Source: an uncultured archaeon (GTDB lineage Archaea > Micrarchaeota > Micrarchaeia > Micrarchaeales > CABMGC01). Taken from it: a DNA stretch of 64,000 nt. Below the pieces are notes generated by a model. That model worked only from the letters and a program-made list of their open reading frames with translations, was not told the DNA's origin and did not search any database. Shown here piece by piece: positions 1 to 64,000 of this stretch. Position 1 is the first letter of the stretch. Each line of letters starts with the position of its first letter. Both the position numbers and the translations under genes were made by a program. The stretch lies in contig CAWBCT010000005.1 of assembly GCA_963787445.1 (NCBI GenBank), positions 595,143 to 659,142 on the forward strand, written 5' to 3'.

Positions 1-103
1 AGTATTGATAGGAAAGGTATTAAAATAATGAGAGGCAATATTGGAAACATCAGTGCACCGAGCTAATCTGATTGAGTTAACAAAGTATTTAAATCGTGAT
101 TTT

Positions 104-886
104 ATGGAGCCAGACCCTTCCCAATCTTCAAAAGAGTTAGAGGAAGAGATCAGCAGGACCGTGAAGGAGCACGGGGAGCTGATAAGCAGAGAGAAGGCAC
201 GCGAGCTAATCTCCAACAAAAACCAACCGGCACCGCAGAAAAGAAAACTCACCGCCGCTGCCCTGATTGCTGCAAATCTCCAGGACGGAGAGGTTGTTGA
301 TCTGGAGGACAACGTTTATCGCGTATTCAACAAGGTAAAGTTTAATCGGAACGGCAGCGCAGGCGTGAATAGGATAGTAGTTTTTGGAAGCGAAGGCAAC
401 AGCGTTAAGACGATCCTATGGGAAAAGAGCGCGGAGTTTCCTGACGCCATGCAGATACAACGCAAGGACAAGGTTCTCGCAACCAACCTGCGCGTGCACA
501 AGAATGGAGATGAGACAGAGTTGTACAGCAGCACTTCTACGTATTTTTCAAGAATAACACCATCAAAATCTTCAGTGACCGACTTTTCACAATTGAAAGG
601 TGGGGAGAGGAACATCGATATTATTGGGAGGATAGTTTCAATCGGCTCTTCCCGTTCCTTCAAGAGCCTAGGCGGCACAGAAAGTAGCGTCTCTGACTGT
701 AACATAAGCGATGGCAAGATTGAGGCGAGAGTGTCATTATGGGGTTCTTGTAGCACTTATACAACAGAAATGCATCCCGGCGAGTTTCTTAAAGTGGAAT
801 TTGCTTCGGCCAAGCTATCAGAAAACGGATTAGAGTTAAGTGCAAGCGACGCGTCACGGATGCTTATTAGCAAGCGTGCCTTGTAA
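104..886 (+). CDS. OB-fold single-stranded DNA-binding protein (RPA-like)
   Basis: Two OB-fold-like segments (NIDIIGRIVSIG...DGKIEARVSLWG). ATG at 104 preferred over TTG at 41. Confidence 0.7.
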   Translation: MEPDPSQSSKELEEEISRTVKEHGELISREKARELISNKNQPAPQKRKLTAAALIAANLQDGEVVDLEDNVYRVFNKVKFNRNGSAGVNRIVVFGSEGNSVKTILWEKSAEFPDAMQIQRKDKVLATNLRVHKNGDETELYSSTSTYFSRITPSKSSVTDFSQLKGGERNIDIIGRIVSIGSSRSFKSLGGTESSVSDCNISDGKIEARVSLWGSCSTYTTEMHPGEFLKVEFASAKLSENGLELSASDASRMLISKRAL

Positions 887-889
887 GAT

Positions 890-2179
890 TTAGATTATCT
901 TCTGTTCTATCAAGAAACTGTTTACGGCTTTTGCAACGTCCTTCGGATGCAGCCCGTATCTCTTCGAGATCTCCCCTATTAGCAGGTTTATCGCCTTCTT
1001 GTTCGTTCTGCACTCCTCCAATATGCCCTTCTTCGAGTTGACGAACTCCCAAATTGCCTTTTCCATCTCCTTCTCTGTGAGTTTCTCGTAGCTTACGTCT
1101 ATGTGGCCCTTGCTTACCTTCTGGAGCACCTCCTGGTTTATTATCACGTCCTTAGCTATCAGCCCCAGCAGCCTCACAAAGCCCTCGTCGTCAAGATGGA
1201 TCTCGTATTTCTCCATCCTCTGTATCGCATTTATTATGTGCTGCATGGGGTGCTTCTGCCTGAACTTGTCCATTAATTCTAATGATCTCCTGTTGAACAT
1301 CGTCAATTCCATTATCGTCCTAGCGTTTGATTTGTACTTCGCCGCCATCTCGTTGGCAATCTCTGTTATATAAGTTGGTTCTGCTGTCTTTATCCCATCC
1401 ACATTGAAGATTGTCAGGTCCGGCTCGAAGATGTATCCATACTCCTCGTCTGTTTCCTTTTCCCTCATCGAGACTGTGTTCCTCCTTGTCTCATTGTAAC
1501 CTCTCGTCTCGCCAATGATCTTCTTTCCTTCCGCGAGCACCTGCTTCTGCCTTTTAATCTCGTACTTTGCGGCCTCAAGTATGTTCTTTATTCCCGTTAT
1601 GTTCTTGACCTCGACCCGGTGCTCCGCGAGGGAGATGTTCAGGTCGACCTTTATCTCCTTGTTGATGTCTATGTTGAGGTAGTAGAGTATGCTCCTGAGC
1701 GTTCTCAGGAAGCCCCACAGCTCATGCTCATCAATTATGTCGGGTTCTGTGACCACCTCAACCAGCGGCGTGCCTGACCTGTTGAAGTCAATAAGCGTGA
1801 GGGCGCCCTCCCTAACGAGCTTTGCGGGGTCCTCCTCAAGCTGGATCCTCCTTATGCCAACTTTCTTCCCAGTTATTGTGAGATATCCTTCGCTTCCGAT
1901 GGAGTGCTCGGTCTGGGTTATCTGGTAGCACTTCGGAAGGTCGGGGTAGAAGTACACCTTCCTCACGAATGAGATGTCCCCCCCAAGCCTGCAGTGGAGC
2001 GCGTTTGCTATGTCCCTTGCGTACTTGACTGCGGACCTGTTAAGCAGGGGCTTTGATCCTGGGAAGCCCATGCAGATTGGGCAGACAGAGGTGTTCGGCT
2101 CCTCTCCGTCCGCGCTGCAAGAGCAGAATAGCTTCGACCTAGTGGGCAAAGCTATGTGTACCTCCAATCCGATCTTCAT
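890..2179 (-). CDS. gatB: Asp/Glu-tRNA amidotransferase subunit B
   Basis: IGLEVH, KLFC, CPICMGFPG, RKVYFYPDLPK, LEED and DFNRSGTPLVE motifs. Confidence 0.95.
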   Translation of the reverse strand: MKIGLEVHIALPTRSKLFCSCSADGEEPNTSVCPICMGFPGSKPLLNRSAVKYARDIANALHCRLGGDISFVRKVYFYPDLPKCYQITQTEHSIGSEGYLTITGKKVGIRRIQLEEDPAKLVREGALTLIDFNRSGTPLVEVVTEPDIIDEHELWGFLRTLRSILYYLNIDINKEIKVDLNISLAEHRVEVKNITGIKNILEAAKYEIKRQKQVLAEGKKIIGETRGYNETRRNTVSMREKETDEEYGYIFEPDLTIFNVDGIKTAEPTYITEIANEMAAKYKSNARTIMELTMFNRRSLELMDKFRQKHPMQHIINAIQRMEKYEIHLDDEGFVRLLGLIAKDVIINQEVLQKVSKGHIDVSYEKLTEKEMEKAIWEFVNSKKGILEECRTNKKAINLLIGEISKRYGLHPKDVAKAVNSFLIEQKII

Positions 2180-3537
2180 AGTTCTCCCAGGTTATGCTTG
2201 AATCTGTACTTGAAGTGGTTCTCCCACTCTGTTACAAAATCCATAAGTGCGTAGTCGTTGCCCTGCCCTGTTATGAGCTGGGCGCCTGTGGGCAAATTGT
2301 CAATATAATCATACGGAAACGAGATGTGCGGGAAGCCTCCCAGGTTCGGAGGTATCGTGAACATGTCCAACGCATAGTTCTCCAGAGGCGAGAGCTTCTG
2401 CGCGTCCTTTATCTTCGGCGTCTGGACCGGCAGCGCAGGCGAGAGGATGAAACCGTCCTTCAGCATCGCGCTCATCTCCTTGATTATCGCACTTCTTATA
2501 ACGGCCGCCTTGGTGTAGTACTTGTCCTTCTGGCTCTTTCCTCTTATGAAGCTGCCAAGTATGATTCTTCTCTTCGCCTCAATCCCAAAGCTCTTCCTCG
2601 CATCGGTGAAGAACTCATTGTAGTGCTTAGTGTAGTCGCCCTCCTGCAGCCCGTACTTGTAGCCGTCGTACTTGGCCAGGTTAGTCGAGGCCTCCGCCAT
2701 CGCAATTATGTAGTAGGGGGCTATCGCCTTGCTCAATATTTTGGAGCTCACCGTCTCGATTGAGTATCCTGTGCTTTCCAGTTTGCTCACGAACTTTTCG
2801 AAGTGCGATTTTATCGTCCCGTCCGTTCTCTCCATGAGCTCCTTGATCAAGAATATTCTTTTCTTTTTCGAATCTGTTATCTTGTCCACAACGCAGGTGG
2901 TGTCATAAGAGTCCGGCCCCCTGATCACATCAAAGACTCTCTTCGCATCTTCCGCGCTTCTCGCCATCACTCCTATCTTGTCAAGCGAGTTTGCGTAGTC
3001 TATCAGCCCGTACCTTGAGACCGCGCCGTAGGTCGGGGTGAAGCCCACAACCCCGTTGAAGGCTGATGGGGTTGTTATCGAGCCTCCCGTTGACTCTGAG
3101 ATGGCCACGTGGTACTTGAGCATCGCCGTTGCGACTGCCGCGCCGCTGCTGGAGCCTCCTGCAACGTACTCGCTGTCAAAAGCGTTCCTTGCTGGTACCT
3201 CGCAGTTTAATCCAAAGGTGCCGAAGCCAAACTCATCCATGCTGGTTGAGCCCAGGAAGGAGAACTCCTTGGTGTTGAGCAACCTCTCGGTGACCGTGGC
3301 GTTGAACGGGGGCACATAGCCCTTGAGTATCTTCGAACCCGCCGTTGTTTCATGGCCTTTCACGCAGATGTTCGCCTTGGTGCTGAACGGAAATGAGTTC
3401 TTTTCCTTTGAAACCGCGCTGTTTATGGTTAGGAACGGGTGGTACTCCTTGTTTGTCTCGGTTATCTGCTGGATCAGCTTCTGGTAGTAGTCTCTTGGCT
3501 TCTTCTTGCCCGCGAACTCCCGTAGGTAGCTGGTCAT
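2176..3537 (-). CDS. gatA: Asp/Glu-tRNA amidotransferase subunit A (amidase)
   Basis: GGSSSGAA, ESTGGSI, PTYGAVSRYGL and KRRIILG motifs; overlaps gatB. Confidence 0.93.
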   Translation of the reverse strand: MTSYLREFAGKKKPRDYYQKLIQQITETNKEYHPFLTINSAVSKEKNSFPFSTKANICVKGHETTAGSKILKGYVPPFNATVTERLLNTKEFSFLGSTSMDEFGFGTFGLNCEVPARNAFDSEYVAGGSSSGAAVATAMLKYHVAISESTGGSITTPSAFNGVVGFTPTYGAVSRYGLIDYANSLDKIGVMARSAEDAKRVFDVIRGPDSYDTTCVVDKITDSKKKRIFLIKELMERTDGTIKSHFEKFVSKLESTGYSIETVSSKILSKAIAPYYIIAMAEASTNLAKYDGYKYGLQEGDYTKHYNEFFTDARKSFGIEAKRRIILGSFIRGKSQKDKYYTKAAVIRSAIIKEMSAMLKDGFILSPALPVQTPKIKDAQKLSPLENYALDMFTIPPNLGGFPHISFPYDYIDNLPTGAQLITGQGNDYALMDFVTEWENHFKYRFKHNLGEL

Positions 3538-3803
3538 ATGCGCGGTCCCCTCACGTACTTACCCTGTTTCCTGGTCTGGCCCAGCATCGACTCCGTGTCC
3601 TTGAACGGCATAATCTCGTCCTCCCTCAGCCTGCCGGGTATCTGTATCGGCTGGTAGGAGGGCTGCTCGTCCGCCTTTATGCTGCTAATCTCCTCAAAGT
3701 ACTTTAGGATCTCCTCTATGTCGGCCTTTATCCTCCTCTTTTCGCCTTCGTCCAGGCTGAGCCTAGCTATCTTTAGGAGTCTATCAAAATCTTCGCTTTC
3801 CAC
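3534..3803 (-). CDS. gatC: Asp/Glu-tRNA amidotransferase subunit C
   Basis: IARLSL...ILKYFEEI...LREDE...GPRI; likely GTG start at 3803; directly upstream of gatA. Confidence 0.85.
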   Translation of the reverse strand: MESEDFDRLLKIARLSLDEGEKRRIKADIEEILKYFEEISSIKADEQPSYQPIQIPGRLREDEIMPFKDTESMLGQTRKQGKYVRGPRI

Positions 3804-3847
3804 GGAGTTATAATTATTTGAGCAATTTAATAAATGCTCCGACCTTA

Positions 3848-4171
3848 TCAGCAGCTTATCTGCACATTGCTCAGGACATAGGAGGTGCCGTTGCACTCAT
3901 AGCCGTTGCCCTGGCTCTCGCAATTGAACACCAGATGGGTGTTCGGCGCCGCAGGTATGCACAGCCCGCTGCCGCCCACCCAGACTATCTGGCTTGTAGT
4001 GTCGTTTATCACCGCCACTGTGCTGTAGGTCATGCGCTGCGGCGGCGGGACCTGGCCGTTGAGAATCAGGAACAGCAGATAGAGCAGCAGCGCTATCGGG
4101 ATAATCCACAGATAACGCCTCTTGCTCCCTTTGACCATGGAATCCAACCACAAAATAAGGTAAATCAACAA
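3848..4171 (-). CDS. Small membrane-anchored Cys-containing hypothetical protein
   Basis: Basic N-terminus followed by a hydrophobic helix (YLWIIPIALLLYLLFLIL); true start probably the MVKGS ATG. Confidence 0.5.
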   Translation of the reverse strand: MLIYLILWLDSMVKGSKRRYLWIIPIALLLYLLFLILNGQVPPPQRMTYSTVAVINDTTSQIVWVGGSGLCIPAAPNTHLVFNCESQGNGYECNGTSYVLSNVQISC

Positions 4172-4181
4172 AGCTATTAAT

Positions 4182-5525
4182 ATGTTTATTTCAAAATTAC
4201 CTTATCGTGATCAGGTGCAGATTTCAGGGCAGATTGGCGAGGTTCCAAAGACGGCGGGCAGCAAGCTCAGGCTGGGCGGCAGGATCACCCGCATAAACGA
4301 CACCAAGAACATCGCCTTCCTCTGGCTGCGCGACAGCACCGGCATAATCCAGATAACCGCCGTCAAGGAGAAGACCTCTCCCGACCTGCTGAAACAGGTC
4401 TCGGGAATCTCGATAAACGACTTCATCATCGCCGAGGGCGTTGTCCCGGAGCAGATACGGTCCAACACCGGCTCGGAGATGATACTCGAGAAGATAACGG
4501 TGGTGGGCAAGGCGCTCGAGCCTTCACCGATCGACATAGAGAAGCAGATCGAGAGCGCCATGGACAAGAGGCTCGACTGGAGGGCGCTCGACCTTAGGGA
4601 TCCCAAACATGCGGCCATCTTCAATGTGCAGTCCTCGCTCCTCTGGGGGCTCAGGAAGTTCTTCTCATCGGAAGGGGTAAAGGAGGTGTTCACCCCGAGC
4701 CTCATGGGCACCCCATCGGAGGGCGGCTCGGAGGTCTTCTCGCTGGAGCACTTCGGTAAGACCGCGTACCTTAGGCAGGACCCGCAGCTCCACAGGCAGT
4801 TCCTGATGCTCGCCGGCTTTGACAAGATCTACGAGATAGGGCCAAGCTGGAGGGCGGAGCTGAGCAACACCCCACGGCACCTCACGGAGCACAGGACCTG
4901 TGCGTCCGAGATCTCTTTCATAAAGGACGAGCGGGACGTCATCAAGTACGAGCAGAAGGCGGTAATCAGCGCGGTCAAGAGCGTGATCAAGAACAGCAAG
5001 GCCGACCTGGAGCTGCTTGGCGTGACGCTCGAGGTTCCCAAGCGCTTCCCCGAGCTGAAGTTCCCCAAAGTATACGATATCCTTGAGGAGCTGGGCTCTC
5101 CGATTGAGAGGGGCACGGACTACAACAAGGCCGGGGAGAGCCTGCTGGCAAAGTACGTGAAGGAGAAGTACAACACCGACTTCTTCTTCGTCAACCGTTT
5201 CCCGTTTGCGGTGAAGCCATTTTACGTGATGAGAGTGGACGAGGACCCGGAGTGGGCGAGGAGCATCGACCTCATATACAAGGGCGTCGAACTAAGCAGC
5301 GGCGGCCAGAGGGAGCACAGGTACGAAAAGATAATCTCGCAGGCGAAGGAGAAGGGGATGAACCCCGAGAACATCAAGTGGTTCACGGACCTGTTCAAGT
5401 ACGGCGCACCGCCCCACGGCGGCTTCAGCATCGGCATCGAGCGTTTGACGATGCAGATACTCAACATACAGAACGTAAGGGAGACGGTTCTCTTCCCGCG
5501 CGCCCCGGACAGACTTCTGCCGTGA
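4182..5525 (+). CDS. aspS: Aspartyl-tRNA synthetase (archaeal type, probably non-discriminating)
   Basis: N-terminal OB fold, RLDWRALDLR, YLRQDPQL, ELSSGGQREH and PPHGGFSIGIERL; next to gatCAB. Confidence 0.92.
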   Translation: MFISKLPYRDQVQISGQIGEVPKTAGSKLRLGGRITRINDTKNIAFLWLRDSTGIIQITAVKEKTSPDLLKQVSGISINDFIIAEGVVPEQIRSNTGSEMILEKITVVGKALEPSPIDIEKQIESAMDKRLDWRALDLRDPKHAAIFNVQSSLLWGLRKFFSSEGVKEVFTPSLMGTPSEGGSEVFSLEHFGKTAYLRQDPQLHRQFLMLAGFDKIYEIGPSWRAELSNTPRHLTEHRTCASEISFIKDERDVIKYEQKAVISAVKSVIKNSKADLELLGVTLEVPKRFPELKFPKVYDILEELGSPIERGTDYNKAGESLLAKYVKEKYNTDFFFVNRFPFAVKPFYVMRVDEDPEWARSIDLIYKGVELSSGGQREHRYEKIISQAKEKGMNPENIKWFTDLFKYGAPPHGGFSIGIERLTMQILNIQNVRETVLFPRAPDRLLP

Positions 5526-5688
5526 CAAACTGAGATAGGTATATAAATCTGATTTTATACTTATATAGTTGTATTTTTAGCTTAAGGCGCGACCAATGAA
5601 ACATGTCCTACAGAATATGGGATTGCTAGAATCCTCTATCCCTCAGAGCCAATCCCCTATTTTCTACTTAAATTAATTAGGTGACTAT

Positions 5689-6681
5689 ATGAATGACGAT
5701 ATCGAAATAACTGTTCATTCCGAAGGTGCAAAAGAGAAGCCCGCACGACCGAAGGAGAAGGCAGTAGTGATCGAAGAATGTCCGGATCACAGGTATACGG
5801 ACAGCAACATCTCGGACCAGATTGCCGATGCGATTACAAACGGCAACTACAATGAAGACGGCAGCAGACGCTATGACTTCAGCCAGAACCCTGTCTTCGG
5901 AGAGATGCAGGGACAGAAGCTAAACAAATTTATTGACAGCCACAATGGCGAAAAGGTCCTGTTCTCAACCAACGTGGCTGCCGACGCAGAAGAGAACATG
6001 GAAGCGATAAAGTACTTCCACAAGGTCTATGACATAGCTGTAGTGGAAGTGAGCCATCACGACTGCGGCGGCGTAGGAATGAAGTGCGCCTGCGAACAGG
6101 GAATGGTATATGATAAGAACAGCGAACCCATAAGCCGGCAGATGGCCCACCTCGATGGACTGCCGGGCGACAGAACCCAGAAAGAGGCTCAAAATGCAAC
6201 TTTCCAGATAGCGAAGATACGAAGGAACCTTGCCGATGGAGGCGAGCTAGAGATGCTTCCGCTCACAGCCGACTTTTCTGGCTACCGCAAGGTCGAAGAC
6301 CCGGCCAACAAGGTCCTCCTCATAGCAACTTCAGACGACATATCGCGTTCGGAACTCTGCAAGATTGCAGAGGTAGACCGTGCGACCAAGGGGGTGTACG
6401 TGCTACGCACGCACCTGACCGAAGATCCAAAGAGCCTTGAAGGAATACTCTCCAGCACCGCCTGCAGCATTGTAGGCCTGCACATAAGAGACATAAGGCT
6501 TGTTCCCACCTCTCAAGAACGGAAGTCCATGATGGACAAGCTCAAGCCCGAACTTGAAAAACTTGGCGCAGTGGCAGAGCACGGTGCAAATGTCAGCGTG
6601 CCCAACTTCTACAGGGACACGGGCGGAGTTTCGCTAAGGAAAGAAGAGAGAACGGGTGCGCCAAAAAAAGTTAAGGCGTAA
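5689..6681 (+). CDS. Divergent beta-carbonic-anhydrase-like protein
   Basis: CPDHR (CxDxR) and HHDCGG (HxxCG) zinc-ligand motifs. Confidence 0.45.
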   Translation: MNDDIEITVHSEGAKEKPARPKEKAVVIEECPDHRYTDSNISDQIADAITNGNYNEDGSRRYDFSQNPVFGEMQGQKLNKFIDSHNGEKVLFSTNVAADAEENMEAIKYFHKVYDIAVVEVSHHDCGGVGMKCACEQGMVYDKNSEPISRQMAHLDGLPGDRTQKEAQNATFQIAKIRRNLADGGELEMLPLTADFSGYRKVEDPANKVLLIATSDDISRSELCKIAEVDRATKGVYVLRTHLTEDPKSLEGILSSTACSIVGLHIRDIRLVPTSQERKSMMDKLKPELEKLGAVAEHGANVSVPNFYRDTGGVSLRKEERTGAPKKVKA

Positions 6682-6760
6682 CGGCTGCGCCAGAAGGCTA
6701 GAAAGCCAAGCCCCACCCCTAACTTTTATATTTTGCGATGGCCATCTAGAGTGTGGGATT

Positions 6761-7381
6761 ATGCCATTCATAGTTATCGAGGGTACCGACGGTTCCGGAA
6801 AGACAAGCGTCGCAAAAATACTGCAGCAAAAGCTCAACGCCACCCTGATCAAAACCTCCATGACTCCCTACCTGCCCGACCTGAGGCAGTACGTTGATGC
6901 GCATCCTGAAAACGTGATGGCACGCTTTACCTATTTTCTATCCCTGAACAAATATACCGCAGACACGCGCATGGGCCCGAAGAATGCGATAAATATATTC
7001 GACCGGTATGTTTTTTCGACGTTTGCGGCGCACGTCGCACTCGACGAGATATACAACAAGGGCAAGGATGTTGCTGAGATAACGCAAATTTACAACCAGG
7101 AACGTAAACTTTTACCGGCTCCCGATGCAATCATATTTCTCTACGCTGACTCCAAGGTTCGAGAGGAGCGCCTGAATTTAAGAAAGAATCAGCTCGACCA
7201 CCTCGACACGAACAAAAAGTCAACCGACCGAAAGCAGGAACTCTTCAAGGCCATAGCCTCGGAACTGCTTGCGGAAAAGGTGGTAACTGTTGTAGAGATA
7301 GACACCACAAAACTTTCACTAGAACAAATCGTCGACAAGATATTGGGTTCTGCGAAACTGCGAAAACTTCTGGCTTTGTAG
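6761..7381 (+). CDS. Thymidylate-kinase-like nucleotide kinase
   Basis: FIVIEGTDGSGKT P-loop, FDRY and PDAIIFL motifs. Confidence 0.8.
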   Translation: MPFIVIEGTDGSGKTSVAKILQQKLNATLIKTSMTPYLPDLRQYVDAHPENVMARFTYFLSLNKYTADTRMGPKNAINIFDRYVFSTFAAHVALDEIYNKGKDVAEITQIYNQERKLLPAPDAIIFLYADSKVREERLNLRKNQLDHLDTNKKSTDRKQELFKAIASELLAEKVVTVVEIDTTKLSLEQIVDKILGSAKLRKLLAL

Positions 7382-7400
7382 GAAAAGTTTATATATTATT

Positions 7401-7991
7401 TTGTCCTTTATCAGTACGGTTGGGATAGTGTCAGTTAGCGTTACCGCTATAGATAGCGAGATTCTTAATGCGATACGTGACGCTTCGGACCTCTACAAGG
7501 ATTTAAGCCCCCGGCAGATCGATTACATTAAAAGAGACCCCAGGGACCCCGAAGGCAATGGCGTACTGCACCTTCTCAGGAGGTACAACATACAATCCAA
7601 CAAGGTAAGCACGCTTGTGGAACTCGGATTGGACCCTCTGGCCCGCAATAGGCTGGGCCATCTTCCGATAGACTCCGCAATCATGCAAGACCCAGAGTCC
7701 TATGGAAACGGCTTCGTCAGGGAGTTCTTGATGCTGATGAAAAGCATCCCCGGATACACCGATGAGGCAAAGCTGAAAGACCTGAACAATACCTACCGCA
7801 TAGCCGGCGCCATGAACAACAATGGCGTAAGGCATGCCCTGGCCGACGCCATGGCTCCTCTTCTGCTTTCAAAAAAAAACAACGACGCAGATGAGGCAAA
7901 TGTGGAAAGAAAGGTCACGCACCTAACTGGTGTGCACCGCAACCCCTCACAGGTGCGCCAAGTCAGGTCTAGACGCAAGCTCGTAGCGTAA
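7401..7991 (+). CDS. Hypothetical protein with ankyrin-like repeats
   Basis: DPEGNGVLHLL and LGLDPLARNRLGHLPIDSA resemble the ankyrin consensus; start uncertain. Confidence 0.45.
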   Translation: MSFISTVGIVSVSVTAIDSEILNAIRDASDLYKDLSPRQIDYIKRDPRDPEGNGVLHLLRRYNIQSNKVSTLVELGLDPLARNRLGHLPIDSAIMQDPESYGNGFVREFLMLMKSIPGYTDEAKLKDLNNTYRIAGAMNNNGVRHALADAMAPLLLSKKNNDADEANVERKVTHLTGVHRNPSQVRQVRSRRKLVA

Positions 7992-7996
7992 TCTGA

Positions 7997-10303
7997 TTAA
8001 AGCTCCTGGGCCACGGTAGCTCCGTGCTCCGCCTTCTCCCTGCTCAGCATGTATATCCTCGCATTAGAGACCCGCTTGAGCTGCTCGTCGTGCGTTATGA
8101 TGAACACCTGCCCCACCAGCTCGGGCAGCGTCTCGTTGAGCATGGTCACCAACTTGGAGAGCCCCTGCTGGTCTATGTTGTGCGTCGGCTCGTCCAGGAT
8201 CAGCCACTTCAGGTTCGGCACCAGCACCAGCGAGAAGGCTATCCTGAGCGCCATGCAGGCTATGCTGCGCTCCCCGCCGCTCGCTATCGAGTTGACGTTC
8301 TCCCAGGCGGGCTCGCCGTCCCTCAGGCTCTGCAGCTGCAGGGCGTAGTCGCTCTCGTTCGCATCAAGCATTATTCCCGTGTAATCGCCGTAGGGGTACA
8401 GCCTCGGCCACATCCCCTCCATTATCTGGTTTATGGCGCTCACCAGATGGCTGCGGAGCGCTCCCTGGGTCTCCTCCAGCGCATTCTTGAAGCGCGAGAG
8501 ATCGTCTATGGTGCCCTTCTTCTGGTTCAGCTCAGCGTACATCGCATCTATGCGCGCTATCTCTCCCTCCTTGTCCTTAATCTGGACCGTCTTCTCGTCA
8601 ATCGCATTCACGCTTGAGAACAGCAGCGCGCTTTTGCCCGATATCTGTGAACTAGCCTCGGTGTGCCTCTTCTGCAGCGCCTCAATCTTGGCGTTGTCAA
8701 CGACTAATCCCTTCATCTCCTTCTTCCTGAGTTCCAATGTCGCCGAGTAACGGTCCCGGTCTGCGACCTGCTTTGTAATCCTCTCCACATTCTCCCTGGA
8801 TGCCTTCAGTTTGGCAAGGTTTTCCGAGCCTTTTGTCACTGATTCCTCAACTGACGAAGCCGCGCTAGTAAGGGTTTTAATCTGATCGGAGAGTCTTGCA
8901 AGTTCCTTTGAAGCCCTCTCGCCATTAGCCTCAAGATCCCCGTAGGACTTGATCCTCTCAAGCGTCACCGTAAGGCTGTTCAGCTCCGCGGTAAGCTTTG
9001 CAACTTGCTCTCTCTTCTGAGTTCTCGAGGCTCCAAGAGTTGTTATTTTGGACGAGGAGTTCTTGATCACTTCCTGCCTGGATTTTACCAGCTCGGCATG
9101 CTTGTGTTCGCTTAGCTCACTGTCGCAGATTGGGCATTTGCTAATGTGCCTCCTTAGCTCATCGAGCGATTTTTCGGCCTCCTGCTTGAGCACTGCGCTG
9201 TGCGCGTACTCCTTTTCCATCGATTCCAACTCTTTGGTTATGCCGTCAAGCTGCACCTTTACCGTACTTTCCGATCTGCCCTTCATCTTCTCTTCTGCCA
9301 GCCGCTTCTCCTTCTTGTTCTTCTCTATGTCCTGAAGCTCCTTCTCCAGCTTGCCGATGTTTCCCTGTGTGCTCTGCAATAGGCTTAAATGTTCTGTACG
9401 CTTCTTTTTCAGTTCTGAGATGGAAGTGTTTGTGAAATTGATTTGCTTTTCCAGTTCTTCAACAGATGGCAGCGTCTTCCCGTCAACCGCGCCTATCTCC
9501 TTTTCGAGAATTCCGACCTTGCTCTCAAGCTCTCCGGTCTCCTTCTCCAGCTGTATCTTCTTTTCGTAGAGCTTCTTCAATGCTAACAGTTCAGTGCCCA
9601 TCTGGGTCTCAGCAGCTTTAAGCACCCTGAGCGCCTCCTCTGTAGCTACCTTCTCTTTTTCAAGTTTCGACAGCTCTTCCTTCATTTGAATATGCTGCTC
9701 CCTGAGTTTCTTGAGGTCGAAGCCCTTCGCCAGCTTCTCCGAGTCTGCGATCATCTCCTTTATCCTGTTTATCAGGCTTCCTGCGTTCTCCTGAGCCGCC
9801 GCGAAGCGGTCAAGGCCCAGCAGGTTGTCTATCTGCTTCTTCCGGTCCGACGCGCCTAGCTCCAGGAAGTAGTCTAGCCTGTTCTGCTCCGCGTATATCG
9901 CCCTTGCAAACAGGTCGTAGTCGACCTTCAGCACCTTCTCCACCTCCTCGGTGACCCGCTGCGGCTGGGACTGCACGTAAACGTCGTTCTTCTTGAAGGT
10001 CGCCTTGGCTGTCTCGTCAAGCGAGATGCTGCGCTCAACCGTGTACGGGATGCCGTCCACCTCGAACCCCAGCTTCACCCTGGCGCTGCGCTTCTGCTCC
10101 GGCTTGTTCCTGATGAGGTCCTCCACCTTGACGCGCCGGTTCTTTATCGCAGGAAAGGTGCCGAAGAAGCCGAACGAGATGGCGTCGAGTATGGAGCTCT
10201 TCCCGGCTCCCATCTGGCCGATGAGTATGTTGGTGCCGTTTGAGAAGCTGAGCGTCGTGAGGCCGTGGGCCTTCCAATTCTCGAGCTCTATGTAGTTTAT
10301 CAT
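7997..10303 (-). CDS. rad50: Rad50/SMC-family ATPase
   Basis: GQMGAGKSS Walker A, coiled coil with CPIC zinc hook, SGGE signature, LDEPT and ITHD. Confidence 0.88.
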   Translation of the reverse strand: MINYIELENWKAHGLTTLSFSNGTNILIGQMGAGKSSILDAISFGFFGTFPAIKNRRVKVEDLIRNKPEQKRSARVKLGFEVDGIPYTVERSISLDETAKATFKKNDVYVQSQPQRVTEEVEKVLKVDYDLFARAIYAEQNRLDYFLELGASDRKKQIDNLLGLDRFAAAQENAGSLINRIKEMIADSEKLAKGFDLKKLREQHIQMKEELSKLEKEKVATEEALRVLKAAETQMGTELLALKKLYEKKIQLEKETGELESKVGILEKEIGAVDGKTLPSVEELEKQINFTNTSISELKKKRTEHLSLLQSTQGNIGKLEKELQDIEKNKKEKRLAEEKMKGRSESTVKVQLDGITKELESMEKEYAHSAVLKQEAEKSLDELRRHISKCPICDSELSEHKHAELVKSRQEVIKNSSSKITTLGASRTQKREQVAKLTAELNSLTVTLERIKSYGDLEANGERASKELARLSDQIKTLTSAASSVEESVTKGSENLAKLKASRENVERITKQVADRDRYSATLELRKKEMKGLVVDNAKIEALQKRHTEASSQISGKSALLFSSVNAIDEKTVQIKDKEGEIARIDAMYAELNQKKGTIDDLSRFKNALEETQGALRSHLVSAINQIMEGMWPRLYPYGDYTGIMLDANESDYALQLQSLRDGEPAWENVNSIASGGERSIACMALRIAFSLVLVPNLKWLILDEPTHNIDQQGLSKLVTMLNETLPELVGQVFIITHDEQLKRVSNARIYMLSREKAEHGATVAQEL

Positions 10304-10423
10304 AGAACCATAGGAATTCCTGTTCTAAAGTATAAATTATCTTGCCTTTGAGCTTGGGAATGCCCTTCGGGGATAGTTATTTAAGATTGACCCCTGATAT
10401 ATAACTGAGTTATAGGTGGATGG

Positions 10424-10753
10424 ATGACTAGCGCGTATGAGACTGGGGAAAAGGAGATCCTGCCCGCGGTGCGCTACGCGCTCATCCAGGAGCTCAGCGA
10501 CAGGTACCACCAGAAGGAGGAGCAGATCGCGAAGGAGCTCGGGATAACCCAGGCTGCGATAAGCAAGTACCTTAACGGCAAGATCTCGGACAAGGTAAAG
10601 GGGATCTCCGACAAGCTGGACCGCAAGCTCATAGACATCTACGCCAAGAAGATAGCAGAAGGCGACCAGAGCATGGTAAACGCGTGCATCTGCACGGTCT
10701 GCAACAAGCTGAACGACTTCGGCTGCAAGTTCTCGCACGCCAAGTCCGTCTAG
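10424..10753 (+). CDS. HTH transcriptional regulator with Cys-rich C-terminus
   Basis: IAKELGITQAAISKYL HTH; CICTVC...GC; first gene of the suf operon. Confidence 0.8.
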   Translation: MTSAYETGEKEILPAVRYALIQELSDRYHQKEEQIAKELGITQAAISKYLNGKISDKVKGISDKLDRKLIDIYAKKIAEGDQSMVNACICTVCNKLNDFGCKFSHAKSV

Positions 10754-10770
10754 ATAGCACAGGTATCAAA

Positions 10771-12186
10771 ATGGCCGATCAAAAAACAGCCGCTAGCGTA
10801 GTTCAATCCGAGGAGTACAAGGAGAGGTACGGATTCAACGTCAACGTCGAGTACGACGACTTCGAGAAGGGCCTTTCCGAGAAGGTTGTGCGCAAGATCT
10901 CCGAGATAAAGGGCGAACCGGACTGGATGCTCGAGAAGCGCCTGACTGCGCTGAAGATATTCTACAGCAAGCCGATGCCCAAGTGGGGTGCGGACCTTAG
11001 CGGCATAAATTTTGATGATATCTGGTACTACAGGAACCCGAAGCACGTGAAGGCGAACAAGTGGGAGGACGTTCCTGAGGACATAAAGAAGACCTTTGAG
11101 AAACTCGGAGTCCCGGAGGCGGAGAGGAAGTTCTTTGCCGGCGCCGAGTCGCAATTCGACTCTTCGGTGGTTTACTCCCACGTAAACAAGGAGCTCGAGA
11201 GGCTTGGGATAATATTCGTAGACACCGACACTGCGGTAAAGAAGTATCCTGAACTGGTGAAGAAATACTTCGGGACAGTGATTCCCTCCACAGACAACAA
11301 ATTCGCAGCCCTAAACACCGCAACCTGGTCTGGTGGTTCGTTCATTTACATTCCAAAAGGCGTCAAGGCAACAATGCCGCTTAATGCCTACTTCAGAATC
11401 AACGCAAACAACTCCGGCCAGTTCGAAAGAACCTTAATAATCGCGGATGAAGGAGCCGACGTTACGTACATCGAAGGTTGCACTTCGCCAGTCTACTCGG
11501 CAAACTCGCTTCATTCAGCGATAGTCGAGCTTGTGGCGATGAAAGATGCGCACATACGATACGTCACAATACAAAACTGGTCAAAGAACATTTACAATCT
11601 TGTTACGCAACGCGCGCATGTAGGGGAGAACGGGCGCGTTGAATGGATCGACGCCAACATAGGCAGCAAGATCAACATGAAATATCCCTCAATATACTTG
11701 ATGGGCAAGGGTGCGAGCGGAGAGGTCCTCTCAGTCGCGGTCGCCGGAGATGGGCAGGTGCAAGACTCAGGCGGCAAGATATATCACCTAGCCCCCAATA
11801 CAACCTCAAAGATAATTTCAAAGAGCGTCTCTAAGGGCAGCGGAGTCAGCACCTTTAGAGGGTTGCTGCACGTGGCAAAGAACGCCGCCAATTCAAAGTC
11901 GCACGTCTCGTGCGACGCGCTCCTGCTCGACGGCTTCGCAAAGACCAACACCTATCCTTACAACCAGATAAACCGCAGCGATGCAATCATCAGCCACGAG
12001 GCCAAGATCGGCAAGATAAGCGATGAGATGATCTTCTACATGATGTCGCGCGGCATACCTGAGGAAGATGCAGTTGCCATGATTGTGCTCGGCTTCATAG
12101 ACGACCTCACGAAAGTGCTCCCCATGGAATACTCGCTTGAGCTAAAGCGCCTGATAAAGCTGGACACGACGGGCGGAGTGGGCTAA
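10771..12186 (+). CDS. sufB: Fe-S cluster assembly protein SufB
   Basis: GLSEKVVRKISEIKGEPDWM, GQFERTLIIA, YIEGC and HEAKIGKI. Confidence 0.95.
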   Translation: MADQKTAASVVQSEEYKERYGFNVNVEYDDFEKGLSEKVVRKISEIKGEPDWMLEKRLTALKIFYSKPMPKWGADLSGINFDDIWYYRNPKHVKANKWEDVPEDIKKTFEKLGVPEAERKFFAGAESQFDSSVVYSHVNKELERLGIIFVDTDTAVKKYPELVKKYFGTVIPSTDNKFAALNTATWSGGSFIYIPKGVKATMPLNAYFRINANNSGQFERTLIIADEGADVTYIEGCTSPVYSANSLHSAIVELVAMKDAHIRYVTIQNWSKNIYNLVTQRAHVGENGRVEWIDANIGSKINMKYPSIYLMGKGASGEVLSVAVAGDGQVQDSGGKIYHLAPNTTSKIISKSVSKGSGVSTFRGLLHVAKNAANSKSHVSCDALLLDGFAKTNTYPYNQINRSDAIISHEAKIGKISDEMIFYMMSRGIPEEDAVAMIVLGFIDDLTKVLPMEYSLELKRLIKLDTTGGVG

Positions 12187-12201
12187 ACCGCGGTGAATTG
12201 A

Positions 12202-13449
12202 TTGAAGGACTACGGCGAGTTTAAAGAGGATGCGCTACAGCAGTACGCTAGCCTTCCGGACGAGCTCAACGAGCTTTACACGCGCTATTACCAGCCCATC
12301 AAGCTTCCGGAGCCTGATTCACTGAACGCCGCCGCAGCCCCCGCCTCTGCAAAGAAGGTCGAGGCTCTTGTCGCATCCATAGAGAAGAAGACCCGGATAA
12401 ACTTTGACCTTGTCTTCTCAGACTCGTTCGTGCGCAACAACACCGATTTCATACAGCTAAAGAAGGTAAGCGAGCTTGGCGAGCTGCTCGGGCGCAAGAT
12501 CTACAAGAGCCAGAACAACAAGCTTGCCGCATTCGTAAATGCGTACTCAACCGATGCAATACTCGTGAAGCTCAAGAAGGGCGAGAAGAGGAGCGTAAAT
12601 GTGCTCTTCATAAACGACTCAAACCTGCTGTTCCAGGGCATCTTCGAGGTAGGGGAAGGCGCAAGCCTCACTATTTCGGAGCTTTTTGCCTCAACCGCCG
12701 TTTCCGAGTCGCTTGTTGCGCCGCTTCAGGAGTTCCACCTGGGCCAGGACGCCCACCTGGAGCTGAACCTGATAGGCGACTGCAATGAGCAGACCACTTT
12801 ACTTAATCTATCTAAAGGCGTCCTCGGCGAGAACGCCAAGGCCCACGTGAACTTTGTGTACAACGGAGCAGTGCTCACCAAGGCGATAAGCTTCTTTGAC
12901 GCCCAAGGCCCCGGCAGCAGCATCGAGGCGTCGGAGATAGCCTACGGCACACGAAACCAGAGATTTGACATAAACACCTACGTGCTCAATGCAAAGGAGC
13001 ACACCAACACGCATCTTGAGACCGGAGCGGTTCTGGATGGAAATTCGTACTGTGTGTTGAAGGGTTACGCAAAGGTGGACAAGTGGACCAAGGGCGCGGT
13101 ATCCAGAGTCAATGAGCGCGGCATCATAATCAGCGACAAGGCACACATAGACGCGCTTCCCGACATGTCGATAGACTACAGCGACCAGGTCTCCGCCACG
13201 CACAGCGCGGCAACCTCTCCCATAGACCGGGAGGCGCTGTTCTACATGACCTCCCGCGGGCTTGAGGAGTCGACCGCGAGGAAGATGTTCGTCTCCTCTT
13301 TTATCTCAAAGTACCTCTCCTACATACAGAGCCCCTTCGCAAGGGAGCTTGCATCATCGATCATGCTCAGCAGGCTGGAGAACGACGCGTTCGGCATCAT
13401 GAAAGACGTTACGCCGAAAGGCATATGGCTGGCCACATCTACAGAGTGA
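12202..13449 (+). CDS. sufD: Fe-S cluster assembly protein SufD
   Basis: SufB paralog C-terminus (ATHSAA...LFYMTSRGL); operon context. Confidence 0.85.
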   Translation: MKDYGEFKEDALQQYASLPDELNELYTRYYQPIKLPEPDSLNAAAAPASAKKVEALVASIEKKTRINFDLVFSDSFVRNNTDFIQLKKVSELGELLGRKIYKSQNNKLAAFVNAYSTDAILVKLKKGEKRSVNVLFINDSNLLFQGIFEVGEGASLTISELFASTAVSESLVAPLQEFHLGQDAHLELNLIGDCNEQTTLLNLSKGVLGENAKAHVNFVYNGAVLTKAISFFDAQGPGSSIEASEIAYGTRNQRFDINTYVLNAKEHTNTHLETGAVLDGNSYCVLKGYAKVDKWTKGAVSRVNERGIIISDKAHIDALPDMSIDYSDQVSATHSAATSPIDREALFYMTSRGLEESTARKMFVSSFISKYLSYIQSPFARELASSIMLSRLENDAFGIMKDVTPKGIWLATSTE

Positions 13450-13453
13450 TAAT

Positions 13454-14179
13454 ATGAAACTTGAAATAAAGAACCTGCACGTATCCATTGATGACAAGGA
13501 AGTGGTAAAGGGAGTGGACCTCACGATAAACGAGGGAGAGCTGCACGTCATTATGGGCCCCAACGGCTCTGGAAAGACAACGCTGGCGAAGACGATAATG
13601 GGTCATCCGCAGCTGATGATTACCAAAGGCGACATCCTTGTGGATGGAAAGAGCATAAAGGAGATGAAGCCCAACGAGCGCGCAAGGCTCGGGATCTTCC
13701 TGCAGTTCCAGAACCCGATAGAGATAGAAGGACTTGGCCTTCTCAACTTCCTAAACTCCGCAAGAGGGGCAATCACCGACAAGCCGCTTCAGTTTAAGGA
13801 GTTCATGAGCGAGGTGAAGAACACCTCGAAGGATCTGGCACTCAAGGAAGAGCTGATCGGCAGGTCGCTCAACCACGGCTTCTCCGGAGGGGAGAAGAAG
13901 AAGGTCGAGATACTGCAGATGCACGTGCTGAAGCCGAAGCTTGCCATACTGGACGAGCCCGACTCGGGCCTTGACATAGACGCCCTCAGGATAGTGGCCC
14001 AGAACGTGGAAGCGATGAGAAGGGAGAAGAAGATGAGCCTGCTCGTGATAACGCACTACAGCCGCATACTCAATTACATGGAGCCCCAGTTCATCCACGT
14101 GATGAAGGACGGGAAGATAGTCAAGGAGGGCGGGAAGGAGCTCATCAATGAGGTTGAGAGCAAGGGGTATAACATATAG
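13454..14179 (+). CDS. sufC: Fe-S cluster assembly ATPase SufC
   Basis: GPNGSGKT, FSGGEKK, LDEPDSGLD and ITHY. Confidence 0.95.
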   Translation: MKLEIKNLHVSIDDKEVVKGVDLTINEGELHVIMGPNGSGKTTLAKTIMGHPQLMITKGDILVDGKSIKEMKPNERARLGIFLQFQNPIEIEGLGLLNFLNSARGAITDKPLQFKEFMSEVKNTSKDLALKEELIGRSLNHGFSGGEKKKVEILQMHVLKPKLAILDEPDSGLDIDALRIVAQNVEAMRREKKMSLLVITHYSRILNYMEPQFIHVMKDGKIVKEGGKELINEVESKGYNI

Positions 14180-14205
14180 CTCACCCTAATCCCTATGGTG
14201 CAAAA

Positions 14206-14385
14206 ATGGAAAACAAGGAGTTCAAGAGAATCTGGGAAAAAGAGGGCAAGAGACTTTTTGCATTAGAACAGAAGAAAGGAACCATAAAATGCGCCCCAGA
14301 TACACAAAAGAAAATAGCCAAGGAGGAGCCGAGGCATTCATTTCCTACTAAGCGTAAAAACACCGCCTTCAGCGGAATGTTTTAG
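14206..14385 (+). CDS. Small basic hypothetical protein (59 aa)
   Basis: Own translation MENKEFKRIWEKEGKR...SGMF*; fills the sufC-sufS gap; below the ORF track cutoff. Confidence 0.4.
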   Translation: MENKEFKRIWEKEGKRLFALEQKKGTIKCAPDTQKKIAKEEPRHSFPTKRKNTAFSGMF

Positions 14386-15644
14386 TGAAAGATATGGCGT
14401 TTGATGTCGATAAAATAAGAAAAGATTTCCCCATTTTGTCTACCAAGACGAATGGCGGCAAGCCCCTGATTTATCTCGACAGCGCAGCCACATCACAGAA
14501 GCCAATCCAGGTAATAAAAACCGTTTGCGACTACTACAAGACCTACAACGCGAACATACACCGCGGGCTCTACGATCTTTCTCTTAGGTCCACCGAAGCC
14601 TACGAGGACTCGAAGAAGGCGGTGGCCAAGTTCATCAACGCCGAGTCCTACCGCGACATACTGTACGGCAGGAACACGACCGAGGCGATAAACATTGTTG
14701 CACTCTCGTGGGGGGAGGCGAACCTAAAGAAAAATGACCATATCCTAATTACCCAGATGGAGCACCACAGCAACATCGTGCCCTGGCAACTGCTCGCGAA
14801 GAAGAAGGGTGCGGTTCTTGACTACGTTGAGGTAAAGAACGGAGCTCTTGACATGGAAAGTTTCAAGAAGCAGCTAGAGAAGAAGCCCGAGCTTGTCGCA
14901 TTCACCCACGTGTCCAACGTGCTGGGCACGATAAACGATGTAAAGGAGCTCACAAGAATTGCACACAGACATGGAGCGACCGTTCTAATCGATGGGGCGC
15001 AGTCGGTCCCCCACATGCCCGTGGACGTAAGGTCGCTGGACTGCGACTTCTTCGCATTCTCGAGCCACAAGATGCTCGGACCGGCGGGAGTGGGCGTGCT
15101 GTATGGCAAGGACGAGCTGCTGGAAGCGATGGAACCTGTCTACGGAGGCGGGGACATGATCCGTAGCGTAGGCTTCCAGGAAAGCACCTGGAACGAGCTG
15201 CCCTGGAAGTTCGAGTCGGGCACGCCGAATATAGAAGGAGCCATAGGACTGGGTGCAGCAGTAGACTACCTCGACAAAACTAGCATCCGCAGCATAAGAA
15301 GCCACGAAATCAAGCTCACCAGGTATGCATTGAACAGGCTTGAGGAGACCAGGGGTGTAACCGTCTACGGGATAGGTTCCAAAGCGATGACCGACTCGAA
15401 CAGGGGCGGTGCGATATCATTCAACATAAAGGGAGCACACCCGCACGATGTCTCCTCCATTTTCAACAGCCAGGGCATAGCCATAAGGGCCGGCCACCAC
15501 TGCGCAATGCCTCTCGTGAACCTGGTGCTGAAGGAACCCGCAGTAGCAAGGATGAGTTTCTACCTGTACAATGAGGAAGAGGAGGTGGATAGGGCGGTAG
15601 AGGCCGTTGAAACGGTAAGAAAAGTACTAAGGATAAAGAGTTAG
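14385..15644 (+). CDS. sufS: Cysteine desulfurase SufS
   Basis: YLDSAATSQKP, EHHSN, SSHKM (PLP lysine) and RAGHHCA. Confidence 0.95.
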   Translation: MKDMAFDVDKIRKDFPILSTKTNGGKPLIYLDSAATSQKPIQVIKTVCDYYKTYNANIHRGLYDLSLRSTEAYEDSKKAVAKFINAESYRDILYGRNTTEAINIVALSWGEANLKKNDHILITQMEHHSNIVPWQLLAKKKGAVLDYVEVKNGALDMESFKKQLEKKPELVAFTHVSNVLGTINDVKELTRIAHRHGATVLIDGAQSVPHMPVDVRSLDCDFFAFSSHKMLGPAGVGVLYGKDELLEAMEPVYGGGDMIRSVGFQESTWNELPWKFESGTPNIEGAIGLGAAVDYLDKTSIRSIRSHEIKLTRYALNRLEETRGVTVYGIGSKAMTDSNRGGAISFNIKGAHPHDVSSIFNSQGIAIRAGHHCAMPLVNLVLKEPAVARMSFYLYNEEEEVDRAVEAVETVRKVLRIKS

Positions 15645-15647
15645 TTC

Positions 15648-16325
15648 CTAACCCTTATAGAATCTTGACAAAACAGCGTCAGCTAGAATGTCCAAAGTGT
15701 CTATCTTGTTGATTTTGCTGTTCTCCAGCATTAAGGATATTTCAGTGCAACCCAGCACTACAAGCTCTGCGCCCTCACCGATCTTTCTATTGGCTATCTC
15801 ATCTACTCGGCGTATCTGCTCCTCTCTCGCAATGCCGGAATTAAATTTGAATATCGAGTCCGAGAGGGTCTCTTGCTCGTGCTTCGAGAGCTCCAGATAT
15901 TTTATCCCGCTCACCTTGAAGAGTCCGCTGTTTATGGTTGAAGGAGTTGCAAGTACGGTTATGGTTCCTACCTTCTTCTCGTTTATGAAAGCCCCAAACT
16001 CTTTCTTGAGGTCTACGATCGGGACGTTCACCGATTTCTGCAGTATGTCGTAATAGGAATGTATCGTGTTGCAGACCATCGCGATAAAGTCAACCCTATT
16101 CCCTTCGAGCTCCTTGAGCCCCTCTATGTAGGGCTGGAGCTCCTTCTTTGAGATGTTGTGGTAAACCAGCTCGGGAGCGGGGATGCTGTTTATTATGAAC
16201 TGCGGGAAATCCGCGTTTGACTTCACTCTTCCGCTGTCCTGCAGTTTTTTGATAAGGCGCAGGTAAAACGTGCCCGTGGCCTCCGGTCCAATCCCTCCAA
16301 GCAAGCCAATTTTACGTTGCATCAT
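15648..16325 (-). CDS. Aspartate/glutamate racemase family protein
   Basis: GLLGGIGPEAT, CNTIH and LGCTEI two-cysteine motifs. Confidence 0.88.
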   Translation of the reverse strand: MMQRKIGLLGGIGPEATGTFYLRLIKKLQDSGRVKSNADFPQFIINSIPAPELVYHNISKKELQPYIEGLKELEGNRVDFIAMVCNTIHSYYDILQKSVNVPIVDLKKEFGAFINEKKVGTITVLATPSTINSGLFKVSGIKYLELSKHEQETLSDSIFKFNSGIAREEQIRRVDEIANRKIGEGAELVVLGCTEISLMLENSKINKIDTLDILADAVLSRFYKG

Positions 16326-16665
16326 ATCACTCTGCTAAGAAACTCAATCTCCTTTTGAAAGTTTAGGAATAGGTTTCCGTCCATTTGGCAACAGCGCAAG
16401 CTACGCAAGAGCCTAAGGGCTCTCAGCTGCCAACCGCATTCCACTGGAACGGCATCGCCATCAATTCCTATTAATAAAATCAAATATATAAAACATTTGG
16501 TTAGACGAATCGGCCGCACCCTCGTCACCGGTTTCCCTTTTATTCTGCCCTGCGAGCACAGAGAACTGGAAAAGCTTAAATATCTCTGAATATATCCTAT
16601 TTAAGGGGAATGTAAAAGTGCCTGAGGTAGTCCGCCGGTGAGTGGGCAGCTCAGAGGTAGTTCTC

Positions 16666-18129
16666 ATGAACAAAATTCCGACAAAACCTGGCAAATACGC
16701 TGCGAATGGAAGGAGATGGGTAGGGGTAGCCTCATTTGAGGATAGGAAGAAGCCTGCAGAGGCCTCGATACCCAAGGTGGTTGTGACCCCGAACGGCAAT
16801 GCGATACTTTTTGAACGCCTTGCGAACGCCGTTAGGACAGGACCTGTCGGAAACGAGGCAGTGCTTTACGATAACGTAGGGGACCCTGTCCCTGAACAGC
16901 TATATTCTACTTTAGGAAACTATTCTGGCAAGCCACTGATAGTCACCAACCATAGGTTCGACAGCCTGAGGAATTATTCAGGAATGGCAGAGTACCTTGC
17001 GCATCCAGAGACCTTTGGAATAGCATCGGGCAGGAAGCCCAGCGGCCCGTGCCACTTCGGCCACAGGCTGGTGATAGACACCACAAGCTTCTTCCAGAGG
17101 AACAAGGTCCAGGTCTTTGTCCCGATAGCGGACAGCGAGGCCAGCCTTGACCGGAAGATCAAGAACAAGGCACAATACGAATACTTCATAGCAGACAACC
17201 TCCTGGACTGGGGTGCATCGGGTCTCGACCTTGATGCCGCGCACATCTATCTCCAATCGGAGGAGATGCGCGTGATGAACATAGGCTACGCGATGGCGCG
17301 TGGACTGGACCTGCCAGTAACTGTGGACGTTTATGGCAGGGACACTCTTGCTGACGAGATGAACTACCTTTTCGCAAGCATCGCCCAGGTGGGAGACATA
17401 CTGCTTCCGCAGCACCCGGACTTCGGGAAGAAGCACTCCTTCATGCTCTCCGGCGCCGATCAGGACGGGAACATGAAGATGACCATGGAACTAGCGTCCA
17501 GAGCCATGAGCGGCAAGGTGAGCGAATATGTCAGCACCGCGCCTTCTTCGTTATACATAACCTCCATCTCGAATCTTGAGGGTAAGAAGGAGAGCGCAAG
17601 CGAGCCCGACACAACGCTCTACCTGGGGCCTTCAAGGAGCCTATACCAGAAGACCGAGCAGGGCAAGATACTTGAAAGGATAGATAACCTGACGCTCTCT
17701 GATAGAATGCTCGACACTGATGAAAAGATTGACGGGTTTACCAAGAAAGACAAGGAAAAGGTGCTTGACGCCATCCGCAGGAGGCAGACGGTGTTTTCCG
17801 AATTTGCAGTAGATGATCTCAGCATAGATGGATTTAAGAGCATCATGAAAGAGGTACTCACTGCCCATCAAGAGAGGAGGAAAGAGGTCTATGAGTACGC
17901 GCTGTCAAGAGCTTTCCGGGACGCCGTTTCGAAACAAGACGCCAGAACAGCAGAAGCAGTGGTGGCCAATGGCATGCAAGTTCTGCCGGGTTTCAATGCA
18001 AGCAGAGTAAAAAGCAGCCCCTCTTTCTGGGAGACCCCAAATGAGGCATACATCCCTGAAGATAAGCGCAATGTCAGGACCCGATGGTTCAACATGGTCG
18101 CACGGATGGCAGGCCAGATAATGCCTTGA
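16666..18129 (+). CDS. Divergent tryptophanyl-tRNA synthetase paralog
   Basis: GRKPSGPCHFGH (HIGH), IADSEA, YLQSEE, QVGDILLPQ and GADQ; KMSKS replaced by KESAS; GAGGT RBS before ATG at 16666. Confidence 0.75.
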   Translation: MNKIPTKPGKYAANGRRWVGVASFEDRKKPAEASIPKVVVTPNGNAILFERLANAVRTGPVGNEAVLYDNVGDPVPEQLYSTLGNYSGKPLIVTNHRFDSLRNYSGMAEYLAHPETFGIASGRKPSGPCHFGHRLVIDTTSFFQRNKVQVFVPIADSEASLDRKIKNKAQYEYFIADNLLDWGASGLDLDAAHIYLQSEEMRVMNIGYAMARGLDLPVTVDVYGRDTLADEMNYLFASIAQVGDILLPQHPDFGKKHSFMLSGADQDGNMKMTMELASRAMSGKVSEYVSTAPSSLYITSISNLEGKKESASEPDTTLYLGPSRSLYQKTEQGKILERIDNLTLSDRMLDTDEKIDGFTKKDKEKVLDAIRRRQTVFSEFAVDDLSIDGFKSIMKEVLTAHQERRKEVYEYALSRAFRDAVSKQDARTAEAVVANGMQVLPGFNASRVKSSPSFWETPNEAYIPEDKRNVRTRWFNMVARMAGQIMP

Positions 18130-18141
18130 TGAGGTTTATTC

Positions 18142-19212
18142 ATGGAGTTCAAAACCAAGACTAACGGCGGCAGGGAAAACAGCGTTAGGCTGACCGATGT
18201 ATTGAATCAGAATCGCCTGGTGCACACGAGCCCCGGATCGGAGGGCCTTTCTCTAAGGATTGAGAAGTGCCAGGCTGAGAAGAGGCCGTTTAGGATGCTA
18301 TATGGCGAAACCTTCGACGGAAAGGGCAACCCTCTTGACAGCCTGAAGTATTACCTCTTCGTTAGTGCGCTTTCCAAGGCGATCAAGAGCAGCTATCAGG
18401 TTGATGTTGAGTCGACGATTCTGGTCGCAGACCTGGGCGTGTACAGAAACTATCCCGAGGAGGTCCAGGAGTACAAAAAGTACGCTGCAAGCCGGGAAGC
18501 CTTCGCCAGAAAGGTAAAGGAGGTGTACAAGTGCTCCTACGATGTCCGACTGATGAGCGAGATCTCAGACACGCCGGAGTTCAGACAGAGGTTCGGCAGG
18601 GTCAGCGAGATAAGCAACCTCGACGCGGAGCTCATGGGCATGATCCGCAAGAGCGTGCCAGAGGACAGGCTCGAAGCGGAGGCAAAGCGCGGTTACAAGT
18701 ATCCATTCGAAGAGATCGCCACAATACTGGGCCTGGACGTGAAGGTCGGGCCGCCGAGAGAGCAGCTCTATGATGACATAGCGAACTCCATGCTCCCCCA
18801 CTTCAACGTCAGCCCTCTGCTCCCGATCTATCTCACCCCCACTTATCCGGTCGGCACTAACTTTGCAGCCTACACGAGCTCTCCTGCAACCAAGCAGTAC
18901 GGCCTTACGCCCTATAAGGTTGGCAGCAGCGGGATGACCGCCCACAGGATCGTCCTAGGGGTAACCAGCGTGCAGGAGGCAAAGCGGCTCATAGACGAGA
19001 CACAGATCTCCTCGTCGGCCACGAAGCCGAACCCGGTTTGCGACATCCTTGTCCTGGCAGACCTCGCAAGACAGCACCTCGAAGGGGAGTTTGTTCAGAA
19101 GGATGTTGCAGACACTCTTGAGCTGTACTATAGAAACAGGATCCGCTCGCACCAGATCAAAGAGACCGCTTTCACGCATCTGCGCGACCATGTATTAAAT
19201 TATTTCGGCTGA
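18142..19212 (+). CDS. Class Ic aaRS-fold protein, TyrRS-like without HIGH (possible CDPS-like enzyme)
   Basis: ILVADLGVYRN and YPFEEIATILGLDVKVG parallel archaeal TyrRS ILLADLHAYLN and YPIMQVNDIHYLGVDVAVG; no HxGH. Confidence 0.5.
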   Translation: MEFKTKTNGGRENSVRLTDVLNQNRLVHTSPGSEGLSLRIEKCQAEKRPFRMLYGETFDGKGNPLDSLKYYLFVSALSKAIKSSYQVDVESTILVADLGVYRNYPEEVQEYKKYAASREAFARKVKEVYKCSYDVRLMSEISDTPEFRQRFGRVSEISNLDAELMGMIRKSVPEDRLEAEAKRGYKYPFEEIATILGLDVKVGPPREQLYDDIANSMLPHFNVSPLLPIYLTPTYPVGTNFAAYTSSPATKQYGLTPYKVGSSGMTAHRIVLGVTSVQEAKRLIDETQISSSATKPNPVCDILVLADLARQHLEGEFVQKDVADTLELYYRNRIRSHQIKETAFTHLRDHVLNYFG

Positions 19213-19216
19213 TCCG

Positions 19217-20338
19217 ATGGATGACCAGGAAGGAGCAAATCAAGGGGAACGAGTCGACCCATGGGGCAGCGAAGCGTTCACGAACCCGGACCAGGATTTT
19301 GCAGATTTCAAGATAGCCAAAATACCCTCCCATGCTCTTGAGTTCTTCAAGGGAAAGACCTTCCTGTTCGACCGCGGGTTGATAATCAGGCACAAGGATT
19401 TCGAGACCATACTACGGAGGATAGAACTTGGCGAGGATTTCCTGGTGATAAGCGGCTTTTCAAGCTCCGGGGAGCTCCACTATGGTCATAAGTCAGTCAT
19501 AGACATTTACAACTTCTTCCGCAAGTTCACAAAGGAGGGGCGATTTGCAATCTGCGATCTCGACGCCTATGTCAGCAGGTCGGACGAAAAGATTCCGGAC
19601 CTTGCCACTGCCAGGAAGTACGCCGTAGACAATGTGGCAGATGCGCTCGCCCTAGGAGTTCCCGAAGCGGACATACGGGTGCAGAGTAACCAGAGCCTTG
19701 ACTACCACAACTTCGTGCTTCAAATCTCAAAGAGCCTCTCCTTCAACACCATGAAGGCGGTGCTCGGACACTCTGACCTGGGCAAATTCACCGCAACATA
19801 TCTCCAGATAGCTGATATACTGTACCCACAGCTGGAACTGCACGGAGCCCACTCCCTGGTGCCCGTAGGCATAGACCAAGAACCGATACTAAGCCTGGCC
19901 CGGGACGTGGCCAAGAAGCTGAGGAAGAGCCACGGCTTCATCTCACCATCATCCTTGTACACCGCACACCTGCCCTCCCTAGTCAATATGAAGGACAAGA
20001 TGTCAAAGAGCGAGAAAGGCTCGGCACTGCTTCTAAACTCGACAGTGGCGGAGATCGACCAGACGATAGCCCACGCGACCACCGGCGGGAGGGACACCCT
20101 ACAGCAGCAGATCGAGCTAGGAGGCACCCCGGGCAACTGCCCCCTGTATTATCTTCACAGGTCAAACAACCCGGATACCGCAGCTGTAGCTGATATCTAC
20201 AGCAATTGCAAGTCAGGAAAGCTGATGTGCAAGGATGACAAAGCAGCACTGAAGGAGCTATTCAGGGCCAACGCCGCAGCCCACATCGAAAGAAGGGAGC
20301 GATTCATGGAAACCGCAAAGCGGATAGTTGCACGATAA
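19217..20338 (+). CDS. trpS: Tryptophanyl-tRNA synthetase (archaeal type) or close paralog
   Basis: VDPWG, HYGH, LQIADIL, VPVGIDQ, KMSKS and TTGGR...GG..C...C..G...C. Confidence 0.8.
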   Translation: MDDQEGANQGERVDPWGSEAFTNPDQDFADFKIAKIPSHALEFFKGKTFLFDRGLIIRHKDFETILRRIELGEDFLVISGFSSSGELHYGHKSVIDIYNFFRKFTKEGRFAICDLDAYVSRSDEKIPDLATARKYAVDNVADALALGVPEADIRVQSNQSLDYHNFVLQISKSLSFNTMKAVLGHSDLGKFTATYLQIADILYPQLELHGAHSLVPVGIDQEPILSLARDVAKKLRKSHGFISPSSLYTAHLPSLVNMKDKMSKSEKGSALLLNSTVAEIDQTIAHATTGGRDTLQQQIELGGTPGNCPLYYLHRSNNPDTAAVADIYSNCKSGKLMCKDDKAALKELFRANAAAHIERRERFMETAKRIVAR

Positions 20339-20357
20339 AATATAGAAACGTGATTCT

Positions 20358-21053
20358 TTGGAGCTGAAAAACCTGCGCGAGAAACTGGACGTGACAAACC
20401 AGCGGATAATAACCAAGCTCAAGGACAGGTCACGGTTTCCCCTAAACCCGCCTGTTTACATCGCGGACGCAATACCAATAAAAGGCAGGCCCGGAATCTC
20501 ACTTCTGGAGTTTGCGCTGGAGGGGATAGAGGTCTACCACTCATCTTTGGGCAGGTATGATTATCACGACCAGTATCCTGTTTTCTCAAGAAAGCTGCCG
20601 GGAAGCCTGGTCGAAAGAGTGACCCCCCCGACTTCACTCCAGGAGGTGTCAATAACCATATCGACAGACCTGCTTTCCTACTACCAGCAGATGCTGCCCA
20701 GGCTATGCGATAAGAAAGAAGCTGACCCCACCACCTACGGCGAGACCGCCTACGTGGATGCCGACACCCTGCAGCTCATACACGAGAGGATAAACAGCAC
20801 CGGCCGCTATGTGGCTCAGGTCAAGCTTGAGCGGAACGGGAGCCTCAACGTCGACCACTCTGATGAAAAGAAGATCAGGGACCTTCTGAGGGATGCGAAG
20901 AGGGAGGGTGAAGTGATAGAAGAGGCCAAAAAACTGGCAGCAATGCAGGGACTTGAGCCTAACCTGATCGGAGAAGTGATCGGCTGGGTCATAGACAAAA
21001 CCCTCGAGGTGGAGGTCAAGTACATACAGAGGCTTGACGCCCCCAAAGCATAA
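20358..21053 (+). CDS. Chorismate mutase, eukaryotic (Aro7/AroQ-beta)-like
   Basis: LKNLR..L...RSRF...VY, SLLEFAL...H..LGRY, ERI..GRYVAQVK and EVEVKYIQRL follow the yeast Aro7 motif order. Confidence 0.75.
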   Translation: MELKNLREKLDVTNQRIITKLKDRSRFPLNPPVYIADAIPIKGRPGISLLEFALEGIEVYHSSLGRYDYHDQYPVFSRKLPGSLVERVTPPTSLQEVSITISTDLLSYYQQMLPRLCDKKEADPTTYGETAYVDADTLQLIHERINSTGRYVAQVKLERNGSLNVDHSDEKKIRDLLRDAKREGEVIEEAKKLAAMQGLEPNLIGEVIGWVIDKTLEVEVKYIQRLDAPKA

Positions 21054-21089
21054 ATATCATAGAAAAGCACTAACAATAAACGTGATTCA

Positions 21090-21452
21090 ATGTTCGGACC
21101 TGAATTTACCGCAACGCACCATCGAGAGTGGGGTTCGCACTTCAAGGAGAAGGAGCCGCTCCGCACCAAACTGGCGCTAGTCGGCACCATAACGGCAGGG
21201 AACCTGGATTTTGCCGCGATAGTGGCAAGACGGCTCTCTCCGAAAGACAGGAAAGCCTCGGCATTAGAAGGCGTAGCGCGCCTGGCCTTCCTCAAGGCTG
21301 ACACAACTCTCATCAGGGGCGCAGCAAGAACATTCGGGCTAACCGACGAAGAGACAAAGGGTGCAGTGGGCGACGCGGTCAAGGAACAGAGACGCCTTGG
21401 CGACACCGTGGTTCCTCAAAGGCTTGAAGCGGAATTCGGCCTAAAAACGTAA
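21090..21452 (+). CDS. Hypothetical protein
   Basis: 120-aa ORF co-oriented after the chorismate mutase; no recognised motif. Confidence 0.5.
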   Translation: MFGPEFTATHHREWGSHFKEKEPLRTKLALVGTITAGNLDFAAIVARRLSPKDRKASALEGVARLAFLKADTTLIRGAARTFGLTDEETKGAVGDAVKEQRRLGDTVVPQRLEAEFGLKT

Positions 21453-21467
21453 TTATTAGTTATAGTT

Positions 21468-21779
21468 TCATCCTTCAAACTTCTTCTCATCCTTCCTAGC
21501 TCGCTCGTGCGCCTCCTTTAGGCTATGACCCTCGTTCTGGTACCTTATCTCCTGGAGCTCGTGGTAGGCTATCTTCATGGCGTGCCTCTTCCACCTATCA
21601 GATATCCAGATCTGGCCCAGCGGGATTCCGAGCTTGGCGGCGGCTTTGGGGGCGTAGCGCCTACCTTTGTAAACCACGTTGTAGCAGGCTATGTGCTCTC
21701 CGATCAGGCTGTGGGGCACGAAGACCACTTTGTAGCCAAGGCGCCTGAGCCCGCTTGCTATGGAGGATTTGGTGGGCAT
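21468..21779 (-). CDS. Small zincin-like protein (HELxE...H)
   Basis: AYHELQE...EAHERA; ATG at 21779. Confidence 0.5.
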   Translation of the reverse strand: MPTKSSIASGLRRLGYKVVFVPHSLIGEHIACYNVVYKGRRYAPKAAAKLGIPLGQIWISDRWKRHAMKIAYHELQEIRYQNEGHSLKEAHERARKDEKKFEG

Positions 21780-21889
21780 GGAATATAAATATCGTAAATC
21801 GGGTTCTAAAAGAATTATGTAACCACAAACTAAACCTATTTTTATCACAATGTTATTAAATTCTTACGTTCTAGTTTAAACTTGAGTAA

Positions 21890-22861
21890 ATGAAAGAATA
21901 TCCACTAGATAAATTCCCTAATATAAATATGCGACCGGAAGTGGTTATTAAGCATAAAGAACATCTTGATGCACTCAAAGACGATATAATTGAGTATAGC
22001 AAAGTTGGCCATAGAGATACAATTATGTTTGATTGGCTACTCAGAGTTTTTGAGAATTTGGGTCTCTCAACAGTGAGAAAGGAATACTTAGATTCATTAG
22101 CTATAACAAAGACGCGGTTAGCTTTGTTTGTGGTATTGATTGATGATCCAGTCGACAATATCAAAAAGCGTAACTTTAAACTTTTCGAAGAACTTCTCAA
22201 GATCCCATTTAATCCCGAGCAAATAGATAAATCTCAATTTAATGTTCATGATGTTGAATATCTTGAATTTACAAAAAACTTGTGGACTGAGATCACAAAC
22301 GAGATTACAAAATATCCTGATCATAAGAGATATAAAGAAGCCTTTGAATTTGATATCAAACAACTTCTTAATTCTATGAGCTATAGCCGATTTGTAAATA
22401 CCTACCCTAATGCTATTAACTTGACTGAGAATGACGCTTACGTACATCATAGTATGATAGTTTTAATAGAAATGGACATTGATCTGATGTGCTCGCAAGG
22501 ATTTGATGAGCGTGAATTTGGAGCATTAAGAGAATTAGGTTACATCTCTCAAAAGATGGCGAAGATAGGTAATATTATAGGAACATATCCTCGAGAACTT
22601 ATTGAATCAGATATGTCCAGTAGAGCAGTGGTAAAATTTCTGACAGATAACGGCGCAGATTTTGGATTCAAATTAAATAAACTAATTAAAAAAGAAATGA
22701 GGTATCCCGAGTTCGAAAAAAACCTAACAGACGAATGGCAAAAGGAGTACTTACTAACTATCGATTTATCAAAAAGAATAAAATCAATTAATACACAAGA
22801 TTTCATAAAACAACTAGAATTCGTACAAAAAGCATACCAAATTAAAACTGACTATTGGTAA
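21890..22861 (+). CDS. Class I terpene synthase/isoprenoid-synthase-fold protein
   Basis: LIDDPVD (DDxxD) and GNIIGTYPRE (NSE/DTE-like); helical composition. Confidence 0.55.
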   Translation: MKEYPLDKFPNINMRPEVVIKHKEHLDALKDDIIEYSKVGHRDTIMFDWLLRVFENLGLSTVRKEYLDSLAITKTRLALFVVLIDDPVDNIKKRNFKLFEELLKIPFNPEQIDKSQFNVHDVEYLEFTKNLWTEITNEITKYPDHKRYKEAFEFDIKQLLNSMSYSRFVNTYPNAINLTENDAYVHHSMIVLIEMDIDLMCSQGFDEREFGALRELGYISQKMAKIGNIIGTYPRELIESDMSSRAVVKFLTDNGADFGFKLNKLIKKEMRYPEFEKNLTDEWQKEYLLTIDLSKRIKSINTQDFIKQLEFVQKAYQIKTDYW

Positions 22862-22880
22862 AATTTGTGCTGCTTAAATC

Positions 22881-23426
22881 TCATAATTGTTCTTCATAAA
22901 GAGACGGAAATCGTTCTTTCAGGTTTTTATTGCCATCAATAACTATCTTACAGACATTATTACTATTAGCTTGGTATTCTACTTCTATAGCATCAAAATC
23001 TCTATCCGTAATGGCAGATATTAAACCCGCAATAATACCGCGTAACAAGTGATCTATATTTCTATATTTTGTATTTTCAAATTCTTTTATTAAGAAAGAA
23101 TCTTCTAAGATTAATGTCCCAGTGGGGATTGTATTAGCATCTTCGTACTTTACATTCCCATAACCATATAAGTTTATAGTATTACAAATCCAGTTTTTAT
23201 CTGTTGACTGTGCAAACTCTGCTTTAAGATTTTGTTTGTATTCCAACATAGATTTTTTTGAAATTAAATAAAGTGTCTTTAATGACCCCAAATCATCATA
23301 CGCTTTACTTAAATATGCAGTTATACTTTGTGGCGGAAATATCAGAACATCTTGTCCATAAAGTGTTACTTTTCCATCTACAAATGTCATTTTTCTTGTT
23401 ATCATCAACATCTCAAAAAAGTTCAT
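22881..23426 (-). CDS. V4R-domain protein
   Basis: YGYG...RGIIAGLIS...AIEVE...CKIVI. Confidence 0.65.
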   Translation of the reverse strand: MNFFEMLMITRKMTFVDGKVTLYGQDVLIFPPQSITAYLSKAYDDLGSLKTLYLISKKSMLEYKQNLKAEFAQSTDKNWICNTINLYGYGNVKYEDANTIPTGTLILEDSFLIKEFENTKYRNIDHLLRGIIAGLISAITDRDFDAIEVEYQANSNNVCKIVIDGNKNLKERFPSLYEEQL

Positions 23427-23992
23427 TCGATGTCACCAAACCTTTTTGCTGCTAATTCAGGAAAATTTTCAAATAATTCTTTTTTAGAACCCCAATAGTA
23501 AACGCATACGTCATTACCCGAACATATACACTTTGTTTCTATAACATCTATATCCATATTGAATGTACCACTTGCAGATCCTGCAATAAGACCTTCAAAG
23601 ATAAAATCAGAAGGTTCTTTTATCCCTTTATTTTTAAGATAATCATGCATCGGAAGATCTTTTATATTCATAAATCCGCGTTTACCATTTTCATCTAAAA
23701 GTTGATATTTTACTAACCCCCAACCTCCGAAAGCACAATACTTAACCCATCTATCCAAAAAATCTTTAGGGGTTAGCATGTATTCCTTACCTAGTGGTCT
23801 AGAAAATTCTGCCATACCCTTTTTCATACACCCATACAATTCTCTTGCCTTTCTTGGCGTATTATTGATATCTATAGACAACATACCCACAAAATTTACT
23901 GGCAAAATCACTATCCGTTGTTTATCCATAGTTATTTTGCCAGGTTCTATATTAACTTCTTTAGCAAGCGAAAATTTTTCGAATATGTTCAT
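23423..23992 (-). CDS. V4R-domain protein
   Basis: GGWG...EGLIAG...VIETKCICSGNDVCVY, the typical V4R C-terminus. Confidence 0.75.
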   Translation of the reverse strand: MNIFEKFSLAKEVNIEPGKITMDKQRIVILPVNFVGMLSIDINNTPRKARELYGCMKKGMAEFSRPLGKEYMLTPKDFLDRWVKYCAFGGWGLVKYQLLDENGKRGFMNIKDLPMHDYLKNKGIKEPSDFIFEGLIAGSASGTFNMDIDVIETKCICSGNDVCVYYWGSKKELFENFPELAAKRFGDIE

Positions 23993-24068
23993 TAAATCGC
24001 CTTAACATCGTAATACGATATTACTTTATTAGAGCTAATAGTAGTTTTATTGGCTCTTGTTTACCATA

Positions 24069-24803
24069 TTATTTATAAACTTGTTCGGCAGGCTTTACAG
24101 ACATACCTATCTTACCAAACTCCAAGTCATGTACATATTGGCTATGGTCTGTATTTCTCATTTTCAAGATTGATAAAGTTCTGCTTCTCCTTGCACCTAT
24201 AAGTTGATTGTACATAACAACAAGACCGTCACACATGAACTCGCTAACACCATCTACTGTGAGGTGCTCCCCCCCATCTACTGAATCTGTTATTATCATA
24301 TTTGTTGTAGTAAGATCACTTAATTTATTTATTACCAAATAAGTTATACGCTTTTCAGAATCACCAGTATAAACTGTTTTATTTCTAGACCCGAGATAAC
24401 TAATTGGTATGGTGAATTGGTCTATATTTACTGAAAAAATCTCCAGACTATCAAAAACTAATCTTTTTGCATGAGTAGTATTTACTGCATCCTCTATGAT
24501 TTTAAAAAGATCAAGTTTAACTACATCCATTGGGATCGACAAAAACGTAATCTTACCTTGGCTTTCAAGACTATTCAAATCCCATCCAAATCTTTTTCCT
24601 TGTTCTTTCAGCATATCTGTATTAGATTCAAGAGATACATATAATCCATTTTCTCCAGCTAAAGCCCCACTGTAAAGATATTGCAACCCAAAAATGGTTT
24701 TACCAGTACCTGGTGCTCCAACCAGCAAGACATTGAAATTTTTTGGTACGCCCCCCTCTACAAGCTCATCGAAACCGGGAATGCCTGTCTTTACTCTTTC
24801 CAC
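24069..24803 (-). CDS. KaiC/RAD55-family ATPase (single domain)
   Basis: RVKTGIPGFDELVEGG, GAPGTGKT, RLVFDS and ILKMR. Confidence 0.9.
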   Translation of the reverse strand: MERVKTGIPGFDELVEGGVPKNFNVLLVGAPGTGKTIFGLQYLYSGALAGENGLYVSLESNTDMLKEQGKRFGWDLNSLESQGKITFLSIPMDVVKLDLFKIIEDAVNTTHAKRLVFDSLEIFSVNIDQFTIPISYLGSRNKTVYTGDSEKRITYLVINKLSDLTTTNMIITDSVDGGEHLTVDGVSEFMCDGLVVMYNQLIGARRSRTLSILKMRNTDHSQYVHDLEFGKIGMSVKPAEQVYK

Positions 24804-24934
24804 GTCAAAACCTCTAGCTAGTATCGGTATGGTATAGCAAACTATTTATGCATAACGCAGAAAACATAGTCACTTGCTGAAAGCAAAATTGTTATTGAAT
24901 TATAAACCTTTATTATGATGTATTAATTGAGTTT

Positions 24935-26038
24935 ATGACAACTACAAAATACTCAACACTATTTGAAGACCAAGCTTTTGGTATTCCAGGTTACATTTCT
25001 AAACAATTCCATGCTCTAGATAACAAAAAGTTCTTTATTAGAAATATATTCATACCAGAATCCTTTTTTGTAATACTTGAGCAGACCATAGTAGAAAACA
25101 AAGGAGACAAAAGAAAAAAGGAATTATACAGGATGGGAAAGCAATTTGGTTACCGATTTGCACTTCTTAATCGGTTTCCCAAAGGTAATATTAACAAAGT
25201 CACAATGCGTTCCGTGTTTGATTTCTTCCAAACAATCTACGCAAAGAAGATGACTACATTAAATATAGATTCCCAATTGAAGATGGTTGAACTAGAACTT
25301 GATGAATTCATAGTAACTTCCAAAGATGATATGGGTTATATGCCTATTGGAGCCGGCGCAGGTGCATGGTGTTACTTAAATGGTGATTATAATCTTGATT
25401 GTAGCACCCAAAAATTATCGAAGGGTAAGCATGTACTTTTATGTGCTAATAAAAAGATTCTTAAAGAACGGGGATTTGAAGTAATCGAATCTAAGCAAAT
25501 GCCAGAAAGTATTGATTTTAAGAGCTATATGGGCCATAACTTGCCACAAAAAGGTATGTTCAAATCATCAAGTTTTAGCCAGCTGCTTAAAACTGGAATT
25601 GCTTCGTATACACCTGGAATAATAAAATTAGAAAAATCAAATGAAAGGTTAATAGTACTTGAGATATCCATACTCTTTGATATAGAAAACACCTTTGATC
25701 AGAAGTTAATATCAGACTCTTCATATACGCCATTCTACAACATTGGACTTTCTCTAAAGGAAAAAGAAAAACCATACGATAGTCTCACCGAACTGCTTAG
25801 CGCCTTTGGATTTGGTATTGTACAGGTAACCGAAAAGAAAGATACGGTATCAGTCCTCTTTCATGGATATCCGTGGTTCTCAACAGAAACCGAGAAAACA
25901 AGTTTTGGTCTTATTAAAGGGGCTGTTCTTGGCTTCCTTAATGGTATTACTGAAAGAAAATATGAACTAAAATCTTTATCCTCAGAAGTTACGAATAACG
26001 TATTTGATGTATCCATGGAATTGGAAATCAAGGAGTAA
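24935..26038 (+). CDS. Tandem V4R-like domain protein
   Basis: Two repeats: LYRMGKQFG...AGAW and FYNIG...AFGFG...KGAVLGFLNG. Confidence 0.5.
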   Translation: MTTTKYSTLFEDQAFGIPGYISKQFHALDNKKFFIRNIFIPESFFVILEQTIVENKGDKRKKELYRMGKQFGYRFALLNRFPKGNINKVTMRSVFDFFQTIYAKKMTTLNIDSQLKMVELELDEFIVTSKDDMGYMPIGAGAGAWCYLNGDYNLDCSTQKLSKGKHVLLCANKKILKERGFEVIESKQMPESIDFKSYMGHNLPQKGMFKSSSFSQLLKTGIASYTPGIIKLEKSNERLIVLEISILFDIENTFDQKLISDSSYTPFYNIGLSLKEKEKPYDSLTELLSAFGFGIVQVTEKKDTVSVLFHGYPWFSTETEKTSFGLIKGAVLGFLNGITERKYELKSLSSEVTNNVFDVSMELEIKE

Positions 26039-27356
26039 TCGATATCATCTCATCTCCTTCATGCAGGCTACGCACTGCATCTAACTTCCTGCAGCACATG
26101 AACCCCGTAATAATATTGGTTATGACCAGCCTTCTTGCCCTTAATCCCTTTATAAGCCTCATCTCTTCCATTGCCTTGTCAAGGTCAATGCCCGTGAAAA
26201 CTGGCAGCAATAGCAAAGTCCCATCTGGCATACCGAATTCTCCCGAAATTATGTACTTGTTTACCGGATTCTCAGTTTCCTCAGTAATGCTGTTCCTTAG
26301 GGCGCTTCTGTGCTTGATAAACTCTGAATGGTTTATGTCCTCTAATAAGATGAGCGCAAAATACTTGATTGGCAGGTTTGCAAGGCTGATCGTAATCCTT
26401 CGTACAATGCCCTTGTCTACCAGCCTGTTGTAAGTATATCTCGCGCTGCCTGCCCCAAAGCGATTCTTTTCGTCTATCTCGGCAAAATCCATGCTCCCGT
26501 TGAAGTTAAGGTCCTTCAGGACCGCATGTTCCCTGTTGAGCAGCCTTGGCGACCCATCGCCGCGCTGAGCCTTGCCCCCTGCCTTACTCTTAAGAACCTC
26601 AAAGAACCCGTCTCTTAATGGTATAAAGCCATAGCCCATCGAGAACTGCGTAAGGTAGAACCTAAGGTTGCAGTCCGGGAAGAGCCTGTCCCTCAGCTCC
26701 GACGCCTGGGCTCTCATATCGCCATTTGCATCAAACAGGGCGTATACGAAGAGATCGTAGTCCCCTTGGGTCAGCAGCGCCAGCTGCACGCGGGGCTCAG
26801 CCTCAAGCTCCCTCTTCATGGTCCTGAGGTTGGGCACTTCATCCAGGAACTTGACCATTATGACATACTCCACGTAGCCGAGCTTCCCTAGGTCCGGCTC
26901 GAGGATGTAGCTTATGCCGTACTTCCTCTCCAGGTTCCTCCTGTGGGCCTCCAGCGTGGCCGGCTTGAGCCCCATCTTCTTGGCCATCTCTGCCAGCGTT
27001 AGCCTGCCATCGGCGCTTAAAGCGGAGATTATGGCGTTCTCGTGCTCCCTTGAGTACTCTCTATGGCGGTACTCCCTCCGTTCCGTGTCCTTTCTTGGTT
27101 TGGCGCTGAACTCCCTTTCTACCAGAGCTCCTCCAAGCTCCGCGTCCCGCCTTATGCCCGGTATGAACAGGCCCTCGATCGTAATCCTCCCTATGTACCT
27201 CGAGATGCCCCTGACCTTCTTCCTCTCCTTGTCCCATTTGCTCGTAGCCTCGTAGACGTAGCAGTGCTCGTTGATTATCTTTATGCTGAGGTACCTGTCG
27301 CTGTTCTTCTTGAGCTCTTCGTAGGTGGTTTGGACTTTTTCTGGAAGCTGTTGCAT
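26028..27356 (-). CDS. Lrp/AsnC-family regulator, duplicated, with extra N-terminal domain
   Basis: LSADGRLTLAEMAKKMG...LGKLGY...QGDYDL, then a second wHTH (LNFNGSMDFAEI...YNRLVDKGIV). Confidence 0.75.
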   Translation of the reverse strand: MQQLPEKVQTTYEELKKNSDRYLSIKIINEHCYVYEATSKWDKERKKVRGISRYIGRITIEGLFIPGIRRDAELGGALVEREFSAKPRKDTERREYRHREYSREHENAIISALSADGRLTLAEMAKKMGLKPATLEAHRRNLERKYGISYILEPDLGKLGYVEYVIMVKFLDEVPNLRTMKRELEAEPRVQLALLTQGDYDLFVYALFDANGDMRAQASELRDRLFPDCNLRFYLTQFSMGYGFIPLRDGFFEVLKSKAGGKAQRGDGSPRLLNREHAVLKDLNFNGSMDFAEIDEKNRFGAGSARYTYNRLVDKGIVRRITISLANLPIKYFALILLEDINHSEFIKHRSALRNSITEETENPVNKYIISGEFGMPDGTLLLLPVFTGIDLDKAMEEMRLIKGLRARRLVITNIITGFMCCRKLDAVRSLHEGDEMISITP

Positions 27357-27444
27357 ATAGGTTATAATAAATCATATAATATATAGTGTTTTCTACAGAA
27401 TTCGAAAAAGTACGAAGATTTATTATTTTGAATCTGAAACAGAG

Positions 27445-27474
27445 TTTTATATAGGTTATATAACCTATATAAAA
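27445..27474. promoter_or_regulatory. Perfect 30-bp palindrome, probable operator
   Basis: TTTTATATAGGTTATATAACCTATATAAAA is its own reverse complement; half-site ATATAGGTTATA at 27355-27366. Confidence 0.65.
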
Positions 27475-27592
27475 ATTATGTAAATGTAACTTCTGATTCA
27501 TTTAATTCATTAATCTTTAAAGCAATACTCAATTTACATAGTCCGTTAATTTATACCACCTCAATACTTGTTAAAGCAGTGAGGATGTAAAC

Positions 27593-28318
27593 ATGATAGA
27601 AATAAAAATTGGAAAAGGAACTTCGCAAGATGCAGAACGCTTAGTTGGTAGAGAAGCATTTCCAATAAGAGAACGCTCAAGCAACGGCGCTAATGGAAGT
27701 CACAGTACCCTGCTAGTTCTGGAAAGGAGAACTGGGGCTCTCGCTGATTCTGCTCGACCTTTGGCAGTCCTTCAAAGATCCGACGTACATAAGCTCACAG
27801 ATACGCAGATGGAAAGGCTCGACAAGCTTTGGTCCTACAACATCTCCCACATCACGCGTAAACTCGTGTCAAGAGGAGATGCCCCGCAGATCAAGGCAGA
27901 ACAACTTTATCCACTTGAGGCGATGTTGGGCAAGATAGATCTCGAGACCGCCAGGAGTTTTGAAGCAGAGTTCAAAAGATTCATGTCCATAATTCTGATC
28001 AAACCCGAAAACGTGAAAATTGTAGCACCTTCGAGGCCTGTAGACATGTATTGGCACTTGTTCGTACTAGACACGCGGGAATATCGTAAGTTCTGTGAGC
28101 AGGTGTTCGGAAGGTTCATAGATCATGTGCCGTCCAGTGACGCTAGAAGGCAGCATACAAGGGACGCATACGTGAGCACGCTGGATGCATACAATAAACT
28201 TTTCGGAGTTCCTGACGGAAGAATATGGCCCAAGCTCAGGGTTGAGGGCGCTAATTGCGGGACGGGTTCTGGACATTGCAGCGGTGGCCCCGATTGTAAT
28301 CAATGTAATGCAGGATGA
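27593..28318 (+). CDS. Glycine-rich-domain (GRDP/DUF1399-like) protein with Cys/Gly C-terminal tail
   Basis: PSRPVDMYWHLFVLDTREYRKFC...FIDHVP motif; tail CGTGSGHCSGGPDCNQCNAG. Confidence 0.65.
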   Translation: MIEIKIGKGTSQDAERLVGREAFPIRERSSNGANGSHSTLLVLERRTGALADSARPLAVLQRSDVHKLTDTQMERLDKLWSYNISHITRKLVSRGDAPQIKAEQLYPLEAMLGKIDLETARSFEAEFKRFMSIILIKPENVKIVAPSRPVDMYWHLFVLDTREYRKFCEQVFGRFIDHVPSSDARRQHTRDAYVSTLDAYNKLFGVPDGRIWPKLRVEGANCGTGSGHCSGGPDCNQCNAG

Positions 28319-28337
28319 TAGCGGTTAATAAGAGCAT

Positions 28338-28961
28338 ATGCCGTATGCACTAATTGGTAATAAAATGTCGGCAACTCGCGTGTCATTCAGATACTCATGG
28401 GTTTATGACCAGGTGTGGAAAAGGTTCTTACCCAAGAACTCGAAGGAAATGAATCAGTACCCCACTCCGAATCAAGTGAAGAGTCAAATGCTGGTGAAAG
28501 AGAAAGCTTGGCGAATACATGAGAAGGTAATAGTCAATGCCATACCTTCAATAACTGCTCTTAAATGGCAAGAAAAAGAAATCCGTTGCTACGTTGTGGG
28601 ATTTTGCAGGCCTTTCTCAGATCCCTTGACCATGATGCCGTACAAGTCTGATAAGATGTTCGTTGATGTGCTCACCCACGAGCTAATTCATCAGATACAA
28701 GTACAGAATTTAGACATGTCAAGAAACTTCAGAAAATGGTTAATTAAAAGATATCCAAACGAGTCAACAATAACTATTAATCATGTAGCATTATACGCAA
28801 TTTACGAAACGCTTTACCTAAAACTCTTCGGTAAGACGAGGTTGAAAGAGAGTTTGTCGAAGGTAAAGCTGCAAGAGTACTTAAGGGCGCTCGAGATAGT
28901 AAATCAAGAAGGATGTAGCGAGATTCTCTCCCGATTCATTAATTATGGGGCAAGTGAGTAA
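28338..28961 (+). CDS. HExxH metalloprotein/peptidase-like
   Basis: SDPLT...VLTHELIH...NH. Confidence 0.55.
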   Translation: MPYALIGNKMSATRVSFRYSWVYDQVWKRFLPKNSKEMNQYPTPNQVKSQMLVKEKAWRIHEKVIVNAIPSITALKWQEKEIRCYVVGFCRPFSDPLTMMPYKSDKMFVDVLTHELIHQIQVQNLDMSRNFRKWLIKRYPNESTITINHVALYAIYETLYLKLFGKTRLKESLSKVKLQEYLRALEIVNQEGCSEILSRFINYGASE

Positions 28962-29540
28962 ATGGTTAAGGAGATCTACTACGTAACCTCAAATCCTGGG
29001 AAAGCAAGGTCTCTCCAGAATACGCTTTCAGGTTTCGGGATAGCCGTCAAGCAGCTCAACCTGGGCCTAGTCGAGCCTCAGAGCCACGATGTTCGTGAGA
29101 TAGCCATAGAGAAGGCCAAGAACGCGTTCAAAAAGATTGGCAAGCCGTGTGTGGTGAATGACGCGGGCTTCTACATGGATGCGCTCAACGGCTTCCCGGG
29201 CCCGCTGATAAGGCCCATATTAGATACCATAGGCATAGAGGGCATACTTAAACTTGTTGAAGGAAAAGGGAGGGCATGCGAGTTCAGGCACTGTTTTGCC
29301 TACATGGGAGAGGGGATGCAGGAGCCCGTCTGCTTTGAAGATGATGTGAAGGGCAGTCTTACAGAGTCGCCGCTCGGGGAGCTGAAGGAGAATGCCTGGT
29401 CTAGGCTATTCCTCTTCTTCGTGCCCGAGAAGCTGAACAGGACCCTGGCGCAGATGTCGATAGAGGAATATCTCAGATGGCACAAGGGCAATGCGGACAG
29501 GGCAGAGCTCGAGCTAGCGGCGTACCTTAAGGAGAAATAA
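28962..29540 (+). CDS. Ham1/ITPase-family non-canonical NTP pyrophosphatase
   Basis: VTSNPGK, EPQ, EKA and DAGFYMDALNGFPGP. Confidence 0.85.
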   Translation: MVKEIYYVTSNPGKARSLQNTLSGFGIAVKQLNLGLVEPQSHDVREIAIEKAKNAFKKIGKPCVVNDAGFYMDALNGFPGPLIRPILDTIGIEGILKLVEGKGRACEFRHCFAYMGEGMQEPVCFEDDVKGSLTESPLGELKENAWSRLFLFFVPEKLNRTLAQMSIEEYLRWHKGNADRAELELAAYLKEK

Positions 29541-29564
29541 GCAGTTCATACTAGGTGGGGAATA

Positions 29565-29840
29565 ATGGACAAAAGCAACACGAATAGCGTAAGGACCAGG
29601 ATGCGCAGCGAGCCGTGCTCGCTGTTCTTCATAAGGCCGGACGGGCGCTCCGATGCGCACGCGTCCGCGGAGCGGCTGATGCGACTCAAAGGGGTGGCGG
29701 AGGTGGTGGTCACCAGCGGACCCTACGCCTTCATGGTAAAGAGCATGCCCGGCAGGCATCCGGACGGGCTCAAGCAACGCCTGGCAAGGCGCCACGGGAG
29801 GCCCACGGTGCTTGAGTGCCACTATAGGTATAAGCGATAA
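29565..29840 (+). CDS. Stand-alone Lrp/AsnC ligand-binding (RAM)-like domain
   Basis: LMRLKGVAEVVVTSGPYAFMVK. Confidence 0.55.
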   Translation: MDKSNTNSVRTRMRSEPCSLFFIRPDGRSDAHASAERLMRLKGVAEVVVTSGPYAFMVKSMPGRHPDGLKQRLARRHGRPTVLECHYRYKR

Positions 29841-29940
29841 ATAGTAGTACCATAGTCTCTAGCGTGAGCCAGTCAAACCAGCACCTCTTCCATAAGACCT
29901 GCAATATCTATGGTAAGCCATATATATCTATAGCTCTATA

Positions 29941-30177
29941 TTGTCATCCATGGAAACTACGATACAAGTGCACAGAGGATTGAAGGACAAACTGGAAAAA
30001 CTGAAGATTCACCCCAGGGAATCCTACGAAAAGGTAATCGAAAGGCTAATTTCAAGCAAGATTGACCAGGAGCCCCTGTCCGCAGAGGAGATAAAAGATA
30101 TCGAAAAGTCATTGAAGGACATAAAAAATGGCAAGCTATACACTACCAAAGAAATGAGTGAAAAACTTGGGATATGA
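29941..30177 (+). CDS. Antitoxin (RelB-like)
   Basis: TTIQV...LEKLK..PRESYEKVIERL; overlaps the RelE gene. Confidence 0.75.
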   Translation: MSSMETTIQVHRGLKDKLEKLKIHPRESYEKVIERLISSKIDQEPLSAEEIKDIEKSLKDIKNGKLYTTKEMSEKLGI

Positions 30178-30431
30178 TGTATGAAGTCATATGGTCTGAA
30201 ACCTCCATTACCAACCTTCAAAGGTTAGATAAGTCTACGGAAAGGCGAATCAGAGACAAAGTCGAGTCTATAAAAGAGACACCCTTTAGCTTTGTGAAAG
30301 GACTGGAGGGAGTGCACCTTTACAGTCTTAGGGTTGGTGGATACAGGGTTATACTGGATATCGAACGCAAGAAGATGATAATTCTGGTCATGAGAATCGG
30401 GAACCGGAAAAGAATTTATGATAGTCTATAA
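30174..30431 (+). CDS. RelE/ParE-family toxin
   Basis: YEVIWS...YSLRVGGYRVI...IGNRKRIY. Confidence 0.88.
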   Translation: MMYEVIWSETSITNLQRLDKSTERRIRDKVESIKETPFSFVKGLEGVHLYSLRVGGYRVILDIERKKMIILVMRIGNRKRIYDSL

Positions 30432-30457
30432 TCTAAAGTCATTATGATGTTGCTTCT

Positions 30458-31903
30458 TCAGTAAGACTTGGCGAAGTAGGCTACGGTGTCCGTCGCAGTC
30501 CCGCAGTATATGCACTTGCCCTTCTTCTTCTCGTCGAACGGGATGACGCGGTTCGTTGCGGTGGTGTCCGCCTTTATCTTGGCCTCGCACTCGGCGCTTC
30601 CGCACCAGTTCACCTTCACGAAGCCCTTCCCGACGTGCTCCTTGAACTGCTCGTAGCTCTTCGCGGTGAAGATGCGCTCCTTCATGATCGCCTTGTTGCG
30701 CTTGAACAGGTCCTTCTGGATGGTCTTCATGAGCTTAGAAACGGTCTTTACGGCATCCTCGCTCTTTACTTTTAGTTTCTCGCCCGTATCTCTCCTGACA
30801 ACGACCACGCAGCCTTCCTTGAGGTCCCGGGGCCCTATCTCTATCCTTATCGGAACCCCCCTGAGCTCCCAGTGGTTGAACTTGTATCCTGGGGACCTTC
30901 CTTCACGGTCGTCATACTTGACCGTTATGCTTTTCTTCTTCAGTTTCGCTGTGAGCTCTCCGACCACCTTCCCTATGTTTGTCTTGTCCTCATCTGAGAA
31001 GAGTATCGGAACTATGACAACCTGAATAGGTGCGACCATTGGGGGAAGCATCAATCCCTTATCATCGCTGTTCAGCATCGCAAGAGCGCCCATGATGCGC
31101 GTGGAGATGCCCCAGGAGGTGGTGTGCACGTTCTGCTGCTTGCCCTCCTTGTTCAGGACGCTCACGCCGAAGTGCTTGGAGAAGTTCTCTCCTAGGTAGT
31201 GGGAGGTTGCAGACTGCAGCGCCTTCCCGTCGGGCATTATCGCTTCTATTGCAAGAGTGTAAACCGCTCCAGGGAACTTCTCAGACTCTGACTTCGTCCC
31301 GAGTATAACCGGTATTGCAAGGTACTTCTCCGAAAGTTCCTTGTAGAAGTTGAGCGCGAGCATCACCTCCTTCTCCGCCTCCTCTTTGGTCAGGTGCGCG
31401 GTGTGCCCCTCCTGCCAGAGGAACTCAGAGGTCCTTACGAACGGTTTGGTCGCCTTTATCTCGGCCCTTGCGACATTGCACCACTGGTTGAGGAGCATCG
31501 GCAGGTCCCTCCAGCTGCGTATCCACTTCGCCATAAAGTGGTAGATTATCGTCTCGGAAGTGGGTCTTATCGCCAGCCTCTCCTCAAGCTCTCTGTCGCC
31601 GCTCTTTGTAACCCAGAACAGCTCCGGAGCAAAGCCTTTGACGTGTTCGGACTCCCTCATAAAGAAGCTTTCGGGTATGAAAAGAGGGAAGTAGGCGTTG
31701 GTGTGGCCCGTCTCTTTTATCATCTTGTCGAATATGGCCTGTATTCTCTCCCAGATGGCGTAGCCGTAGGGCATTATCGCCATGGTTCCCTTCACCGGGC
31801 CGTAATCAGCGAGCTCTGACTTGGATACGAGTTGCGTGTACCACTCGGAGAAGTCCTCGTTCTTCTTTACGGTTATGCCCTTTTGATCCTCTTCATTTGC
31901 CAC
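30458..31903 (-). CDS. proS: Prolyl-tRNA synthetase (archaeal/eukaryotic type)
   Basis: FSEWY, RPTSET, EFLWQEGHT, TSWGISTR and FAKSY C-terminus; likely GTG start at 31903. Confidence 0.95.
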   Translation of the reverse strand: MANEEDQKGITVKKNEDFSEWYTQLVSKSELADYGPVKGTMAIMPYGYAIWERIQAIFDKMIKETGHTNAYFPLFIPESFFMRESEHVKGFAPELFWVTKSGDRELEERLAIRPTSETIIYHFMAKWIRSWRDLPMLLNQWCNVARAEIKATKPFVRTSEFLWQEGHTAHLTKEEAEKEVMLALNFYKELSEKYLAIPVILGTKSESEKFPGAVYTLAIEAIMPDGKALQSATSHYLGENFSKHFGVSVLNKEGKQQNVHTTSWGISTRIMGALAMLNSDDKGLMLPPMVAPIQVVIVPILFSDEDKTNIGKVVGELTAKLKKKSITVKYDDREGRSPGYKFNHWELRGVPIRIEIGPRDLKEGCVVVVRRDTGEKLKVKSEDAVKTVSKLMKTIQKDLFKRNKAIMKERIFTAKSYEQFKEHVGKGFVKVNWCGSAECEAKIKADTTATNRVIPFDEKKKGKCIYCGTATDTVAYFAKSY

Positions 31904-31985
31904 AATCACACCGGTCAAATCCTTAAGACTCTTATCTATGATAAGAACCATTCGGACTTTATCTTTTAATATGCTTCTGTATGGG

Positions 31986-32576
31986 CTATAGCCCGAACTC
32001 TGCCAGCTCCTTGTCGAGACGTCGCCTGCCTACGAAATGGATGGCGTTCATCCCTACCTTCCTTGCACCTTCAACATTTTCAATCATGTTGTCTATGAAT
32101 ACGGTCTCTTCAGGTTTTAGGCCCATCTTCTTGAGTGCATACCTGTATATCTTTGGATCGGGTTTCCTCGCTTTTATGTAGCAGGATTGGAACCTGTAGT
32201 CAAAAAGGTCCATGTTGAGGATCTTGGTAGTGTATCTATACCTCGCGATATCGGCGTTCGTGAGAAGCGCTGTCTTGTACTCCTTTTGCAGTTGCTCAAC
32301 AAGCTCCAGGACATCATAATTCATCTTTACTGTTTTCTTGTAGAATTCAATCCACTGCACCTGGCTCTTTTTGATTCCCAGCGTCTTTGCAATACCTGCA
32401 GAGAATCGGTCGATGCCCATCTTACCGCTTTCAAACGGGGCAAGCAAGCCCTTCTCTATGGTCCTCTCTATAAACCGATACGGTTTGCCGCTTATCCTGG
32501 AAAGATGATGGTAATAGTCGGTATTCGTGAAGCGCACAACCACGCCTCCGATATCAAATATGACGGCACGTATCAT
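31986..32576 (-). CDS. HAD-family phosphatase
   Basis: FDIGGV, KPDPKIY and FIDN. Confidence 0.88.
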   Translation of the reverse strand: MIRAVIFDIGGVVVRFTNTDYYHHLSRISGKPYRFIERTIEKGLLAPFESGKMGIDRFSAGIAKTLGIKKSQVQWIEFYKKTVKMNYDVLELVEQLQKEYKTALLTNADIARYRYTTKILNMDLFDYRFQSCYIKARKPDPKIYRYALKKMGLKPEETVFIDNMIENVEGARKVGMNAIHFVGRRRLDKELAEFGL

Positions 32577-32642
32577 CTAATCAGCAGATAGGAGTCCACA
32601 TAAGGATATTAATATCTTCATGTCGATAAAGAATACAACGCC

Positions 32643-32775
32643 GGGGTTGTGGCGTAACTTGGTAGCGCGGCAGCCTCCAGATGTTTATTGATTTGAGCCT
32701 CGGGCTGTGATGATGATCTGGAAAGACTAAATATGAAGTAAGCTGCATGTTCGGGTTCAAATCCCGGCAACCCCA
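32643..32775 (+). tRNA. tRNA-Trp(CCA) with 60-nt intron at 37/38 (32681-32740)
   Basis: Acceptor GGGGTTG/CAACCCC, anticodon stem GCAGC/GCTGC with CT-CCA-G, T arm GGTTCAAATCC. Confidence 0.9.
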
Positions 32776-33757
32776 AACCTTTCTTTTATTGACCCCGTTC
32801 TAATAATCTCAAGATAGGTCTCCCGGGCCTTTTCCAAGTCCCTCTTCCTCACCTTCTCGCCTTTTGTGTGGGCAAACCTATACTCTCCCGGCCCGAAGAT
32901 GGCGCAGGGGGCCTTCCTCGCCCAGAAGAACAGCTCTGCGAAGTAAGGCGCCACTTCTACCCCGGCCACTGCCGATGCGGGTGCCGTAGGCTCGAAAGAG
33001 TACTCGATGGTTAGTTTGCAACCCCGAATCGCATCTCTTACCCTGCTAATCACCTTTTTGTTCTCCTGGGCCGTCCTCAGTTCAACCAACGCCTCCGCAT
33101 AGTCCGGAACGACGTTGGGTGCAACGCCTCCGGAGATCCTGCCAACGTTGAGCGTTGTCCTGCCCAAAACCGGGCTTCGCGGGAACGTCATGGCGTTTAA
33201 CCTAGCAATGTCCTCCACAAGGGAGTTTATGGCCGAAACCCCCGCCTCAGGCGTGGCGCCCGGCGCTGCCCTGCCCCGGGCCCGGAGATGCATCCCCACC
33301 AAACCCCTCTGGGCGGTGAAGAACTGCAGCCCCGTCGGTTCGCCGACTATCACCAGCCTGGGAGTTGCCAGTCGTAGGGCTTTGCGGACGCCGCTGAATC
33401 TGCCCTCCTCATCAACATCCAGCAGTATGCCGAAGTTGTCGAGCCCTTCCCTGGCCGCATCCTCGCAGGCGCAGACCATCGAGGCAATACTCCCCTTTGC
33501 GTCGCACGCGCCCCTTCCAAACAGGTATTTGCTGTTCTCCTTCACTGTAAGAGCTCCGGGAACCGTATCCATGTGCGTAGTAAGAAGCACATCGGGTCTG
33601 CCTTCGAAGCCAACAGGTTGAACGAGTTGCCAATCTTTTGCTTCCGGACAACAAAGTTCTTGCTCAGACGTTTGAACAAGAACTGGCCCACATCCTGCTC
33701 GTCTCCGGAATAGGAAGGGATGTTCAGCAACCTGCGCGCCAATCGTACTGTTTCCAT
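32757..33757 (-). pseudogene. M20-family peptidase/deacetylase (ArgE/LysK-like), frameshifted near 33600
   Basis: N-terminus (LLNIPSYSGDE) is in one frame; THMDTV, GRGACDAKG, DEE, GEPT and GPG..AH are in another. Confidence 0.8.
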
Positions 33758-33766
33758 GCTCTAGCC

Positions 33767-34313
33767 TCACCGCAGGCAGATCCCCAGGTAGATCCTTTCT
33801 GGATATTCAGGATCCTGAACAGGTTTGCCCTTTGCTGTCCCGATGCCCATGGAAGTCTTCTGATCTGTGGCTTCAAGAATCCTGAATCCAAAGCCGGTGA
33901 ACAGGCCCATCGAGGCCCCGTTCCTCCGGTCGGTCCTCAAGACAACCAGCTCATTCCCCTGTGCGCCGGCCCTTTCCACATAGCCTTCGCACAGCGCCCT
34001 GCCGATGCCCCCCATTCTCATCCGCGCCTCCACGGCTATCTCGTCCATGTAGCTGGCCTTCTTTGTGCCCAGGTAGGGCACGAGGAATGCGAACTTGTCC
34101 GTTGGAAGTGTGTACCCCCAGGTGAACCCGGCAACGCCCGACGAACCTGCTGATACCAGTGCTATTGGATTCGGCTGGGAGACGGCGTAGCCTAGGTCCT
34201 TTAGTATGTCGGACTCGCTCCAGAAATCACCTTCAAGCTTGTGTGATTGACTTTGCAGTTTCCGGCAGAGCGCGCTTAATTTGGGGTATCGTCAGGACAG
34301 AACTCTTGGCCAT
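33767..34313 (-). pseudogene. GNAT acetyltransferase, 5' part disrupted
   Basis: Frame open from about 34245 (FWSESDIL...VAGFTWGY...YMDEIAV...GGIGRAL) but ATG 34313 is out of frame and stops after 26 codons. Confidence 0.6.
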
Positions 34314-34512
34314 TTTATACCATTCACGACCATAAGCACAGTATTAGCGTAGGTGAATATCCTTGTCTCTCAATCATTATCATTCTGGACATTTAAATCA
34401 TCTTTAGTTATTACTTGATAATAATTATGTATTAATTGATATATAAAGCATTATGTGCAGATTGTATAACCTTATAAGCTGCATATTTATTGTCTGATTC
34501 AAGCGCAATTAT

Positions 34513-34526
34513 CGGCAACCCAAACC
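34513..34526 (+). repeat. att-like copy of the tRNA-Trp 3' end
   Basis: CGGCAACCCAAACC vs CGGCAACCCCAAACC at 32765-32779 (1-nt indel). Confidence 0.55.
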
Positions 34527-34532
34527 CACAAT

Positions 34533-35069
34533 TTATTTAAATTCCTTTAGAATAGCCCCAAGCTCCTTGACCGAGATTGTGAAGTAGTCGCCCGACATGT
34601 AGTTGCGCGATATCCTATAGTTTCTGCTGCGTGCGGCGTTGTCCAGCTCTTTCCACGATATCTTCTTTGCCCGTATCAGGGACTCAAACTGTATTATCAA
34701 CTTCACCTTCCGGACCAATTCATCCCTTCCCGGAGCATTCTTGTCGACCACCCTGAGGAACTTTATTGCCTCCTCGTACTCCCCGCCGCGTATGAGACCC
34801 CTGAAGTACTTGAGCTGCTCAAGGCTCATGCCGCGCTCCCTGCTGATCACGCTGTACTTGATATTGAGGTAATCCATGACTATTATCACAAAGAAGACGC
34901 CGCTTACCAGCAGGAACAGGAAGAAAAATACGTAGTTCTGCGCGCCGAGGAAAAATACGGAAACTGAGATGAACAGGGTTATGAGGATCTGCCAGGCTAT
35001 CCCTCGCACCTGGAAGTTGTAGAACTCGATCTGCCTGCTTATCTCCTTCGTGGCCTTTGTATCGTCCAT
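34533..35069 (-). CDS. Hypothetical membrane protein
   Basis: Two hydrophobic helices near the N-terminus. Confidence 0.6.
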   Translation of the reverse strand: MDDTKATKEISRQIEFYNFQVRGIAWQILITLFISVSVFFLGAQNYVFFFLFLLVSGVFFVIIVMDYLNIKYSVISRERGMSLEQLKYFRGLIRGGEYEEAIKFLRVVDKNAPGRDELVRKVKLIIQFESLIRAKKISWKELDNAARSRNYRISRNYMSGDYFTISVKELGAILKEFK

Positions 35070-35087
35070 TTTTTCACAGTTCTTTGG

Positions 35088-35693
35088 TCATTCCTTCGGC
35101 CTAACATAGCACGCCCTGCATCGCGGCTCGTAGGACTCCTTTCCACCCACCTGCACCTGCGGCCCGAAAACCTCCTTTCCGTCGATAACCCTCTGCGAGA
35201 ACGAGGCGCCGTCCTCCCCGCACTTCAGGCAGATGGCATTAAGCGAGATGATATCATCAGCCAGGGCCAGCAGCTCTCCCGTGTTCGGGAAGGGCTTGCC
35301 CATGTGGTCCTTCTCAAGCAGCGAGACGTATACGCTCTTGCCATCGTAGGCCAGCCTGTTCAGCAGTTTTGGAAGATCGGCATCGCTGTTCCAGAACTGG
35401 GCCTCATCAACACCAAGCACCTTGTAATTCTTGGTTATGTCAATTATTGCCTGTTTACCCGCGCTCCCTATGTCTATGGAGTAGGCCTTCATCTTCAGCC
35501 CCTTGTGGGACACCACATCAGCATCGCTGTACCTGGTGTCTATCTTGGGCTTGAAAAGAACGGGCTCCCTGCCAGCTATCTCCTCCCTCTCCAGCAGCTC
35601 CATCAGCCTTGAGGTCTTGCCCGAGAACATAGAGCCTCGTATAACTATCAGCTTCCCTCCTCTGTTGCCGTTTCTCACCATGTCACCGTTCAA
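35088..35693 (-). CDS. tdk: Thymidine kinase
   Basis: GSMFSGKT, DEAQF, CxxC, GGKESYEPRCRAC. Confidence 0.93.
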   Translation of the reverse strand: MNGDMVRNGNRGGKLIVIRGSMFSGKTSRLMELLEREEIAGREPVLFKPKIDTRYSDADVVSHKGLKMKAYSIDIGSAGKQAIIDITKNYKVLGVDEAQFWNSDADLPKLLNRLAYDGKSVYVSLLEKDHMGKPFPNTGELLALADDIISLNAICLKCGEDGASFSQRVIDGKEVFGPQVQVGGKESYEPRCRACYVRPKE

Positions 35694-35753
35694 TACTTCA
35701 GTCAGGAAGAGATTAATAGGTTGCTGTGTTTTGCTTGATTCCTGTTACAAATA

Positions 35754-35839
35754 TGCAGGGGATGAGATTTGAACTCATGCACCCACAAAGGGAACGGGTC
35801 CTAAGCCCGTCGCATTTGGCCAAGCTCTGCCACCCCTGC
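35754..35839 (-). tRNA. tRNA-Leu(TAG)
   Basis: GCAGGGG/CCCCTGC acceptor, ACGGG-CTTAGGA-CCCGT anticodon arm, long variable arm. Confidence 0.92.
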
Positions 35840-35909
35840 ATGTCGATACTATTGACTGAAGGTATTATAATAATTTATCCTCTATAATGATTGCTATAAT
35901 GGCTGTTTC

Positions 35910-37214
35910 ATGATAACGACAAAGTACGTCCGTGACAATCTTGCAGAGATACGCGCTACTCTCAAGAGCAGGAACAGCAAGTTCCCCCTAGACGAGCTTC
36001 TGGCCATTGACGAGAAGTGGAGGAAGACGAAGACCGAGCTCCAGGAGCTCCAGGCGAAGCGAAACAAGGCCAGCCTTGAGATCTCCGAGACAAAGAAGAA
36101 GGGAGGCGACGTAAAGGAGAAGATTGCCGCGCTTGGGGCCCTAAAGACAAAGATAGAGGCGGATGAGGCGAACCTCTCTGCCTACGAGTCGAAGATAGAC
36201 GCGCTGGTCTGGAGCGTGCCCAACGTGCTGGACAAGTCCGTACCGATCGGCAACCCTCCCGAAGCGAGCAAGACGCTTAAGACCTGGGGCACTGTCAAGC
36301 AGAAGAAGGGCCCGAATCATGAAGAGATACTTACAAAGCTCGGTTTCCTTGATGTGGAACGCGCCGCGAAGACCGCGGGCTCCAGGTTCTACTTCCTCCG
36401 TGGCGATTTGGTGCTACTTGAGAGCGCACTCACGCGCTACGCGCTTGACAAGATGGCGAAGAAAGGCTATGTGCCGATCCTTCCGCCCTTCATGCTTCGC
36501 AAGAAGTACTACAAGGGCGTTGCCCCTCTCGGAGTATTCGAGGATGCACTCTATCGAATATCAGAAGCAAACGAGGCCTCAGGGTTAAAGGATGCGGAGC
36601 ACCTGGACGATGAATTATTCCTGATAAGCACCGCGGAGCACAGCCTTGCGGCAATGCACGCGGAGGAGCTCTTCTCCGGCAATGCTCTCCCGCTCAAGTA
36701 TGCTGGCGTTAGCCCCTCATTCAGGCGCGAGGCTGGTTCGCACGGGAAGGACACGAAGGGCATATTCAGAGTCCACCAGTTCAACAAGGTAGAGCAGTTC
36801 GTCTACTGCAGGCAGGAGGATGAGCAGAAGTACTTTGACGAGCTCCTTGCCAACTCCGAGGAGTTCATGCAGGAGCTAAAGCTTCCCTACAGGCTCGTAC
36901 TATTATGCAGCGGGGACACGGGCCACCAGATGACCAAGACGGTTGACTGGGAGGCCTACTTCCCGGGCCAGGGCGACTACCGCGAGCTGGGCTCCTGCTC
37001 GAGCGCCGGAACCTGGCAGAGCCTGCGCCTTGACATAAAGTATGATGAGAAAGGGGAGCGCAAGTACGTTTACACGCTCAACAGCACCGCGATAAGCATC
37101 CAGCGCACCCTGGCCTGCATAGTGGAGAACTATCTCACAGAGAAGGGAACCATAAAGATTCCAGACGTGCTTATACCTTACATGAACGGGAAGAAGGAGA
37201 TAGGCGGCGCATAG
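35910..37214 (+). CDS. serS: Seryl-tRNA synthetase
   Basis: N-terminal coiled coil, TAEH, FRREAG, GIFRVHQF and ELGSCS. Confidence 0.95.
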   Translation: MITTKYVRDNLAEIRATLKSRNSKFPLDELLAIDEKWRKTKTELQELQAKRNKASLEISETKKKGGDVKEKIAALGALKTKIEADEANLSAYESKIDALVWSVPNVLDKSVPIGNPPEASKTLKTWGTVKQKKGPNHEEILTKLGFLDVERAAKTAGSRFYFLRGDLVLLESALTRYALDKMAKKGYVPILPPFMLRKKYYKGVAPLGVFEDALYRISEANEASGLKDAEHLDDELFLISTAEHSLAAMHAEELFSGNALPLKYAGVSPSFRREAGSHGKDTKGIFRVHQFNKVEQFVYCRQEDEQKYFDELLANSEEFMQELKLPYRLVLLCSGDTGHQMTKTVDWEAYFPGQGDYRELGSCSSAGTWQSLRLDIKYDEKGERKYVYTLNSTAISIQRTLACIVENYLTEKGTIKIPDVLIPYMNGKKEIGGA

Positions 37215-37225
37215 CGGGTCTGGGC

Positions 37226-38422
37226 ATGAAGAACGAATACAACATCCTAAGGGAGGTAAAGCGCCTAAAGAGCATACGCGGCTACGGCACCGAGCTCATC
37301 AGCGTCTACGTTCCTGCAGGAAACTCACTCGATGCGACCGTCGCCAAGCTGAAGGACGAGCACAGTCAGTCGGGCAACATAAAGTCGAAGAGCACTAGGC
37401 AGAACGTCCAGGCTGCCATAGACAAGATGATCCAGTACCTAAGGCTTTACCGCGGCACGCCCAAGAACGGGCTTGCGGTCTTCTGCGGCAACCTTTCGGA
37501 CAACCAGAGCAAGACCGACATCGAGCTCTTCTCTATAGAGCCTCCGTCACCACTTGGAATCAACCTCTACCGCTGCGACTCCATGTTCTTCCTTGAGCCA
37601 CTGGAGGCGATGCTGGACAACAAGGAGACCTACTGCCTGGTGGTGATGGACGGGCGTGAGGCCACAATCGCTACGCTTAAGGGCGCGCACATTCAGGTGG
37701 TGCGCCGTCTCCACTCTAATGCCCACGCAAAGGTTCGCAAGGGTGGCCAGTCCGCCCAGAGGTTTGAGCGTGCAAGGGAGGAGAGCATAGGCGACTACGC
37801 AAACCGCATCAGCGAGAGTGTGAACGATCTTTTCATGAAGAACGAGTTCAAGATAAAGGGCGTCCTGGTCGGAGGCCCCGGGCCGGCAAAGGAGGGATTC
37901 ATCAAGGGGCACTCGCTTAACTATCAGATCAAGATTCTTGGGACTTTCGACACTGGCTACACCGACGAGTTCGGCCTGCACGAGATCGTTGAGAAGGCAG
38001 CCGACCTGCTCAAAGAGGAGGTTGCAGCCAAGGAGCGCAAGGTTGTGGAGCGCTTCATGCAGGAGCGCGTCCGCAACGGGCTTGCCGTATTCGGCTACGA
38101 GCCCACAAGGAGGGCTCTGGAGGCGAAGAAGGTAGGCACCCTCATGCTGAGCAGCGAGCTTGACCTGCACCTGGTAACCTACAAATGCCGCGCCTGCAAC
38201 AAGGTCTTTGACGTGATCGAAACCGGCACAACGAGGCAGCAGAAGCACCCGGAAGACAACGGGACTCTCGAAGTGACCGGGGAGAAGGATCTGATTGAGG
38301 AGATGGTCGAGCTCGCAGAGGCAATCGGGGCAGAGATAGTCTTCATCTCAAGCGAGAGCTCCTATGGAAGGGAGTTCACCATGGGATACCAGGGCGTGGG
38401 TGCCCTGCTTAGATACAAGTAG
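37226..38422 (+). CDS. prf1: Peptide chain release factor aRF1
   Basis: NIKS, YRCD and GGQS motifs. Confidence 0.95.
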   Translation: MKNEYNILREVKRLKSIRGYGTELISVYVPAGNSLDATVAKLKDEHSQSGNIKSKSTRQNVQAAIDKMIQYLRLYRGTPKNGLAVFCGNLSDNQSKTDIELFSIEPPSPLGINLYRCDSMFFLEPLEAMLDNKETYCLVVMDGREATIATLKGAHIQVVRRLHSNAHAKVRKGGQSAQRFERAREESIGDYANRISESVNDLFMKNEFKIKGVLVGGPGPAKEGFIKGHSLNYQIKILGTFDTGYTDEFGLHEIVEKAADLLKEEVAAKERKVVERFMQERVRNGLAVFGYEPTRRALEAKKVGTLMLSSELDLHLVTYKCRACNKVFDVIETGTTRQQKHPEDNGTLEVTGEKDLIEEMVELAEAIGAEIVFISSESSYGREFTMGYQGVGALLRYK

Positions 38423-38427
38423 AGAAA

Positions 38428-38649
38428 CTACTCGTGTATAGGTGTCGGTATTCCGTATCTAAAATGATCAAGAAGTATCGAATCCCTAAGCTCTGCTGTC
38501 CTTTCCCTTGCCAAAACCTTTATGGTGGGGTGCGGCGTGTGCCTTTCTATGGCTTCTGAAGTGTCTGTTCTGCGGCAGCTAGCCAACACCTTGATGCTCG
38601 CATCCGGCGTCTGCGCAACCCGGTGTAGAAACTCTTTAGTCATTCTCAT
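38428..38649 (-). CDS. Small hypothetical protein
   Basis: 73-aa ORF with an internal near-repeat (IKVLA twice). Confidence 0.3.
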   Translation of the reverse strand: MRMTKEFLHRVAQTPDASIKVLASCRRTDTSEAIERHTPHPTIKVLARERTAELRDSILLDHFRYGIPTPIHE

Positions 38650-38897
38650 AATATCGCCTAGATAATCTATTTGCGCATTATATGGGACTTTCGGCGCACT
38701 TCGGCAGGAATCGTATTGGAAACCGTGTCAGGTTTGCGCAAAAATCAGGCAGCTTTTCCGAAATATTCTAAAACAATACCAGAACGTTATTTTCCAGTCG
38801 ACAGATTTGAAAAGTTAGTATGCCACTATTCCATCTTTTGTAGGACTCTTTTTAAAGCTTTTTATCCCATTAAGCCACGCTTAACTTTGGTGAAAAT

Positions 38898-39173
38898 GTG
38901 AGCGAACGAAAGTTTAGTCTTTACGATATAGAGCAGTTCATACGCGAGGCGGGCGCGGAGAAGGTAACCGAGGATGCGGTGCTCGACCTGGAGAGGGAGC
39001 TGGAGAAGCTCGCCGAGAGCGTGACAAACAAGGCGATGCGCTACGCGGAGCATGCGGGCAGGAAGCGGCTGATAAAGAGGTCGGACATACTCCTCACCAG
39101 AAACCTAAAGACGCTGCAGCAGCATGCCAGAAGGCGCGTGCTGCCGAATGCCCACTTATACGTAACCAAGTAA
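38898..39173 (+). CDS. Archaeal histone-fold protein with C-terminal extension
   Basis: IREAGAEKVTEDA...YAEHAGRK..IKRSDI. Confidence 0.88.
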   Translation: MSERKFSLYDIEQFIREAGAEKVTEDAVLDLERELEKLAESVTNKAMRYAEHAGRKRLIKRSDILLTRNLKTLQQHARRRVLPNAHLYVTK

Positions 39174-39199
39174 CTACAGATTCACAAGGAGCGGGATTA

Positions 39200-39646
39200 A
39201 TGGAAATAAGCGCGTTTTTGGTCAGAGCCAAAAAAGATACCTACGCCAGCGGCAAGAAACCAACTGTCTTGGAAGACGGCTTTGAGCAATTTACGTACCA
39301 GGAAGGAACGCTATCCTACAGGGATAGATACCGTGCAAGGGATCCAAGACCCTTTGGTGGAGAGGAAGTGGTTTTTCAAGAAGGAAAACCGGTTTGGATG
39401 ATGAATTACCATGGATTTATGCTTTCTAAAGAGGTTGAGAGTAAGAAGGTCTATAGCTTTCTTAGAAAGGCCATGAGTCTCGTAGAAGAAGACAGGCCCT
39501 TCAGAGGCTGTTCAACTCTCAAGGAAGGCGATTATGAGTATAAGGACATCAGCACTGGCGATTTAAACCAATTTGTCGGAACAGAAAAGATATTTTTCAA
39601 AGGAGAAGAGGTTTACAGACTGGAATACCACGGCGGCGCTCTCTAA
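39200..39646 (+). CDS. Conserved hypothetical protein (DUF5680-like)
   Basis: FLVRAKKDTYA, GEEVV...PVWMMNY and YRLEYHGG. Confidence 0.65.
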   Translation: MEISAFLVRAKKDTYASGKKPTVLEDGFEQFTYQEGTLSYRDRYRARDPRPFGGEEVVFQEGKPVWMMNYHGFMLSKEVESKKVYSFLRKAMSLVEEDRPFRGCSTLKEGDYEYKDISTGDLNQFVGTEKIFFKGEEVYRLEYHGGAL

Positions 39647-39672
39647 TTAGTCGATGCCAACAGCGTATTTAT

Positions 39673-40722
39673 TTACAGCACTCCAGTGAGCTTCAGGCCG
39701 AATCCTAGCAGCACGAAGAGCACCTCCAGGGCCATTAGATAGTTTGTTACATCAGTCTCCCTGCACTTCTTCTTCAGGTTCATGACCAGGTGCGTCAGGC
39801 TGTAGATCTTCTTCCCGTAGGGCGCCTTGAGCGTCCCGTCCTTCTGCCGCACTCCCAGGTCGCGCACCCTGAACTTCCTGCGAAGGTGCAGGAAGAACTC
39901 TATTATCCACGGAAACACCATTACGAGCCCGATCGACTCCATGTTGCCTACTATTATGGCCGCGGCCAGCGCGCCCCCGGTGGCGTAGGTGAAGCTGTCA
40001 CCAGGTATGATCTTCGCGGGGTACTTGTTGAACCAGTAGAATGCGACCACCGCAGCCAGGATCATCGCGGAGAGGAAGGCGCCCATGTAGGTGCCGAACA
40101 CCAGCGAGTAGATTAGAAGTCCGGCGCTCACTACCATTATCATCCCCGGCTGAAGGCCGTCAAAGCCCCCCAGCAGGTTCACCGCGTTGGGCAGGAAGAT
40201 TATGGCAAGCGGCACTATCAGCAGCGGGTAGAGGATGCCGAAGTTTACATGCCCTAGGAAGGGGAGGCTCACAATGCTCGTCCCTGCGCTTATGGCGACC
40301 AGGGGCAGCGCCCCCACGAGCGTCAGCAGCGGCTTCTGCCACTGCTCCAGACCCTTGTTCAGCAGCATTATGTCTGTGGACATGACCTTTTCGCGCTTCA
40401 CGTTTATGTCGTCAACAAACCCCACCAGGGCTATGAGCGCGATGGACAGCCCCACCGCAAGCAGCACCGAGACCGAAAGCACCGGGACGAAGACGAAGGT
40501 TCCGCCGAAGATGTAGAGCAGTATTCCGAAGATGATTCCGAAGGCCACTCCGAGGCCGCCGCTGCTAGGCAGCTTGACCGGCTTCGCCTTGTTCATGTCT
40601 TCGGCTATTATGCCCGCGCCGAACAGGTAGCTTATCAGGAACTTTGTGGCGTAGAAGGTCGTGATGAAAACGACAACGGCAGGCACGATTATGGTTGTGA
40701 AGCTCTGGTACATGCTAGACAT
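39673..40722 (-). CDS. UDP-GlcNAc:dolichyl-phosphate GlcNAc-1-P transferase (MraY/AglH family)
   Basis: GFVDD, NAVNLLGGFDGL and FNKYPAKIIPGD; multi-pass membrane protein. Confidence 0.88.
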   Translation of the reverse strand: MSSMYQSFTTIIVPAVVVFITTFYATKFLISYLFGAGIIAEDMNKAKPVKLPSSGGLGVAFGIIFGILLYIFGGTFVFVPVLSVSVLLAVGLSIALIALVGFVDDINVKREKVMSTDIMLLNKGLEQWQKPLLTLVGALPLVAISAGTSIVSLPFLGHVNFGILYPLLIVPLAIIFLPNAVNLLGGFDGLQPGMIMVVSAGLLIYSLVFGTYMGAFLSAMILAAVVAFYWFNKYPAKIIPGDSFTYATGGALAAAIIVGNMESIGLVMVFPWIIEFFLHLRRKFRVRDLGVRQKDGTLKAPYGKKIYSLTHLVMNLKKKCRETDVTNYLMALEVLFVLLGFGLKLTGVL

Positions 40723-40770
40723 TCGGTTGGTAACTAATAAATATATAGCGAATCAGGTAATTGTGGTTCC

Positions 40771-41868
40771 ATGCTATTGGAAATAGCCCTTTACATTTAC
40801 CTCTCCCTGACCCTGCTGATCTTTGCAGTGCTTCTCTGCGCCGACCTCTACAGCCTCTTTGCAAGGAAACGCGTGGGAGAGCCCATAACAGTGGCAAAAT
40901 ACGCGCCAAAGACCCTTGTTATGGTTCCCTGCAGGGGAATGGACCTTACCCTGGAGCAGAACCTCAGGTCGCTAAAGAGCCAGCGGTACAAGAACTACTC
41001 TCTTGTCGCAATAGTTGACGATGAAAGCGACCTGGCCCTAAAAACAATCAGGAAGCTTGGGATCAAGCACCTCATCTCCTCGTCTGATTGCGTGAAGTGC
41101 AGCGGAAAGGTGAGGGCCATCAGCACGGCGATGGAGAAGCTGCGAGGTTACCAAGCGTATGTAATAGTTGATTCCGATGTCCAAGTTGAACGGAACTGGC
41201 TCGCCGCCCTGGTCCAGCCGCTTCAGGACAAGAAGGTTGGCATATCAACAATGTATCCCTACTTCAAGCCGCTCGGAGGTTTCTGGTCAAAGGTCAAGAT
41301 GGTTTGGGGATTTGTCGGCGACAGCCTGCTCGAGCGAGAGTCATCCAGATTTGGCTGGGGCGGCTCGCTGGCATTCAGAAAAGAGCTGATGGACGCCAAA
41401 TCGCTCAAGTTCTTCAAAGACTCAAACTACTCCATCTCGGATGACATCTGCCTTACGAAGATTGCCAAGGCAAAAGGCCTCCGGATAGCCTATGTGAAGA
41501 CTCCCAAACCGATAGTCAACTGCAAAGAGAGTTTCGGCGCCTTTTTGGAGTGGTCCAACCGCCAGACCGCCCTTACTGCGCTTGGTTATCGCCGCAACCT
41601 TTATCTCGGGCTGGTGTATTATTCAATGGAGATCTGGCTGGTCCTCTCCGGCATAATCCTTGCCGTGTTTGTAACCCCAATTTTTCTCATATTGTTTCTG
41701 CACTACGTAAAGAGCGTAGCCAACGCCTACCACAGGTCTGGAATACCCAGCCTTCAGATACCAATAATCGTACTAATGCTGCCCTTTCTTTACGATATAA
41801 ATCTTATCCGCGCGTCTAGAATGCGTACAATAACCTGGCGCGGACGCGTATACCAGATACGGCAATAA
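40771..41868 (+). CDS. Membrane GT-A glycosyltransferase (GT2/GT21-like)
   Basis: VPCRG, GKV, DSD, SDD and WSNRQ; flanking TM helices. Confidence 0.82.
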   Translation: MLLEIALYIYLSLTLLIFAVLLCADLYSLFARKRVGEPITVAKYAPKTLVMVPCRGMDLTLEQNLRSLKSQRYKNYSLVAIVDDESDLALKTIRKLGIKHLISSSDCVKCSGKVRAISTAMEKLRGYQAYVIVDSDVQVERNWLAALVQPLQDKKVGISTMYPYFKPLGGFWSKVKMVWGFVGDSLLERESSRFGWGGSLAFRKELMDAKSLKFFKDSNYSISDDICLTKIAKAKGLRIAYVKTPKPIVNCKESFGAFLEWSNRQTALTALGYRRNLYLGLVYYSMEIWLVLSGIILAVFVTPIFLILFLHYVKSVANAYHRSGIPSLQIPIIVLMLPFLYDINLIRASRMRTITWRGRVYQIRQ

Positions 41869-41908
41869 TCAGCTATAAATATTTTCACTTGTTCATCTAT
41901 CTGATTAT

Positions 41909-42223
41909 ATGGCAGCCGAAAAGCTTGGACTGAACAAGTCTAGCCTCCGCGAGAACGAGCCGGTCAAGGTTGACCTTGGCGGCAAGAGCTTCGTCCTTGT
42001 TTTATACAATGGAAAGGTGCACGCACTTGATGAGCTTTGCACGCACGAGCATGGCCCGCTGGCTGACGGCTCGATGGACGGAAAAGAGCTCATCTGCCCG
42101 TGGCACAGCGGCGCATTCGACATAGAGACAGGCAAGGCAAGCGAGAACACCCCTTGGGCAACCGACACCAAGCACTATCCGATAACTGCGGATTCAACTG
42201 GAGAACTTTTCATACTACTTTAG
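41909..42223 (+). CDS. Rieske [2Fe-2S] ferredoxin
   Basis: CTHEHG and CPWH. Confidence 0.92.
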   Translation: MAAEKLGLNKSSLRENEPVKVDLGGKSFVLVLYNGKVHALDELCTHEHGPLADGSMDGKELICPWHSGAFDIETGKASENTPWATDTKHYPITADSTGELFILL

Positions 42224-42231
42224 CGGTGCTG

Positions 42232-42645
42232 TTAATCTAACAGCTTCATCAATTCCGGAGTTTTCCATATCCTGACTTTATTCTGTTTCTGGAAGTGTTT
42301 GTCATTGCTCCATATGCCACTGTTCTCCACCGATAATACAAGTGCTATATACGGCGTGTTGTCCGGGTCGATACTGTCCATTATTTCCTTAGCACCCTCA
42401 AAGTTATTCTTAATAATCGAATCGTCTACCACGTATATATTGCCAAATATCAATGCTAGCAGGCTATCCAAAGCTGTTTCTGAAATATTTGCCTTCTTCA
42501 ATATCTCTTTCATGTGCTCTTTCAATTCAGCCTTCGTGAAGCCCACCGTCAGAAATACAAATTTATCTGACATTAATATCTCTCTACTAGTTGAATCTTT
42601 GATTAAAGCGGCGATTATCCTGTTCGTATCCGCTATTAATATCAT
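42232..42645 (-). CDS. PIN-domain (VapC-like) toxin
   Basis: ADTNRIIAAL, DPDNTPY and WSNDKHF. Confidence 0.85.
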   Translation of the reverse strand: MILIADTNRIIAALIKDSTSREILMSDKFVFLTVGFTKAELKEHMKEILKKANISETALDSLLALIFGNIYVVDDSIIKNNFEGAKEIMDSIDPDNTPYIALVLSVENSGIWSNDKHFQKQNKVRIWKTPELMKLLD

Positions 42646-42863
42646 TCGTCTAGCCTCTTCCGTATCTTCGCCTTAATCTTACTCCCAATTTTCTCCGCAT
42701 CCTTCTCGGTAAATGTGCTGTTCTTCAGCATCTTATCTACCAACTCCAGTTCCATCAGTTTCTTCTCGAAGGCGAGTCTAGCAATGTCGCTCCACTTCAA
42801 TTCGGTGTGCTTCTTCATCTTCTTGTATAGCTGTTCCGATACGGCCAAGGTCATGTTCGTCAT
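42642..42863 (-). CDS. Antitoxin (RHH-like)
   Basis: NMTLAVSEQLYKKMKKH.E.KWSDIAR; overlaps the PIN gene. Confidence 0.75.
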   Translation of the reverse strand: MTNMTLAVSEQLYKKMKKHTELKWSDIARLAFEKKLMELELVDKMLKNSTFTEKDAEKIGSKIKAKIRKRLDE

Positions 42864-42958
42864 AGATTCACTATGTGATATATGTGTTTGCACATATTTA
42901 AACCTATCTGAAGAAGTTGCACGAAATCCTTATATTACTGGTTTTCTAACTCTTTATC

Positions 42959-43525
42959 ATGCCTAACTTACTTCAGAAATTTAGAAAAGGAGAATACATT
43001 ACAGAGTACAGAACCGACGACGGCAGGATCGTTAGGTTCAGAGGTCCTAGAAAGAGTGATGTTAATGACATCCTTAAATTTATCAACGGACTTGTCGAAG
43101 AGGATGCGATGATATTGGTCGACAAGAAGAAGACAAGGAAAGAAGAAAACACCTATGTGAAAAGGGTAATCAAAGAGAATAAAGAGGGTTCAGCTTTGCA
43201 CCTAGTTGCTGAAGTTGATGGGAAAGTAGTGGCGAAAGCAGAAGTTCACAGGAAAAAGGATAAATCAAACCATGTCGGAACTCTGGGCATCTCCGTATCG
43301 AAGGGCTATAGGGACATTGAAATTGGAAAGACCATAATGAGACTCCTATCTGAACTTTCCAAAGAGCTTGGCCTCAGGCTTATAATCCTTGAAGCTTACG
43401 CGGAAAATAGCCGAGCAATACATGTCTACCAAAAATCAGGATTTAAGATAGTCGGACGCGTACCAAAAGACATACATTACAGAAACAAGTATGTTGACTC
43501 TGTGATTATGGTTAAGGAGCTATGA
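42959..43525 (+). CDS. GNAT acetyltransferase
   Basis: LGISVSKGYRDIEIG and NSRAIHVYQKSGF. Confidence 0.85.
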   Translation: MPNLLQKFRKGEYITEYRTDDGRIVRFRGPRKSDVNDILKFINGLVEEDAMILVDKKKTRKEENTYVKRVIKENKEGSALHLVAEVDGKVVAKAEVHRKKDKSNHVGTLGISVSKGYRDIEIGKTIMRLLSELSKELGLRLIILEAYAENSRAIHVYQKSGFKIVGRVPKDIHYRNKYVDSVIMVKEL

Positions 43526-45358
43526 GGATTTCACTATCTTCTCACTTTTCTGCTCCGTGAATCTCGTTATCTCCTTAAGGTAGTTATCCGACTTCTTGAT
43601 GGTCACGAAGTTGCTGATTATGTTGTTGTAAAGCCTCCAGTTGTACCTTTTGTCCATGAAGATAACAAATGCTCTATCAGACTCGCTCCTTATGGCCCTG
43701 CCCGCAGCCTGCGCGGCGCGTATCACCCCGGGCACGATGTAAGCGTACTCGTTCCCCTTCCCGTTGAACCTCTTGTCCAGGTACTCTATCTTTGCGGTGA
43801 GCTCAAGGTCGGGCCGCTCAAGCGGTATCCCAACTATTACTATGCCCTTTATCACGTTGTTCGCGTAGTCTATGCCCTCGCTCAGGCTTCCGCCCATCAC
43901 GCCGAACATCAGCGAGTCCTTACTCGCCTTGAACTTGTTTATCATCTCTTCCACCGCGACGTTATGCATCTCCCTTCTCTGTATAAACTCAACTTCAAAG
44001 ATCATGTGCTGGTAAACCGCGTTGAGCACATCGAAGCTTGGGAAGAAGACGGCCACGTTGCCCTTTGTCGGGCCTTTTATCTCTCCAATCTTGTTCGCTA
44101 TCTTCTTGTACTCCTCCAGCGACCGGTTCTGGTACTTGGTGGATACCTGGTCATCAACCATGCAGAGCTTATTCAGAGGTGGAAATGGCGAGCTGTAATT
44201 CGAGACCCCTGCGTCGGGCATGCCCAGCAGCTCGCGGTACATCTCAAGGGGCAGCAGGGTGCCGCTCATGAAAACGTTGGCGTAGGCCTCTTTCAGCGCA
44301 GCCAGCGGGCCTTCCGGATAAAGACAGACCACTGACAGCTTTATGTCCGTGCCGCGCTTCGAGAGTATCCTTGCCGAAGAGGTATCGTTGCCGCTCAGCG
44401 ACTCTAGGAAGCGCGCTATGTGCATCAGTGACGAACGTTTCGCCGTTGCGTTGGAGAGGTACTCCATGCCTGCCTTCTCCAAGTCCTCCACAACGTTCGC
44501 TATGTTGCCTGTCAGCATGCTTGCAACCTCGTCACCATCAAAGAAGGCTTCCCCTGTGTGAATTAGCGGGAGCCTTTTGGCTGCAATGCTCTCTATCATG
44601 AAGCGCAGGTACTCGATGTCCATGCTGCTCTGTATCTCGCGGAGCTCCTTGATGGCGTTGTTTACCGTGTGCACGCTGAGCGAGGTGCTCAGGTAGGAGC
44701 TCGCCGAGCCTACCACGTTGTGTGCCTCATCCCAGATCACTATGGCATTCTCGAGCTTGTGGCCTATGCGCTTCAGGAACGCCTTCCTCGTGTAGGGATT
44801 CAAGATATGGGCGTAATCTGCTATGATGAAGTTCGACTCCTTTGCAATCTCAGCAGCCGCCTCGTAGCCGCATACCCCGCTGTCAAAGCAGGCGCTGAAG
44901 AACCTGTTATGGCCCTCAAGCGCTGACGCCCTGACCTCGTCGACCTTTCCCTTCTCCTTCGAGAGGTTGTAAAAAGTGCAGCGCTTCGACTTGACAAGCG
45001 CATCACAGCTCCTGTAGAATGCCTCACCTTCTATACTGTTGACCTTCTCGTTGACGCAGAGGTTCCTCTTCCCGACCATGTCGATGTATCTTATGTCGAC
45101 TCCGAACTTCCTGCTTATGCCCGCGACAGAGTCTAGGGCTATCTTGTGCTGCGAGATCTTCGGAGTTAGGAAAAATACGTTGAGGTTTTTCTCCAGCGCC
45201 ACCGTAAGGGCTGCAGCGATTGAGGCATCGGTCTTTCCTATGCCTGTCGGCGCGTTTATCAGCATGCTCTTCTTTTCCGAGAGTGCGTTGTAGATGTCCG
45301 ACATCATCCGGTCCTGATGCTCCCGAGGTTGGTCGAAACGGAACAGGAACTGCGGCAC
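43520..45358 (-). CDS. xpd: XPD/Rad3/DinG-family Fe-S helicase
   Basis: APTGIGKT, four-Cys cluster region, DEAH, SGTL, SEGID and QAAGRAIR. Confidence 0.88.
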   Translation of the reverse strand: MPQFLFRFDQPREHQDRMMSDIYNALSEKKSMLINAPTGIGKTDASIAAALTVALEKNLNVFFLTPKISQHKIALDSVAGISRKFGVDIRYIDMVGKRNLCVNEKVNSIEGEAFYRSCDALVKSKRCTFYNLSKEKGKVDEVRASALEGHNRFFSACFDSGVCGYEAAAEIAKESNFIIADYAHILNPYTRKAFLKRIGHKLENAIVIWDEAHNVVGSASSYLSTSLSVHTVNNAIKELREIQSSMDIEYLRFMIESIAAKRLPLIHTGEAFFDGDEVASMLTGNIANVVEDLEKAGMEYLSNATAKRSSLMHIARFLESLSGNDTSSARILSKRGTDIKLSVVCLYPEGPLAALKEAYANVFMSGTLLPLEMYRELLGMPDAGVSNYSSPFPPLNKLCMVDDQVSTKYQNRSLEEYKKIANKIGEIKGPTKGNVAVFFPSFDVLNAVYQHMIFEVEFIQRREMHNVAVEEMINKFKASKDSLMFGVMGGSLSEGIDYANNVIKGIVIVGIPLERPDLELTAKIEYLDKRFNGKGNEYAYIVPGVIRAAQAAGRAIRSESDRAFVIFMDKRYNWRLYNNIISNFVTIKKSDNYLKEITRFTEQKSEKIVKSS

Positions 45359-47904
45359 TAGGACACCCGATTGTATTTCATAAATCGGGTGTTTATCTCT
45401 ATTATCTCTTTCGCTTGCTTCAGTGGAGTGGTCAGGTCGCTCCTCATGTTGGAGCGCTTCGTGAAGAAGGCATCTATCTCCCTAAGGCTCTTGGCATCTG
45501 AAACCACTGCGAGGTTGTCAATGAAATAGCCAAGCATGTGCGTGCCCAGCTGGTACCTGTGCTTGAGCTCCTGCCAGTTCTTCTTGGTCCACGGCCATAT
45601 CAACGCCTGCCCCGCCGGCCTTGAAGAGACGATAACCGGGATCGTTATTCCGTCCTGGTAGCGCACATCCTTCGAAAGTGAGAACTCAAGCGCCTTCTTC
45701 AGGATCTTCTTGTCGCTGAACATGGCCATTGAGCGAAGGAATCGCATCTTTTCGTCAGGCACCTGCTCGCCCATGTAGCGCTCCTTGAGCGTTTTGAATG
45801 TCTTTTCGTTCCCGGACCAGGCCGCGAGGGTGTAGATGGCCCCGCGCAGGTTCGGCTCTATCTCCTGTTTGCTGTTTATGAAGTTGGAGAAGAGCTTGTT
45901 CGCCTTGTTGAGCGTGACCTTGTCGCCTGCAACCCCCGAACAGACTATGGCGACTGAGCGTATCATCGTCGTTGTGTTTGCCTCGTCCTTCGAGCGTATC
46001 CAGCCCACCTGCTTGAGTATGTCGTTGCTGTACTCCTTGAGCAGCTTCCTTGTCGCGTCGCGCTTCTCGCCCTTGCTGTTGTAGAGCATGTTGTAAAGTC
46101 CATTCAGGTGCCCCAGCGCGCTCATGTTGAGCGGATACTTGGAGGCAAAGCAGTAATCGTTCACGAACTTAAGGTAGCTCGGCAGGGTCCGCTTGCACGC
46201 CTTTGCGAAGGCGTACATGTCGCACTCTATCCCCCAGGCATCTACCCAGGTGAGGTCGCCGCTCTTTATCAGCTCTCCCAGCTCCTCAAGCTTCTCTTCC
46301 GAGTAGAGCGTCCTGTAGAAGCCCGTTTGGTGGAGGTTCAGCTTCAGTCCGGCCTCAATGGCGTCGAGCTCCAGCGTCTTGTACCTCATCAGCACGCTCT
46401 TGCCCAGCTTTGCGTGGTTGTGGGGTATGGTGTAGCGTATCGGTATGCGCCAGGTCTCCGGCTTCTGTTTCCTGTCGAGCAGGGAGAAACGGCTCTGCGT
46501 AAGCCTCAGCTTTGCATTTGTCTTTGTCAGCTCCACGTAGGGGTAGCCCTTCTTCTCTATCCAGTCCTTTGCGACCCCCGCAACATCGAGCTTCTTCGCG
46601 TTCTTCCCTGCGGCCTTGGCTATCGCATTCCACAGGTCCTCCTTCTGCGCGTTGCCGTAGGCGTTGCTCCTGAGATAGATGTTCAGGCCCTTCCTGAACG
46701 TCTCTTTCCCAACGTAATCCTCGAGCATCTGCAGCACGCTGCCTCCCTTGTCGTAGCTTATCTCGTCGAATATCTGGTCTATGTCGCTCGGCTTGTTTAC
46801 CGTGACGGCTATCGGGTGGGTGGAGACAAGCTGGTCCGCAGCCAACGCGCTGGCAACAACATCGTCAAGGTACTGCACCTTCATATTCCACTCCGGGAAG
46901 ACCGCATCCATCGCCTTGTAGGCCATGAACGTCGCAAAGCTCTCGTTCAGCCAAAGGTCGTCCCACCACTTCATGGTGACCAGGTCGCCGAACCACTGGT
47001 GGGTGAGCTCGTGCGCTATCACCTCTGCAATCCTCTGTTTTGTCACTATCGCGGCCTTCTCCTCCGCAAGGAGCGCCGTCTCGCGGAACGTTATGGCGCC
47101 CCAGTTCTCCATCGCCCCCGCCGCAAAGTCCGGCACCGCTATGACATCCATCTTGATCAGAGGAAGCCTTATGCCAAAGTAGCCCTCGAAGTAGTGTATG
47201 AACCTCTTTGTGTAGCCCAATGCAAGCGCGGTGTACTTCTTCTTCCCCGGAACCGTGATGCAATTTATTGTAAGCCTTCCTGACCTGATGCTCGCGACCT
47301 CAAAATCGCCGACACCGATGTAGAGCAGATAGGATGACATCTTCGGCGTCGTATTGAAGGTTACGACCTTCTTCTCCCCCTGCTTCGCCTCCTTCTTGAC
47401 GGTCATGTTTGAGATGCAGTGCATATTGCCGGGAACGAGCAGAGAGAGATCGTAGGTGGCCTTGAATGCCGGTTCGTCAAAGCACGGGAAGGCGCTGCGT
47501 GCGCTTGCTGCTTCAAACTGGGTGGTAAGTATGTGCTTCTCCTTTTCCCCATCCATGTACTTGCTCCTGTAGAAGCCGTACAGCTTGTCGTTATTGACGC
47601 CCTTGAAGCCTATCTCGAGTGTTGTGCTTCCAGAAACCCCCTTTGCGAAACTCAGTACCACCCTCTCTTTCTGGCTGTCAAATCTTATCTCTGCCTTTTG
47701 GGCGGTCCCGGAAGAGCGGACGTAGGCCTCGTGGATCGTGAGCTCCCTTGAGTTGAGGGTTATCTGCTTTGTCTTCTTCTCTATGCTGACTTTTATCCTT
47801 GCCTTTCCCTCGAATTCAAAGGTTGAGAAGTCGGGTTCGAAAAATAGTTCATAGTTCACAGGGCGAACATTGTTGCCAAGGGTCTCCCGCTTGCTACTCT
47901 CCAT
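45358..47904 (-). CDS. M1-family aminopeptidase (tricorn-interacting factor-like)
   Basis: FPCFDEP, GAMENWG and HELTH...LNE. Confidence 0.93.
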   Translation of the reverse strand: MESSKRETLGNNVRPVNYELFFEPDFSTFEFEGKARIKVSIEKKTKQITLNSRELTIHEAYVRSSGTAQKAEIRFDSQKERVVLSFAKGVSGSTTLEIGFKGVNNDKLYGFYRSKYMDGEKEKHILTTQFEAASARSAFPCFDEPAFKATYDLSLLVPGNMHCISNMTVKKEAKQGEKKVVTFNTTPKMSSYLLYIGVGDFEVASIRSGRLTINCITVPGKKKYTALALGYTKRFIHYFEGYFGIRLPLIKMDVIAVPDFAAGAMENWGAITFRETALLAEEKAAIVTKQRIAEVIAHELTHQWFGDLVTMKWWDDLWLNESFATFMAYKAMDAVFPEWNMKVQYLDDVVASALAADQLVSTHPIAVTVNKPSDIDQIFDEISYDKGGSVLQMLEDYVGKETFRKGLNIYLRSNAYGNAQKEDLWNAIAKAAGKNAKKLDVAGVAKDWIEKKGYPYVELTKTNAKLRLTQSRFSLLDRKQKPETWRIPIRYTIPHNHAKLGKSVLMRYKTLELDAIEAGLKLNLHQTGFYRTLYSEEKLEELGELIKSGDLTWVDAWGIECDMYAFAKACKRTLPSYLKFVNDYCFASKYPLNMSALGHLNGLYNMLYNSKGEKRDATRKLLKEYSNDILKQVGWIRSKDEANTTTMIRSVAIVCSGVAGDKVTLNKANKLFSNFINSKQEIEPNLRGAIYTLAAWSGNEKTFKTLKERYMGEQVPDEKMRFLRSMAMFSDKKILKKALEFSLSKDVRYQDGITIPVIVSSRPAGQALIWPWTKKNWQELKHRYQLGTHMLGYFIDNLAVVSDAKSLREIDAFFTKRSNMRSDLTTPLKQAKEIIEINTRFMKYNRVS

Positions 47905-47961
47905 GAGTTACAGGATGGAATTTCCCTTTTATAGACCTTTCCATTTTGTTTAACTCGCAGT

Positions 47962-48528
47962 TTAGAAATGGAATATCCTTTCAAGTCCGATCGTCTTTGA
48001 AGCGAAGCGGTGAATCGGTTCCCTTAGGCGGTATATGGCGTATGCAATTACCAGGCTCACTGCGACTCCAGCAGCCACATCTGTGAGATAATGCTGTCCA
48101 AGGTAGACCCTGCCGAAAAGCTCCAGGGCCAGCCACACCGCGTATAGCGCCCTTGTCTTTCTATACTTCCAGACAAAAAACAAGAGACCGGTGAGCACCA
48201 CTGCGTGGTCGCTAGGGAACGAGTATCCGGTCTCGCAGATCGGCGCATTTATCCAAGAGAGGGACGTCACAGAACAAGGTCTTGGCTGCATGAACACCTC
48301 TTTCAGGCCATAGCCCAATGCGAACAACAGGAGTATTGCAACGACCAAAGCGAAGACATCCTTGTCCTTCTTTATAAGAAAATAGATAACCAGCAGCGGA
48401 AGAACCACGTAGAAGCTTTCCGACAAGGCCACCATAATGCTGTTGAGAAGCGGGCTAGCAATAGCGTTCATCAGCTGGAATGCGGCAGAGTTTATCCAGA
48501 TACTGCCCGAGTTTATCATTTGATGCAC
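47962..48528 (-). CDS. PAP2-family membrane phosphatase
   Basis: K...PRP, SFPSDH and RVYLGQHY. Confidence 0.88.
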   Translation of the reverse strand: MHQMINSGSIWINSAAFQLMNAIASPLLNSIMVALSESFYVVLPLLVIYFLIKKDKDVFALVVAILLLFALGYGLKEVFMQPRPCSVTSLSWINAPICETGYSFPSDHAVVLTGLLFFVWKYRKTRALYAVWLALELFGRVYLGQHYLTDVAAGVAVSLVIAYAIYRLREPIHRFASKTIGLERIFHF

Positions 48529-48649
48529 GTCTTGGCTTAGGTTTAACTGTATTGGCTACGGAAATGTTTTTATAGCCTTGTAGGTATATACTATACCGTC
48601 TTGTATATCCTTATTATTAGGCATCCTACAAGGCAAGATTGGTGTTCAT

Positions 48650-49180
48650 ATGAAGTTAAGACCGGCACGCACGATGCGCTCCATACGCAGCCAGGCCTGG
48701 AGCCGCTACTCGGTGAAGAAGCCCAAGAAGAACTACGTAAAGGCGCTGCCCCACACCAGCCTGCTTGTTTTCAGAATGGGCGTGGACAAGCCCAACTACG
48801 AGATCAGCATGACGCTTAACGCAAACCAGTACGTGCAGATACGCTCAAACTCCCTCGAGTCAGCGAGGCAGGTGACCAACAAGTACCTCGAGCGCGAAAT
48901 TCCAGGAGAGTACTTCTTCAAGATAATCACCTATCCGCACAACGTCATAAGGGAGAAGAAGCGCGCCACAGGAGCAGGCGCAGACCGTCTTTCACAGGGT
49001 ATGTCCATGTCCTTCGGCAGGCCCATCTCCATAGCAGCGCGGGTGTATGTCGGCAATCCGGTCCTTGAAGTGAGAACCAACATGGCATCGAGAGAGGTGG
49101 CAAAGGCGGCACTGAGAAGGGCTGCGGCAAAGCTCTCGGGCAGCTACTCGATAAAGCTGCAGGAGCTCAAACCCAATTAA
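48650..49180 (+). CDS. rpl10e: 50S ribosomal protein L10e (uL16)
   Basis: QIRSNSLESAR and GAGADRLSQGMSMSFGRP. Confidence 0.95.
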   Translation: MKLRPARTMRSIRSQAWSRYSVKKPKKNYVKALPHTSLLVFRMGVDKPNYEISMTLNANQYVQIRSNSLESARQVTNKYLEREIPGEYFFKIITYPHNVIREKKRATGAGADRLSQGMSMSFGRPISIAARVYVGNPVLEVRTNMASREVAKAALRRAAAKLSGSYSIKLQELKPN

Positions 49181-49206
49181 TTCTTTTTAAGCTTCTCAAC
49201 TTTTTG

Positions 49207-49656
49207 TTAGCCTATCTCTTTAACCAGTTCTTCCACGTTATTTCTTATCTTGATAATTAGCCTGAGGTACGGCGCGTAGTTCGTTGGCGGAAACATAACA
49301 TAAATCTTGTGCGGCATGTTCTCCCACACCCTCCAGAAGACCACCTTCCCGGAACGCCTCAGATAGCCCGGCACAAACTTGTCAATCTCCGACTTCCCCA
49401 GGATAATTATGACCCTGTCGTACTCCTCCAGCATCTTTTCCGTCAGCTGCCTTCTCTTCACCTTCTGTATCTCTGTGTAGCCGTTGCTCAGGAGCAGCTC
49501 TGTTATGACCCTGCCCGCCGGATGGCCCACGGCCTTTTCAGCCGCTACCCGAAGCCCGGCGCTGGATGCCCTGCCCTTTTTTGTCATGGAGTTGAAGAGC
49601 ACCGCCGCAGCCTGGCTCCTCTCCGCGTTACTTTTGCATACGAAAAGCACCCTCAT
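49207..49656 (-). CDS. Low-molecular-weight PTP/ArsC-like protein
   Basis: VLFVCKSNAERSQ (CX5R) and SAG. Confidence 0.75.
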   Translation of the reverse strand: MRVLFVCKSNAERSQAAAVLFNSMTKKGRASSAGLRVAAEKAVGHPAGRVITELLLSNGYTEIQKVKRRQLTEKMLEEYDRVIIILGKSEIDKFVPGYLRRSGKVVFWRVWENMPHKIYVMFPPTNYAPYLRLIIKIRNNVEELVKEIG

Positions 49657-49681
49657 AATATTACCTTGTTTAGACCCGGAT

Positions 49682-50281
49682 TTAGCCCGGGCTGCCGGCT
49701 ACCTTTCCCACCATCGCGTAGTAGGTCGTGCTGTTCCCGGAGAGCTGGTAGATGCCCCAGATCTCGCCGTAGGGCTGCGCACCAAGCTGCTGCCTCCCTG
49801 TGTACAGCACCATGTGGGCGACCACGCCCGGCCCAAGGCCCGAGATCTGCGTCCCGTTGTAGCTGTACCCCAGGTAATTAGAAAGCCTTGGTATCTCCGT
49901 GTAGTTCAGGAAGAAGAGCCTCGCCGTCTGCCAGGTCGCACCGGTGCTCTGGCTGAAGTTGAACGTGAATATGCCCTGCTGCGGGTAAAACTCCGGCGCT
50001 GTGCAGGTGTAGGAGGTCCCGGCCTCGCATCCGATGGAGCTGTTGCTTGGGACATTGGCCGCATAGCTCTGGTTATAGAACCTGGCGATCGTTCCGACAG
50101 CGCCGCCGGATAGCCCGTTCGCCGCGCTTATGACCTCCCCGGCGCTGCTCACTACTGTATTTGCTATCTGCGGCCTGTTGTACAGCGCCTTCCCGGTCTC
50201 AAAGAAGTAGATCCATGAGCATAGGCTCGCAACAATCACCAGCAGTATGATGTACACGGCTATTGCCTTCTTGTTTACCAC
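49682..50281 (-). CDS. Membrane-anchored pilin-domain paralog (no class III signal)
   Basis: C-terminal half resembles the adjacent pilins (C...YTC..P, QSTGATW, GEIW..Y). Confidence 0.6.
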   Translation of the reverse strand: MVNKKAIAVYIILLVIVASLCSWIYFFETGKALYNRPQIANTVVSSAGEVISAANGLSGGAVGTIARFYNQSYAANVPSNSSIGCEAGTSYTCTAPEFYPQQGIFTFNFSQSTGATWQTARLFFLNYTEIPRLSNYLGYSYNGTQISGLGPGVVAHMVLYTGRQQLGAQPYGEIWGIYQLSGNSTTYYAMVGKVAGSPG

Positions 50282-50299
50282 GTTACCACTAGACTATGA

Positions 50300-50336
50300 A
50301 TAAATAAAAAGAAAAAGAGCATGGGCCAATGCCCAT
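50300..50336 (-). terminator. Hairpin plus U-tract after pilin gene
   Basis: ATGGGC-ATTG-GCCCAT followed by a T-rich run on the minus strand. Confidence 0.6.
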
Positions 50337-50341
50337 CCCGA

Positions 50342-50860
50342 TCATACTGCCTTTGCAGTCAGCGCTCCGATCTCAGAATAGTAGATCGTGCCGCCAATCT
50401 TGTAGCTTGCCCAGATCTGGCCCGCTATGGATGTGCCAATCGGCGTCGCTGCGACGGTGTTGCCCGAAACCGGCAGGTATACCGTAGTCGCAACTCCTGA
50501 GTTCAGAGTTCCGATAGCGTTCATCGATGCGGAGTTGGATGTAAATGCCCCTGTGCTCTGGAAGGTAGCAAGGTTGGTCGCATTCAGGAATATTACACAA
50601 GCCGTCGCCCAGTTCGTCCCTGTATTCTGTCCCACTATTGCTATTATGTTTCCACCATACGCCGCGCCTCCGTGCGCGTATATCGGTTGCTGGCAGGTGA
50701 AACCGGACTGTGCTATGCATGCCGTAGGCAATGCGCCGCTGAACACTCCAAGGGAGAACAGCGCTGCAAGAACTATTGCGATGATGAGTATGGCCCAGCC
50801 ATAGGTCATCAGGTATTCCATCGCGCTTTGGCCTTTAAATGTCGCCCGTATATTCTTCAT
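50342..50860 (-). CDS. Type IV pilin-like protein (class III signal peptide)
   Basis: KGQSAMEYLMTYGWAILIIAIVL. Confidence 0.85.
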   Translation of the reverse strand: MKNIRATFKGQSAMEYLMTYGWAILIIAIVLAALFSLGVFSGALPTACIAQSGFTCQQPIYAHGGAAYGGNIIAIVGQNTGTNWATACVIFLNATNLATFQSTGAFTSNSASMNAIGTLNSGVATTVYLPVSGNTVAATPIGTSIAGQIWASYKIGGTIYYSEIGALTAKAV

Positions 50861-51509
50861 TGAATCACTTAATGTCTGAATTAACCATAACATAAAATCT
50901 ATTTAAGTCTTTGCATAGGCTACAAGGTGTAAAATTAGATGCCCCATCGGTAAGGCCATCAAATAAAAAAAGAAAATGGGCCGAAGCCCACTCCAATTAT
51001 ACTGCCTTTGCAGTCAGCGCTGCAAGCTCGGCATAGTAGGTCGAGCCGCCTATAACGTAACGCGCCCAAATCTGTCCTGATATGGAGGTTCCAATCGGCG
51101 TCGCTGCGATTGAGTTGCCCGAGACCGGTATGTACACTGTTGTTGCCACTCCTGAATTCATAACCCCAAGGGAATTTGTTGGAGGGGGAAGAATGTTTCC
51201 TGTGAACAGGAAGTTACCCGAATTCTGGAAGTTGGCAAGGTTGGTTGAGTTTAGGAAGATGATGTTAGCCTGACCCCAGTTCGTCCCCGTGTTCTGCCCA
51301 ACTATCGCTATTATGTTGCCACCCGGGAACACTCCGGTTCCGTGCGAGTACACTACCTGCTGGCACGTAAATCCGGATTGTGCTATGCATGCCGTAGGCA
51401 ATGTGCCGCTGAACACTCCAAGGGAGAACAGCGCTGCAAGAACTATTGCGATGATGAGTATGGCCCAGCCATAGGTCATTAGGTATTCCATCGCGCTTTG
51501 GCCTTTAAA
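50709..51509. repeat. Direct repeat of about 130 bp (50709-50839 and 51379-51509)
   Basis: Near-identical DNA encoding the two pilin N-termini; 2 mismatches seen. Confidence 0.8.
50961..50990 (-). terminator. UUCG hairpin plus U-tract after pilin gene
   Basis: TGGGC-TTCG-GCCCA-TTTTCTTTTTTT on the minus strand. Confidence 0.65.
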
Positions 51510-51527
51510 CGTTCTTGTGGTTTTCAT
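50997..51527 (-). CDS. Type IV pilin-like protein (class III signal peptide)
   Basis: Identical KGQSAMEYLMTYGW N-terminus; paralog of the neighbouring pilin. Confidence 0.85.
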   Translation of the reverse strand: MKTTRTFKGQSAMEYLMTYGWAILIIAIVLAALFSLGVFSGTLPTACIAQSGFTCQQVVYSHGTGVFPGGNIIAIVGQNTGTNWGQANIIFLNSTNLANFQNSGNFLFTGNILPPPTNSLGVMNSGVATTVYIPVSGNSIAATPIGTSISGQIWARYVIGGSTYYAELAALTAKAV

Positions 51528-51762
51528 TTTTAACACCATAATTATTCTTATAATCATATGACATATATTTAAATATTCACCTAACTTCCTATCAAAACCG
51601 AATAGAAGAGTTTTTCTTATTTTTAGCTTCCCGATGGGTGTTTATCATGTCCACTAATACGAAACGTTTAAATACCTTTTTATTTTATACTTGATTCAAT
51701 CGTGATTGTTTCATGAATCAGACATGCAGAAATCATGAACCCTTCGCGAACAATCCAGGGAG

Positions 51763-52266
51763 TTGCAAATGACCAAGACCATCGAACAAATGGAGAAAGA
51801 GATTCTTCAGCTAAAAGATGAGCTGGGCGTCCTCTCTTCAAGGAAGCAGACGCAGGTTCCCGATGAGGCAGATCTGACAATCATCCTAAAATACATGATA
51901 GAGGAAAGGGAGAGGACCAACAAGATCCTGGGCGGGATAGCGGCGAAGATAAACGCGCTCGAGCAGGAGCTCGCCGAGCCGTACGTAGAAGAGCCAGTCA
52001 CCTACTCTGATCCAGTTGCGAACCGCGAGCTTCCGATCTCGCAGCTTGACGCGGATATACTTAGCTTCATTCAGTCGAAGGAGATGGTGTGCGCAGACCA
52101 GGTAAAGGCAGTCATGGGATACAAGGGCAGAAACGCAGCATGCACACGACTCAGCAAGCTATACAAGCAGGGCCTCCTGGAGAGGTTTCAGCTCGGTCAC
52201 AAGGTTTATTACAAATTTGATGCTGGCAAGGCGACCAATATACTCATTATATCACCTCCACAGTAG
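51763..52266 (+). CDS. Coiled-coil plus winged-helix protein
   Basis: N-terminal heptads; C-terminal wHTH (RNAACTRLSKLYKQGLLER...KVYY). Confidence 0.65.
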   Translation: MQMTKTIEQMEKEILQLKDELGVLSSRKQTQVPDEADLTIILKYMIEERERTNKILGGIAAKINALEQELAEPYVEEPVTYSDPVANRELPISQLDADILSFIQSKEMVCADQVKAVMGYKGRNAACTRLSKLYKQGLLERFQLGHKVYYKFDAGKATNILIISPPQ

Positions 52267-52272
52267 ATGAGC

Positions 52273-52310
52273 GGGCCCGCCCTCACCAGCGGGCCTGTCT
52301 TTTCCTTTCC
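52273..52310 (+). terminator. GC hairpin plus U-rich tract
   Basis: GGGCCCGC...GCGGGCCT then TCTTTTCCTTT right after the stop codon. Confidence 0.5.
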
Positions 52311-52444
52311 TTGCCCTTTTGAATGCCCTAGCCAAGCCTGACTAGGGTTTAAATATTTTTGTATGACATCTATACCTGTCTTGTGCTGATAATAAGCAAC
52401 CCTAGGGTAGCTTTTCAGTCGGCCTGAAATAAAGCGGTGCAATT

Positions 52445-52849
52445 ATGCCTGACGATTTGACCTACGGCTCAATGAAGGACGTGAAGGAGGGGCGGTTCAT
52501 ACTCATCGATGGAGTGCCTTGCAGAGTGGTGCAAGTCGAAACATCTGCTCCCGGAAAGCATGGAGCGGCGAAGATGCGCGTCACGGCGGTGGGCGTCTTT
52601 GACGGAAACAAGCGAGCCTTCGTAAAGCCAAGCTCGGGCGATATAGAGGTCCCCATCATAATCAAGAAGAAGGCGCAGGTGGTTTCGATATCGGGAGAGA
52701 CGGTCCAGCTGATGAACCTGGAGACCTACGAGACCTACGAGGTTCCCATCCCGGCAGAGCTCAAGGCGACGATTAAGCCGGGAGCAGAAGTGGAGATAAT
52801 AGAGTATGGCGAGAACAGGGCGATCTCGAGAGTTACTGGTGCGGTTTAA
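52445..52849 (+). CDS. eif5a: Translation factor aIF5A
   Basis: PGKHGAAK hypusination loop. Confidence 0.95.
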   Translation: MPDDLTYGSMKDVKEGRFILIDGVPCRVVQVETSAPGKHGAAKMRVTAVGVFDGNKRAFVKPSSGDIEVPIIIKKKAQVVSISGETVQLMNLETYETYEVPIPAELKATIKPGAEVEIIEYGENRAISRVTGAV

Positions 52850-53196
52850 TGGAAACAATCAACATACAGGTAGTGGCGGACAAGGAGAACAAGCTAGTGC
52901 AGAGGCGAGAGATAAGCGCGACGGCGCAGTACCAAGGAAAGACCCCCTCAAGAGACGAGGTCAAGCAGCAGATCTGCAAGCAGCTCAACCTCCCTCCCGA
53001 ATCCTCGGCGGTGGTCGCAATCAACCAGATCTACGGGACCATGTCCAGCACAATAGTGCTTCACAGTTACAAGAGCAAGGAAGCGATGGAAGCGACCGAG
53101 CCGCAGCCGAAAGCGAAGGCCGCGAAGCCCGGAGCTCCGGCAGAAGCACCAGCGGCTGCCCCGGCGGCGCCTGCAAAGGCTGCTGAGAAGAAGTGA
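52849..53196 (+). CDS. rps24e: 30S ribosomal protein S24e
   Basis: ENKLVQRREI...KTPSR; Ala/Pro/Lys tail. Confidence 0.88.
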   Translation: METINIQVVADKENKLVQRREISATAQYQGKTPSRDEVKQQICKQLNLPPESSAVVAINQIYGTMSSTIVLHSYKSKEAMEATEPQPKAKAAKPGAPAEAPAAAPAAPAKAAEKK

Positions 53197-53216
53197 TATT
53201 AAAATAACGTGTTTAC

Positions 53217-53363
53217 ATGGCTGACGAAAAGAAGGCGAAGAAGAAAGTTGCTGCATACAAGCCGGCTGAGAAGTTCTGCCCCAAGTGCGGGGTTCGAATG
53301 GCGAACCACAAGGACCGCTTCTCCTGCGGCAAGTGCAGCTTCACCGAGATGAAGAAGAAATAG
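53217..53363 (+). CDS. rps27ae: 30S ribosomal protein S27ae
   Basis: Own translation ...[25 protein letters not shown]; follows rps24e. Confidence 0.9.
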
Positions 53364-54115
53364 TTGATTGGATAGCGCGCAGCAAGCCCCGGAAAGCAAA
53401 AAGAACAAAGAGGCCTACTCCTGCAAAGCGCGCTGACAAGAATTTGTACAATCCCCTACAGTTTACGCCGCAAAATGCCGCGAACAGCCTTGTGTTCCTC
53501 TTCATCATCGGGATGCTCCTGGTGGCGTTCTCAATCATCGCGGGAGAGCTTTACTACTACGGGTTGACGGCAAACGCGCTTGCGATCAGCAGCGCGGCCA
53601 CCGAGCTCGCGATGCTCCTCTCGGTGATAATCTACCTGCGCACCTGGAAGAAGCAGAGCTGGCAGCAGCTGAAGTCGACCCTTGGCATCAGCCGAAAGCA
53701 GTTCTCTGCGGGGAAGGTCGGCCTCGGGATCGCGCTCTTCCTGGTCATACTCGTGCTAACGGTACTAATCAACGTCCTAGGTTACGTGACAAACACAAAC
53801 ATTAGCACCGGCACAGCGCTGCTTCTGGCCCAGGAGCCCGTCTGGTTTTACGCGTTCACCGTCTTGATCTCGCCGATCTGCGAGGAGGTGCTCTTCAGGG
53901 CCTTTGCAGTACCCAGGCTCGGCGTAATAGTCAGCGCGGTGATCTTCGGGCTTCTGCATGCAAGCTACGACTCAACCTTCGGGGTGGAGATCTTTGCCGC
54001 GTTCGTCTTCGCAATCCTGGCGGGTGAGATCTTCAAGAGAACCAAATCCCTGTACCCCTCGATAATCGCGCACATGCTGGTGAATGCGCTCGCTGTTGCG
54101 GCGTTCCTGATTTAA
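53364..54115 (+). CDS. CPBP/CAAX intramembrane metalloprotease
   Basis: EEVLFR, FGLLH and AHMLVN; start uncertain, placed after rps27ae. Confidence 0.85.
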
Positions 54116-54177
54116 AGTTACTAAAATGATACCTCCATGACAAGCAGGTTTAATAATCCTCTGACCAAGTTCTTAAC

Positions 54178-54432
54178 ATGGACGAAGCAAAGAAGATGTA
54201 CGGAGAGATGATGTGGCGCGTAATTCTCACGCTCATCGTCATTGCCGTGGTACTTATCGGTTCTCTGCTGTACGTTGGCTTCTACGCGACAGGTCTGGGC
54301 ATCATCCAAAAGATTGTGGTGGTGCTCATCGCCCTTATAATAATTGGAGTGGTAGTAAGCATAATCTGGATGGCGGGATGGTCAAGATACATGGACAAGA
54401 AGACCTGGGCAAAATTCAAGAGCCCGAAGTGA
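54178..54432 (+). CDS. Small two-TM membrane protein
   Basis: Two hydrophobic helices. Confidence 0.6.
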   Translation: MDEAKKMYGEMMWRVILTLIVIAVVLIGSLLYVGFYATGLGIIQKIVVVLIALIIIGVVVSIIWMAGWSRYMDKKTWAKFKSPK

Positions 54433-54668
54433 GCAACCGCAAACTCGGATCTTCTGCAGCCTCGCAAAAAAACAGAGCCGAGCTGATACTAGGACGGATA
54501 GACCGGATATCCATCTGGTCCCTCCCGGCCTCGTTTCTTGCGGTCATCGGTCTGGGCCACTTCTTTACATTCTTTGACATAACGAACATAGGCTTCGCGA
54601 TGCCTGCGATAGCAAGCCAGTTCATGCTGAGCGGCTCCGAAACTCTCTTCCTCGCGCCTTTCCCTTGA
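54429..54668 (+). pseudogene. N-terminal fragment of an MFS transporter
   Basis: RIDRI.....LAVIGLGHFFTFFDITNIGFAMPAI is a typical MFS TM1; stops after about 79 aa. Confidence 0.6.
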
Positions 54669-54690
54669 GCAGGTAGCAAAATAAACCGAT

Positions 54691-54765
54691 TGCTCCGACC
54701 GGGATTTGAACCCGGGTTTGAGCCTTGAGAGGGCTCCGTCCTTGACCGAACTAGACGATCGGGGC
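54691..54765 (-). tRNA. tRNA-Glu(CTC)
   Basis: GAGCC-CTCTCAA-GGCTC anticodon arm and GGTTCAAATCC T arm. Confidence 0.9.
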
Positions 54766-54782
54766 ACGAAAGTTTATTATCC

Positions 54783-56045
54783 TTGTTTTGCAACTTATTT
54801 ATATCTTCCAGTGGTGATTTCCTGTTATCAGATAAGTACGCCCCAACAACGCTAGGCTCAATAATAGGCAACTACGCCTCTGTCAAGCGCCTTATCGAGT
54901 TCTCTGCTGCGGTGCACGCCGGCGTGCGGCCCAAGCCGATAATGATCTTCGGCCCCACAGGCACTGGCAAAACCTCTGCAGTTCACGCGCTAGCGGGAAG
55001 CAACGGTTTTGAGCTTCTTGAACTGAACTCCAGCGACTACCGCGATGTGGACAAGCTCCGCAGGCTGTTGCTGCCAGCAAGCAGGAGCCGCGGCCTGTTC
55101 AACAAGAACATAGTGATATTCATGGACGAGATCGACGAGCTCTCCAAGAAGTTCGACCACGGCGCAGAGGCGGTGATCAAGGAGCTGATCGAGACCTCCA
55201 AGCAGCCGGTAATCTTCACCGCCACAGACTACTGGGACCAGAAGATAAGCTTCCTCCGCAACCTGATCGACAAGGTCGAGTTCAAGAAGGTGAACCAGGC
55301 CGACATAATAAAGCTGCTTGAGAAGATTGCAAAGCAGGAGAACCAGCCGGTTGAGGCTGGAGTGATTGCGGAGATCGCCAAGCGCAGCGACGGGGATGTT
55401 CGCGGCGCAATAAACGACCTCGAGATAATGCTAGGTGCAAAGCCTGAGCTGCTCGAGAATCTGGGCTGGCGCGACCGCAAGCTGGAAGTCTTCGGGGTGC
55501 TTGACAAGATCTTCATGAGCCAAAGCTTTGATGTCTCCCGTGCCGCAGTGGCAAAGAGCGACATTGATCTTGGCATGCTGATAAACTGGGTCGATGAGAA
55601 CATACCCAACCGGTACCCCCTGCCCGAGGAGATAAGCGAGGCCTATTCAAGCCTCGCCTCCGCCAGCAAGTTCTACGAGAAGGCGGGACGTACGAGCTAC
55701 TACGGCTACTACCGGTATGTGAATGTACTGATCTCTTCGGGAGTCTCGCTCGCCAATAACGGAAGAACCACGATGCTCCGGCCCTACATGTTCCCTTCCA
55801 AGATACGGCACCTTAGCGCAACGAAGGGCGAGAGGGGCGCGCTCAACGCAGCCGCAGAGCGGTTGTCCCTTGTGCTCCACACCAACAAGAAGTACATAAT
55901 AAGGACGTACCTCCCGATGGTCAAGAAGGCGATCGAGGGCTCGATAAAGCGCCTCGGCGTGGACGCCACCCTGGACACCATGGCGAACTCGTTCAACCTT
56001 TATCCTGATGATGTCGAAGCGATACTTGGAAGGAAATTATCCTAA
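54783..56045 (+). CDS. rfcL: Replication factor C large subunit
   Basis: DKYAP, GPTGTGKT, ELNSSD, DEID, GDVRGAINDL and WVDEN; true start slightly downstream. Confidence 0.9.
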   Translation: MFCNLFISSSGDFLLSDKYAPTTLGSIIGNYASVKRLIEFSAAVHAGVRPKPIMIFGPTGTGKTSAVHALAGSNGFELLELNSSDYRDVDKLRRLLLPASRSRGLFNKNIVIFMDEIDELSKKFDHGAEAVIKELIETSKQPVIFTATDYWDQKISFLRNLIDKVEFKKVNQADIIKLLEKIAKQENQPVEAGVIAEIAKRSDGDVRGAINDLEIMLGAKPELLENLGWRDRKLEVFGVLDKIFMSQSFDVSRAAVAKSDIDLGMLINWVDENIPNRYPLPEEISEAYSSLASASKFYEKAGRTSYYGYYRYVNVLISSGVSLANNGRTTMLRPYMFPSKIRHLSATKGERGALNAAAERLSLVLHTNKKYIIRTYLPMVKKAIEGSIKRLGVDATLDTMANSFNLYPDDVEAILGRKLS

Positions 56046-56611
56046 TCGTTATTTGCGTACGGATCTCCGGGCAAACCCTCTATAGATTTGAATCTTGCCT
56101 TTACCGTTACGAAGTTTACCCAATCTTCACCCGGATATTGTGTTACTTGGAAATGAAGATGCGGAACTTCACTAAATCCAGTGTTTCCACTCAACGCAAT
56201 CACTTGACCTACCTTAACCTTCTCACCAATTTTAACAAACACTTTGCCGCATTGCAAGTGCTCATACCACGTGTACTCACCGAACTGTGAATGATGAAGC
56301 TCTATGTAGTTGCCCTTATCCCAATCTTTGAGTTCCATTCCTGTAGTGTTAGATGATTGTTTCAACTCAACCACCACGCCATCCGCGGCTGCCATTACGG
56401 CTGTCCCTTCCGGTACAAAGAAATCTATGGAGTTCGAGAGCTGACCTTGATGTGTTGGAGAGATGTATTTTGAGCCTACTTCCGTGACCTCAAAAGGTTT
56501 TAATGGAAGGGCGTAGACGCCTTTTGAATGCTCTGTGGAAGAGTGTGGTCGTATTAGGCCCGATGCGACAAGAACAGGAGCCGTGTCCATAAATTTCTTT
56601 GAAAACGGCAT
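56042..56611 (-). CDS. M23-family metallopeptidase
   Basis: H...SIDF..PEGTAVMAAADG, GNYI, YEHL and SGNTGFS..PHLHF. Confidence 0.85.
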   Translation of the reverse strand: MPFSKKFMDTAPVLVASGLIRPHSSTEHSKGVYALPLKPFEVTEVGSKYISPTHQGQLSNSIDFFVPEGTAVMAAADGVVVELKQSSNTTGMELKDWDKGNYIELHHSQFGEYTWYEHLQCGKVFVKIGEKVKVGQVIALSGNTGFSEVPHLHFQVTQYPGEDWVNFVTVKARFKSIEGLPGDPYANND

Positions 56612-56627
56612 GTTACCTCCTGATGAC

Positions 56628-58262
56628 TTAAAAAGTGCTTAGCTCAATCTCAAGCGCGACCGCAGGCTCCTCGATCCCAAAATTGGCAAGGACCTCCGGG
56701 TGCAGTTCGCCGAACCTCCCTATCTCCAGACTCCCTACTTTTATTATCGCGCACCTGCCCGGGACAAAGCTCGGATTGTCGCCCTTCGAAACCGAAAGCT
56801 CAAGACTCAGCGCGTCAAAGGTTGATTCCACTACGCCCTTGATGTAGTTGAAGTTCGATCTCGGATCAACGGAGATTGCCGCAAGGTTGTAGGTTTCAAC
56901 CGGCTTCTCCTTCATCCTGAACGCCATGTCCAGCTCAAAGATCCGGTGGGGCATCTTCTCGTGCTTGGAGGCCCTGAGCGAGATGAGAATCGAAGGAAGC
57001 AGGGAGGTCCTGAGCATGCTTATCGAGCTCGTCTTCGCGTCCTTTATCGAGATGTAACTCTTTTCAGCAGGCACCTTAAGCCTCATCATCCCAAAATTAT
57101 CTTCCTCGTTTGTCAGGTAGGAGCCCATGGACTCGCTGAAGCCCAGTCCGACCATAGCCTCGGAGAGCCTCTCGAACAGCACCGTTGTCTGCTCAACGCT
57201 GCCGGCGCCTATGGACGGGACGATGATCGGATTTATGAAATCGTAGCCGTAGCCTATCGCGATGTCCTCCACCACGTCCTGGTCGTTTATTATGTCCAGC
57301 CTGTACTGCGGAATAGAGAAGCGGATCTTCTTGCCCAGCAATGCAGCCTCATAGCCCATCTTATTCGCCAGCGAGATCACGTTGTTGTAGCCGATCTCAA
57401 CCCCGATCTCTTTCTCAAGCTGCTTGTAGTTGAGTTGTAGGGACCTGGCCGCCATGATCGGGTAGGCCGTGCTCTCATCCCCTTTATTCACCTTGACTCT
57501 TGACACCTTTGCCCCCATGTCGAGCATCGTGCAGGCAAGCAGGTCGGCAACCTTCTCCACCAGGTGCTCCGACCTTCCCGTAACGTCTATCAGGATCTTC
57601 TTTGTTTTCGTAGTCACCTTGGTCCTTTCCGAGTTGATTATTGGGATAAGCGCGATCGTCCCCTCCCTGTCCTTCAGTACCGGATACCTGTCCGTTGATC
57701 TGATTGTTTCCGCGTACCTGATCCCCTTCTCATGGCTCTTTAACACCTCGCTATACCTGGTCTGCTTCGTCATCTGCAGCGGCACAAAGGACTCATCCTC
57801 GACCAACACGTAGGTGAGCGGAGGTGAGACCCGGCTCATATCGTGCACCCCAACCGCCAGCTTCTTTCTGTTCCTCCCGAAGGTGTCGCAAAGCTTGTCC
57901 GAGAAGTTGAACAGGTCCTTAAGTGATTCATCGCTGAACGTGAGCCCGTCTGCGACCAGGGCCGCAAGGAACGGCCTCTCCCTTTTTATGCTAGGGTCAA
58001 TGGTTATCTCGAGCTGCGGCTCACCCGTCAGCTCGTAGGTGAACTTCTTGCTCTTGTGCGAGAAGTTCCTGAGCGCGCGGGCCATGCCCACTGCTCCAAG
58101 AAGGTCGGGCCTGTTTGCGGTTATCTCCACTTTCAGCTCCTCAGCGGTTATCTCCTCCACCTCGAAGCCCAGCTTGTAGATCTCCTCCGCGACCTTCTCT
58201 ATGCCCAGCTCTCCGCCTACCAAAGAGAGCAAATACTTGATATTGAACGTCGCCATCGGCAT
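56628..58262 (-). CDS. pheT: Phenylalanyl-tRNA synthetase beta subunit
   Basis: NRPDLL, R.DI...DVVEDIAIGYGY, LRTSLLP and GELHPEVL. Confidence 0.93.
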   Translation of the reverse strand: MPMATFNIKYLLSLVGGELGIEKVAEEIYKLGFEVEEITAEELKVEITANRPDLLGAVGMARALRNFSHKSKKFTYELTGEPQLEITIDPSIKRERPFLAALVADGLTFSDESLKDLFNFSDKLCDTFGRNRKKLAVGVHDMSRVSPPLTYVLVEDESFVPLQMTKQTRYSEVLKSHEKGIRYAETIRSTDRYPVLKDREGTIALIPIINSERTKVTTKTKKILIDVTGRSEHLVEKVADLLACTMLDMGAKVSRVKVNKGDESTAYPIMAARSLQLNYKQLEKEIGVEIGYNNVISLANKMGYEAALLGKKIRFSIPQYRLDIINDQDVVEDIAIGYGYDFINPIIVPSIGAGSVEQTTVLFERLSEAMVGLGFSESMGSYLTNEEDNFGMMRLKVPAEKSYISIKDAKTSSISMLRTSLLPSILISLRASKHEKMPHRIFELDMAFRMKEKPVETYNLAAISVDPRSNFNYIKGVVESTFDALSLELSVSKGDNPSFVPGRCAIIKVGSLEIGRFGELHPEVLANFGIEEPAVALEIELSTF

Positions 58263-58266
58263 CTTA

Positions 58267-59742
58267 TCACAACATCTTCGCTGACCTGAGCCAGCCCACG
58301 CTCGGGTTGTAGAGCTCGGTCAGGCTGCCCACACTCCCATCGGCGAGCAGGATCCTCTCAAGGCCGGGCCCCCAGGCGAGCACGCTGAGCTTCTTACGCG
58401 AGACTCCGGTCACCTCGCTGCGTATTATCCCGCACCCGCCCATCTCTATCCACTTGTCCGAGCCCTTCGGCTTTGCGAACATCTCCGCGCCGGGCTCGAC
58501 GAACGGGAAGTAGGCCGGCTTGAACCTGAGCTTGATGTCGAGCTTGTCGTAAAGCTCGATCAGCGTGCTGAACAGGTTTGCAAGGGTGAGGTCCTTCCCG
58601 ATTATTATCCCATCATGCTGGTAGAAGTCCGCCAGGTGCTTGTAGTCTATGTTCTCGTTCCTGAACACCCTCCCTATGGCGAACCTCTTTATCGGCGCGC
58701 CATTGTAGGATCCCCCTTCCTTGAGCATCGCCTTGACGAAAGTGCTTATGTATCTTGCAGAGATGCTTGTGGTGTGCGTCCTCAGGAGCGCGTTCTCGGC
58801 CACGCCGAGCTTCCACGGCTCCTTCCACGACTTCTTGTGCGCCCTTTTTATCACATCAACGTAATCCTCGTCCCCAACCTCGAGTGTTGTTGGGTTTGAA
58901 AGGTAGAAGGTGTCCTGTGCGTCCCGCGCAGGGTGGTCCTGCGGGACAAACAGCGAGTCGAAGACCCAGAACGAGGGCTCAACCACGGGCCCGGAGATCT
59001 CCGTGAACCCCATCGAAGTGTAAATACCCCTCATCTTCCGCATCAGCTGCCTCAGCGGGTGCCTCATCGCCATCGGTTCCTTCTCCACATTCAGCGTGAC
59101 ATTGTACGGCTTGAAGCCATCCTTCTCCCAAAGCCTTGAGGTTATCACCTCCCTTGTTACAGCATCTATGGTGCCGCCCGCGCTACTAATTTCTGCCTTC
59201 AATCCCTTCTCGGTCACCGATACACTTAGTATTCTCGTGCGCGCCTTCACTTCTATAAGCCTCCTCTTCTCCAGTGCCTCGAGTGCGTTCCTGTCGCTCT
59301 TCAGGAAGTCCTCGTAGCTTGCGGGATCCTGGGAAAGCGCCGTGAGCACGCTGCCTTCCACGGTCGGCATCGCCTGCTTCTTCCCTTTCTCGGTTATGGT
59401 AAGAACCCCCTTCTCGATTGCGGCAAAGCCCTTCTTGATGCACCACTGCATCCCTATCTGCTCCTCCTTCGAGAGTTCAGCCGGCTTCAGGCCGCGCTTG
59501 TGCAGTTCTGTCAGAAGCTGTTCCTCCGGAAGCATCGAGCCTGCGTACTTCTTCCCTTCGGAAGTCACCTTGACATCATGCTCCTGCTGCTTCTTCACGC
59601 TTATCAGAGAGTCCTTGGAGAGATTCTCTATCGCCCAGAGAGTCTCGTCCTTTCCGATCCCGAGCTGCCTTATGGCCTCCTCTAGGGCAATCTCCTTCTT
59701 CGCCTTGAGGATCTCCAGCAGTGCAGCCTCGTACTTATGCAT
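58267..59742 (-). CDS. pheS: Phenylalanyl-tRNA synthetase alpha subunit
   Basis: PQDHPARDAQDTF, LRTHTT, FRNE, YFPFVEP and WGPGLERI. Confidence 0.95.
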   Translation of the reverse strand: MHKYEAALLEILKAKKEIALEEAIRQLGIGKDETLWAIENLSKDSLISVKKQQEHDVKVTSEGKKYAGSMLPEEQLLTELHKRGLKPAELSKEEQIGMQWCIKKGFAAIEKGVLTITEKGKKQAMPTVEGSVLTALSQDPASYEDFLKSDRNALEALEKRRLIEVKARTRILSVSVTEKGLKAEISSAGGTIDAVTREVITSRLWEKDGFKPYNVTLNVEKEPMAMRHPLRQLMRKMRGIYTSMGFTEISGPVVEPSFWVFDSLFVPQDHPARDAQDTFYLSNPTTLEVGDEDYVDVIKRAHKKSWKEPWKLGVAENALLRTHTTSISARYISTFVKAMLKEGGSYNGAPIKRFAIGRVFRNENIDYKHLADFYQHDGIIIGKDLTLANLFSTLIELYDKLDIKLRFKPAYFPFVEPGAEMFAKPKGSDKWIEMGGCGIIRSEVTGVSRKKLSVLAWGPGLERILLADGSVGSLTELYNPSVGWLRSAKML

Positions 59743-59810
59743 GAAAACAGTATATACGTAATCGGTTAATATTATAAGATATACCTTCAAGATTATCGCG
59801 TGGAGAGCAG

Positions 59811-60704
59811 ATGATAAGGGACTATGTTCAGGAAGTGTTCGAGCCCACGCTCCTGTACGGGGTGCTTGCGGGCGCAGTCGGGATACTGGCTGCCCACCAC
59901 TTCGCGCCGTCCGGACTTACTTTGTGGTACGGAATCATTGCGATAATCGGCGTTGTGCTCTCTCAAATCGCAGTGAACCTCATCGATGACTACTTTGACT
60001 TCAGGACCGGCCTTGACAAGGCGACGAACAAGTCAAAGTTTGGGGGAGGCAAACTCACGAAGGATACGGTGAACCCGACCGTTGTCCTGACGGTCGCCAT
60101 CATCTCCCTGCTGGTCGGCCTTTCGATAGGTGCATTTCTTTTGTACGCTGTTGGAACAATAATACTTGTGCCGATGATATTCGGCCTCATAACTGTTGTT
60201 TTTTACCCGCGTTTCCTGACACACATCCCATTTTTGGCTGAGCCGCTGTGCGCCGCGAGCTTTGCGATAGTTGCCCTGGCCACCTTTGTCGTTGTGCTTG
60301 GTGCCGGGCACGCCCTTCCCTTGCTTTGGACCGCCTCCCTGGTTTTCGTGCCCGCAGGGTTGCAGGCGGGCGCCGCGCTTACCATAAATGAGATGCCGGA
60401 CCGGATTCCGGACAGGAAGTTCGGGAGAAGAAGCGGAGTCGTGATGGTCGGGACAAATGTCGGAGTGACCCTCATGTATCTCCTAATCTACATCCTATCC
60501 TACGGGCTGCTGCTCTACGGTGTAGTCTCGAACGCCCTGCCAACCTCGTTCCTCCTCATGTTTGTGATGCTCCTACCGAACTATCTCATCCTGAAAGGCA
60601 TTCTCGGCTACAAGGATGCAGGAAAGCACAGGAAAACAATCGCCCTCAGCGCACTCACAACCCTGGTTTACATGCTGCTTCTTGCGTTGCTTTTCCTGGC
60701 CTAG
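59811..60704 (+). CDS. UbiA/MenA-family prenyltransferase
   Basis: NLIDDYFDFRTGLD and NEMPDRIPDRKFGRRS. Confidence 0.85.
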   Translation: MIRDYVQEVFEPTLLYGVLAGAVGILAAHHFAPSGLTLWYGIIAIIGVVLSQIAVNLIDDYFDFRTGLDKATNKSKFGGGKLTKDTVNPTVVLTVAIISLLVGLSIGAFLLYAVGTIILVPMIFGLITVVFYPRFLTHIPFLAEPLCAASFAIVALATFVVVLGAGHALPLLWTASLVFVPAGLQAGAALTINEMPDRIPDRKFGRRSGVVMVGTNVGVTLMYLLIYILSYGLLLYGVVSNALPTSFLLMFVMLLPNYLILKGILGYKDAGKHRKTIALSALTTLVYMLLLALLFLA

Positions 60705-60773
60705 GAAACAGAAGCCAATAGATATTAAATGGGTCTCTTCCAGATAATAGTGAATCATCCGTCAGTGCATTCC

Positions 60774-61661
60774 ATGATTAAAAAATACCTGCAGGAGATG
60801 TTTGAGCCGACTGTGAACTTCGGCTTCTTCGGGACTCTCGCCGGGGTGACTGCCGCATTCTACTTCGGACAAGGTCAGGCAAACGTGCTTCTGGGCATGC
60901 TCGCCTGCCTGGGTGTGGTATTCGCTCAGGGCGCAGTCAACCTGATAGACGATTATTGCGACTTCAAGAGCGGACTGGACCAGGAGGCCGAGAAGACGCC
61001 GTTCAGCGGCGGCGGCTCAAAGGTCCTAAGGCCCAACACGGTACTCCTGCTCGGCACCTCCATGCTAATCGTCGCGCTCCTGATTGGGGCGTACATCCTC
61101 TCCGTGACCGGCGGACCCGTTCTCGCGCTAATGGTGTTCGGCGCGCTTGCGGTGGTGCTCTACGCGAAGTATCTGACCTATATCCCGTTCGCTGCCGAGA
61201 CCGTCTGCGCGGCGAGCTTCATTCTTGCCGGAGTCGGCGGGTTTTATGTCTCGGCAACCCACCTAGTTTTCTCCCTTTATCTCCTTCCCGCAGCTCTTGT
61301 TTTCATCGCTGCAGGGATACAAGGGGGTGTTGTGCTCACGGTCAACGAGATACCCGACCGGGAGATCGACCGGAAGTTCGGGAGGAAGAGCGGCATAGTC
61401 CTGCTGGGGACCAACCAGGGCGCAGCCTCGATCTACGCCGCATTTTACCTGGTTGCCTATGGCGCAATAATCTGCGGAGTGGCCTTCGCGGGCCTGCCTA
61501 TCTGGTTCCTTCTCATCCTGGTCATGCTTCTGCCGAACTACCGCATACTAAAGGGAATACTCGCCTACACCAGCCCGAAGAAGTTCATTGACACGATGGC
61601 GCTGGACGTCTTCACCACGCTCGGCTTCATGGCGCTGCTCTGTCTTCTATTCGCAATTTGA
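60774..61661 (+). CDS. UbiA/MenA-family prenyltransferase (tandem paralog)
   Basis: NLIDDYCDFKSGLD and NEIPDREIDRKFGRKS. Confidence 0.85.
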   Translation: MIKKYLQEMFEPTVNFGFFGTLAGVTAAFYFGQGQANVLLGMLACLGVVFAQGAVNLIDDYCDFKSGLDQEAEKTPFSGGGSKVLRPNTVLLLGTSMLIVALLIGAYILSVTGGPVLALMVFGALAVVLYAKYLTYIPFAAETVCAASFILAGVGGFYVSATHLVFSLYLLPAALVFIAAGIQGGVVLTVNEIPDREIDRKFGRKSGIVLLGTNQGAASIYAAFYLVAYGAIICGVAFAGLPIWFLLILVMLLPNYRILKGILAYTSPKKFIDTMALDVFTTLGFMALLCLLFAI

Positions 61662-61668
61662 GGATTTC

Positions 61669-62568
61669 ATGGAACACACACCCCCCTTCTCGCTTCCCGC
61701 CGAGGTCCTGCGCAACGTCCAGCTCACGACCCGGGCGCTCCGTTCATTCAAGGACTCGGAATTCATAGTTCCCGAGCTGCGCCTGCCCTCAACCTACCTG
61801 CTCAAAAAACCCGGAAAGCTCCTGCGTCCCGCGCTCGTATTCCTCGGTGCCCAGTATTCGGGCCTGGGGAGCACGGAGAGGTTCGTTGACCTGGCCATGG
61901 CCATAGAACTTCTTCACATCTCCTCGCTCATAAACGATGACATGATAGACCAGGATCTGATGAGGCGCGGGGTGAAGTCCGTCCACCTGAAGTTCGGGAG
62001 GGAGAGGGCGATTATAGCGGCAAACGCCCTGATAGCAAAGTCCATCGAGAAGTCCTCCGGCTACGGCCCGGCGGCGATAACCGCGACCTCCAACGCCGCG
62101 ATGGAGATGTGCGCTGGAGAGGCGCTTGACTACAAGTACCAGAAACTCCGCTCGGTGCCCAGCGTCCGGGAGTGCATACGGATTGCGGAACTGAAGAGCG
62201 CCTCGCTGATAAGCGCGGCCGCAAGCGTCTCCTCCCACTCCGCCGGTCTGCCCACCAGCGGCGAGCTGGCCTCCTTCGGAAGGCTGTTCGGGATCGGTTT
62301 CCAGATACGCGACGACGTGTTTGACTTCCTGGAATCCGGCTCCCAAAAGAAAAACGCCTCCAGGGAGCTCGAGGCCTTCAGGCCCAACATCGTCCGCTCC
62401 ATAATGCAGTCCCAGCAGGATCCCGCAAGGGCGCTTCAGATAGCCGTGAACCTGAACAACAAGTACCTGGCGATGGCGCTCTCACAGCTGAAGGTTGAGG
62501 AGAGGGCGGGCTCCTTTTCAGAATACGCAAAGCTCGTGCAGTTGGATTACAAGGAGCTTCCCCAATAG
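61669..62568 (+). CDS. Polyprenyl diphosphate synthase
   Basis: GKLLRP, DDMID...RRG and FQIRDDVFD. Confidence 0.88.
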   Translation: MEHTPPFSLPAEVLRNVQLTTRALRSFKDSEFIVPELRLPSTYLLKKPGKLLRPALVFLGAQYSGLGSTERFVDLAMAIELLHISSLINDDMIDQDLMRRGVKSVHLKFGRERAIIAANALIAKSIEKSSGYGPAAITATSNAAMEMCAGEALDYKYQKLRSVPSVRECIRIAELKSASLISAAASVSSHSAGLPTSGELASFGRLFGIGFQIRDDVFDFLESGSQKKNASRELEAFRPNIVRSIMQSQQDPARALQIAVNLNNKYLAMALSQLKVEERAGSFSEYAKLVQLDYKELPQ

Positions 62569-62569
62569 C

Positions 62570-63274
62570 CTACTCCCGGTGGCCGTAAACCATGTAGGCG
62601 ATTCCGGAGGTGAGCCCCTCGATCTTCACCTCCTTGAACCCGGTCTCCTTTAGTATCTCAACAAGTTTTTTCTTGTCGAATTTCTTTATGGTCTCCACAA
62701 GCCACTTGTAGGTCTTGTTGTCCACGAAGGCGCCGGCGACCCGCATGAACACCGAATAGAACGAGAAGAAAGCCCTCTGCGCGCCGCCGTCCGGCATCGC
62801 CATGTCCAGCAGGACGAAGCTGCCCCCTGGCTTGAGCACCCTCTTTATCTCACTGGCGAGCTTGTTGAGGTCGTCCACGCTCCTGAGCGCAAACCCCGAG
62901 ACGACCGCATCGAAGGTCCCGTCTTCGTAGGGGATGGCGAGCGCATCGCCGTAGGTGAACTCTATGTCGCATCCAGACTCCTTCTCAGCCTTTCGCCTTC
63001 CCACTTCAAGCATCTCCCTGTTGAAGTCTATCCCTACTATGTGCGGCTTGCTCCCTTTTCTTGCCCACTTTGCAACGGCAAACGAGAGATCCCCGGTGCC
63101 GATTGCTATGTCCAGGATTCTCGCATCGTCCTCGCGGACCAGCTCCCACAGCTTCGCCGCCGCATTCTGCCTCCAGGCCCAATCCACCCCGAAGCTGAGC
63201 AGATGGTTCATCCTGTCGTAGTTGCCGGCTATGCCAGAGAACATGCTATTTATGCCATCGCTGCGCTCGCTCAT
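62570..63274 (-). CDS. menG: UbiE/MenG-family quinone methyltransferase
   Basis: MFSGIAGNYDRMNHLLSFG, LDIAIGTGD and RVLKPGG. Confidence 0.82.
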   Translation of the reverse strand: MSERSDGINSMFSGIAGNYDRMNHLLSFGVDWAWRQNAAAKLWELVREDDARILDIAIGTGDLSFAVAKWARKGSKPHIVGIDFNREMLEVGRRKAEKESGCDIEFTYGDALAIPYEDGTFDAVVSGFALRSVDDLNKLASEIKRVLKPGGSFVLLDMAMPDGGAQRAFFSFYSVFMRVAGAFVDNKTYKWLVETIKKFDKKKLVEILKETGFKEVKIEGLTSGIAYMVYGHRE

Positions 63275-63822
63275 GGGCTCCCCAGATATCTATTCCCCTT
63301 AAGCTCATCGATCAGCTCTATGCTCTTGCCCTTCTGCACCCTTCCGCTGACTATTTTTAATGAAGAGTCCAGAAGCTGCTTTCTGGTCCCGATCAGCTCA
63401 AAGACCTTTGAATAGTTTTCCGATGCCTTGATGCCGCAGTAGTCAAGCCCCTCCGATATGATGTTGTCCAGGAGCTTGCTCTCTTTGTACCTCCTCCCCG
63501 CAAGCCGCTTCTCGAGCTCTTTCAGGTGCGACCTTAGAACGATCACTGTTGCATCCCTTATCTTTATCTCGCAGAGAAGATGACCTTCAAGTATCACTGT
63601 CCGGGCCTTTCCTTCTTTTATCTTTTCCTGCAAAGACTTTGATAGTCTTGCCACATTAACGAGCCTGGCGCCGTCCTTCGCATAGCCCCCGAAGAGCTTC
63701 TCCTTTTTGACAAGCTCGTTGACCTCAATCAGCTCCGAGCCCTTTAGCCTCCTCTTCAGGCTTCTCGCAAGCGTCGTCTTTCCCGTCCCGGGCGTGCCCG
63801 TTATGACTATTATGCTTCGCAT
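63271..63822 (-). CDS. Adenylate kinase, AK6/Fap7 type
   Basis: ITGTPGTGKTT, EGHL and RL..R.Y...K..DN. Confidence 0.85.
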   Translation of the reverse strand: MRSIIVITGTPGTGKTTLARSLKRRLKGSELIEVNELVKKEKLFGGYAKDGARLVNVARLSKSLQEKIKEGKARTVILEGHLLCEIKIRDATVIVLRSHLKELEKRLAGRRYKESKLLDNIISEGLDYCGIKASENYSKVFELIGTRKQLLDSSLKIVSGRVQKGKSIELIDELKGNRYLGSP

Positions 63823-63835
63823 AAACTCAGGAGAG

Positions 63836-64000
63836 TTAAGTTGGGCCAAACCTTGCGGCCGCGTCGTCGAGCATCCCGTCTATCAGCGCCCTGCTGCGCT
63901 CTATGTCCATGGCCGGGCTGTCGGGCTGCTGCATGGTGAGCAGGTAGGGCTTGCTGCCCGAGAAGAGCCACGAGCCTAGCATGTGGTCTCCGAAGTTCTC
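63836..64000 (-). CDS. 3' end of an unidentified gene running off the window
   Basis: Open frame ENFGDHMLG...AARFGPT* ending at 63836. Confidence 0.5.
   Translation of the reverse strand, partial: ENFGDHMLGSWLFSGSKPYLLTMQQPDSPAMDIERSRALIDGMLDDAAARFGPT

Follow-up and report, generated by a model that had tools for sequence, protein, structure and literature searches.

A candidate auxiliary tryptophan-charging cassette with a putatively TyrRS-derived pseudo-synthetase in a Micrarchaeota genome

Why would an archaeon already equipped with tryptophanyl- and tyrosyl-tRNA synthetases (TrpRS, TyrRS) keep three further synthetase-like genes packed together with a chorismate mutase? The question is raised by a 64,000-nucleotide Micrarchaeota stretch (the window), in which four co-oriented genes with intact reading frames, g1 to g4, are separated by gaps of 12, 4 and 19 nt (Table 1; g1 could also start in frame from the ATG at 16666 that the initial annotation chose). 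The initial annotation, which read this arrangement as a TrpRS-like protein, a TyrRS-like protein without HIGH, an intact TrpRS-like protein and an Aro7-like chorismate mutase, holds up in these respects, and its worry that g3 might be the only TrpRS in the genome does not: a housekeeping TrpRS (TIGR00233 score 235.1, cut-off 176.75) and a housekeeping TyrRS (NF006330 score 383, cut-off 220) are encoded elsewhere on the same contig, so that the cassette is extra.

Table 1. Features of the cassette and its surroundings in the window.
Feature	Position	Strand	Length	Basis and remarks
g1, TrpRS-A-like	16642..18129	+	495 aa	Pfam and NCBIfam matches, alignment, model
g2, ORF1, putative TyrRS-derived pseudo-synthetase	18142..19212	+	356 aa	AlphaFold model, alignment
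g3, TrpRS-A	19217..20338	+	373 aa	Pfam, NCBIfam, motifs
g4, plant/yeast-type (AroQ, Aro7-like) chorismate mutase	20358..21053	+	231 aa	Pfam, NCBIfam, PDB matches
Asp/Glu-type amino-acid racemase	15648..16325	-		Pfam, TIGR00035; divergent to cassette
Probable tRNA-Trp(CCA), outside operon	32643..32775	+		Rfam, ARAGORN, intron re-read

The suggestion that this architecture had not been described has to be dropped, as the window cassette matches, as a Micrarchaeota instance, the TrpRS-A-like/ORF1/TrpRS-A clusters that Mukai, Reynolds, Crnkovic and Soll reported in 2017 from DPANN archaea and CPR bacteria (Life 7:8; PMC5370408), agreeing with them in all three families and in gene order. A heterodimer and a link to Trp availability were proposed there from 12 TrpRS-A instances (against 53 ORF1 loci here), and ORF1 was described as tryptophan-free, as it is in the window, as having no sequence similarity to known proteins, and as class I-like in a model with “Rossmann-fold domain missing” and CysRS as the best template, whereas it is modelled here as a complete TyrRS fold. 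The window cluster further differs from those of the article in its host (the word Micrarchaeota does not appear there), in having one ORF1 per two TrpRS-like genes, in having no internal tRNA-Trp gene, and in the addition of a downstream chorismate mutase and a flanking racemase (the words chorismate, racemase and aminotransferase are absent from the same text).

As far as motifs and profiles go, g3 looks like an active auxiliary TrpRS: it keeps H-Y-G-H, G-I-D-Q and K-M-S-K-S (every class I motif is kept throughout the 45-sequence alignment of the TrpRS-A family), its Pfam match has an E-value of 1.4e-27, and a comparison of the family profile with A. pernix TrpRS gives E 8.6e-93; its TIGR00233 score of 166.8 is below the cut-off of 176.75, and a scan for Cys motifs showed the four-Cys motif replaced by C-x22-C-x6-C-x2-D. 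The other TrpRS-like protein, g1, is 29% identical to g3, matches Pfam tRNA-synt_1b (E 9.5e-17) and the TrpRS models of NCBIfam (each below its cut-off), and is predicted by AlphaFold to adopt the archaeal TrpRS fold in full, extended at the N terminus and with insertions in the C-terminal part (P. horikoshii TrpRS, 3jxe_B, by VIA: Z 27.4, rmsd 3.2, 314 residues). Its motifs are H-F-G-H, G-A-D-Q-D-G and K-E-S-A-S, and H138, G140, H141, D273-G276, K316, S318 and S320 are invariant in the 14-sequence family alignment. Calling g1 TrpRS-like was thus right, but its KMSKS can hardly be called degenerate: K-E-S-A-S is one residue off the K-M-S-A-S of the housekeeping TrpRS of the same genome and is probably functional, because none of the 14 orthologues departs from its K, S and S.

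Neither Pfam nor NCBIfam searches place g2 in a tRNA-synthetase family, and BLASTP against g3 gives an E-value of 2.8. Its AlphaFold model (pLDDT 92.9), however, has a complete archaeal/eukaryal TyrRS fold, with 7fg6 as the best Foldseek match (E 1.9e-11) and TyrRS structures making up all of the top 50 VIA entries (best Z 26.7, rmsd 2.8, 305 residues), and on this predicted structure ORF1 is TyrRS-derived. Both HIGH (S-L-K-Y at its position) and KMSKS are missing, and an invariant G-P-P-R-E stands in place of GxDQ, with the ribose-binding Asp/Gln gone and an Arg gained. Yet 30 residues are invariant among 40 ORF1 sequences of 29-79% identity, and, of the 48 positions of g2 with a conservation of at least 90%, 40 lie in the two Rossmann halves and 5 in the anticodon-binding domain. 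Since the strongest conservation falls on the equivalent of the catalytic core rather than on the anticodon-binding domain, the alignment suggests that ORF1 itself binds a ligand or is catalytic, rather than being a passive tRNA-holding subunit. The profile match to MjTyrRS places D97 and N103 at the “ADL..YLN” stretch of TyrRS, an invariant G55-x-T57 closes the first Rossmann strand, and a Y187-x3-E191 motif follows (E in 31/40); the Micrarchaeota ORF1s form a separate lineage.

Decaying or functionless paralogues kept by chance would be a scarcely credible explanation: g1 and g3 do score under every curated TrpRS cut-off and g2 is unrecognizable by sequence, but the unbroken reading frames, the invariant ORF1 residues, the catalytic motifs invariant among g1 and g3 orthologues and the gene order kept across DPANN and CPR all contradict it. 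Relaxed selection on g1 and g2, raised by the initial annotation as a point against its own reading, is not seen, the cores of both being strongly conserved.

The genes are also conserved together. ORF1 was found at 53 loci of species-level genomes, from DPANN and CPR organisms with small genomes, and in 168 clusters (50% identity level); a TrpRS-like gene comes after it in 52 of the 53 loci, the exception (L044) being a locus whose sequence stops 93 nt past ORF1. An ORF1 paralogue pair is seen in twelve other loci. In the phylum, 2 of 151 sampled genomes have ORF1, and two genomes of the same genus lack it; four relatives without ORF1 have just two class Ic matches each and no chorismate mutase, whereas g1, ORF1, g3 and the mutase are all contiguous in the ORF1-bearing genome G063. 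The four genes are inherited as one accessory unit, gained and lost together, and the cassette is patchy and apparently transferred across domains. ORF1 and TrpRS-A are, moreover, fused into single reading frames in two Micrarchaeota loci (L007, 731 aa, and L008, 698 aa, with 31% mutual identity) and in a CPR protein (P0123, 778 aa), the TrpRS half of which shares some 50% of its residues with TrpRS-A of the tRNA-linked CPR-type loci; assembly errors might in principle have produced the fusions, yet there are three, from different lineages.

A scan of 48 loci found a tRNA-Trp(CCA) gene close upstream of ORF1 in 24, on the ORF1 strand in 20 of them, and all 20 of these tRNAs carry A73, the archaeal identity, although the majority of such loci are labelled bacteria. 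They look like ordinary elongator tRNAs (GG in the D loop and, in most, a GGTTCRA-type T loop). Neither the window cluster nor any of the four scanned loci of Micrarchaeota type (L006, L007, L008 and L058) has one, which fits an archaeal-type TrpRS-A that would need to come with a tRNA of its own only in hosts whose tRNA-Trp has G73. The assembly yielded a single candidate tRNA-Trp, for this reason the likely substrate of the cassette: the intron-containing gene at the end of Table 1 (Rfam tRNA, 50 bits; G1-C72, A73, 60-nt intron). ARAGORN called it tRNA-Arg(CCT) with the intron inside the anticodon; read with the intron at the canonical 37/38 site, its anticodon would be CCA, the reading preferred here, which the fold did not settle. 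Tryptophan itself is depleted in both partners: ORF1 has 0.16% W (31/55 copies W-free; window g2 has no W) and TrpRS-A 0.32% (24/51 W-free, and 23/26 in tRNA-linked loci; g3 has one W), against 0.91% in the other ORFs of the cassette loci.

The tRNA-Trp(A73) linkage, the tryptophan depletion and the fusions point to Trp-tRNA synthesis, and, together with the separate housekeeping enzymes, the intact TrpRS-A motifs, the inheritance as an accessory unit and the amino-acid-supply neighbours described below, they lead us to favour, at somewhat less than an even chance, a horizontally mobile auxiliary Trp-charging module for scarce Trp-tRNA. Here g3 would activate Trp and charge tRNA-Trp of the A73 identity while paired 1:1, as a hetero- or pseudo-dimer, with g2, a subunit that would have lost its ATP-binding signatures and kept a conserved ligand pocket and C-terminal helical domain; the module would be made and work when Trp-tRNA-Trp is scarce, be it because Trp is limiting or because the housekeeping enzyme is inhibited. 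Such a pair would resemble the trypanosomatid TyrRS, a double-length pseudo-dimer (Leishmania major, 3p0h/3p0j; among the structural matches of ORF1 at Z 24.8), which likewise has two class Ic bodies with catalytic signatures in one half, on a single chain as in the three fusions; unlike there, the halves belong to different families (TyrRS-like and TrpRS-like), are mostly separate genes with products presumed to associate, and the motif-less half is N-terminal with its pocket still highly conserved. A second adenylating paralogue, apparently active, would be supplied by g1, and g4 and the racemase may be an amino-acid-scavenging set travelling with the cassette.

Several observations weaken this Trp-charging reading, the conserved ORF1 core being one. 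Others are that a bacterial-type TrpRS adjoins the cassette in several CPR-type loci (6/6 tested pass the TIGR00233 cut-off), where translation does not obviously need TrpRS-A, and that the g1 family is not Trp-depleted (0.95% W, W-free in 0/16), with g1 in the window lacking an ORF1 paralogue of its own. Another concerns Tyr159 and Gln194, the pair by which human TrpRS recognizes the indole NH (PMC2275098): as read from printed alignments, the housekeeping TrpRS of the window genome keeps both, whereas TrpRS-A has V/I at the first and P (C in g3) at the second, and g1 has A and P, respectively. A. pernix TrpRS lacks them as well, and the Trp specificity of TrpRS-A is accordingly presumptive. 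The same substitutions would suit a backup TrpRS that withstands a TrpRS-targeting antibiotic (indolmycin or chuangxinmycin type) from a neighbour or host, by analogy with the second trpS copies of Streptomyces (and Deinococcus TrpRS II), which serve under stress or against inhibitors (PMC9437257). The accessory, patchy and apparently cross-domain distribution, the coexistence with a housekeeping TrpRS and the usefulness of Trp-free rescue proteins if an inhibitor depletes Trp-tRNA agree with this; the known copies, however, are bacterial-type single genes with no TyrRS-like pseudo-synthetase partner, dedicated tRNA or further TrpRS-like paralogue, no inhibitor is known from these habitats, and the chorismate mutase, aminotransferase and racemase neighbours are left unexplained, which makes resistance improbable.

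It is indeed g4 that fits Trp charging poorly, making no obvious sense there. It matches TIGR01802 (plant/yeast chorismate mutase) at E 5.5e-25, with a score of 88.4 below the cut-off of 170.9, reaches 28.1 against the CM_2 cut-off of 27, and aligns over almost its full length with Arabidopsis CM1 (E 1.7e-17) and yeast Aro7 (E 1.3e-14). As the sole CM_2 match of a genome in which, unlike in those eukaryotes, the rest of the aromatic pathway is missing (neither chorismate synthase, prephenate dehydratase, prephenate dehydrogenase nor TrpA was found in the 82% complete assembly), it is an orphan. Among 54 loci, which are phylogenetically non-independent, a chorismate mutase occurs in nine (8/18 with TrpRS-A-like, 1/36 without) and a HisC-like aminotransferase in 6/18 versus 1/36. 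The window racemase (Asp_Glu_race E 2.6e-20; TIGR00035 score 108, cut-off 93.1) has homologues near the cassette in 7/54 loci, and, along with the aminotransferase, an OSBS/N-acylamino-acid-racemase-like enolase and M28 and M15 peptidases recur, these neighbours being amino-acid-supply enzymes.

Might ORF1 be a sensor, a ligand-binding pseudo-enzyme akin to HisZ, the HisRS paralogue regulating HisG? The initial annotation had named a Trp/Tyr-sensing complex controlling the mutase as its alternative. Yeast chorismate mutase is under allosteric control by Trp and Tyr, g4 is an orphan of this very type, and ORF1 combines the loss of ATP signatures with a strongly conserved pocket (D97, N103 and G-P-P-R-E). 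With the mutase in just 9/54 loci, however, it cannot be the general target of a sensor, and sensing alone would leave the dedicated tRNA gene of 24/48 loci unexplained, so that we hold a regulatory complex to be quite unlikely.

The natural-product pathway for an unusual amino acid, as first proposed for this locus, finds no direct support: carrier, condensation, ATP-grasp, tailoring or export genes are not recurrent among the annotated gene families of the 54 loci, the hosts are small-genome DPANN/CPR organisms, and tRNA-Trp(A73), Trp depletion and fusions point instead to Trp-tRNA synthesis. In its more general form, tRNA-dependent non-ribosomal chemistry is still unlikely, if less so than sensing: TrpRS-A and/or TrpRS-A-like would load an aromatic amino acid, which might come from the chorismate mutase and aminotransferase that are linked to TrpRS-A-like, and ORF1 would use the aminoacyl-tRNA, as a transferase to an acceptor or a trans-editing hydrolase of mischarged tRNA. 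Like ORF1, the cyclodipeptide synthases (CDPSs; AlbC, Rv2275, YvmC) are class Ic-derived Rossmann proteins that have lost HIGH/KMSKS and kept the aminoacyl pocket, and the clustering of ORF1 conservation at the pocket region, as well as its G55-x-T57 and Y187-x3-E191, recall the AlbC essential G35-x-S37 and Y178-x3-E182 (located at MjTyrRS G34 and Y151/Q155; PMC3105412). The profile match of ORF1 to AlbC is weak and non-significant (E 0.75), that of a distant ORF1-like protein (P0228) to CDPSs sub-threshold (E 0.004), and 0/40 ORF1 sequences match Pfam CDPS at E up to 1; the register, moreover, comes from sequence and secondary structure without superposition, and ORF1 has Thr instead of Ser at the putative nucleophile position and is full-length, with an anticodon-binding domain, unlike the single-domain CDPSs of about 240 aa. 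Known aminoacyl-tRNA users tap the housekeeping pool and do without a synthetase or tRNA of their own, and Trp depletion together with an elongator-type tRNA is a better match to translation.

What the present analysis adds to the known cluster is the TyrRS origin of ORF1, as predicted from its model, the location of its most conserved positions within the catalytic core, and the absence of the remaining aromatic pathway from a cassette-bearing genome. It also adds that TrpRS-A-like keeps company with chorismate mutase and a HisC-like aminotransferase, that g1 to g4 are gained and lost jointly, that ORF1 and TrpRS-A are both Trp-depleted and in three cases fused, and that ORF1 is preceded by tRNA-Trp(A73) in 20 loci.

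The four co-oriented genes that the initial annotation had placed in one operon are indeed consecutive ORFs on the + strand (16642-21053), separated by gaps of 12, 4 and 19 nt (g1-g4, hereafter the cassette). Their presentation as a new system cannot be upheld, since a cluster matching the three synthetase-like genes had already been published (Mukai, Reynolds, Crnkovic, Soll; Life 2017, PMC5370408). The available passages of that paper describe a TrpRS-A-like/ORF1/TrpRS-A cluster, with 12 TrpRS-A genes among CPR bacteria and DPANN archaea, each accompanied by ORF1 and coexisting with a canonical TrpRS, while the bacterial operons, and these alone, are given as constantly holding a tRNA-Trp with the archaeal A73; the function was left open, the suggestions being a heterodimer involving ORF1 or some connection with how much Trp is available. 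Going by which genes are present, their order and the properties described in those passages, g1, g2 and g3 correspond to TrpRS-A-like, ORF1 and TrpRS-A, respectively: g3 carries HIGH and KMSKS and is distinct from the canonical TrpRS with which it coexists, g2 ends 4 nt before g3 and matches no aaRS family, and g1 is a paralogue with insertions/deletions that is 29% identical to g3. Unlike in the bacterial operons, a tRNA-Trp(A73) is absent from the window cluster. The cassette thus adds to the 2017-published cluster another member, one that comes from Micrarchaeota and varies in some features. The names TrpRS-A and ORF1 were found in no other paper of the literature searched, and a preprint from 2025 that deals with TrpRS pairs from metagenomes makes no mention of TrpRS-A/ORF1; some of the features called new here may already be listed in the figures or supplements of PMC5370408.

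Coordinates of the cassette genes, their neighbours and the related features of the source genome (window coordinates unless a contig is named)
Feature	Coordinates	Strand	Remarks
SUF Fe-S assembly operon (SufB/D-like, SufD, SufC, SufS)	10684-15644	+	immediately upstream
Asp/Glu-type racemase	15648-16325		upstream neighbour, divergent from cassette
g1, TrpRS-A-like	16642-18129	+	495 aa ORF
g2, ORF1	18142-19212	+	356 aa ORF
g3, TrpRS-A	19217-20338	+	373 aa ORF
g4, putative chorismate mutase	20358-21053	+	231 aa ORF
g5	21090-21452		no family match
323-aa ORF	21890-22861		no family match
KaiC-like ATPase	24069-24803	-	in low-G+C stretch
Probable tRNA-Trp(CCA)	32643-32775	+	G1-C72, A73, 60-nt intron; ~11.6 kb downstream
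Canonical TrpRS	C5:370014-370865		outside cassette; C5, contig of source assembly

Going by sequence comparison, g5 and the 323-aa ORF are not counted as cassette members, because neither has a family or a homologue in any of the 53 related ORF1 loci from other genomes. Directly downstream of the cassette, G+C falls from ~0.51 to 0.32-0.34 across 22-26 kb, and this stretch (22000-26000), which also has a weak V4R-domain protein and several family-less ORFs, is possibly foreign DNA. The source assembly amounts to 1.05 Mb in 19 contigs and is an estimated 82% complete; a search of sequencing runs returned the contig in six DNA runs (soil and other metagenomes) and in no RNA run.

Besides the cassette, the genome holds two more class Ic genes, one TyrRS and one TrpRS, passing NF006330 (383 against a cut-off of 220) and TIGR00233 (235.1 against 176.75), respectively, and the synthetase-like genes of the cassette are, by these family assignments, extra copies. 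Such copies might also serve inhibitor resistance, an explanation which we consider very improbable. The closest named relatives of g2 are from Micrarchaeota, where the ORF1 profile matched 2 of the 151 genomes sampled across the phylum; the two genomes of the same genus (94% and 90% complete) gave no match. In four relatives without ORF1, the class Ic matches number exactly two and chorismate mutase is missing, and G063, a relative also carrying ORF1, shows four such matches, its g1, ORF1, g3 and mutase genes lying in one uninterrupted row.

ORF1 relatives number 92 in 90% clusters; at 50% identity, a search of 1.84 billion representatives gave 168 clusters (E <=1e-10 for 112). The 53 loci come from species-level genomes labelled Micrarchaeota, Woesearchaeota, Nanoarchaeota, Aenigmatarchaeota and many Patescibacteria groups. 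In 52 of the 53, ORF1 has a TrpRS-like gene after it, the exception (L044) ending 93 nt past ORF1, and 18 of 54 loci carry TrpRS-A-like when the window is counted; 12 of these 18 also have a second ORF1 paralogue, ORF1', in the order g1, ORF1', ORF1, TrpRS-A. The locus maps behind these counts were ORF-based, with ORFs <70 aa and those overlapped by longer ones dropped, and partial g1 matches in L011 and L058 were added by hand. The five Micrarchaeota-type loci (the window, L006, L007, L008 and L058) have a single ORF1, which FastTree puts on the ORF1' side of a 98* branch, apart from the main ORF1 clade of 48 rows. One Woesearchaeota locus, L025, carries two identical ORF1 copies (198-1199 and 4774-5775), each followed by TrpRS-A and together flanking TrpRS-A-like and ORF1', an arrangement that would reflect tandem duplication of the ORF1-TrpRS-A pair or else a repeat introduced in assembly.

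In three cases, ORF1 and TrpRS-A are fused: as one in-frame ORF of 731 aa in L007 (5995-8190), as one of 698 aa in L008 (31% identical to that of L007), and in the ORF1-profile-matched protein P0123 (778 aa; ORF1 at 40-317, tRNA-synt_1b at 465-741). The TrpRS half of P0123 shares ~50% identity with the TrpRS-A of tRNA-linked CPR-type loci. The available passages of PMC5370408 mention no such fusion. This Rosetta-stone pattern is the strongest evidence suggesting that ORF1 and TrpRS-A act as a 1:1 unit, and the obvious analogue of the fused protein is the solved double-length TyrRS pseudo-dimer of Leishmania, which is among the structural matches of ORF1. Complex prediction from ORF1 and TrpRS-A alignments gave ipSAE values of 0.00 and 0.00, which, with no controls run, are uninformative on binding either way. 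The reading favoured here, tentatively and at a little under an even chance, is that the cassette is a mobile auxiliary Trp-charging module built on an ORF1·TrpRS-A pseudo-dimer, in which ORF1 would be, as argued from the fusions, the obligate partner of TrpRS-A.

By homology, both g1 and g3 fall among the class Ic synthetases (Pfam tRNA-synt_1b, E 9.5e-17 and 1.4e-27, respectively), and their NCBIfam matches are exclusively TrpRS models, every curated cut-off being missed by both (g3: TIGR00233 166.8 against 176.75 and NF008925 250.6 against 451; g1: 135.6 at best against 451). The motifs read H-Y-G-H, G-I-D-Q and K-M-S-K-S in g3, and H-F-G-H, G-A-D-Q-D-G and K-E-S-A-S in g1, the last of which had been called a degenerate KMSKS; the departure from KMSKS is there, but it amounts to a single substitution from the K-M-S-A-S of the housekeeping TrpRS, and His/Gly/His, DQDG and K-x-S-x-S are all invariant among the 14 g1 orthologues. 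With its N-terminal extension and C-terminal insertions, g1 is modelled at a pLDDT of 82.6 and superposes on P. horikoshii TrpRS over 314 residues, C-terminal domain included (Z 27.4, rmsd 3.2). Some TrpRS enzymes carry a four-Cys 4Fe-4S motif; the full C-x22-C-x6-C-x2-C was seen in 2 of the 45 TrpRS-A sequences, while g3 and the TrpRS-A of L006 have Asp at the fourth position (C-x22-C-x6-C-x2-D), and the upstream SUF operon is probably a mere neighbour, its tie to the g3 Cys motif being probably coincidental. The two residues by which human TrpRS reads the indole NH (Tyr159 and Gln194, according to the part of PMC2275098 available) are kept in the housekeeping TrpRS and absent from TrpRS-A and g1; their equivalents are likewise absent from A. 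pernix TrpRS, and these residues give no verdict on specificity.

The description of g2 as TyrRS-like and devoid of HIGH agrees with its fold and motifs, a kinship that shows in the fold and in a weak PDB profile match (M. jannaschii TyrRS, E 0.15) and in no other comparison. Neither Pfam nor NCBIfam returned a synthetase family for g2, none of 40 ORF1 family members matched tRNA-synt_1b or CDPS (PF16715) at E up to 1, BLASTP of g2 against g3 gave E 2.8, and aligning the ORF1 profile with the one housekeeping TyrRS sequence in hhalign yielded no match (probability 1.4%). The AlphaFold model of g2, built from 40 homologues (pLDDT 92.9, pTM 0.91), has the complete archaeal/eukaryal TyrRS fold, with CP1 as well as the Rossmann and C-terminal helical domains; its best Foldseek match is N. 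equitans TyrRS (E 1.9e-11), and all 50 top VIA entries are TyrRSs (best Z 26.7, rmsd 2.8, 305 residues over model residues 3-356). In the register set by that weak HMM match and secondary structure, the HIGH position is S67-L68-K69-Y70, GxDQ is G-P-P-R-E and the KMSKS region is Y-K-V-G-S. A protein atlas search returned unnamed clusters and a DIT1_PvcA lead (score 0.94, low recognition). Separately, some ~290-380 aa proteins (P0207-P0238) match only the core of the ORF1 profile (positions ~70-230, E 1e-9 to 1e-5), and ten of them that were checked have no Pfam family, save for a sub-threshold CDPS match of P0228; they may constitute another protein family derived from class Ic.

In an alignment of 40 ORF1 sequences that are 29-79% identical to g2, 30 residues never vary, and of the positions conserved at >=90% (n=48), 40 lie in the two Rossmann halves and five in the C-terminal domain. 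Decaying paralogues are ruled out by these conservation data, g2 itself showing the residue conservation of a gene that is not decaying, and the pattern is indicative of an enzyme or ligand binder rather than a scaffold. A HisZ-like sensor role for ORF1 is, in our estimate, quite unlikely. A role of ORF1 in tRNA-dependent transfer or editing is also an unlikely reading: the invariant G55-x-T57 and Y187-x3-E191 (E in 31 of 40) would, in a putative register taken from sequence and secondary structure, resemble the catalytic motifs of cyclodipeptide synthases as given in the available part of PMC3105412, in which the nucleophile comes two residues after the Gly of the pocket and a Y-x3-E pair occurs, whereas no CDPS model was matched (0/40) and ORF1 keeps the C-terminal, anticodon-binding domain, which the single-Rossmann-domain CDPSs lack.

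A tRNA-Trp(CCA) lies directly upstream of ORF1 in 24 of the 48 loci covered by the ARAGORN scan (the short L009, L035, L044, L049 and L050 were omitted). Twenty of these tRNAs are on the ORF1 strand, all with A73, and the remaining four are divergent and have G at the discriminator position; the latter belong to L012, L016, L018 and L034, labelled Woesearchaeota, where the tRNA sits on the minus strand ~60-140 nt upstream of ORF1. The tRNA-linked loci are mostly labelled bacteria, and their tRNAs resemble ordinary elongators. Of the four Micrarchaeota-type loci in the scan none has a tRNA-Trp next to ORF1, nor does the window cluster, and no tRNA of any kind lies between window positions 12000 and 26000. 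This linkage pattern fits a portable archaeal-type enzyme that brings its own tRNA only where the host tRNA-Trp has G73. ARAGORN called no tRNA-Trp in the source genome; the probable one listed in the table is labelled by it as an intron-containing tRNA-Arg(CCT), and would read CCA if the intron is at the canonical 37/38 site. The intron has a box-C-like GTGATGA, and its fold leaves the splice register undecided; an intron-less tRNA-Arg(CCT) is present elsewhere in the genome, on contig C14. Several CPR-type loci have a bacterial-type TrpRS adjacent to the cassette. In L030, L048 and similar loci, this TrpRS has extra domains in the form of an N-terminal extension of ~150 aa, that of L048 also having a C-terminal MetRS-C/CsaA-like tRNA-binding domain, and in six CPR-type loci (L029, L030, L036, L037, L039 and L055) a conserved ~333-aa protein (cluster c6), without a Pfam or NCBIfam family, sits between TrpRS-A and the bacterial-type TrpRS.

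The module proteins are themselves poor in Trp: its content is 0.16% in ORF1 (31/55 Trp-free), 0.32% in all TrpRS-A (24/51) and 0.04% in TrpRS-A of tRNA-linked loci (23/26), as compared with 0.95% in TrpRS-A-like (0/16) and 0.91% in the other ORFs of the same loci (140/479); within the window, g2 has no Trp, g3 one and g1 four. It is the active-looking TrpRS, the A73 tRNA in mostly bacterial linked loci, the ordinary features of these tRNAs and the Trp-free make-up on which the Trp-charging reading is built. The product that matters would be Trp-tRNA-Trp, made where it is scarce, and the module would travel with amino-acid-scavenging genes, suiting symbionts unable to make aromatic amino acids. 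The neighbours that recur across the 54 loci are chorismate mutase (9), Asp/Glu racemase (7), a HisC-like class I/II aminotransferase (7; TIGR01141 260.5 versus 276.55), an OSBS/N-acylamino-acid-racemase-like enolase (4), an M28 peptidase between ORF1 and TrpRS-A (4) and an M15 D-Ala-D-Ala-dipeptidase-like protein (3).

The mutase accompanies TrpRS-A-like in 8 of 18 loci versus 1 of 36 without it (Fisher p 3e-4), and the aminotransferase in 6 of 18 versus 1 of 36 (p 4e-3), both p values making the association look stronger than it is since the loci are related. The window mutase, g4, is probably of the plant/yeast (AroQ) type (TIGR01802 E 5.5e-25, score 88.4 against a cut-off of 170.9; Pfam CM_2 28.1, just above the cut-off of 27), with PDB homologues at E 1e-17 to 1e-12 (Arabidopsis CM1 1.7e-17, yeast CM 1.3e-14), and is the sole CM_2 match in the genome. 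As the 82% complete assembly has no match to chorismate synthase (PF01264), prephenate dehydratase (PF00800), the prephenate dehydrogenase N-domain (PF02153) or TrpA (PF00290), g4 is, by these profiles, an orphan mutase whose aromatic pathway context is absent from the genome. Together with g1, it has no explained role in the Trp-charging model, for which the ORF1 conservation pattern, the adjacent bacterial-type TrpRS and the missing indole-NH residues are poor fits as well. Alternatively, ORF1, with its CDPS-like G-x-T and Y-x3-E and no ATP motifs, could be, instead of a passive half of a dimer, the founder of a new class of TyrRS-derived enzymes acting on the aminoacyl end of a tRNA, and TrpRS-A-like, which travels with the mutase and the HisC-like aminotransferase in genomes without an aromatic pathway, could activate an aromatic amino acid derived from scavenged chorismate/keto acids, the two forming a tRNA-dependent system, specific to DPANN/CPR symbionts, for conversion, transfer or proofreading of aromatic amino acids; this reading is given a decidedly small chance.

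Whichever reading holds, the structural, fusion, composition and neighbourhood evidence makes the cluster directly testable, with the natural fusions L007, L008 and P0123 being ready-made constructs for biochemistry. Class Ic synthetase paralogues of unknown role are rare, and the cassette sets three of them side by side in hosts with ~1 Mb genomes, where each retained gene is costly; it also crosses the archaea-bacteria divide among episymbionts, apparently with an archaeal-identity tRNA in the bacterial hosts. If ORF1 is catalytic, it would represent a new aa-tRNA-dependent enzyme family; if the pseudo-dimer is true, it would be the first hetero-synthetase from nature to combine a TyrRS-like with a TrpRS-like half, and, as a Trp pair that is orthogonal by nature, it would interest genetic-code engineering.

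Follow-up and report, generated by a model that had tools for sequence, protein, structure and literature searches.

An AT-rich island in the 64-kb window (the whole stretch of DNA analysed here) places the gene of a terpene-synthase-like enzyme next to those of V4R-domain proteins and a KaiC-like ATPase, which raises the question of whether these genes work together, and to what end. A preliminary description read the island as a horizontally acquired sender-receiver cassette of five genes. The features considered below are the following.

21783..21889, no strand: left edge of the island and DNA ahead of the synthase gene, AT-rich and non-coding, with the drop in GC
21890..22861, plus strand: TS, terpene-synthase-like enzyme of 323 residues, class I terpenoid synthase fold and metal motifs
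22881..23426, minus strand: V4Ra, V4R-domain protein of 181 residues and paralog of V4Rb, PF02830 match below the gathering score, joint profile
23423..23992, minus strand: V4Rb, V4R-domain protein of 189 residues, PF02830 match below the gathering score, precomputed annotation PF02830
24069..24803, minus strand: single-domain KaiC-like P-loop ATPase of 244 residues, PF06745 match with E = 7e-50
24804..24934, no strand: divergent intergenic region between the KaiC-V4Rb-V4Ra transcription unit and T367, from gene arrangement and sequence
24935..26038, plus strand: T367, 367-residue tandem V4R/H-NOX/Bet3-like protein, from predicted fold and island composition
26028..27356, minus strand: 442-residue Lrp/AsnC-type regulator next to the island, with HTH_24 and AsnC-type HTH domains
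61588..62568, plus strand: polyprenyl diphosphate synthase, PF00348 match with E = 3.8e-40

The island (21783-26038) has a GC content of 0.329, and in the GC profile of the window values of 0.52-0.57 give way to 0.29-0.36 from about position 21750 to 26000. Stretches of 4256 nt from the rest of the window have a mean GC of 0.521 (standard deviation 0.018, lowest value 0.473). The GC content at third codon positions (GC3) is 0.23-0.30 in the five island genes, all of which are present as open reading frames, and averages 0.668 in 50 other genes of the window (standard deviation 0.099, minimum 0.437). The abrupt compositional shift and the five-gene content reported previously are thus confirmed. 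The left edge of the island is sharp, as AT-rich DNA begins directly after the ATG of a GC-rich minus-strand neighbour gene, the start of which is most likely the ATG near 21782. No integrase, tRNA or flanking repeat marking the island was found. The foreign composition fits the proposed horizontal acquisition, as does the varied chromosomal setting of the same module in other genomes, and in loci L003 and L009 the module is an AT-rich outlier too. Lateral transfer from a low-GC donor probably brought the module into the present genome.

TS is a previously unclassified terpene-synthase-like enzyme. None of the Pfam models matched it, terpene synthase models included, and its identity to solved structures is 8-14%. 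The AlphaFold model of TS is all-alpha (pLDDT 90.3, pTM 0.90). Among the matches listed from a Foldseek search of the PDB, all were class I terpene synthases or cyclases except one, a heptaprenyl diphosphate synthase; the best E-value was 2.3e-4, and the similarity was moderate, with TM-scores of 0.59-0.63 and E-values of only about 1e-4. The TS family profile aligns at both metal-binding motifs with plant terpenoid synthase 18 (7bzb, E = 0.0051), a marginal match that is the best sequence-level tie of TS to a solved terpene synthase, and the Atlas clusters nearest to TS include "Terpene synthase family protein". The motifs are DDPVD at residues 85-89 and N228/T232/E236 inside IGNIIGTYPRE. Both are kept in relatives, and the set of DDxxD and NxxxTxxxE is intact in 172 of 180 of them, including 40 of the 41 long fusion forms. 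The model, structural matches, profile and motifs together show that TS, though invisible to Pfam, belongs to the class I terpenoid synthase fold and has a predicted intact Mg-diphosphate binding site, in agreement with its initial identification as a terpene-synthase-like enzyme with DDxxD/NSE-like motifs.

The single alpha-domain fold of TS aligns over about 325 columns, at the TM-scores given above, with class I terpene synthases of bacteria and fungi (Pfam PF19086/PF03936) such as ScCubS (7zrn, 10-epi-cubebol synthase), BcBOT2 (8h6u), hydropyrene synthase (8b4l) and T-muurolol synthase (9hr0). As in these enzymes, the length is about 320 residues, the aspartate-rich DDxxD motif closes a long helix spanning residues 64-89, and a second long helix (207-238) carries the N..T..E triad. 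TS differs from these enzymes in its NxxxTxxxE triad, which lacks the second-position Asp, and in the invariant residues R214, R235 and D241 of its own family. Bacterial terpene synthases carry an RY pair about 80 residues past the triad, whereas in the TS family such a pair lies about 45 residues past it and is found only in the Micrarchaeota-type clade. The family occurs in DPANN-type archaea, CPR bacteria and haloarchaea, and its genes are embedded in signalling contexts, not in tailoring-enzyme clusters.

The two proteins encoded after TS had been described as V4R proteins, and this holds, with matches to PF02830 that stay below the gathering score of 31 (V4Ra, E = 2.7e-3, 18.2 bits; V4Rb, E = 1.7e-5, 25.2 bits). 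The joint V4Ra/V4Rb profile matches the solved V4R protein MJ1460 (2osd) with E = 2.5e-5, and PF02830 is also the database's precomputed annotation of V4Rb. V4Ra and V4Rb are paralogs (26% identity, E = 6e-15), and the end of the V4Rb gene and the start of the V4Ra gene share 4 nt. V4Rb has the invariant columns E152, C155, C157 and C163, and V4Ra has lost most of these cysteines. The three cysteines and glutamate of V4Rb recall the three-cysteine cluster that an excerpt of PMC5847659 describes for V4R, PoxR and MopR. Unlike MopR and PoxR (XylR/DmpR type), in which the domain is the N-terminal part of a sigma-54 activator, V4Ra and V4Rb are stand-alone proteins of about 185 residues and occur as an obligate pair. 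V4Rb belongs to a small subfamily. Only 25 homologs were recovered, which carry the source names "predicted hydrocarbon binding protein" or "4-vinyl reductase", and at least 11 of them lie on contigs equal in size to TS-bearing contigs.

The fourth gene encodes a KaiC ATPase with a P-loop domain, as originally assigned. Its Walker A (GAPGTGKT) and Walker B (LVFDS) motifs are invariant across orthologs, and all NCBIfam KaiC models, archaeal KaiC equivalogs included, scored under their cut-offs. KaiC carries two catalytic glutamates; the island protein has a single acidic residue at the presumed catalytic-glutamate site. It also differs from circadian KaiC in having one domain instead of two, and its NCBIfam score is 124.8 bits where the cut-off is 408. 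The family assignment, the Walker motifs and the position beside putative sensor genes match the KaiC-like ATPases of archaea that have a single domain and for which a role as hubs of signal transduction has been proposed (Makarova, Galperin and Koonin 2017, as cited in PMC5847659). The island KaiC differs from them in being coupled to a biosynthetic enzyme.

The association of these genes was compared across 9 close, 8 bacterial and 30 distant archaeal TS loci. TS, V4Ra and V4Rb occur together in six of the nine close loci, with the V4Ra orthologs after the TS gene. KaiC is present in five of these six (5/9 close loci), and the sixth, L007, is cut off by the end of its contig immediately past V4Rb. 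The KaiC genes of L005 and L009 directly precede TS in the same orientation, separated from it by 3 and 13 nt. V4R and KaiC genes were not found in the visible flanks of the remaining three close relatives, L001, L004 and L008; in L004 and L008, less than 400 nt separate TS from the end of the contig, which hides the upstream side only. The module proteins are 35-60% identical across five to six other genomes, and the genes flanking the module are different in every genome; therefore, TS, V4Ra, V4Rb and KaiC constitute a portable four-gene module. Diverged genomes thus retain the TS gene beside those of the two V4R paralogs and the KaiC-like ATPase, which is the repeated synteny on which the cassette proposal depended. 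Neither a DNA-binding or other output protein besides TS nor a secretion/export gene or transporter was found to be conserved in or beside the module.

The fifth island gene, T367, shares the composition of the island (GC3 of 0.30) and is not part of the conserved module, as no homolog was found in any of the 47 related TS loci scanned. The fold proposed for this tandem V4R-like protein stands, and its membership of the cassette does not. T367 matched no Pfam model and has ten homologs. Its model (pLDDT 83.3) consists of two alpha/beta halves, which match structures of the MopR/PoxR V4R sensor domains, H-NOX, TRAPP Bet3 and BcsD (E-values starting at 1.5e-4, TM-scores by target near 0.5), and hhalign aligned the C-terminal half with the V4R profile at E = 1e-3 and a probability of 22%. 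T367 may have travelled with the module or landed beside it and would be accessory. The adjoining Lrp/AsnC-type regulator has a host-like GC content of 0.518; a homolog with 32% identity adjoins KaiC in one of the six module-bearing loci (L002), and the regulator is a possible but unproven partner of the module. The polyprenyl diphosphate synthase, which adjoins UbiA (59811-60704) and a UbiE-type methyltransferase (62570-63274), is far from the island and of native composition, and scored under the cut-offs of all NCBIfam chain-length models. It is a possible supplier of the TS substrate.

Across the wider TS family, links to signalling components and to isoprenoid-precursor enzymes recur. A 7TM histidine kinase gene lies directly 3' of TS in all eight bacterial loci, mostly from CPR, and no receiver was found nearby; a kinase without a receiver fits sensing of the product and control of TS equally. 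In the 30 distant archaeal loci, a kinase (PAS) or receiver is adjacent or fused to TS in six, KaiC adjoins TS in two, and 22 have no adjacent signalling gene. In L020, REC is fused to TS and a PAS kinase is encoded next to the fusion. A scan of 34 long relatives revealed one REC-PilZ-TS and three PilZ-TS proteins, and 17 of the 34 begin with DXS/transketolase domains; one of these is a true DXS, scoring 706 bits where the cut-off is 466. A geranylgeranyl-reductase family domain occurs in one further relative. Six of the eight bacterial loci encode a short-chain-type prenyl diphosphate synthase no more than 2.2 kb from TS, and in two of these six an IPP isomerase (above cut-off) is encoded between the two genes. 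These arrangements resemble two-component and c-di-GMP controlled enzymes, and REC domains attached to metabolic enzymes are described for bacteria and archaea in the excerpted part of PMC5847659; the island module differs in having V4R and KaiC instead of REC, PilZ and histidine kinase. In the phylogenetic tree, the clade of 10 rows (100/100) linked to V4R/KaiC falls into one group with the 18 bacterial rows (100/99) linked to the 7TM kinase, which indicates that the signalling partner was exchanged and TS was kept.

Based on these observations, we tentatively propose, with somewhat less than even confidence, that the laterally acquired module of TS, V4Ra, V4Rb and KaiC makes a terpenoid under signal control. 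The V4R pair would be the sensors, KaiC the transducer and TS the controlled output. V4Ra and V4Rb, with their overlapping genes, may assemble into a heteromer that senses a small hydrophobic ligand, most plausibly the substrate or product of TS itself, or else an outside lipid cue. KaiC would turn ligand occupancy of the V4R proteins into an ATP-dependent state change. The prenyl diphosphate that TS would ionise is probably of C15-C20 length, as the analogy of its bacterial relatives with their neighbouring short-chain synthases suggests, and the product would be hydrophobic. V4R and KaiC would take the role of the 7TM/PAS histidine kinases, receiver and PilZ domains of other TS relatives.

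The sender-receiver proposal, in which TS makes a diffusible isoprenoid that V4R binds and KaiC relays outside the module, for example to the neighbouring Lrp-type regulator, with quorum or host sensing as a speculative role, is rather doubtful. Its elements of fold, V4R/KaiC synteny and foreign origin were upheld, and the repeated signalling ties of the wider family lend it further support; that of T367 membership was not upheld. It draws on the solved V4R-type domains that sense small hydrophobic aromatics (phenols in MopR and PoxR), the naming of V4Rb relatives as hydrocarbon-binding proteins, the receiver-less membrane kinases, as for a producer-receptor pair, and the proposed role of KaiC ATPases as archaeal signalling hubs (PMC5847659, in excerpt). 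The Lrp-type regulator adjoins the module here and in L002; however, that is only one of the six module-bearing loci, and no secretion/export gene is conserved beside the module. The fusions of REC and PilZ to TS put the enzyme at the receiving end of signals and point rather to TS as the controlled output, and the lack of any other output domain in the module supports the same assignment.

BchJ, the namesake of the V4R domain, has been considered a possible substrate carrier. The V4R proteins could likewise be carriers or chaperones that pass a hydrophobic prenyl substrate to TS or accept its product, with KaiC driving assembly or extraction with ATP. The strict pairing of two V4R paralogs with the enzyme, the CDP-archaeol synthase adjoining V4Rb in L009 and the match of the T367 model to Bet3 structures deposited with covalently bound palmitate are in line with such a metabolic role. 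It is nevertheless improbable, since it leaves the pairing of TS with histidine kinases, receivers and PilZ elsewhere unexplained, no transporter is conserved nearby, and KaiC-family proteins are described as signalling ATPases (PMC5847659, in excerpt). A chance gathering of functionally unlinked genes in foreign DNA, or an anti-virus defence island, would account for the composition and for T367 as an unlinked passenger, and toxin-antitoxin-type genes lie elsewhere in the window (ParE, 30174-30431; PIN, 42232-42645). Conserved synteny already contradicts this reading, as the four genes stay together at their level of protein divergence between different flanks, and PADLOC defence models give only weak P-loop similarity (best E = 1.9e-4); we regard it as very improbable.

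For the TS family as a whole, the repeated wiring of its members to signalling proteins suggests signal-controlled terpenoid production.

The gene content of the window is archaeal (archaeal histone, eRF1, L10e, IF5A, and archaeal-type PheRS), and its overall GC content is 0.508. At about 21750–26000 the GC content drops from 0.52–0.57 to 0.29–0.36. The island at positions 21783–26038 has a GC content of 0.329, compared with a mean of 0.521 (sd 0.018) and a lowest value of 0.473 for the other 4256-nt stretches of the window. The third-position GC of the five island genes is 0.23–0.30, against a mean of 0.668 (sd 0.099, minimum 0.437) for the 50 other genes of the window. The left edge of the island is sharp: AT-rich DNA begins directly after the start codon of a GC-rich minus-strand gene, which is most likely the ATG near position 21782. 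The ORF coordinates and the GC profile confirmed the five AT-rich genes located in the preliminary description:

21890–22861, plus strand: terpene-synthase-like enzyme of 323 residues (TS)
22881–23426, minus strand: V4R-domain protein of 181 residues (V4Ra)
23423–23992, minus strand: V4R-domain protein of 189 residues (V4Rb)
24069–24803, minus strand: single-domain KaiC-like ATPase of 244 residues (KaiC)
24935–26038, plus strand: tandem V4R/H-NOX/Bet3-like protein of 367 residues (T367)

The genes of KaiC, V4Rb, and V4Ra form a leftward unit in which those of V4Rb and V4Ra overlap by 4 nt. TS is convergent with this unit, separated from it by 19 nt, and T367 is divergent from KaiC. The deviant GC and third-position GC give the island a foreign composition, which agrees with its proposed horizontal acquisition, but an integrase, a tRNA target, and flanking direct repeats are all absent. 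There is no tRNA within 6 kb of the island and no recombinase among the neighbouring genes, and a search for repeats around the island returned nothing but short two-copy repeats at the level expected by chance. An Rfam search of the island identified no RNA families. Scans for bacterial-type promoters (18 found, 19.2 expected from shuffled sequences) and terminators (1 found, 4.0 expected) employed methods ill-suited to archaea.

Sequence comparison and structure prediction identify TS as a terpene-synthase-fold enzyme with an intact predicted metal–diphosphate site. The identification is based on the predicted fold, its structural matches, a motif alignment to a known enzyme, the conservation of the motifs, and the placement of TS in a protein-language-model atlas, where it adjoins clusters labelled terpene synthase family. 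The AlphaFold model of TS, calculated from 26 sequences, is all-helical, with 14 helices (pLDDT 90.3, pTM 0.90). The PDB matches listed by Foldseek are all class I terpene synthases or cyclases except for one heptaprenyl diphosphate synthase; they extend over the full length of the protein with TM scores of 0.59–0.63 and a best E-value of 2.3e-4. Searches of PDB sequences produced nothing with the single TS sequence and nothing meaningful with a 26-sequence profile. The top match of a 68-sequence profile was plant terpenoid synthase 18 (7bzb), at a marginal E = 0.0051. The alignment places DDPVD of TS on VVDDTYD and the triad of TS on LANDVGTYETE, which are the DDxxD and DTE/NSE motifs of 7bzb.

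Both motifs are spanned by 180 of the 187 TS family members, and these 180 are the denominator of the motif counts. In DDPVD (residues 85–89), D85 and D86 are each retained in 179/180 relatives, and 178/180 carry D or E at position 89. The triad residues are similarly conserved (N228 in 176/180, T232 in 177/180, and E236 in 179/180). Invariant in the alignment are the 'DD' of LIDDxVDN and the pattern 'GN...T..RE'. The triad differs from the canonical class I NSE/DTE motif in that the second-position Asp is absent. DDxx(D/E) and (N/D)xxx(S/T)xxxE are retained together in 172/180 members, including 40 of the 41 forms of at least 440 residues; together with the AlphaFold and Foldseek results, this bears out the terpenoid-synthase fold and metal motifs anticipated in the preliminary description. 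Two arginines are also conserved, R214 in 177/180 and R235 in 173/180 relatives, and an RY pair near residue 272, where the model is less confident, is confined to the close TS clade. We read these residues against the positions that the diphosphate-sensor arginine and the C-terminal RY pair presumably occupy in bacterial terpene synthases.

The TS family lies outside the coverage of current curated models. TS has no Pfam match at E ≤ 0.01 and does not reach the terpene synthase models PF19086, PF03936, and PF06330. Among its relatives, protein P0041 scored 19.4 bits against PF19086 (gathering threshold 23.7). The only NCBIfam match of TS, to a PHA synthase, was below threshold and was rejected as spurious. 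A word-index search identified 38 proteins including TS itself; 33 of the 37 others are 51–66% identical to TS, and they come from Micrarchaeota where the source gives a name. An exhaustive search (E ≤ 1e-3) extended the relatives to 541 clusters at 50% identity.

V4Ra and V4Rb are paralogous (26% identity, E = 6e-15). Both score below the gathering score of 31 for PF02830 (18.2 and 25.2 bits, respectively); precomputed database annotation places PF02830 on V4Rb and on 7 of 25 homologs. The sole match of a joint V4Ra/V4Rb profile among PDB sequences was the solved V4R protein MJ1460 (2osd/2oso), with E = 2.5e-5, and source annotations of V4Rb relatives read 4-vinyl reductase or predicted hydrocarbon binding protein. 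Residues E152, C155, C157, and C163 of V4Rb are invariant across 25 sequences. V4Ra has lost most of this cysteine cluster and kept the last cysteine and the glutamate. Excerpts from PMC5847659 describe a three-cysteine cluster as typical of V4R domains and of the PoxR/MopR phenol sensors.

KaiC of the island contains one PF06745 domain (169.9 bits against a threshold of 26.6), and its Walker A motif GxPGxGK(T/S) and Walker B Asp are retained in 6/6 orthologs. It is below the cut-off for all NCBIfam KaiC models (NF006799, 124.8 versus 408 bits; TIGR02655, 98.6 versus 546 bits). Circadian KaiC is a tandem CI–CII two-domain clock protein, whereas the island protein has a single domain. It carries one acidic residue at a site where KaiC has two glutamates. 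The same excerpts from PMC5847659, citing Makarova et al. 2017, present KaiC-like ATPases as proposed archaeal signalling hubs.

A genome scan for TS relatives provided 47 loci: nine close loci in which TS is more than 50% identical to that of the window, eight bacterial loci, and 30 more distant archaeal loci. ORFs in the loci were called mechanically from stop to stop and searched with jackhmmer. The linkage of TS to the V4R proteins and KaiC proposed in the preliminary description recurs in the close loci, with the V4R pair in 6/9 and KaiC in 5/9. V4Ra and V4Rb directly follow TS on the opposite strand in L002, L003, L005, L006, L007, and L009. Five of these six also carry KaiC; in the sixth, L007, the contig ends just past V4Rb. 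In L002, L003, and L006 KaiC lies beyond V4Rb, as in the window, and in L005 and L009 it directly precedes TS on the same strand, separated from it by 3 and 13 nt. The flanking genes differ in every genome (FtsY/SRP54, prefoldin, and eIF6; type IV ATPase; NUDIX and PEP-utilising enzyme; Fic; CDP-archaeol synthase). Therefore, the four genes act as a self-contained module that can relocate. In L003 (GC 0.37–0.38 against about 0.50) and L009 (0.33–0.39 against 0.52–0.57) this module is an AT-rich outlier; it is mildly AT-rich in L006 and L007, shows no such deviation in L005, and is ambiguous in L002. V4Rb belongs to a small subfamily of 25 homologs, and at least 11 of these are on contigs size-matched to TS-bearing contigs. 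Locus tags in one MAG place V4Rb two genes away from TS.

V4R and KaiC are absent from the visible flanks of TS in the other three close loci, L001, L004, and L008. TS of L004 and L008 is less than 400 nt from the contig end, so that the hidden side is upstream only. All three belong to MAGs labelled Nitrosopumilaceae, and their TS is nested in the Micrarchaeota-type TS clade; they could represent mis-binning or transfer into another phylum. In the Micrarchaeota MAG of L009, the CDP-archaeol synthase gene (CarS, 10192–10689, minus strand), which encodes a membrane-lipid enzyme, directly adjoins V4Rb.

T367 had been included in the cassette by the preliminary description, but searches of the 47 loci by tblastn and with a family HMM returned no homolog of it, and it was rejected as a module member. 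None of its 10 homologs is on a contig size-matched to a TS-bearing contig. T367 is an accessory passenger that shares the composition of the island. Its model (pLDDT 83.3) has two alpha/beta halves, and Foldseek matches include MopR/PoxR sensor domains, H-NOX, TRAPP Bet3, and BcsD (E from 1.5e-4, target TM about 0.5). The C-terminal half matches the V4R profile weakly in hhalign (E = 1e-3, probability 22%); BLASTP of T367 gave no significant match to V4Rb and E = 0.009 to V4Ra. Its atlas neighbours are DPANN hypothetical proteins, including one cluster with V4R in 12% of members. A 442-residue Lrp/AsnC-type regulator next to the island has host-like GC and recurs beside the module in L002 alone. 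The relatives of this regulator and of the island genes suggest a Micrarchaeota-type archaeon as the organism of the window.

Several other features of the window were observed. To the right of the regulator are two plus-strand ORFs without significant family matches and with intermediate GC, 27593–28318 (0.48), which has a Cys/Gly-rich C-terminal tail, and 28338–28961 (0.40). A gene with a ParE-type toxin domain (30174–30431, plus strand), a PIN_2 domain gene (42232–42645, minus strand, GC 0.379), and a nearby GNAT acetyltransferase gene (42959–43525, GC 0.407) may mark further small foreign patches. On the other side of the island, a 356-residue ORF whose sole match is a weak DUF155 hit lies between two genes for class I tRNA synthetases of the Trp/Tyr type (495 and 373 residues; 16642–20338), and next comes a 231-residue protein that ends in a chorismate mutase type II domain (20358–21053). 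A third tRNA identified by Rfam (32643–32775, plus strand), absent from the ARAGORN output, probably contains an intron, since it spans 133 nt. Clustered genes at 59811–63274 encode a UbiA-type prenyltransferase (matching MenA weakly), a polyprenyl diphosphate synthase, and a methyltransferase of the UbiE/COQ5 type. They appear to belong to a quinone pathway, in a genome with DPANN-like island genes.

Beyond the close loci, the TS family occurs in the context of signalling and isoprenoid supply. The gene directly downstream of TS in all eight bacterial loci encodes a histidine kinase whose N-terminal region is 7TM, and in six of these loci a prenyl diphosphate synthase of the short-chain type is encoded no more than 2.2 kb away. 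Five of the loci are assigned to Saccharibacteria, Berkelbacteria, Paceibacterota, or a MAG contig labelled Lysobacteraceae, and three are unclassified. No receiver genes were found in the eight loci. In CPR and unclassified bacteria, the prenyl diphosphate synthase, the TS-like enzyme, and the 7TM kinase form, in this order, a compact same-strand operon, which in three loci has a middle gene between the synthase and TS:

L012, 6781–10493: bacterial TS operon
L013, 90–3751: bacterial TS operon, with a UPF0047 gene in the middle
L017, 6192–10543: bacterial TS operon, with an IPP isomerase above the NCBIfam cut-off in the middle
L018, 1458–5348: bacterial TS operon, with an IPP isomerase above the NCBIfam cut-off in the middle

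In the Lysobacteraceae-labelled contig (L011, 2073–3709), the kinase after TS is split into three ORFs, the 7TM part and two kinase pieces, which may reflect a pseudogene or sequencing errors. In a maximum-likelihood tree whose root is unplaced, the V4R/KaiC-linked TS clade (10 rows, support 100/100) groups with the eight bacterial 7TM-kinase rows (18 rows together, 100/99). Under either rooting, TS retained a signalling neighbour while the type of neighbour switched.

A kinase or receiver is adjacent or fused to TS in 6 of the 30 distant archaeal loci and a KaiC-domain gene is adjacent in two more (L044 and L045), counts that include closely related, non-independent haloarchaeal species. The six loci are:

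L015: PAS kinase by TS
L016: REC-PAS by TS
L020: REC-TS fusion and PAS kinase
L022: PAS kinase by TS
L023: receiver-containing ORF by TS
L029: hybrid kinase by TS

The remaining 22, mostly from Natrinema, Natrialba, and Halobellus, lack an adjacent signalling gene. Greedy ORF calls, which the stop-to-stop calls replaced, were unreliable in high-GC haloarchaeal loci: four loci were left without a TS ORF, and Pfam showed no additional domains in the seemingly long TS ORFs. A domain scan of 34 long TS relatives found DXS/transketolase-type domains N-terminal of the TS domain in 17, a geranylgeranyl-reductase family domain in one, DHBP synthase in one, PilZ in three, and REC-PilZ in one; 11 had no recognised extra domain. 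The DXS/transketolase fusions (P0090, P0115, P0129, P0082, and 13 others), in which the TS-like domain is C-terminal, account for many of the bacterial relatives. P0090 contains a true DXS (706 bits, cut-off 466). In several others the transketolase C-terminal domain alone is still recognisable, which suggests that their DXS halves are degenerate.

Based on these observations, a working of the module can be proposed. TS would convert a prenyl diphosphate into a hydrophobic product; a prenyl diphosphate pool is plausible because a gene for a polyprenyl diphosphate synthase, accompanied by UbiA- and UbiE-type genes, lies in the window 36 kb from the island. V4Ra and V4Rb would sense a hydrophobic ligand, KaiC would transduce the V4R signal using ATP, and TS would be the regulated output. 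We prefer this direction of signal flow because fusion to REC or PilZ places TS downstream of signals, because KaiC is joined to TS at the operon level in two genomes, and because the conserved module contains no other output protein. The reverse flow envisaged in the preliminary description, in which an isoprenoid product of TS is sensed by the V4R proteins and relayed onward through KaiC, is a serious rival and suits the bacterial operons, whose 7TM kinases have no accompanying receiver. The two directions could be merged in one feedback loop, and a third option is that the V4R proteins serve as a carrier or chaperone. The conserved synteny contradicts the idea that the genes came together by chance or form a defence island; a PADLOC search of the island proteins identified no defence system and gave weak P-loop matches to KaiC alone (best E = 1.9e-4, 19 bits).

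The component parts of the module are members of known superfamilies. A full-text literature search did not find the TS-V4R-KaiC combination; Makarova et al. 2017 lay outside the search and may list the V4R-KaiC neighbourhood. Neither the TS family itself nor its systematic pairing with signalling proteins was found described in that search. Curated models miss a large class I terpene-synthase-fold family, which is concentrated in haloarchaea and in lineages thought to be biosynthetically poor, such as DPANN-type archaea and CPR bacteria. Its neighbourhoods and fusions tie predicted terpenoid synthesis to 7TM and PAS kinases, receivers, PilZ, and KaiC with V4R. Archaeal KaiC-like ATPases and stand-alone V4R proteins gain a concrete candidate enzyme partner, and the idea of a KaiC signalling hub becomes testable with four small soluble proteins. 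Should the TS product act in episymbionts as a signal or membrane modulator, it would bear on their interaction with hosts. We speculate further, while considering it rather unlikely, that enzymes of the TS family make terpenoid signals in ultra-small host-dependent DPANN archaea and CPR bacteria, with a lineage-specific receptor encoded by a neighbouring gene, namely a 7TM histidine kinase in CPR bacteria and V4R proteins acting on KaiC in Micrarchaeota. Such signals would constitute a new class of prokaryotic terpenoid autoinducer or host-communication system, and an archaeal KaiC-like signalling ATPase would for the first time have a defined input and output.
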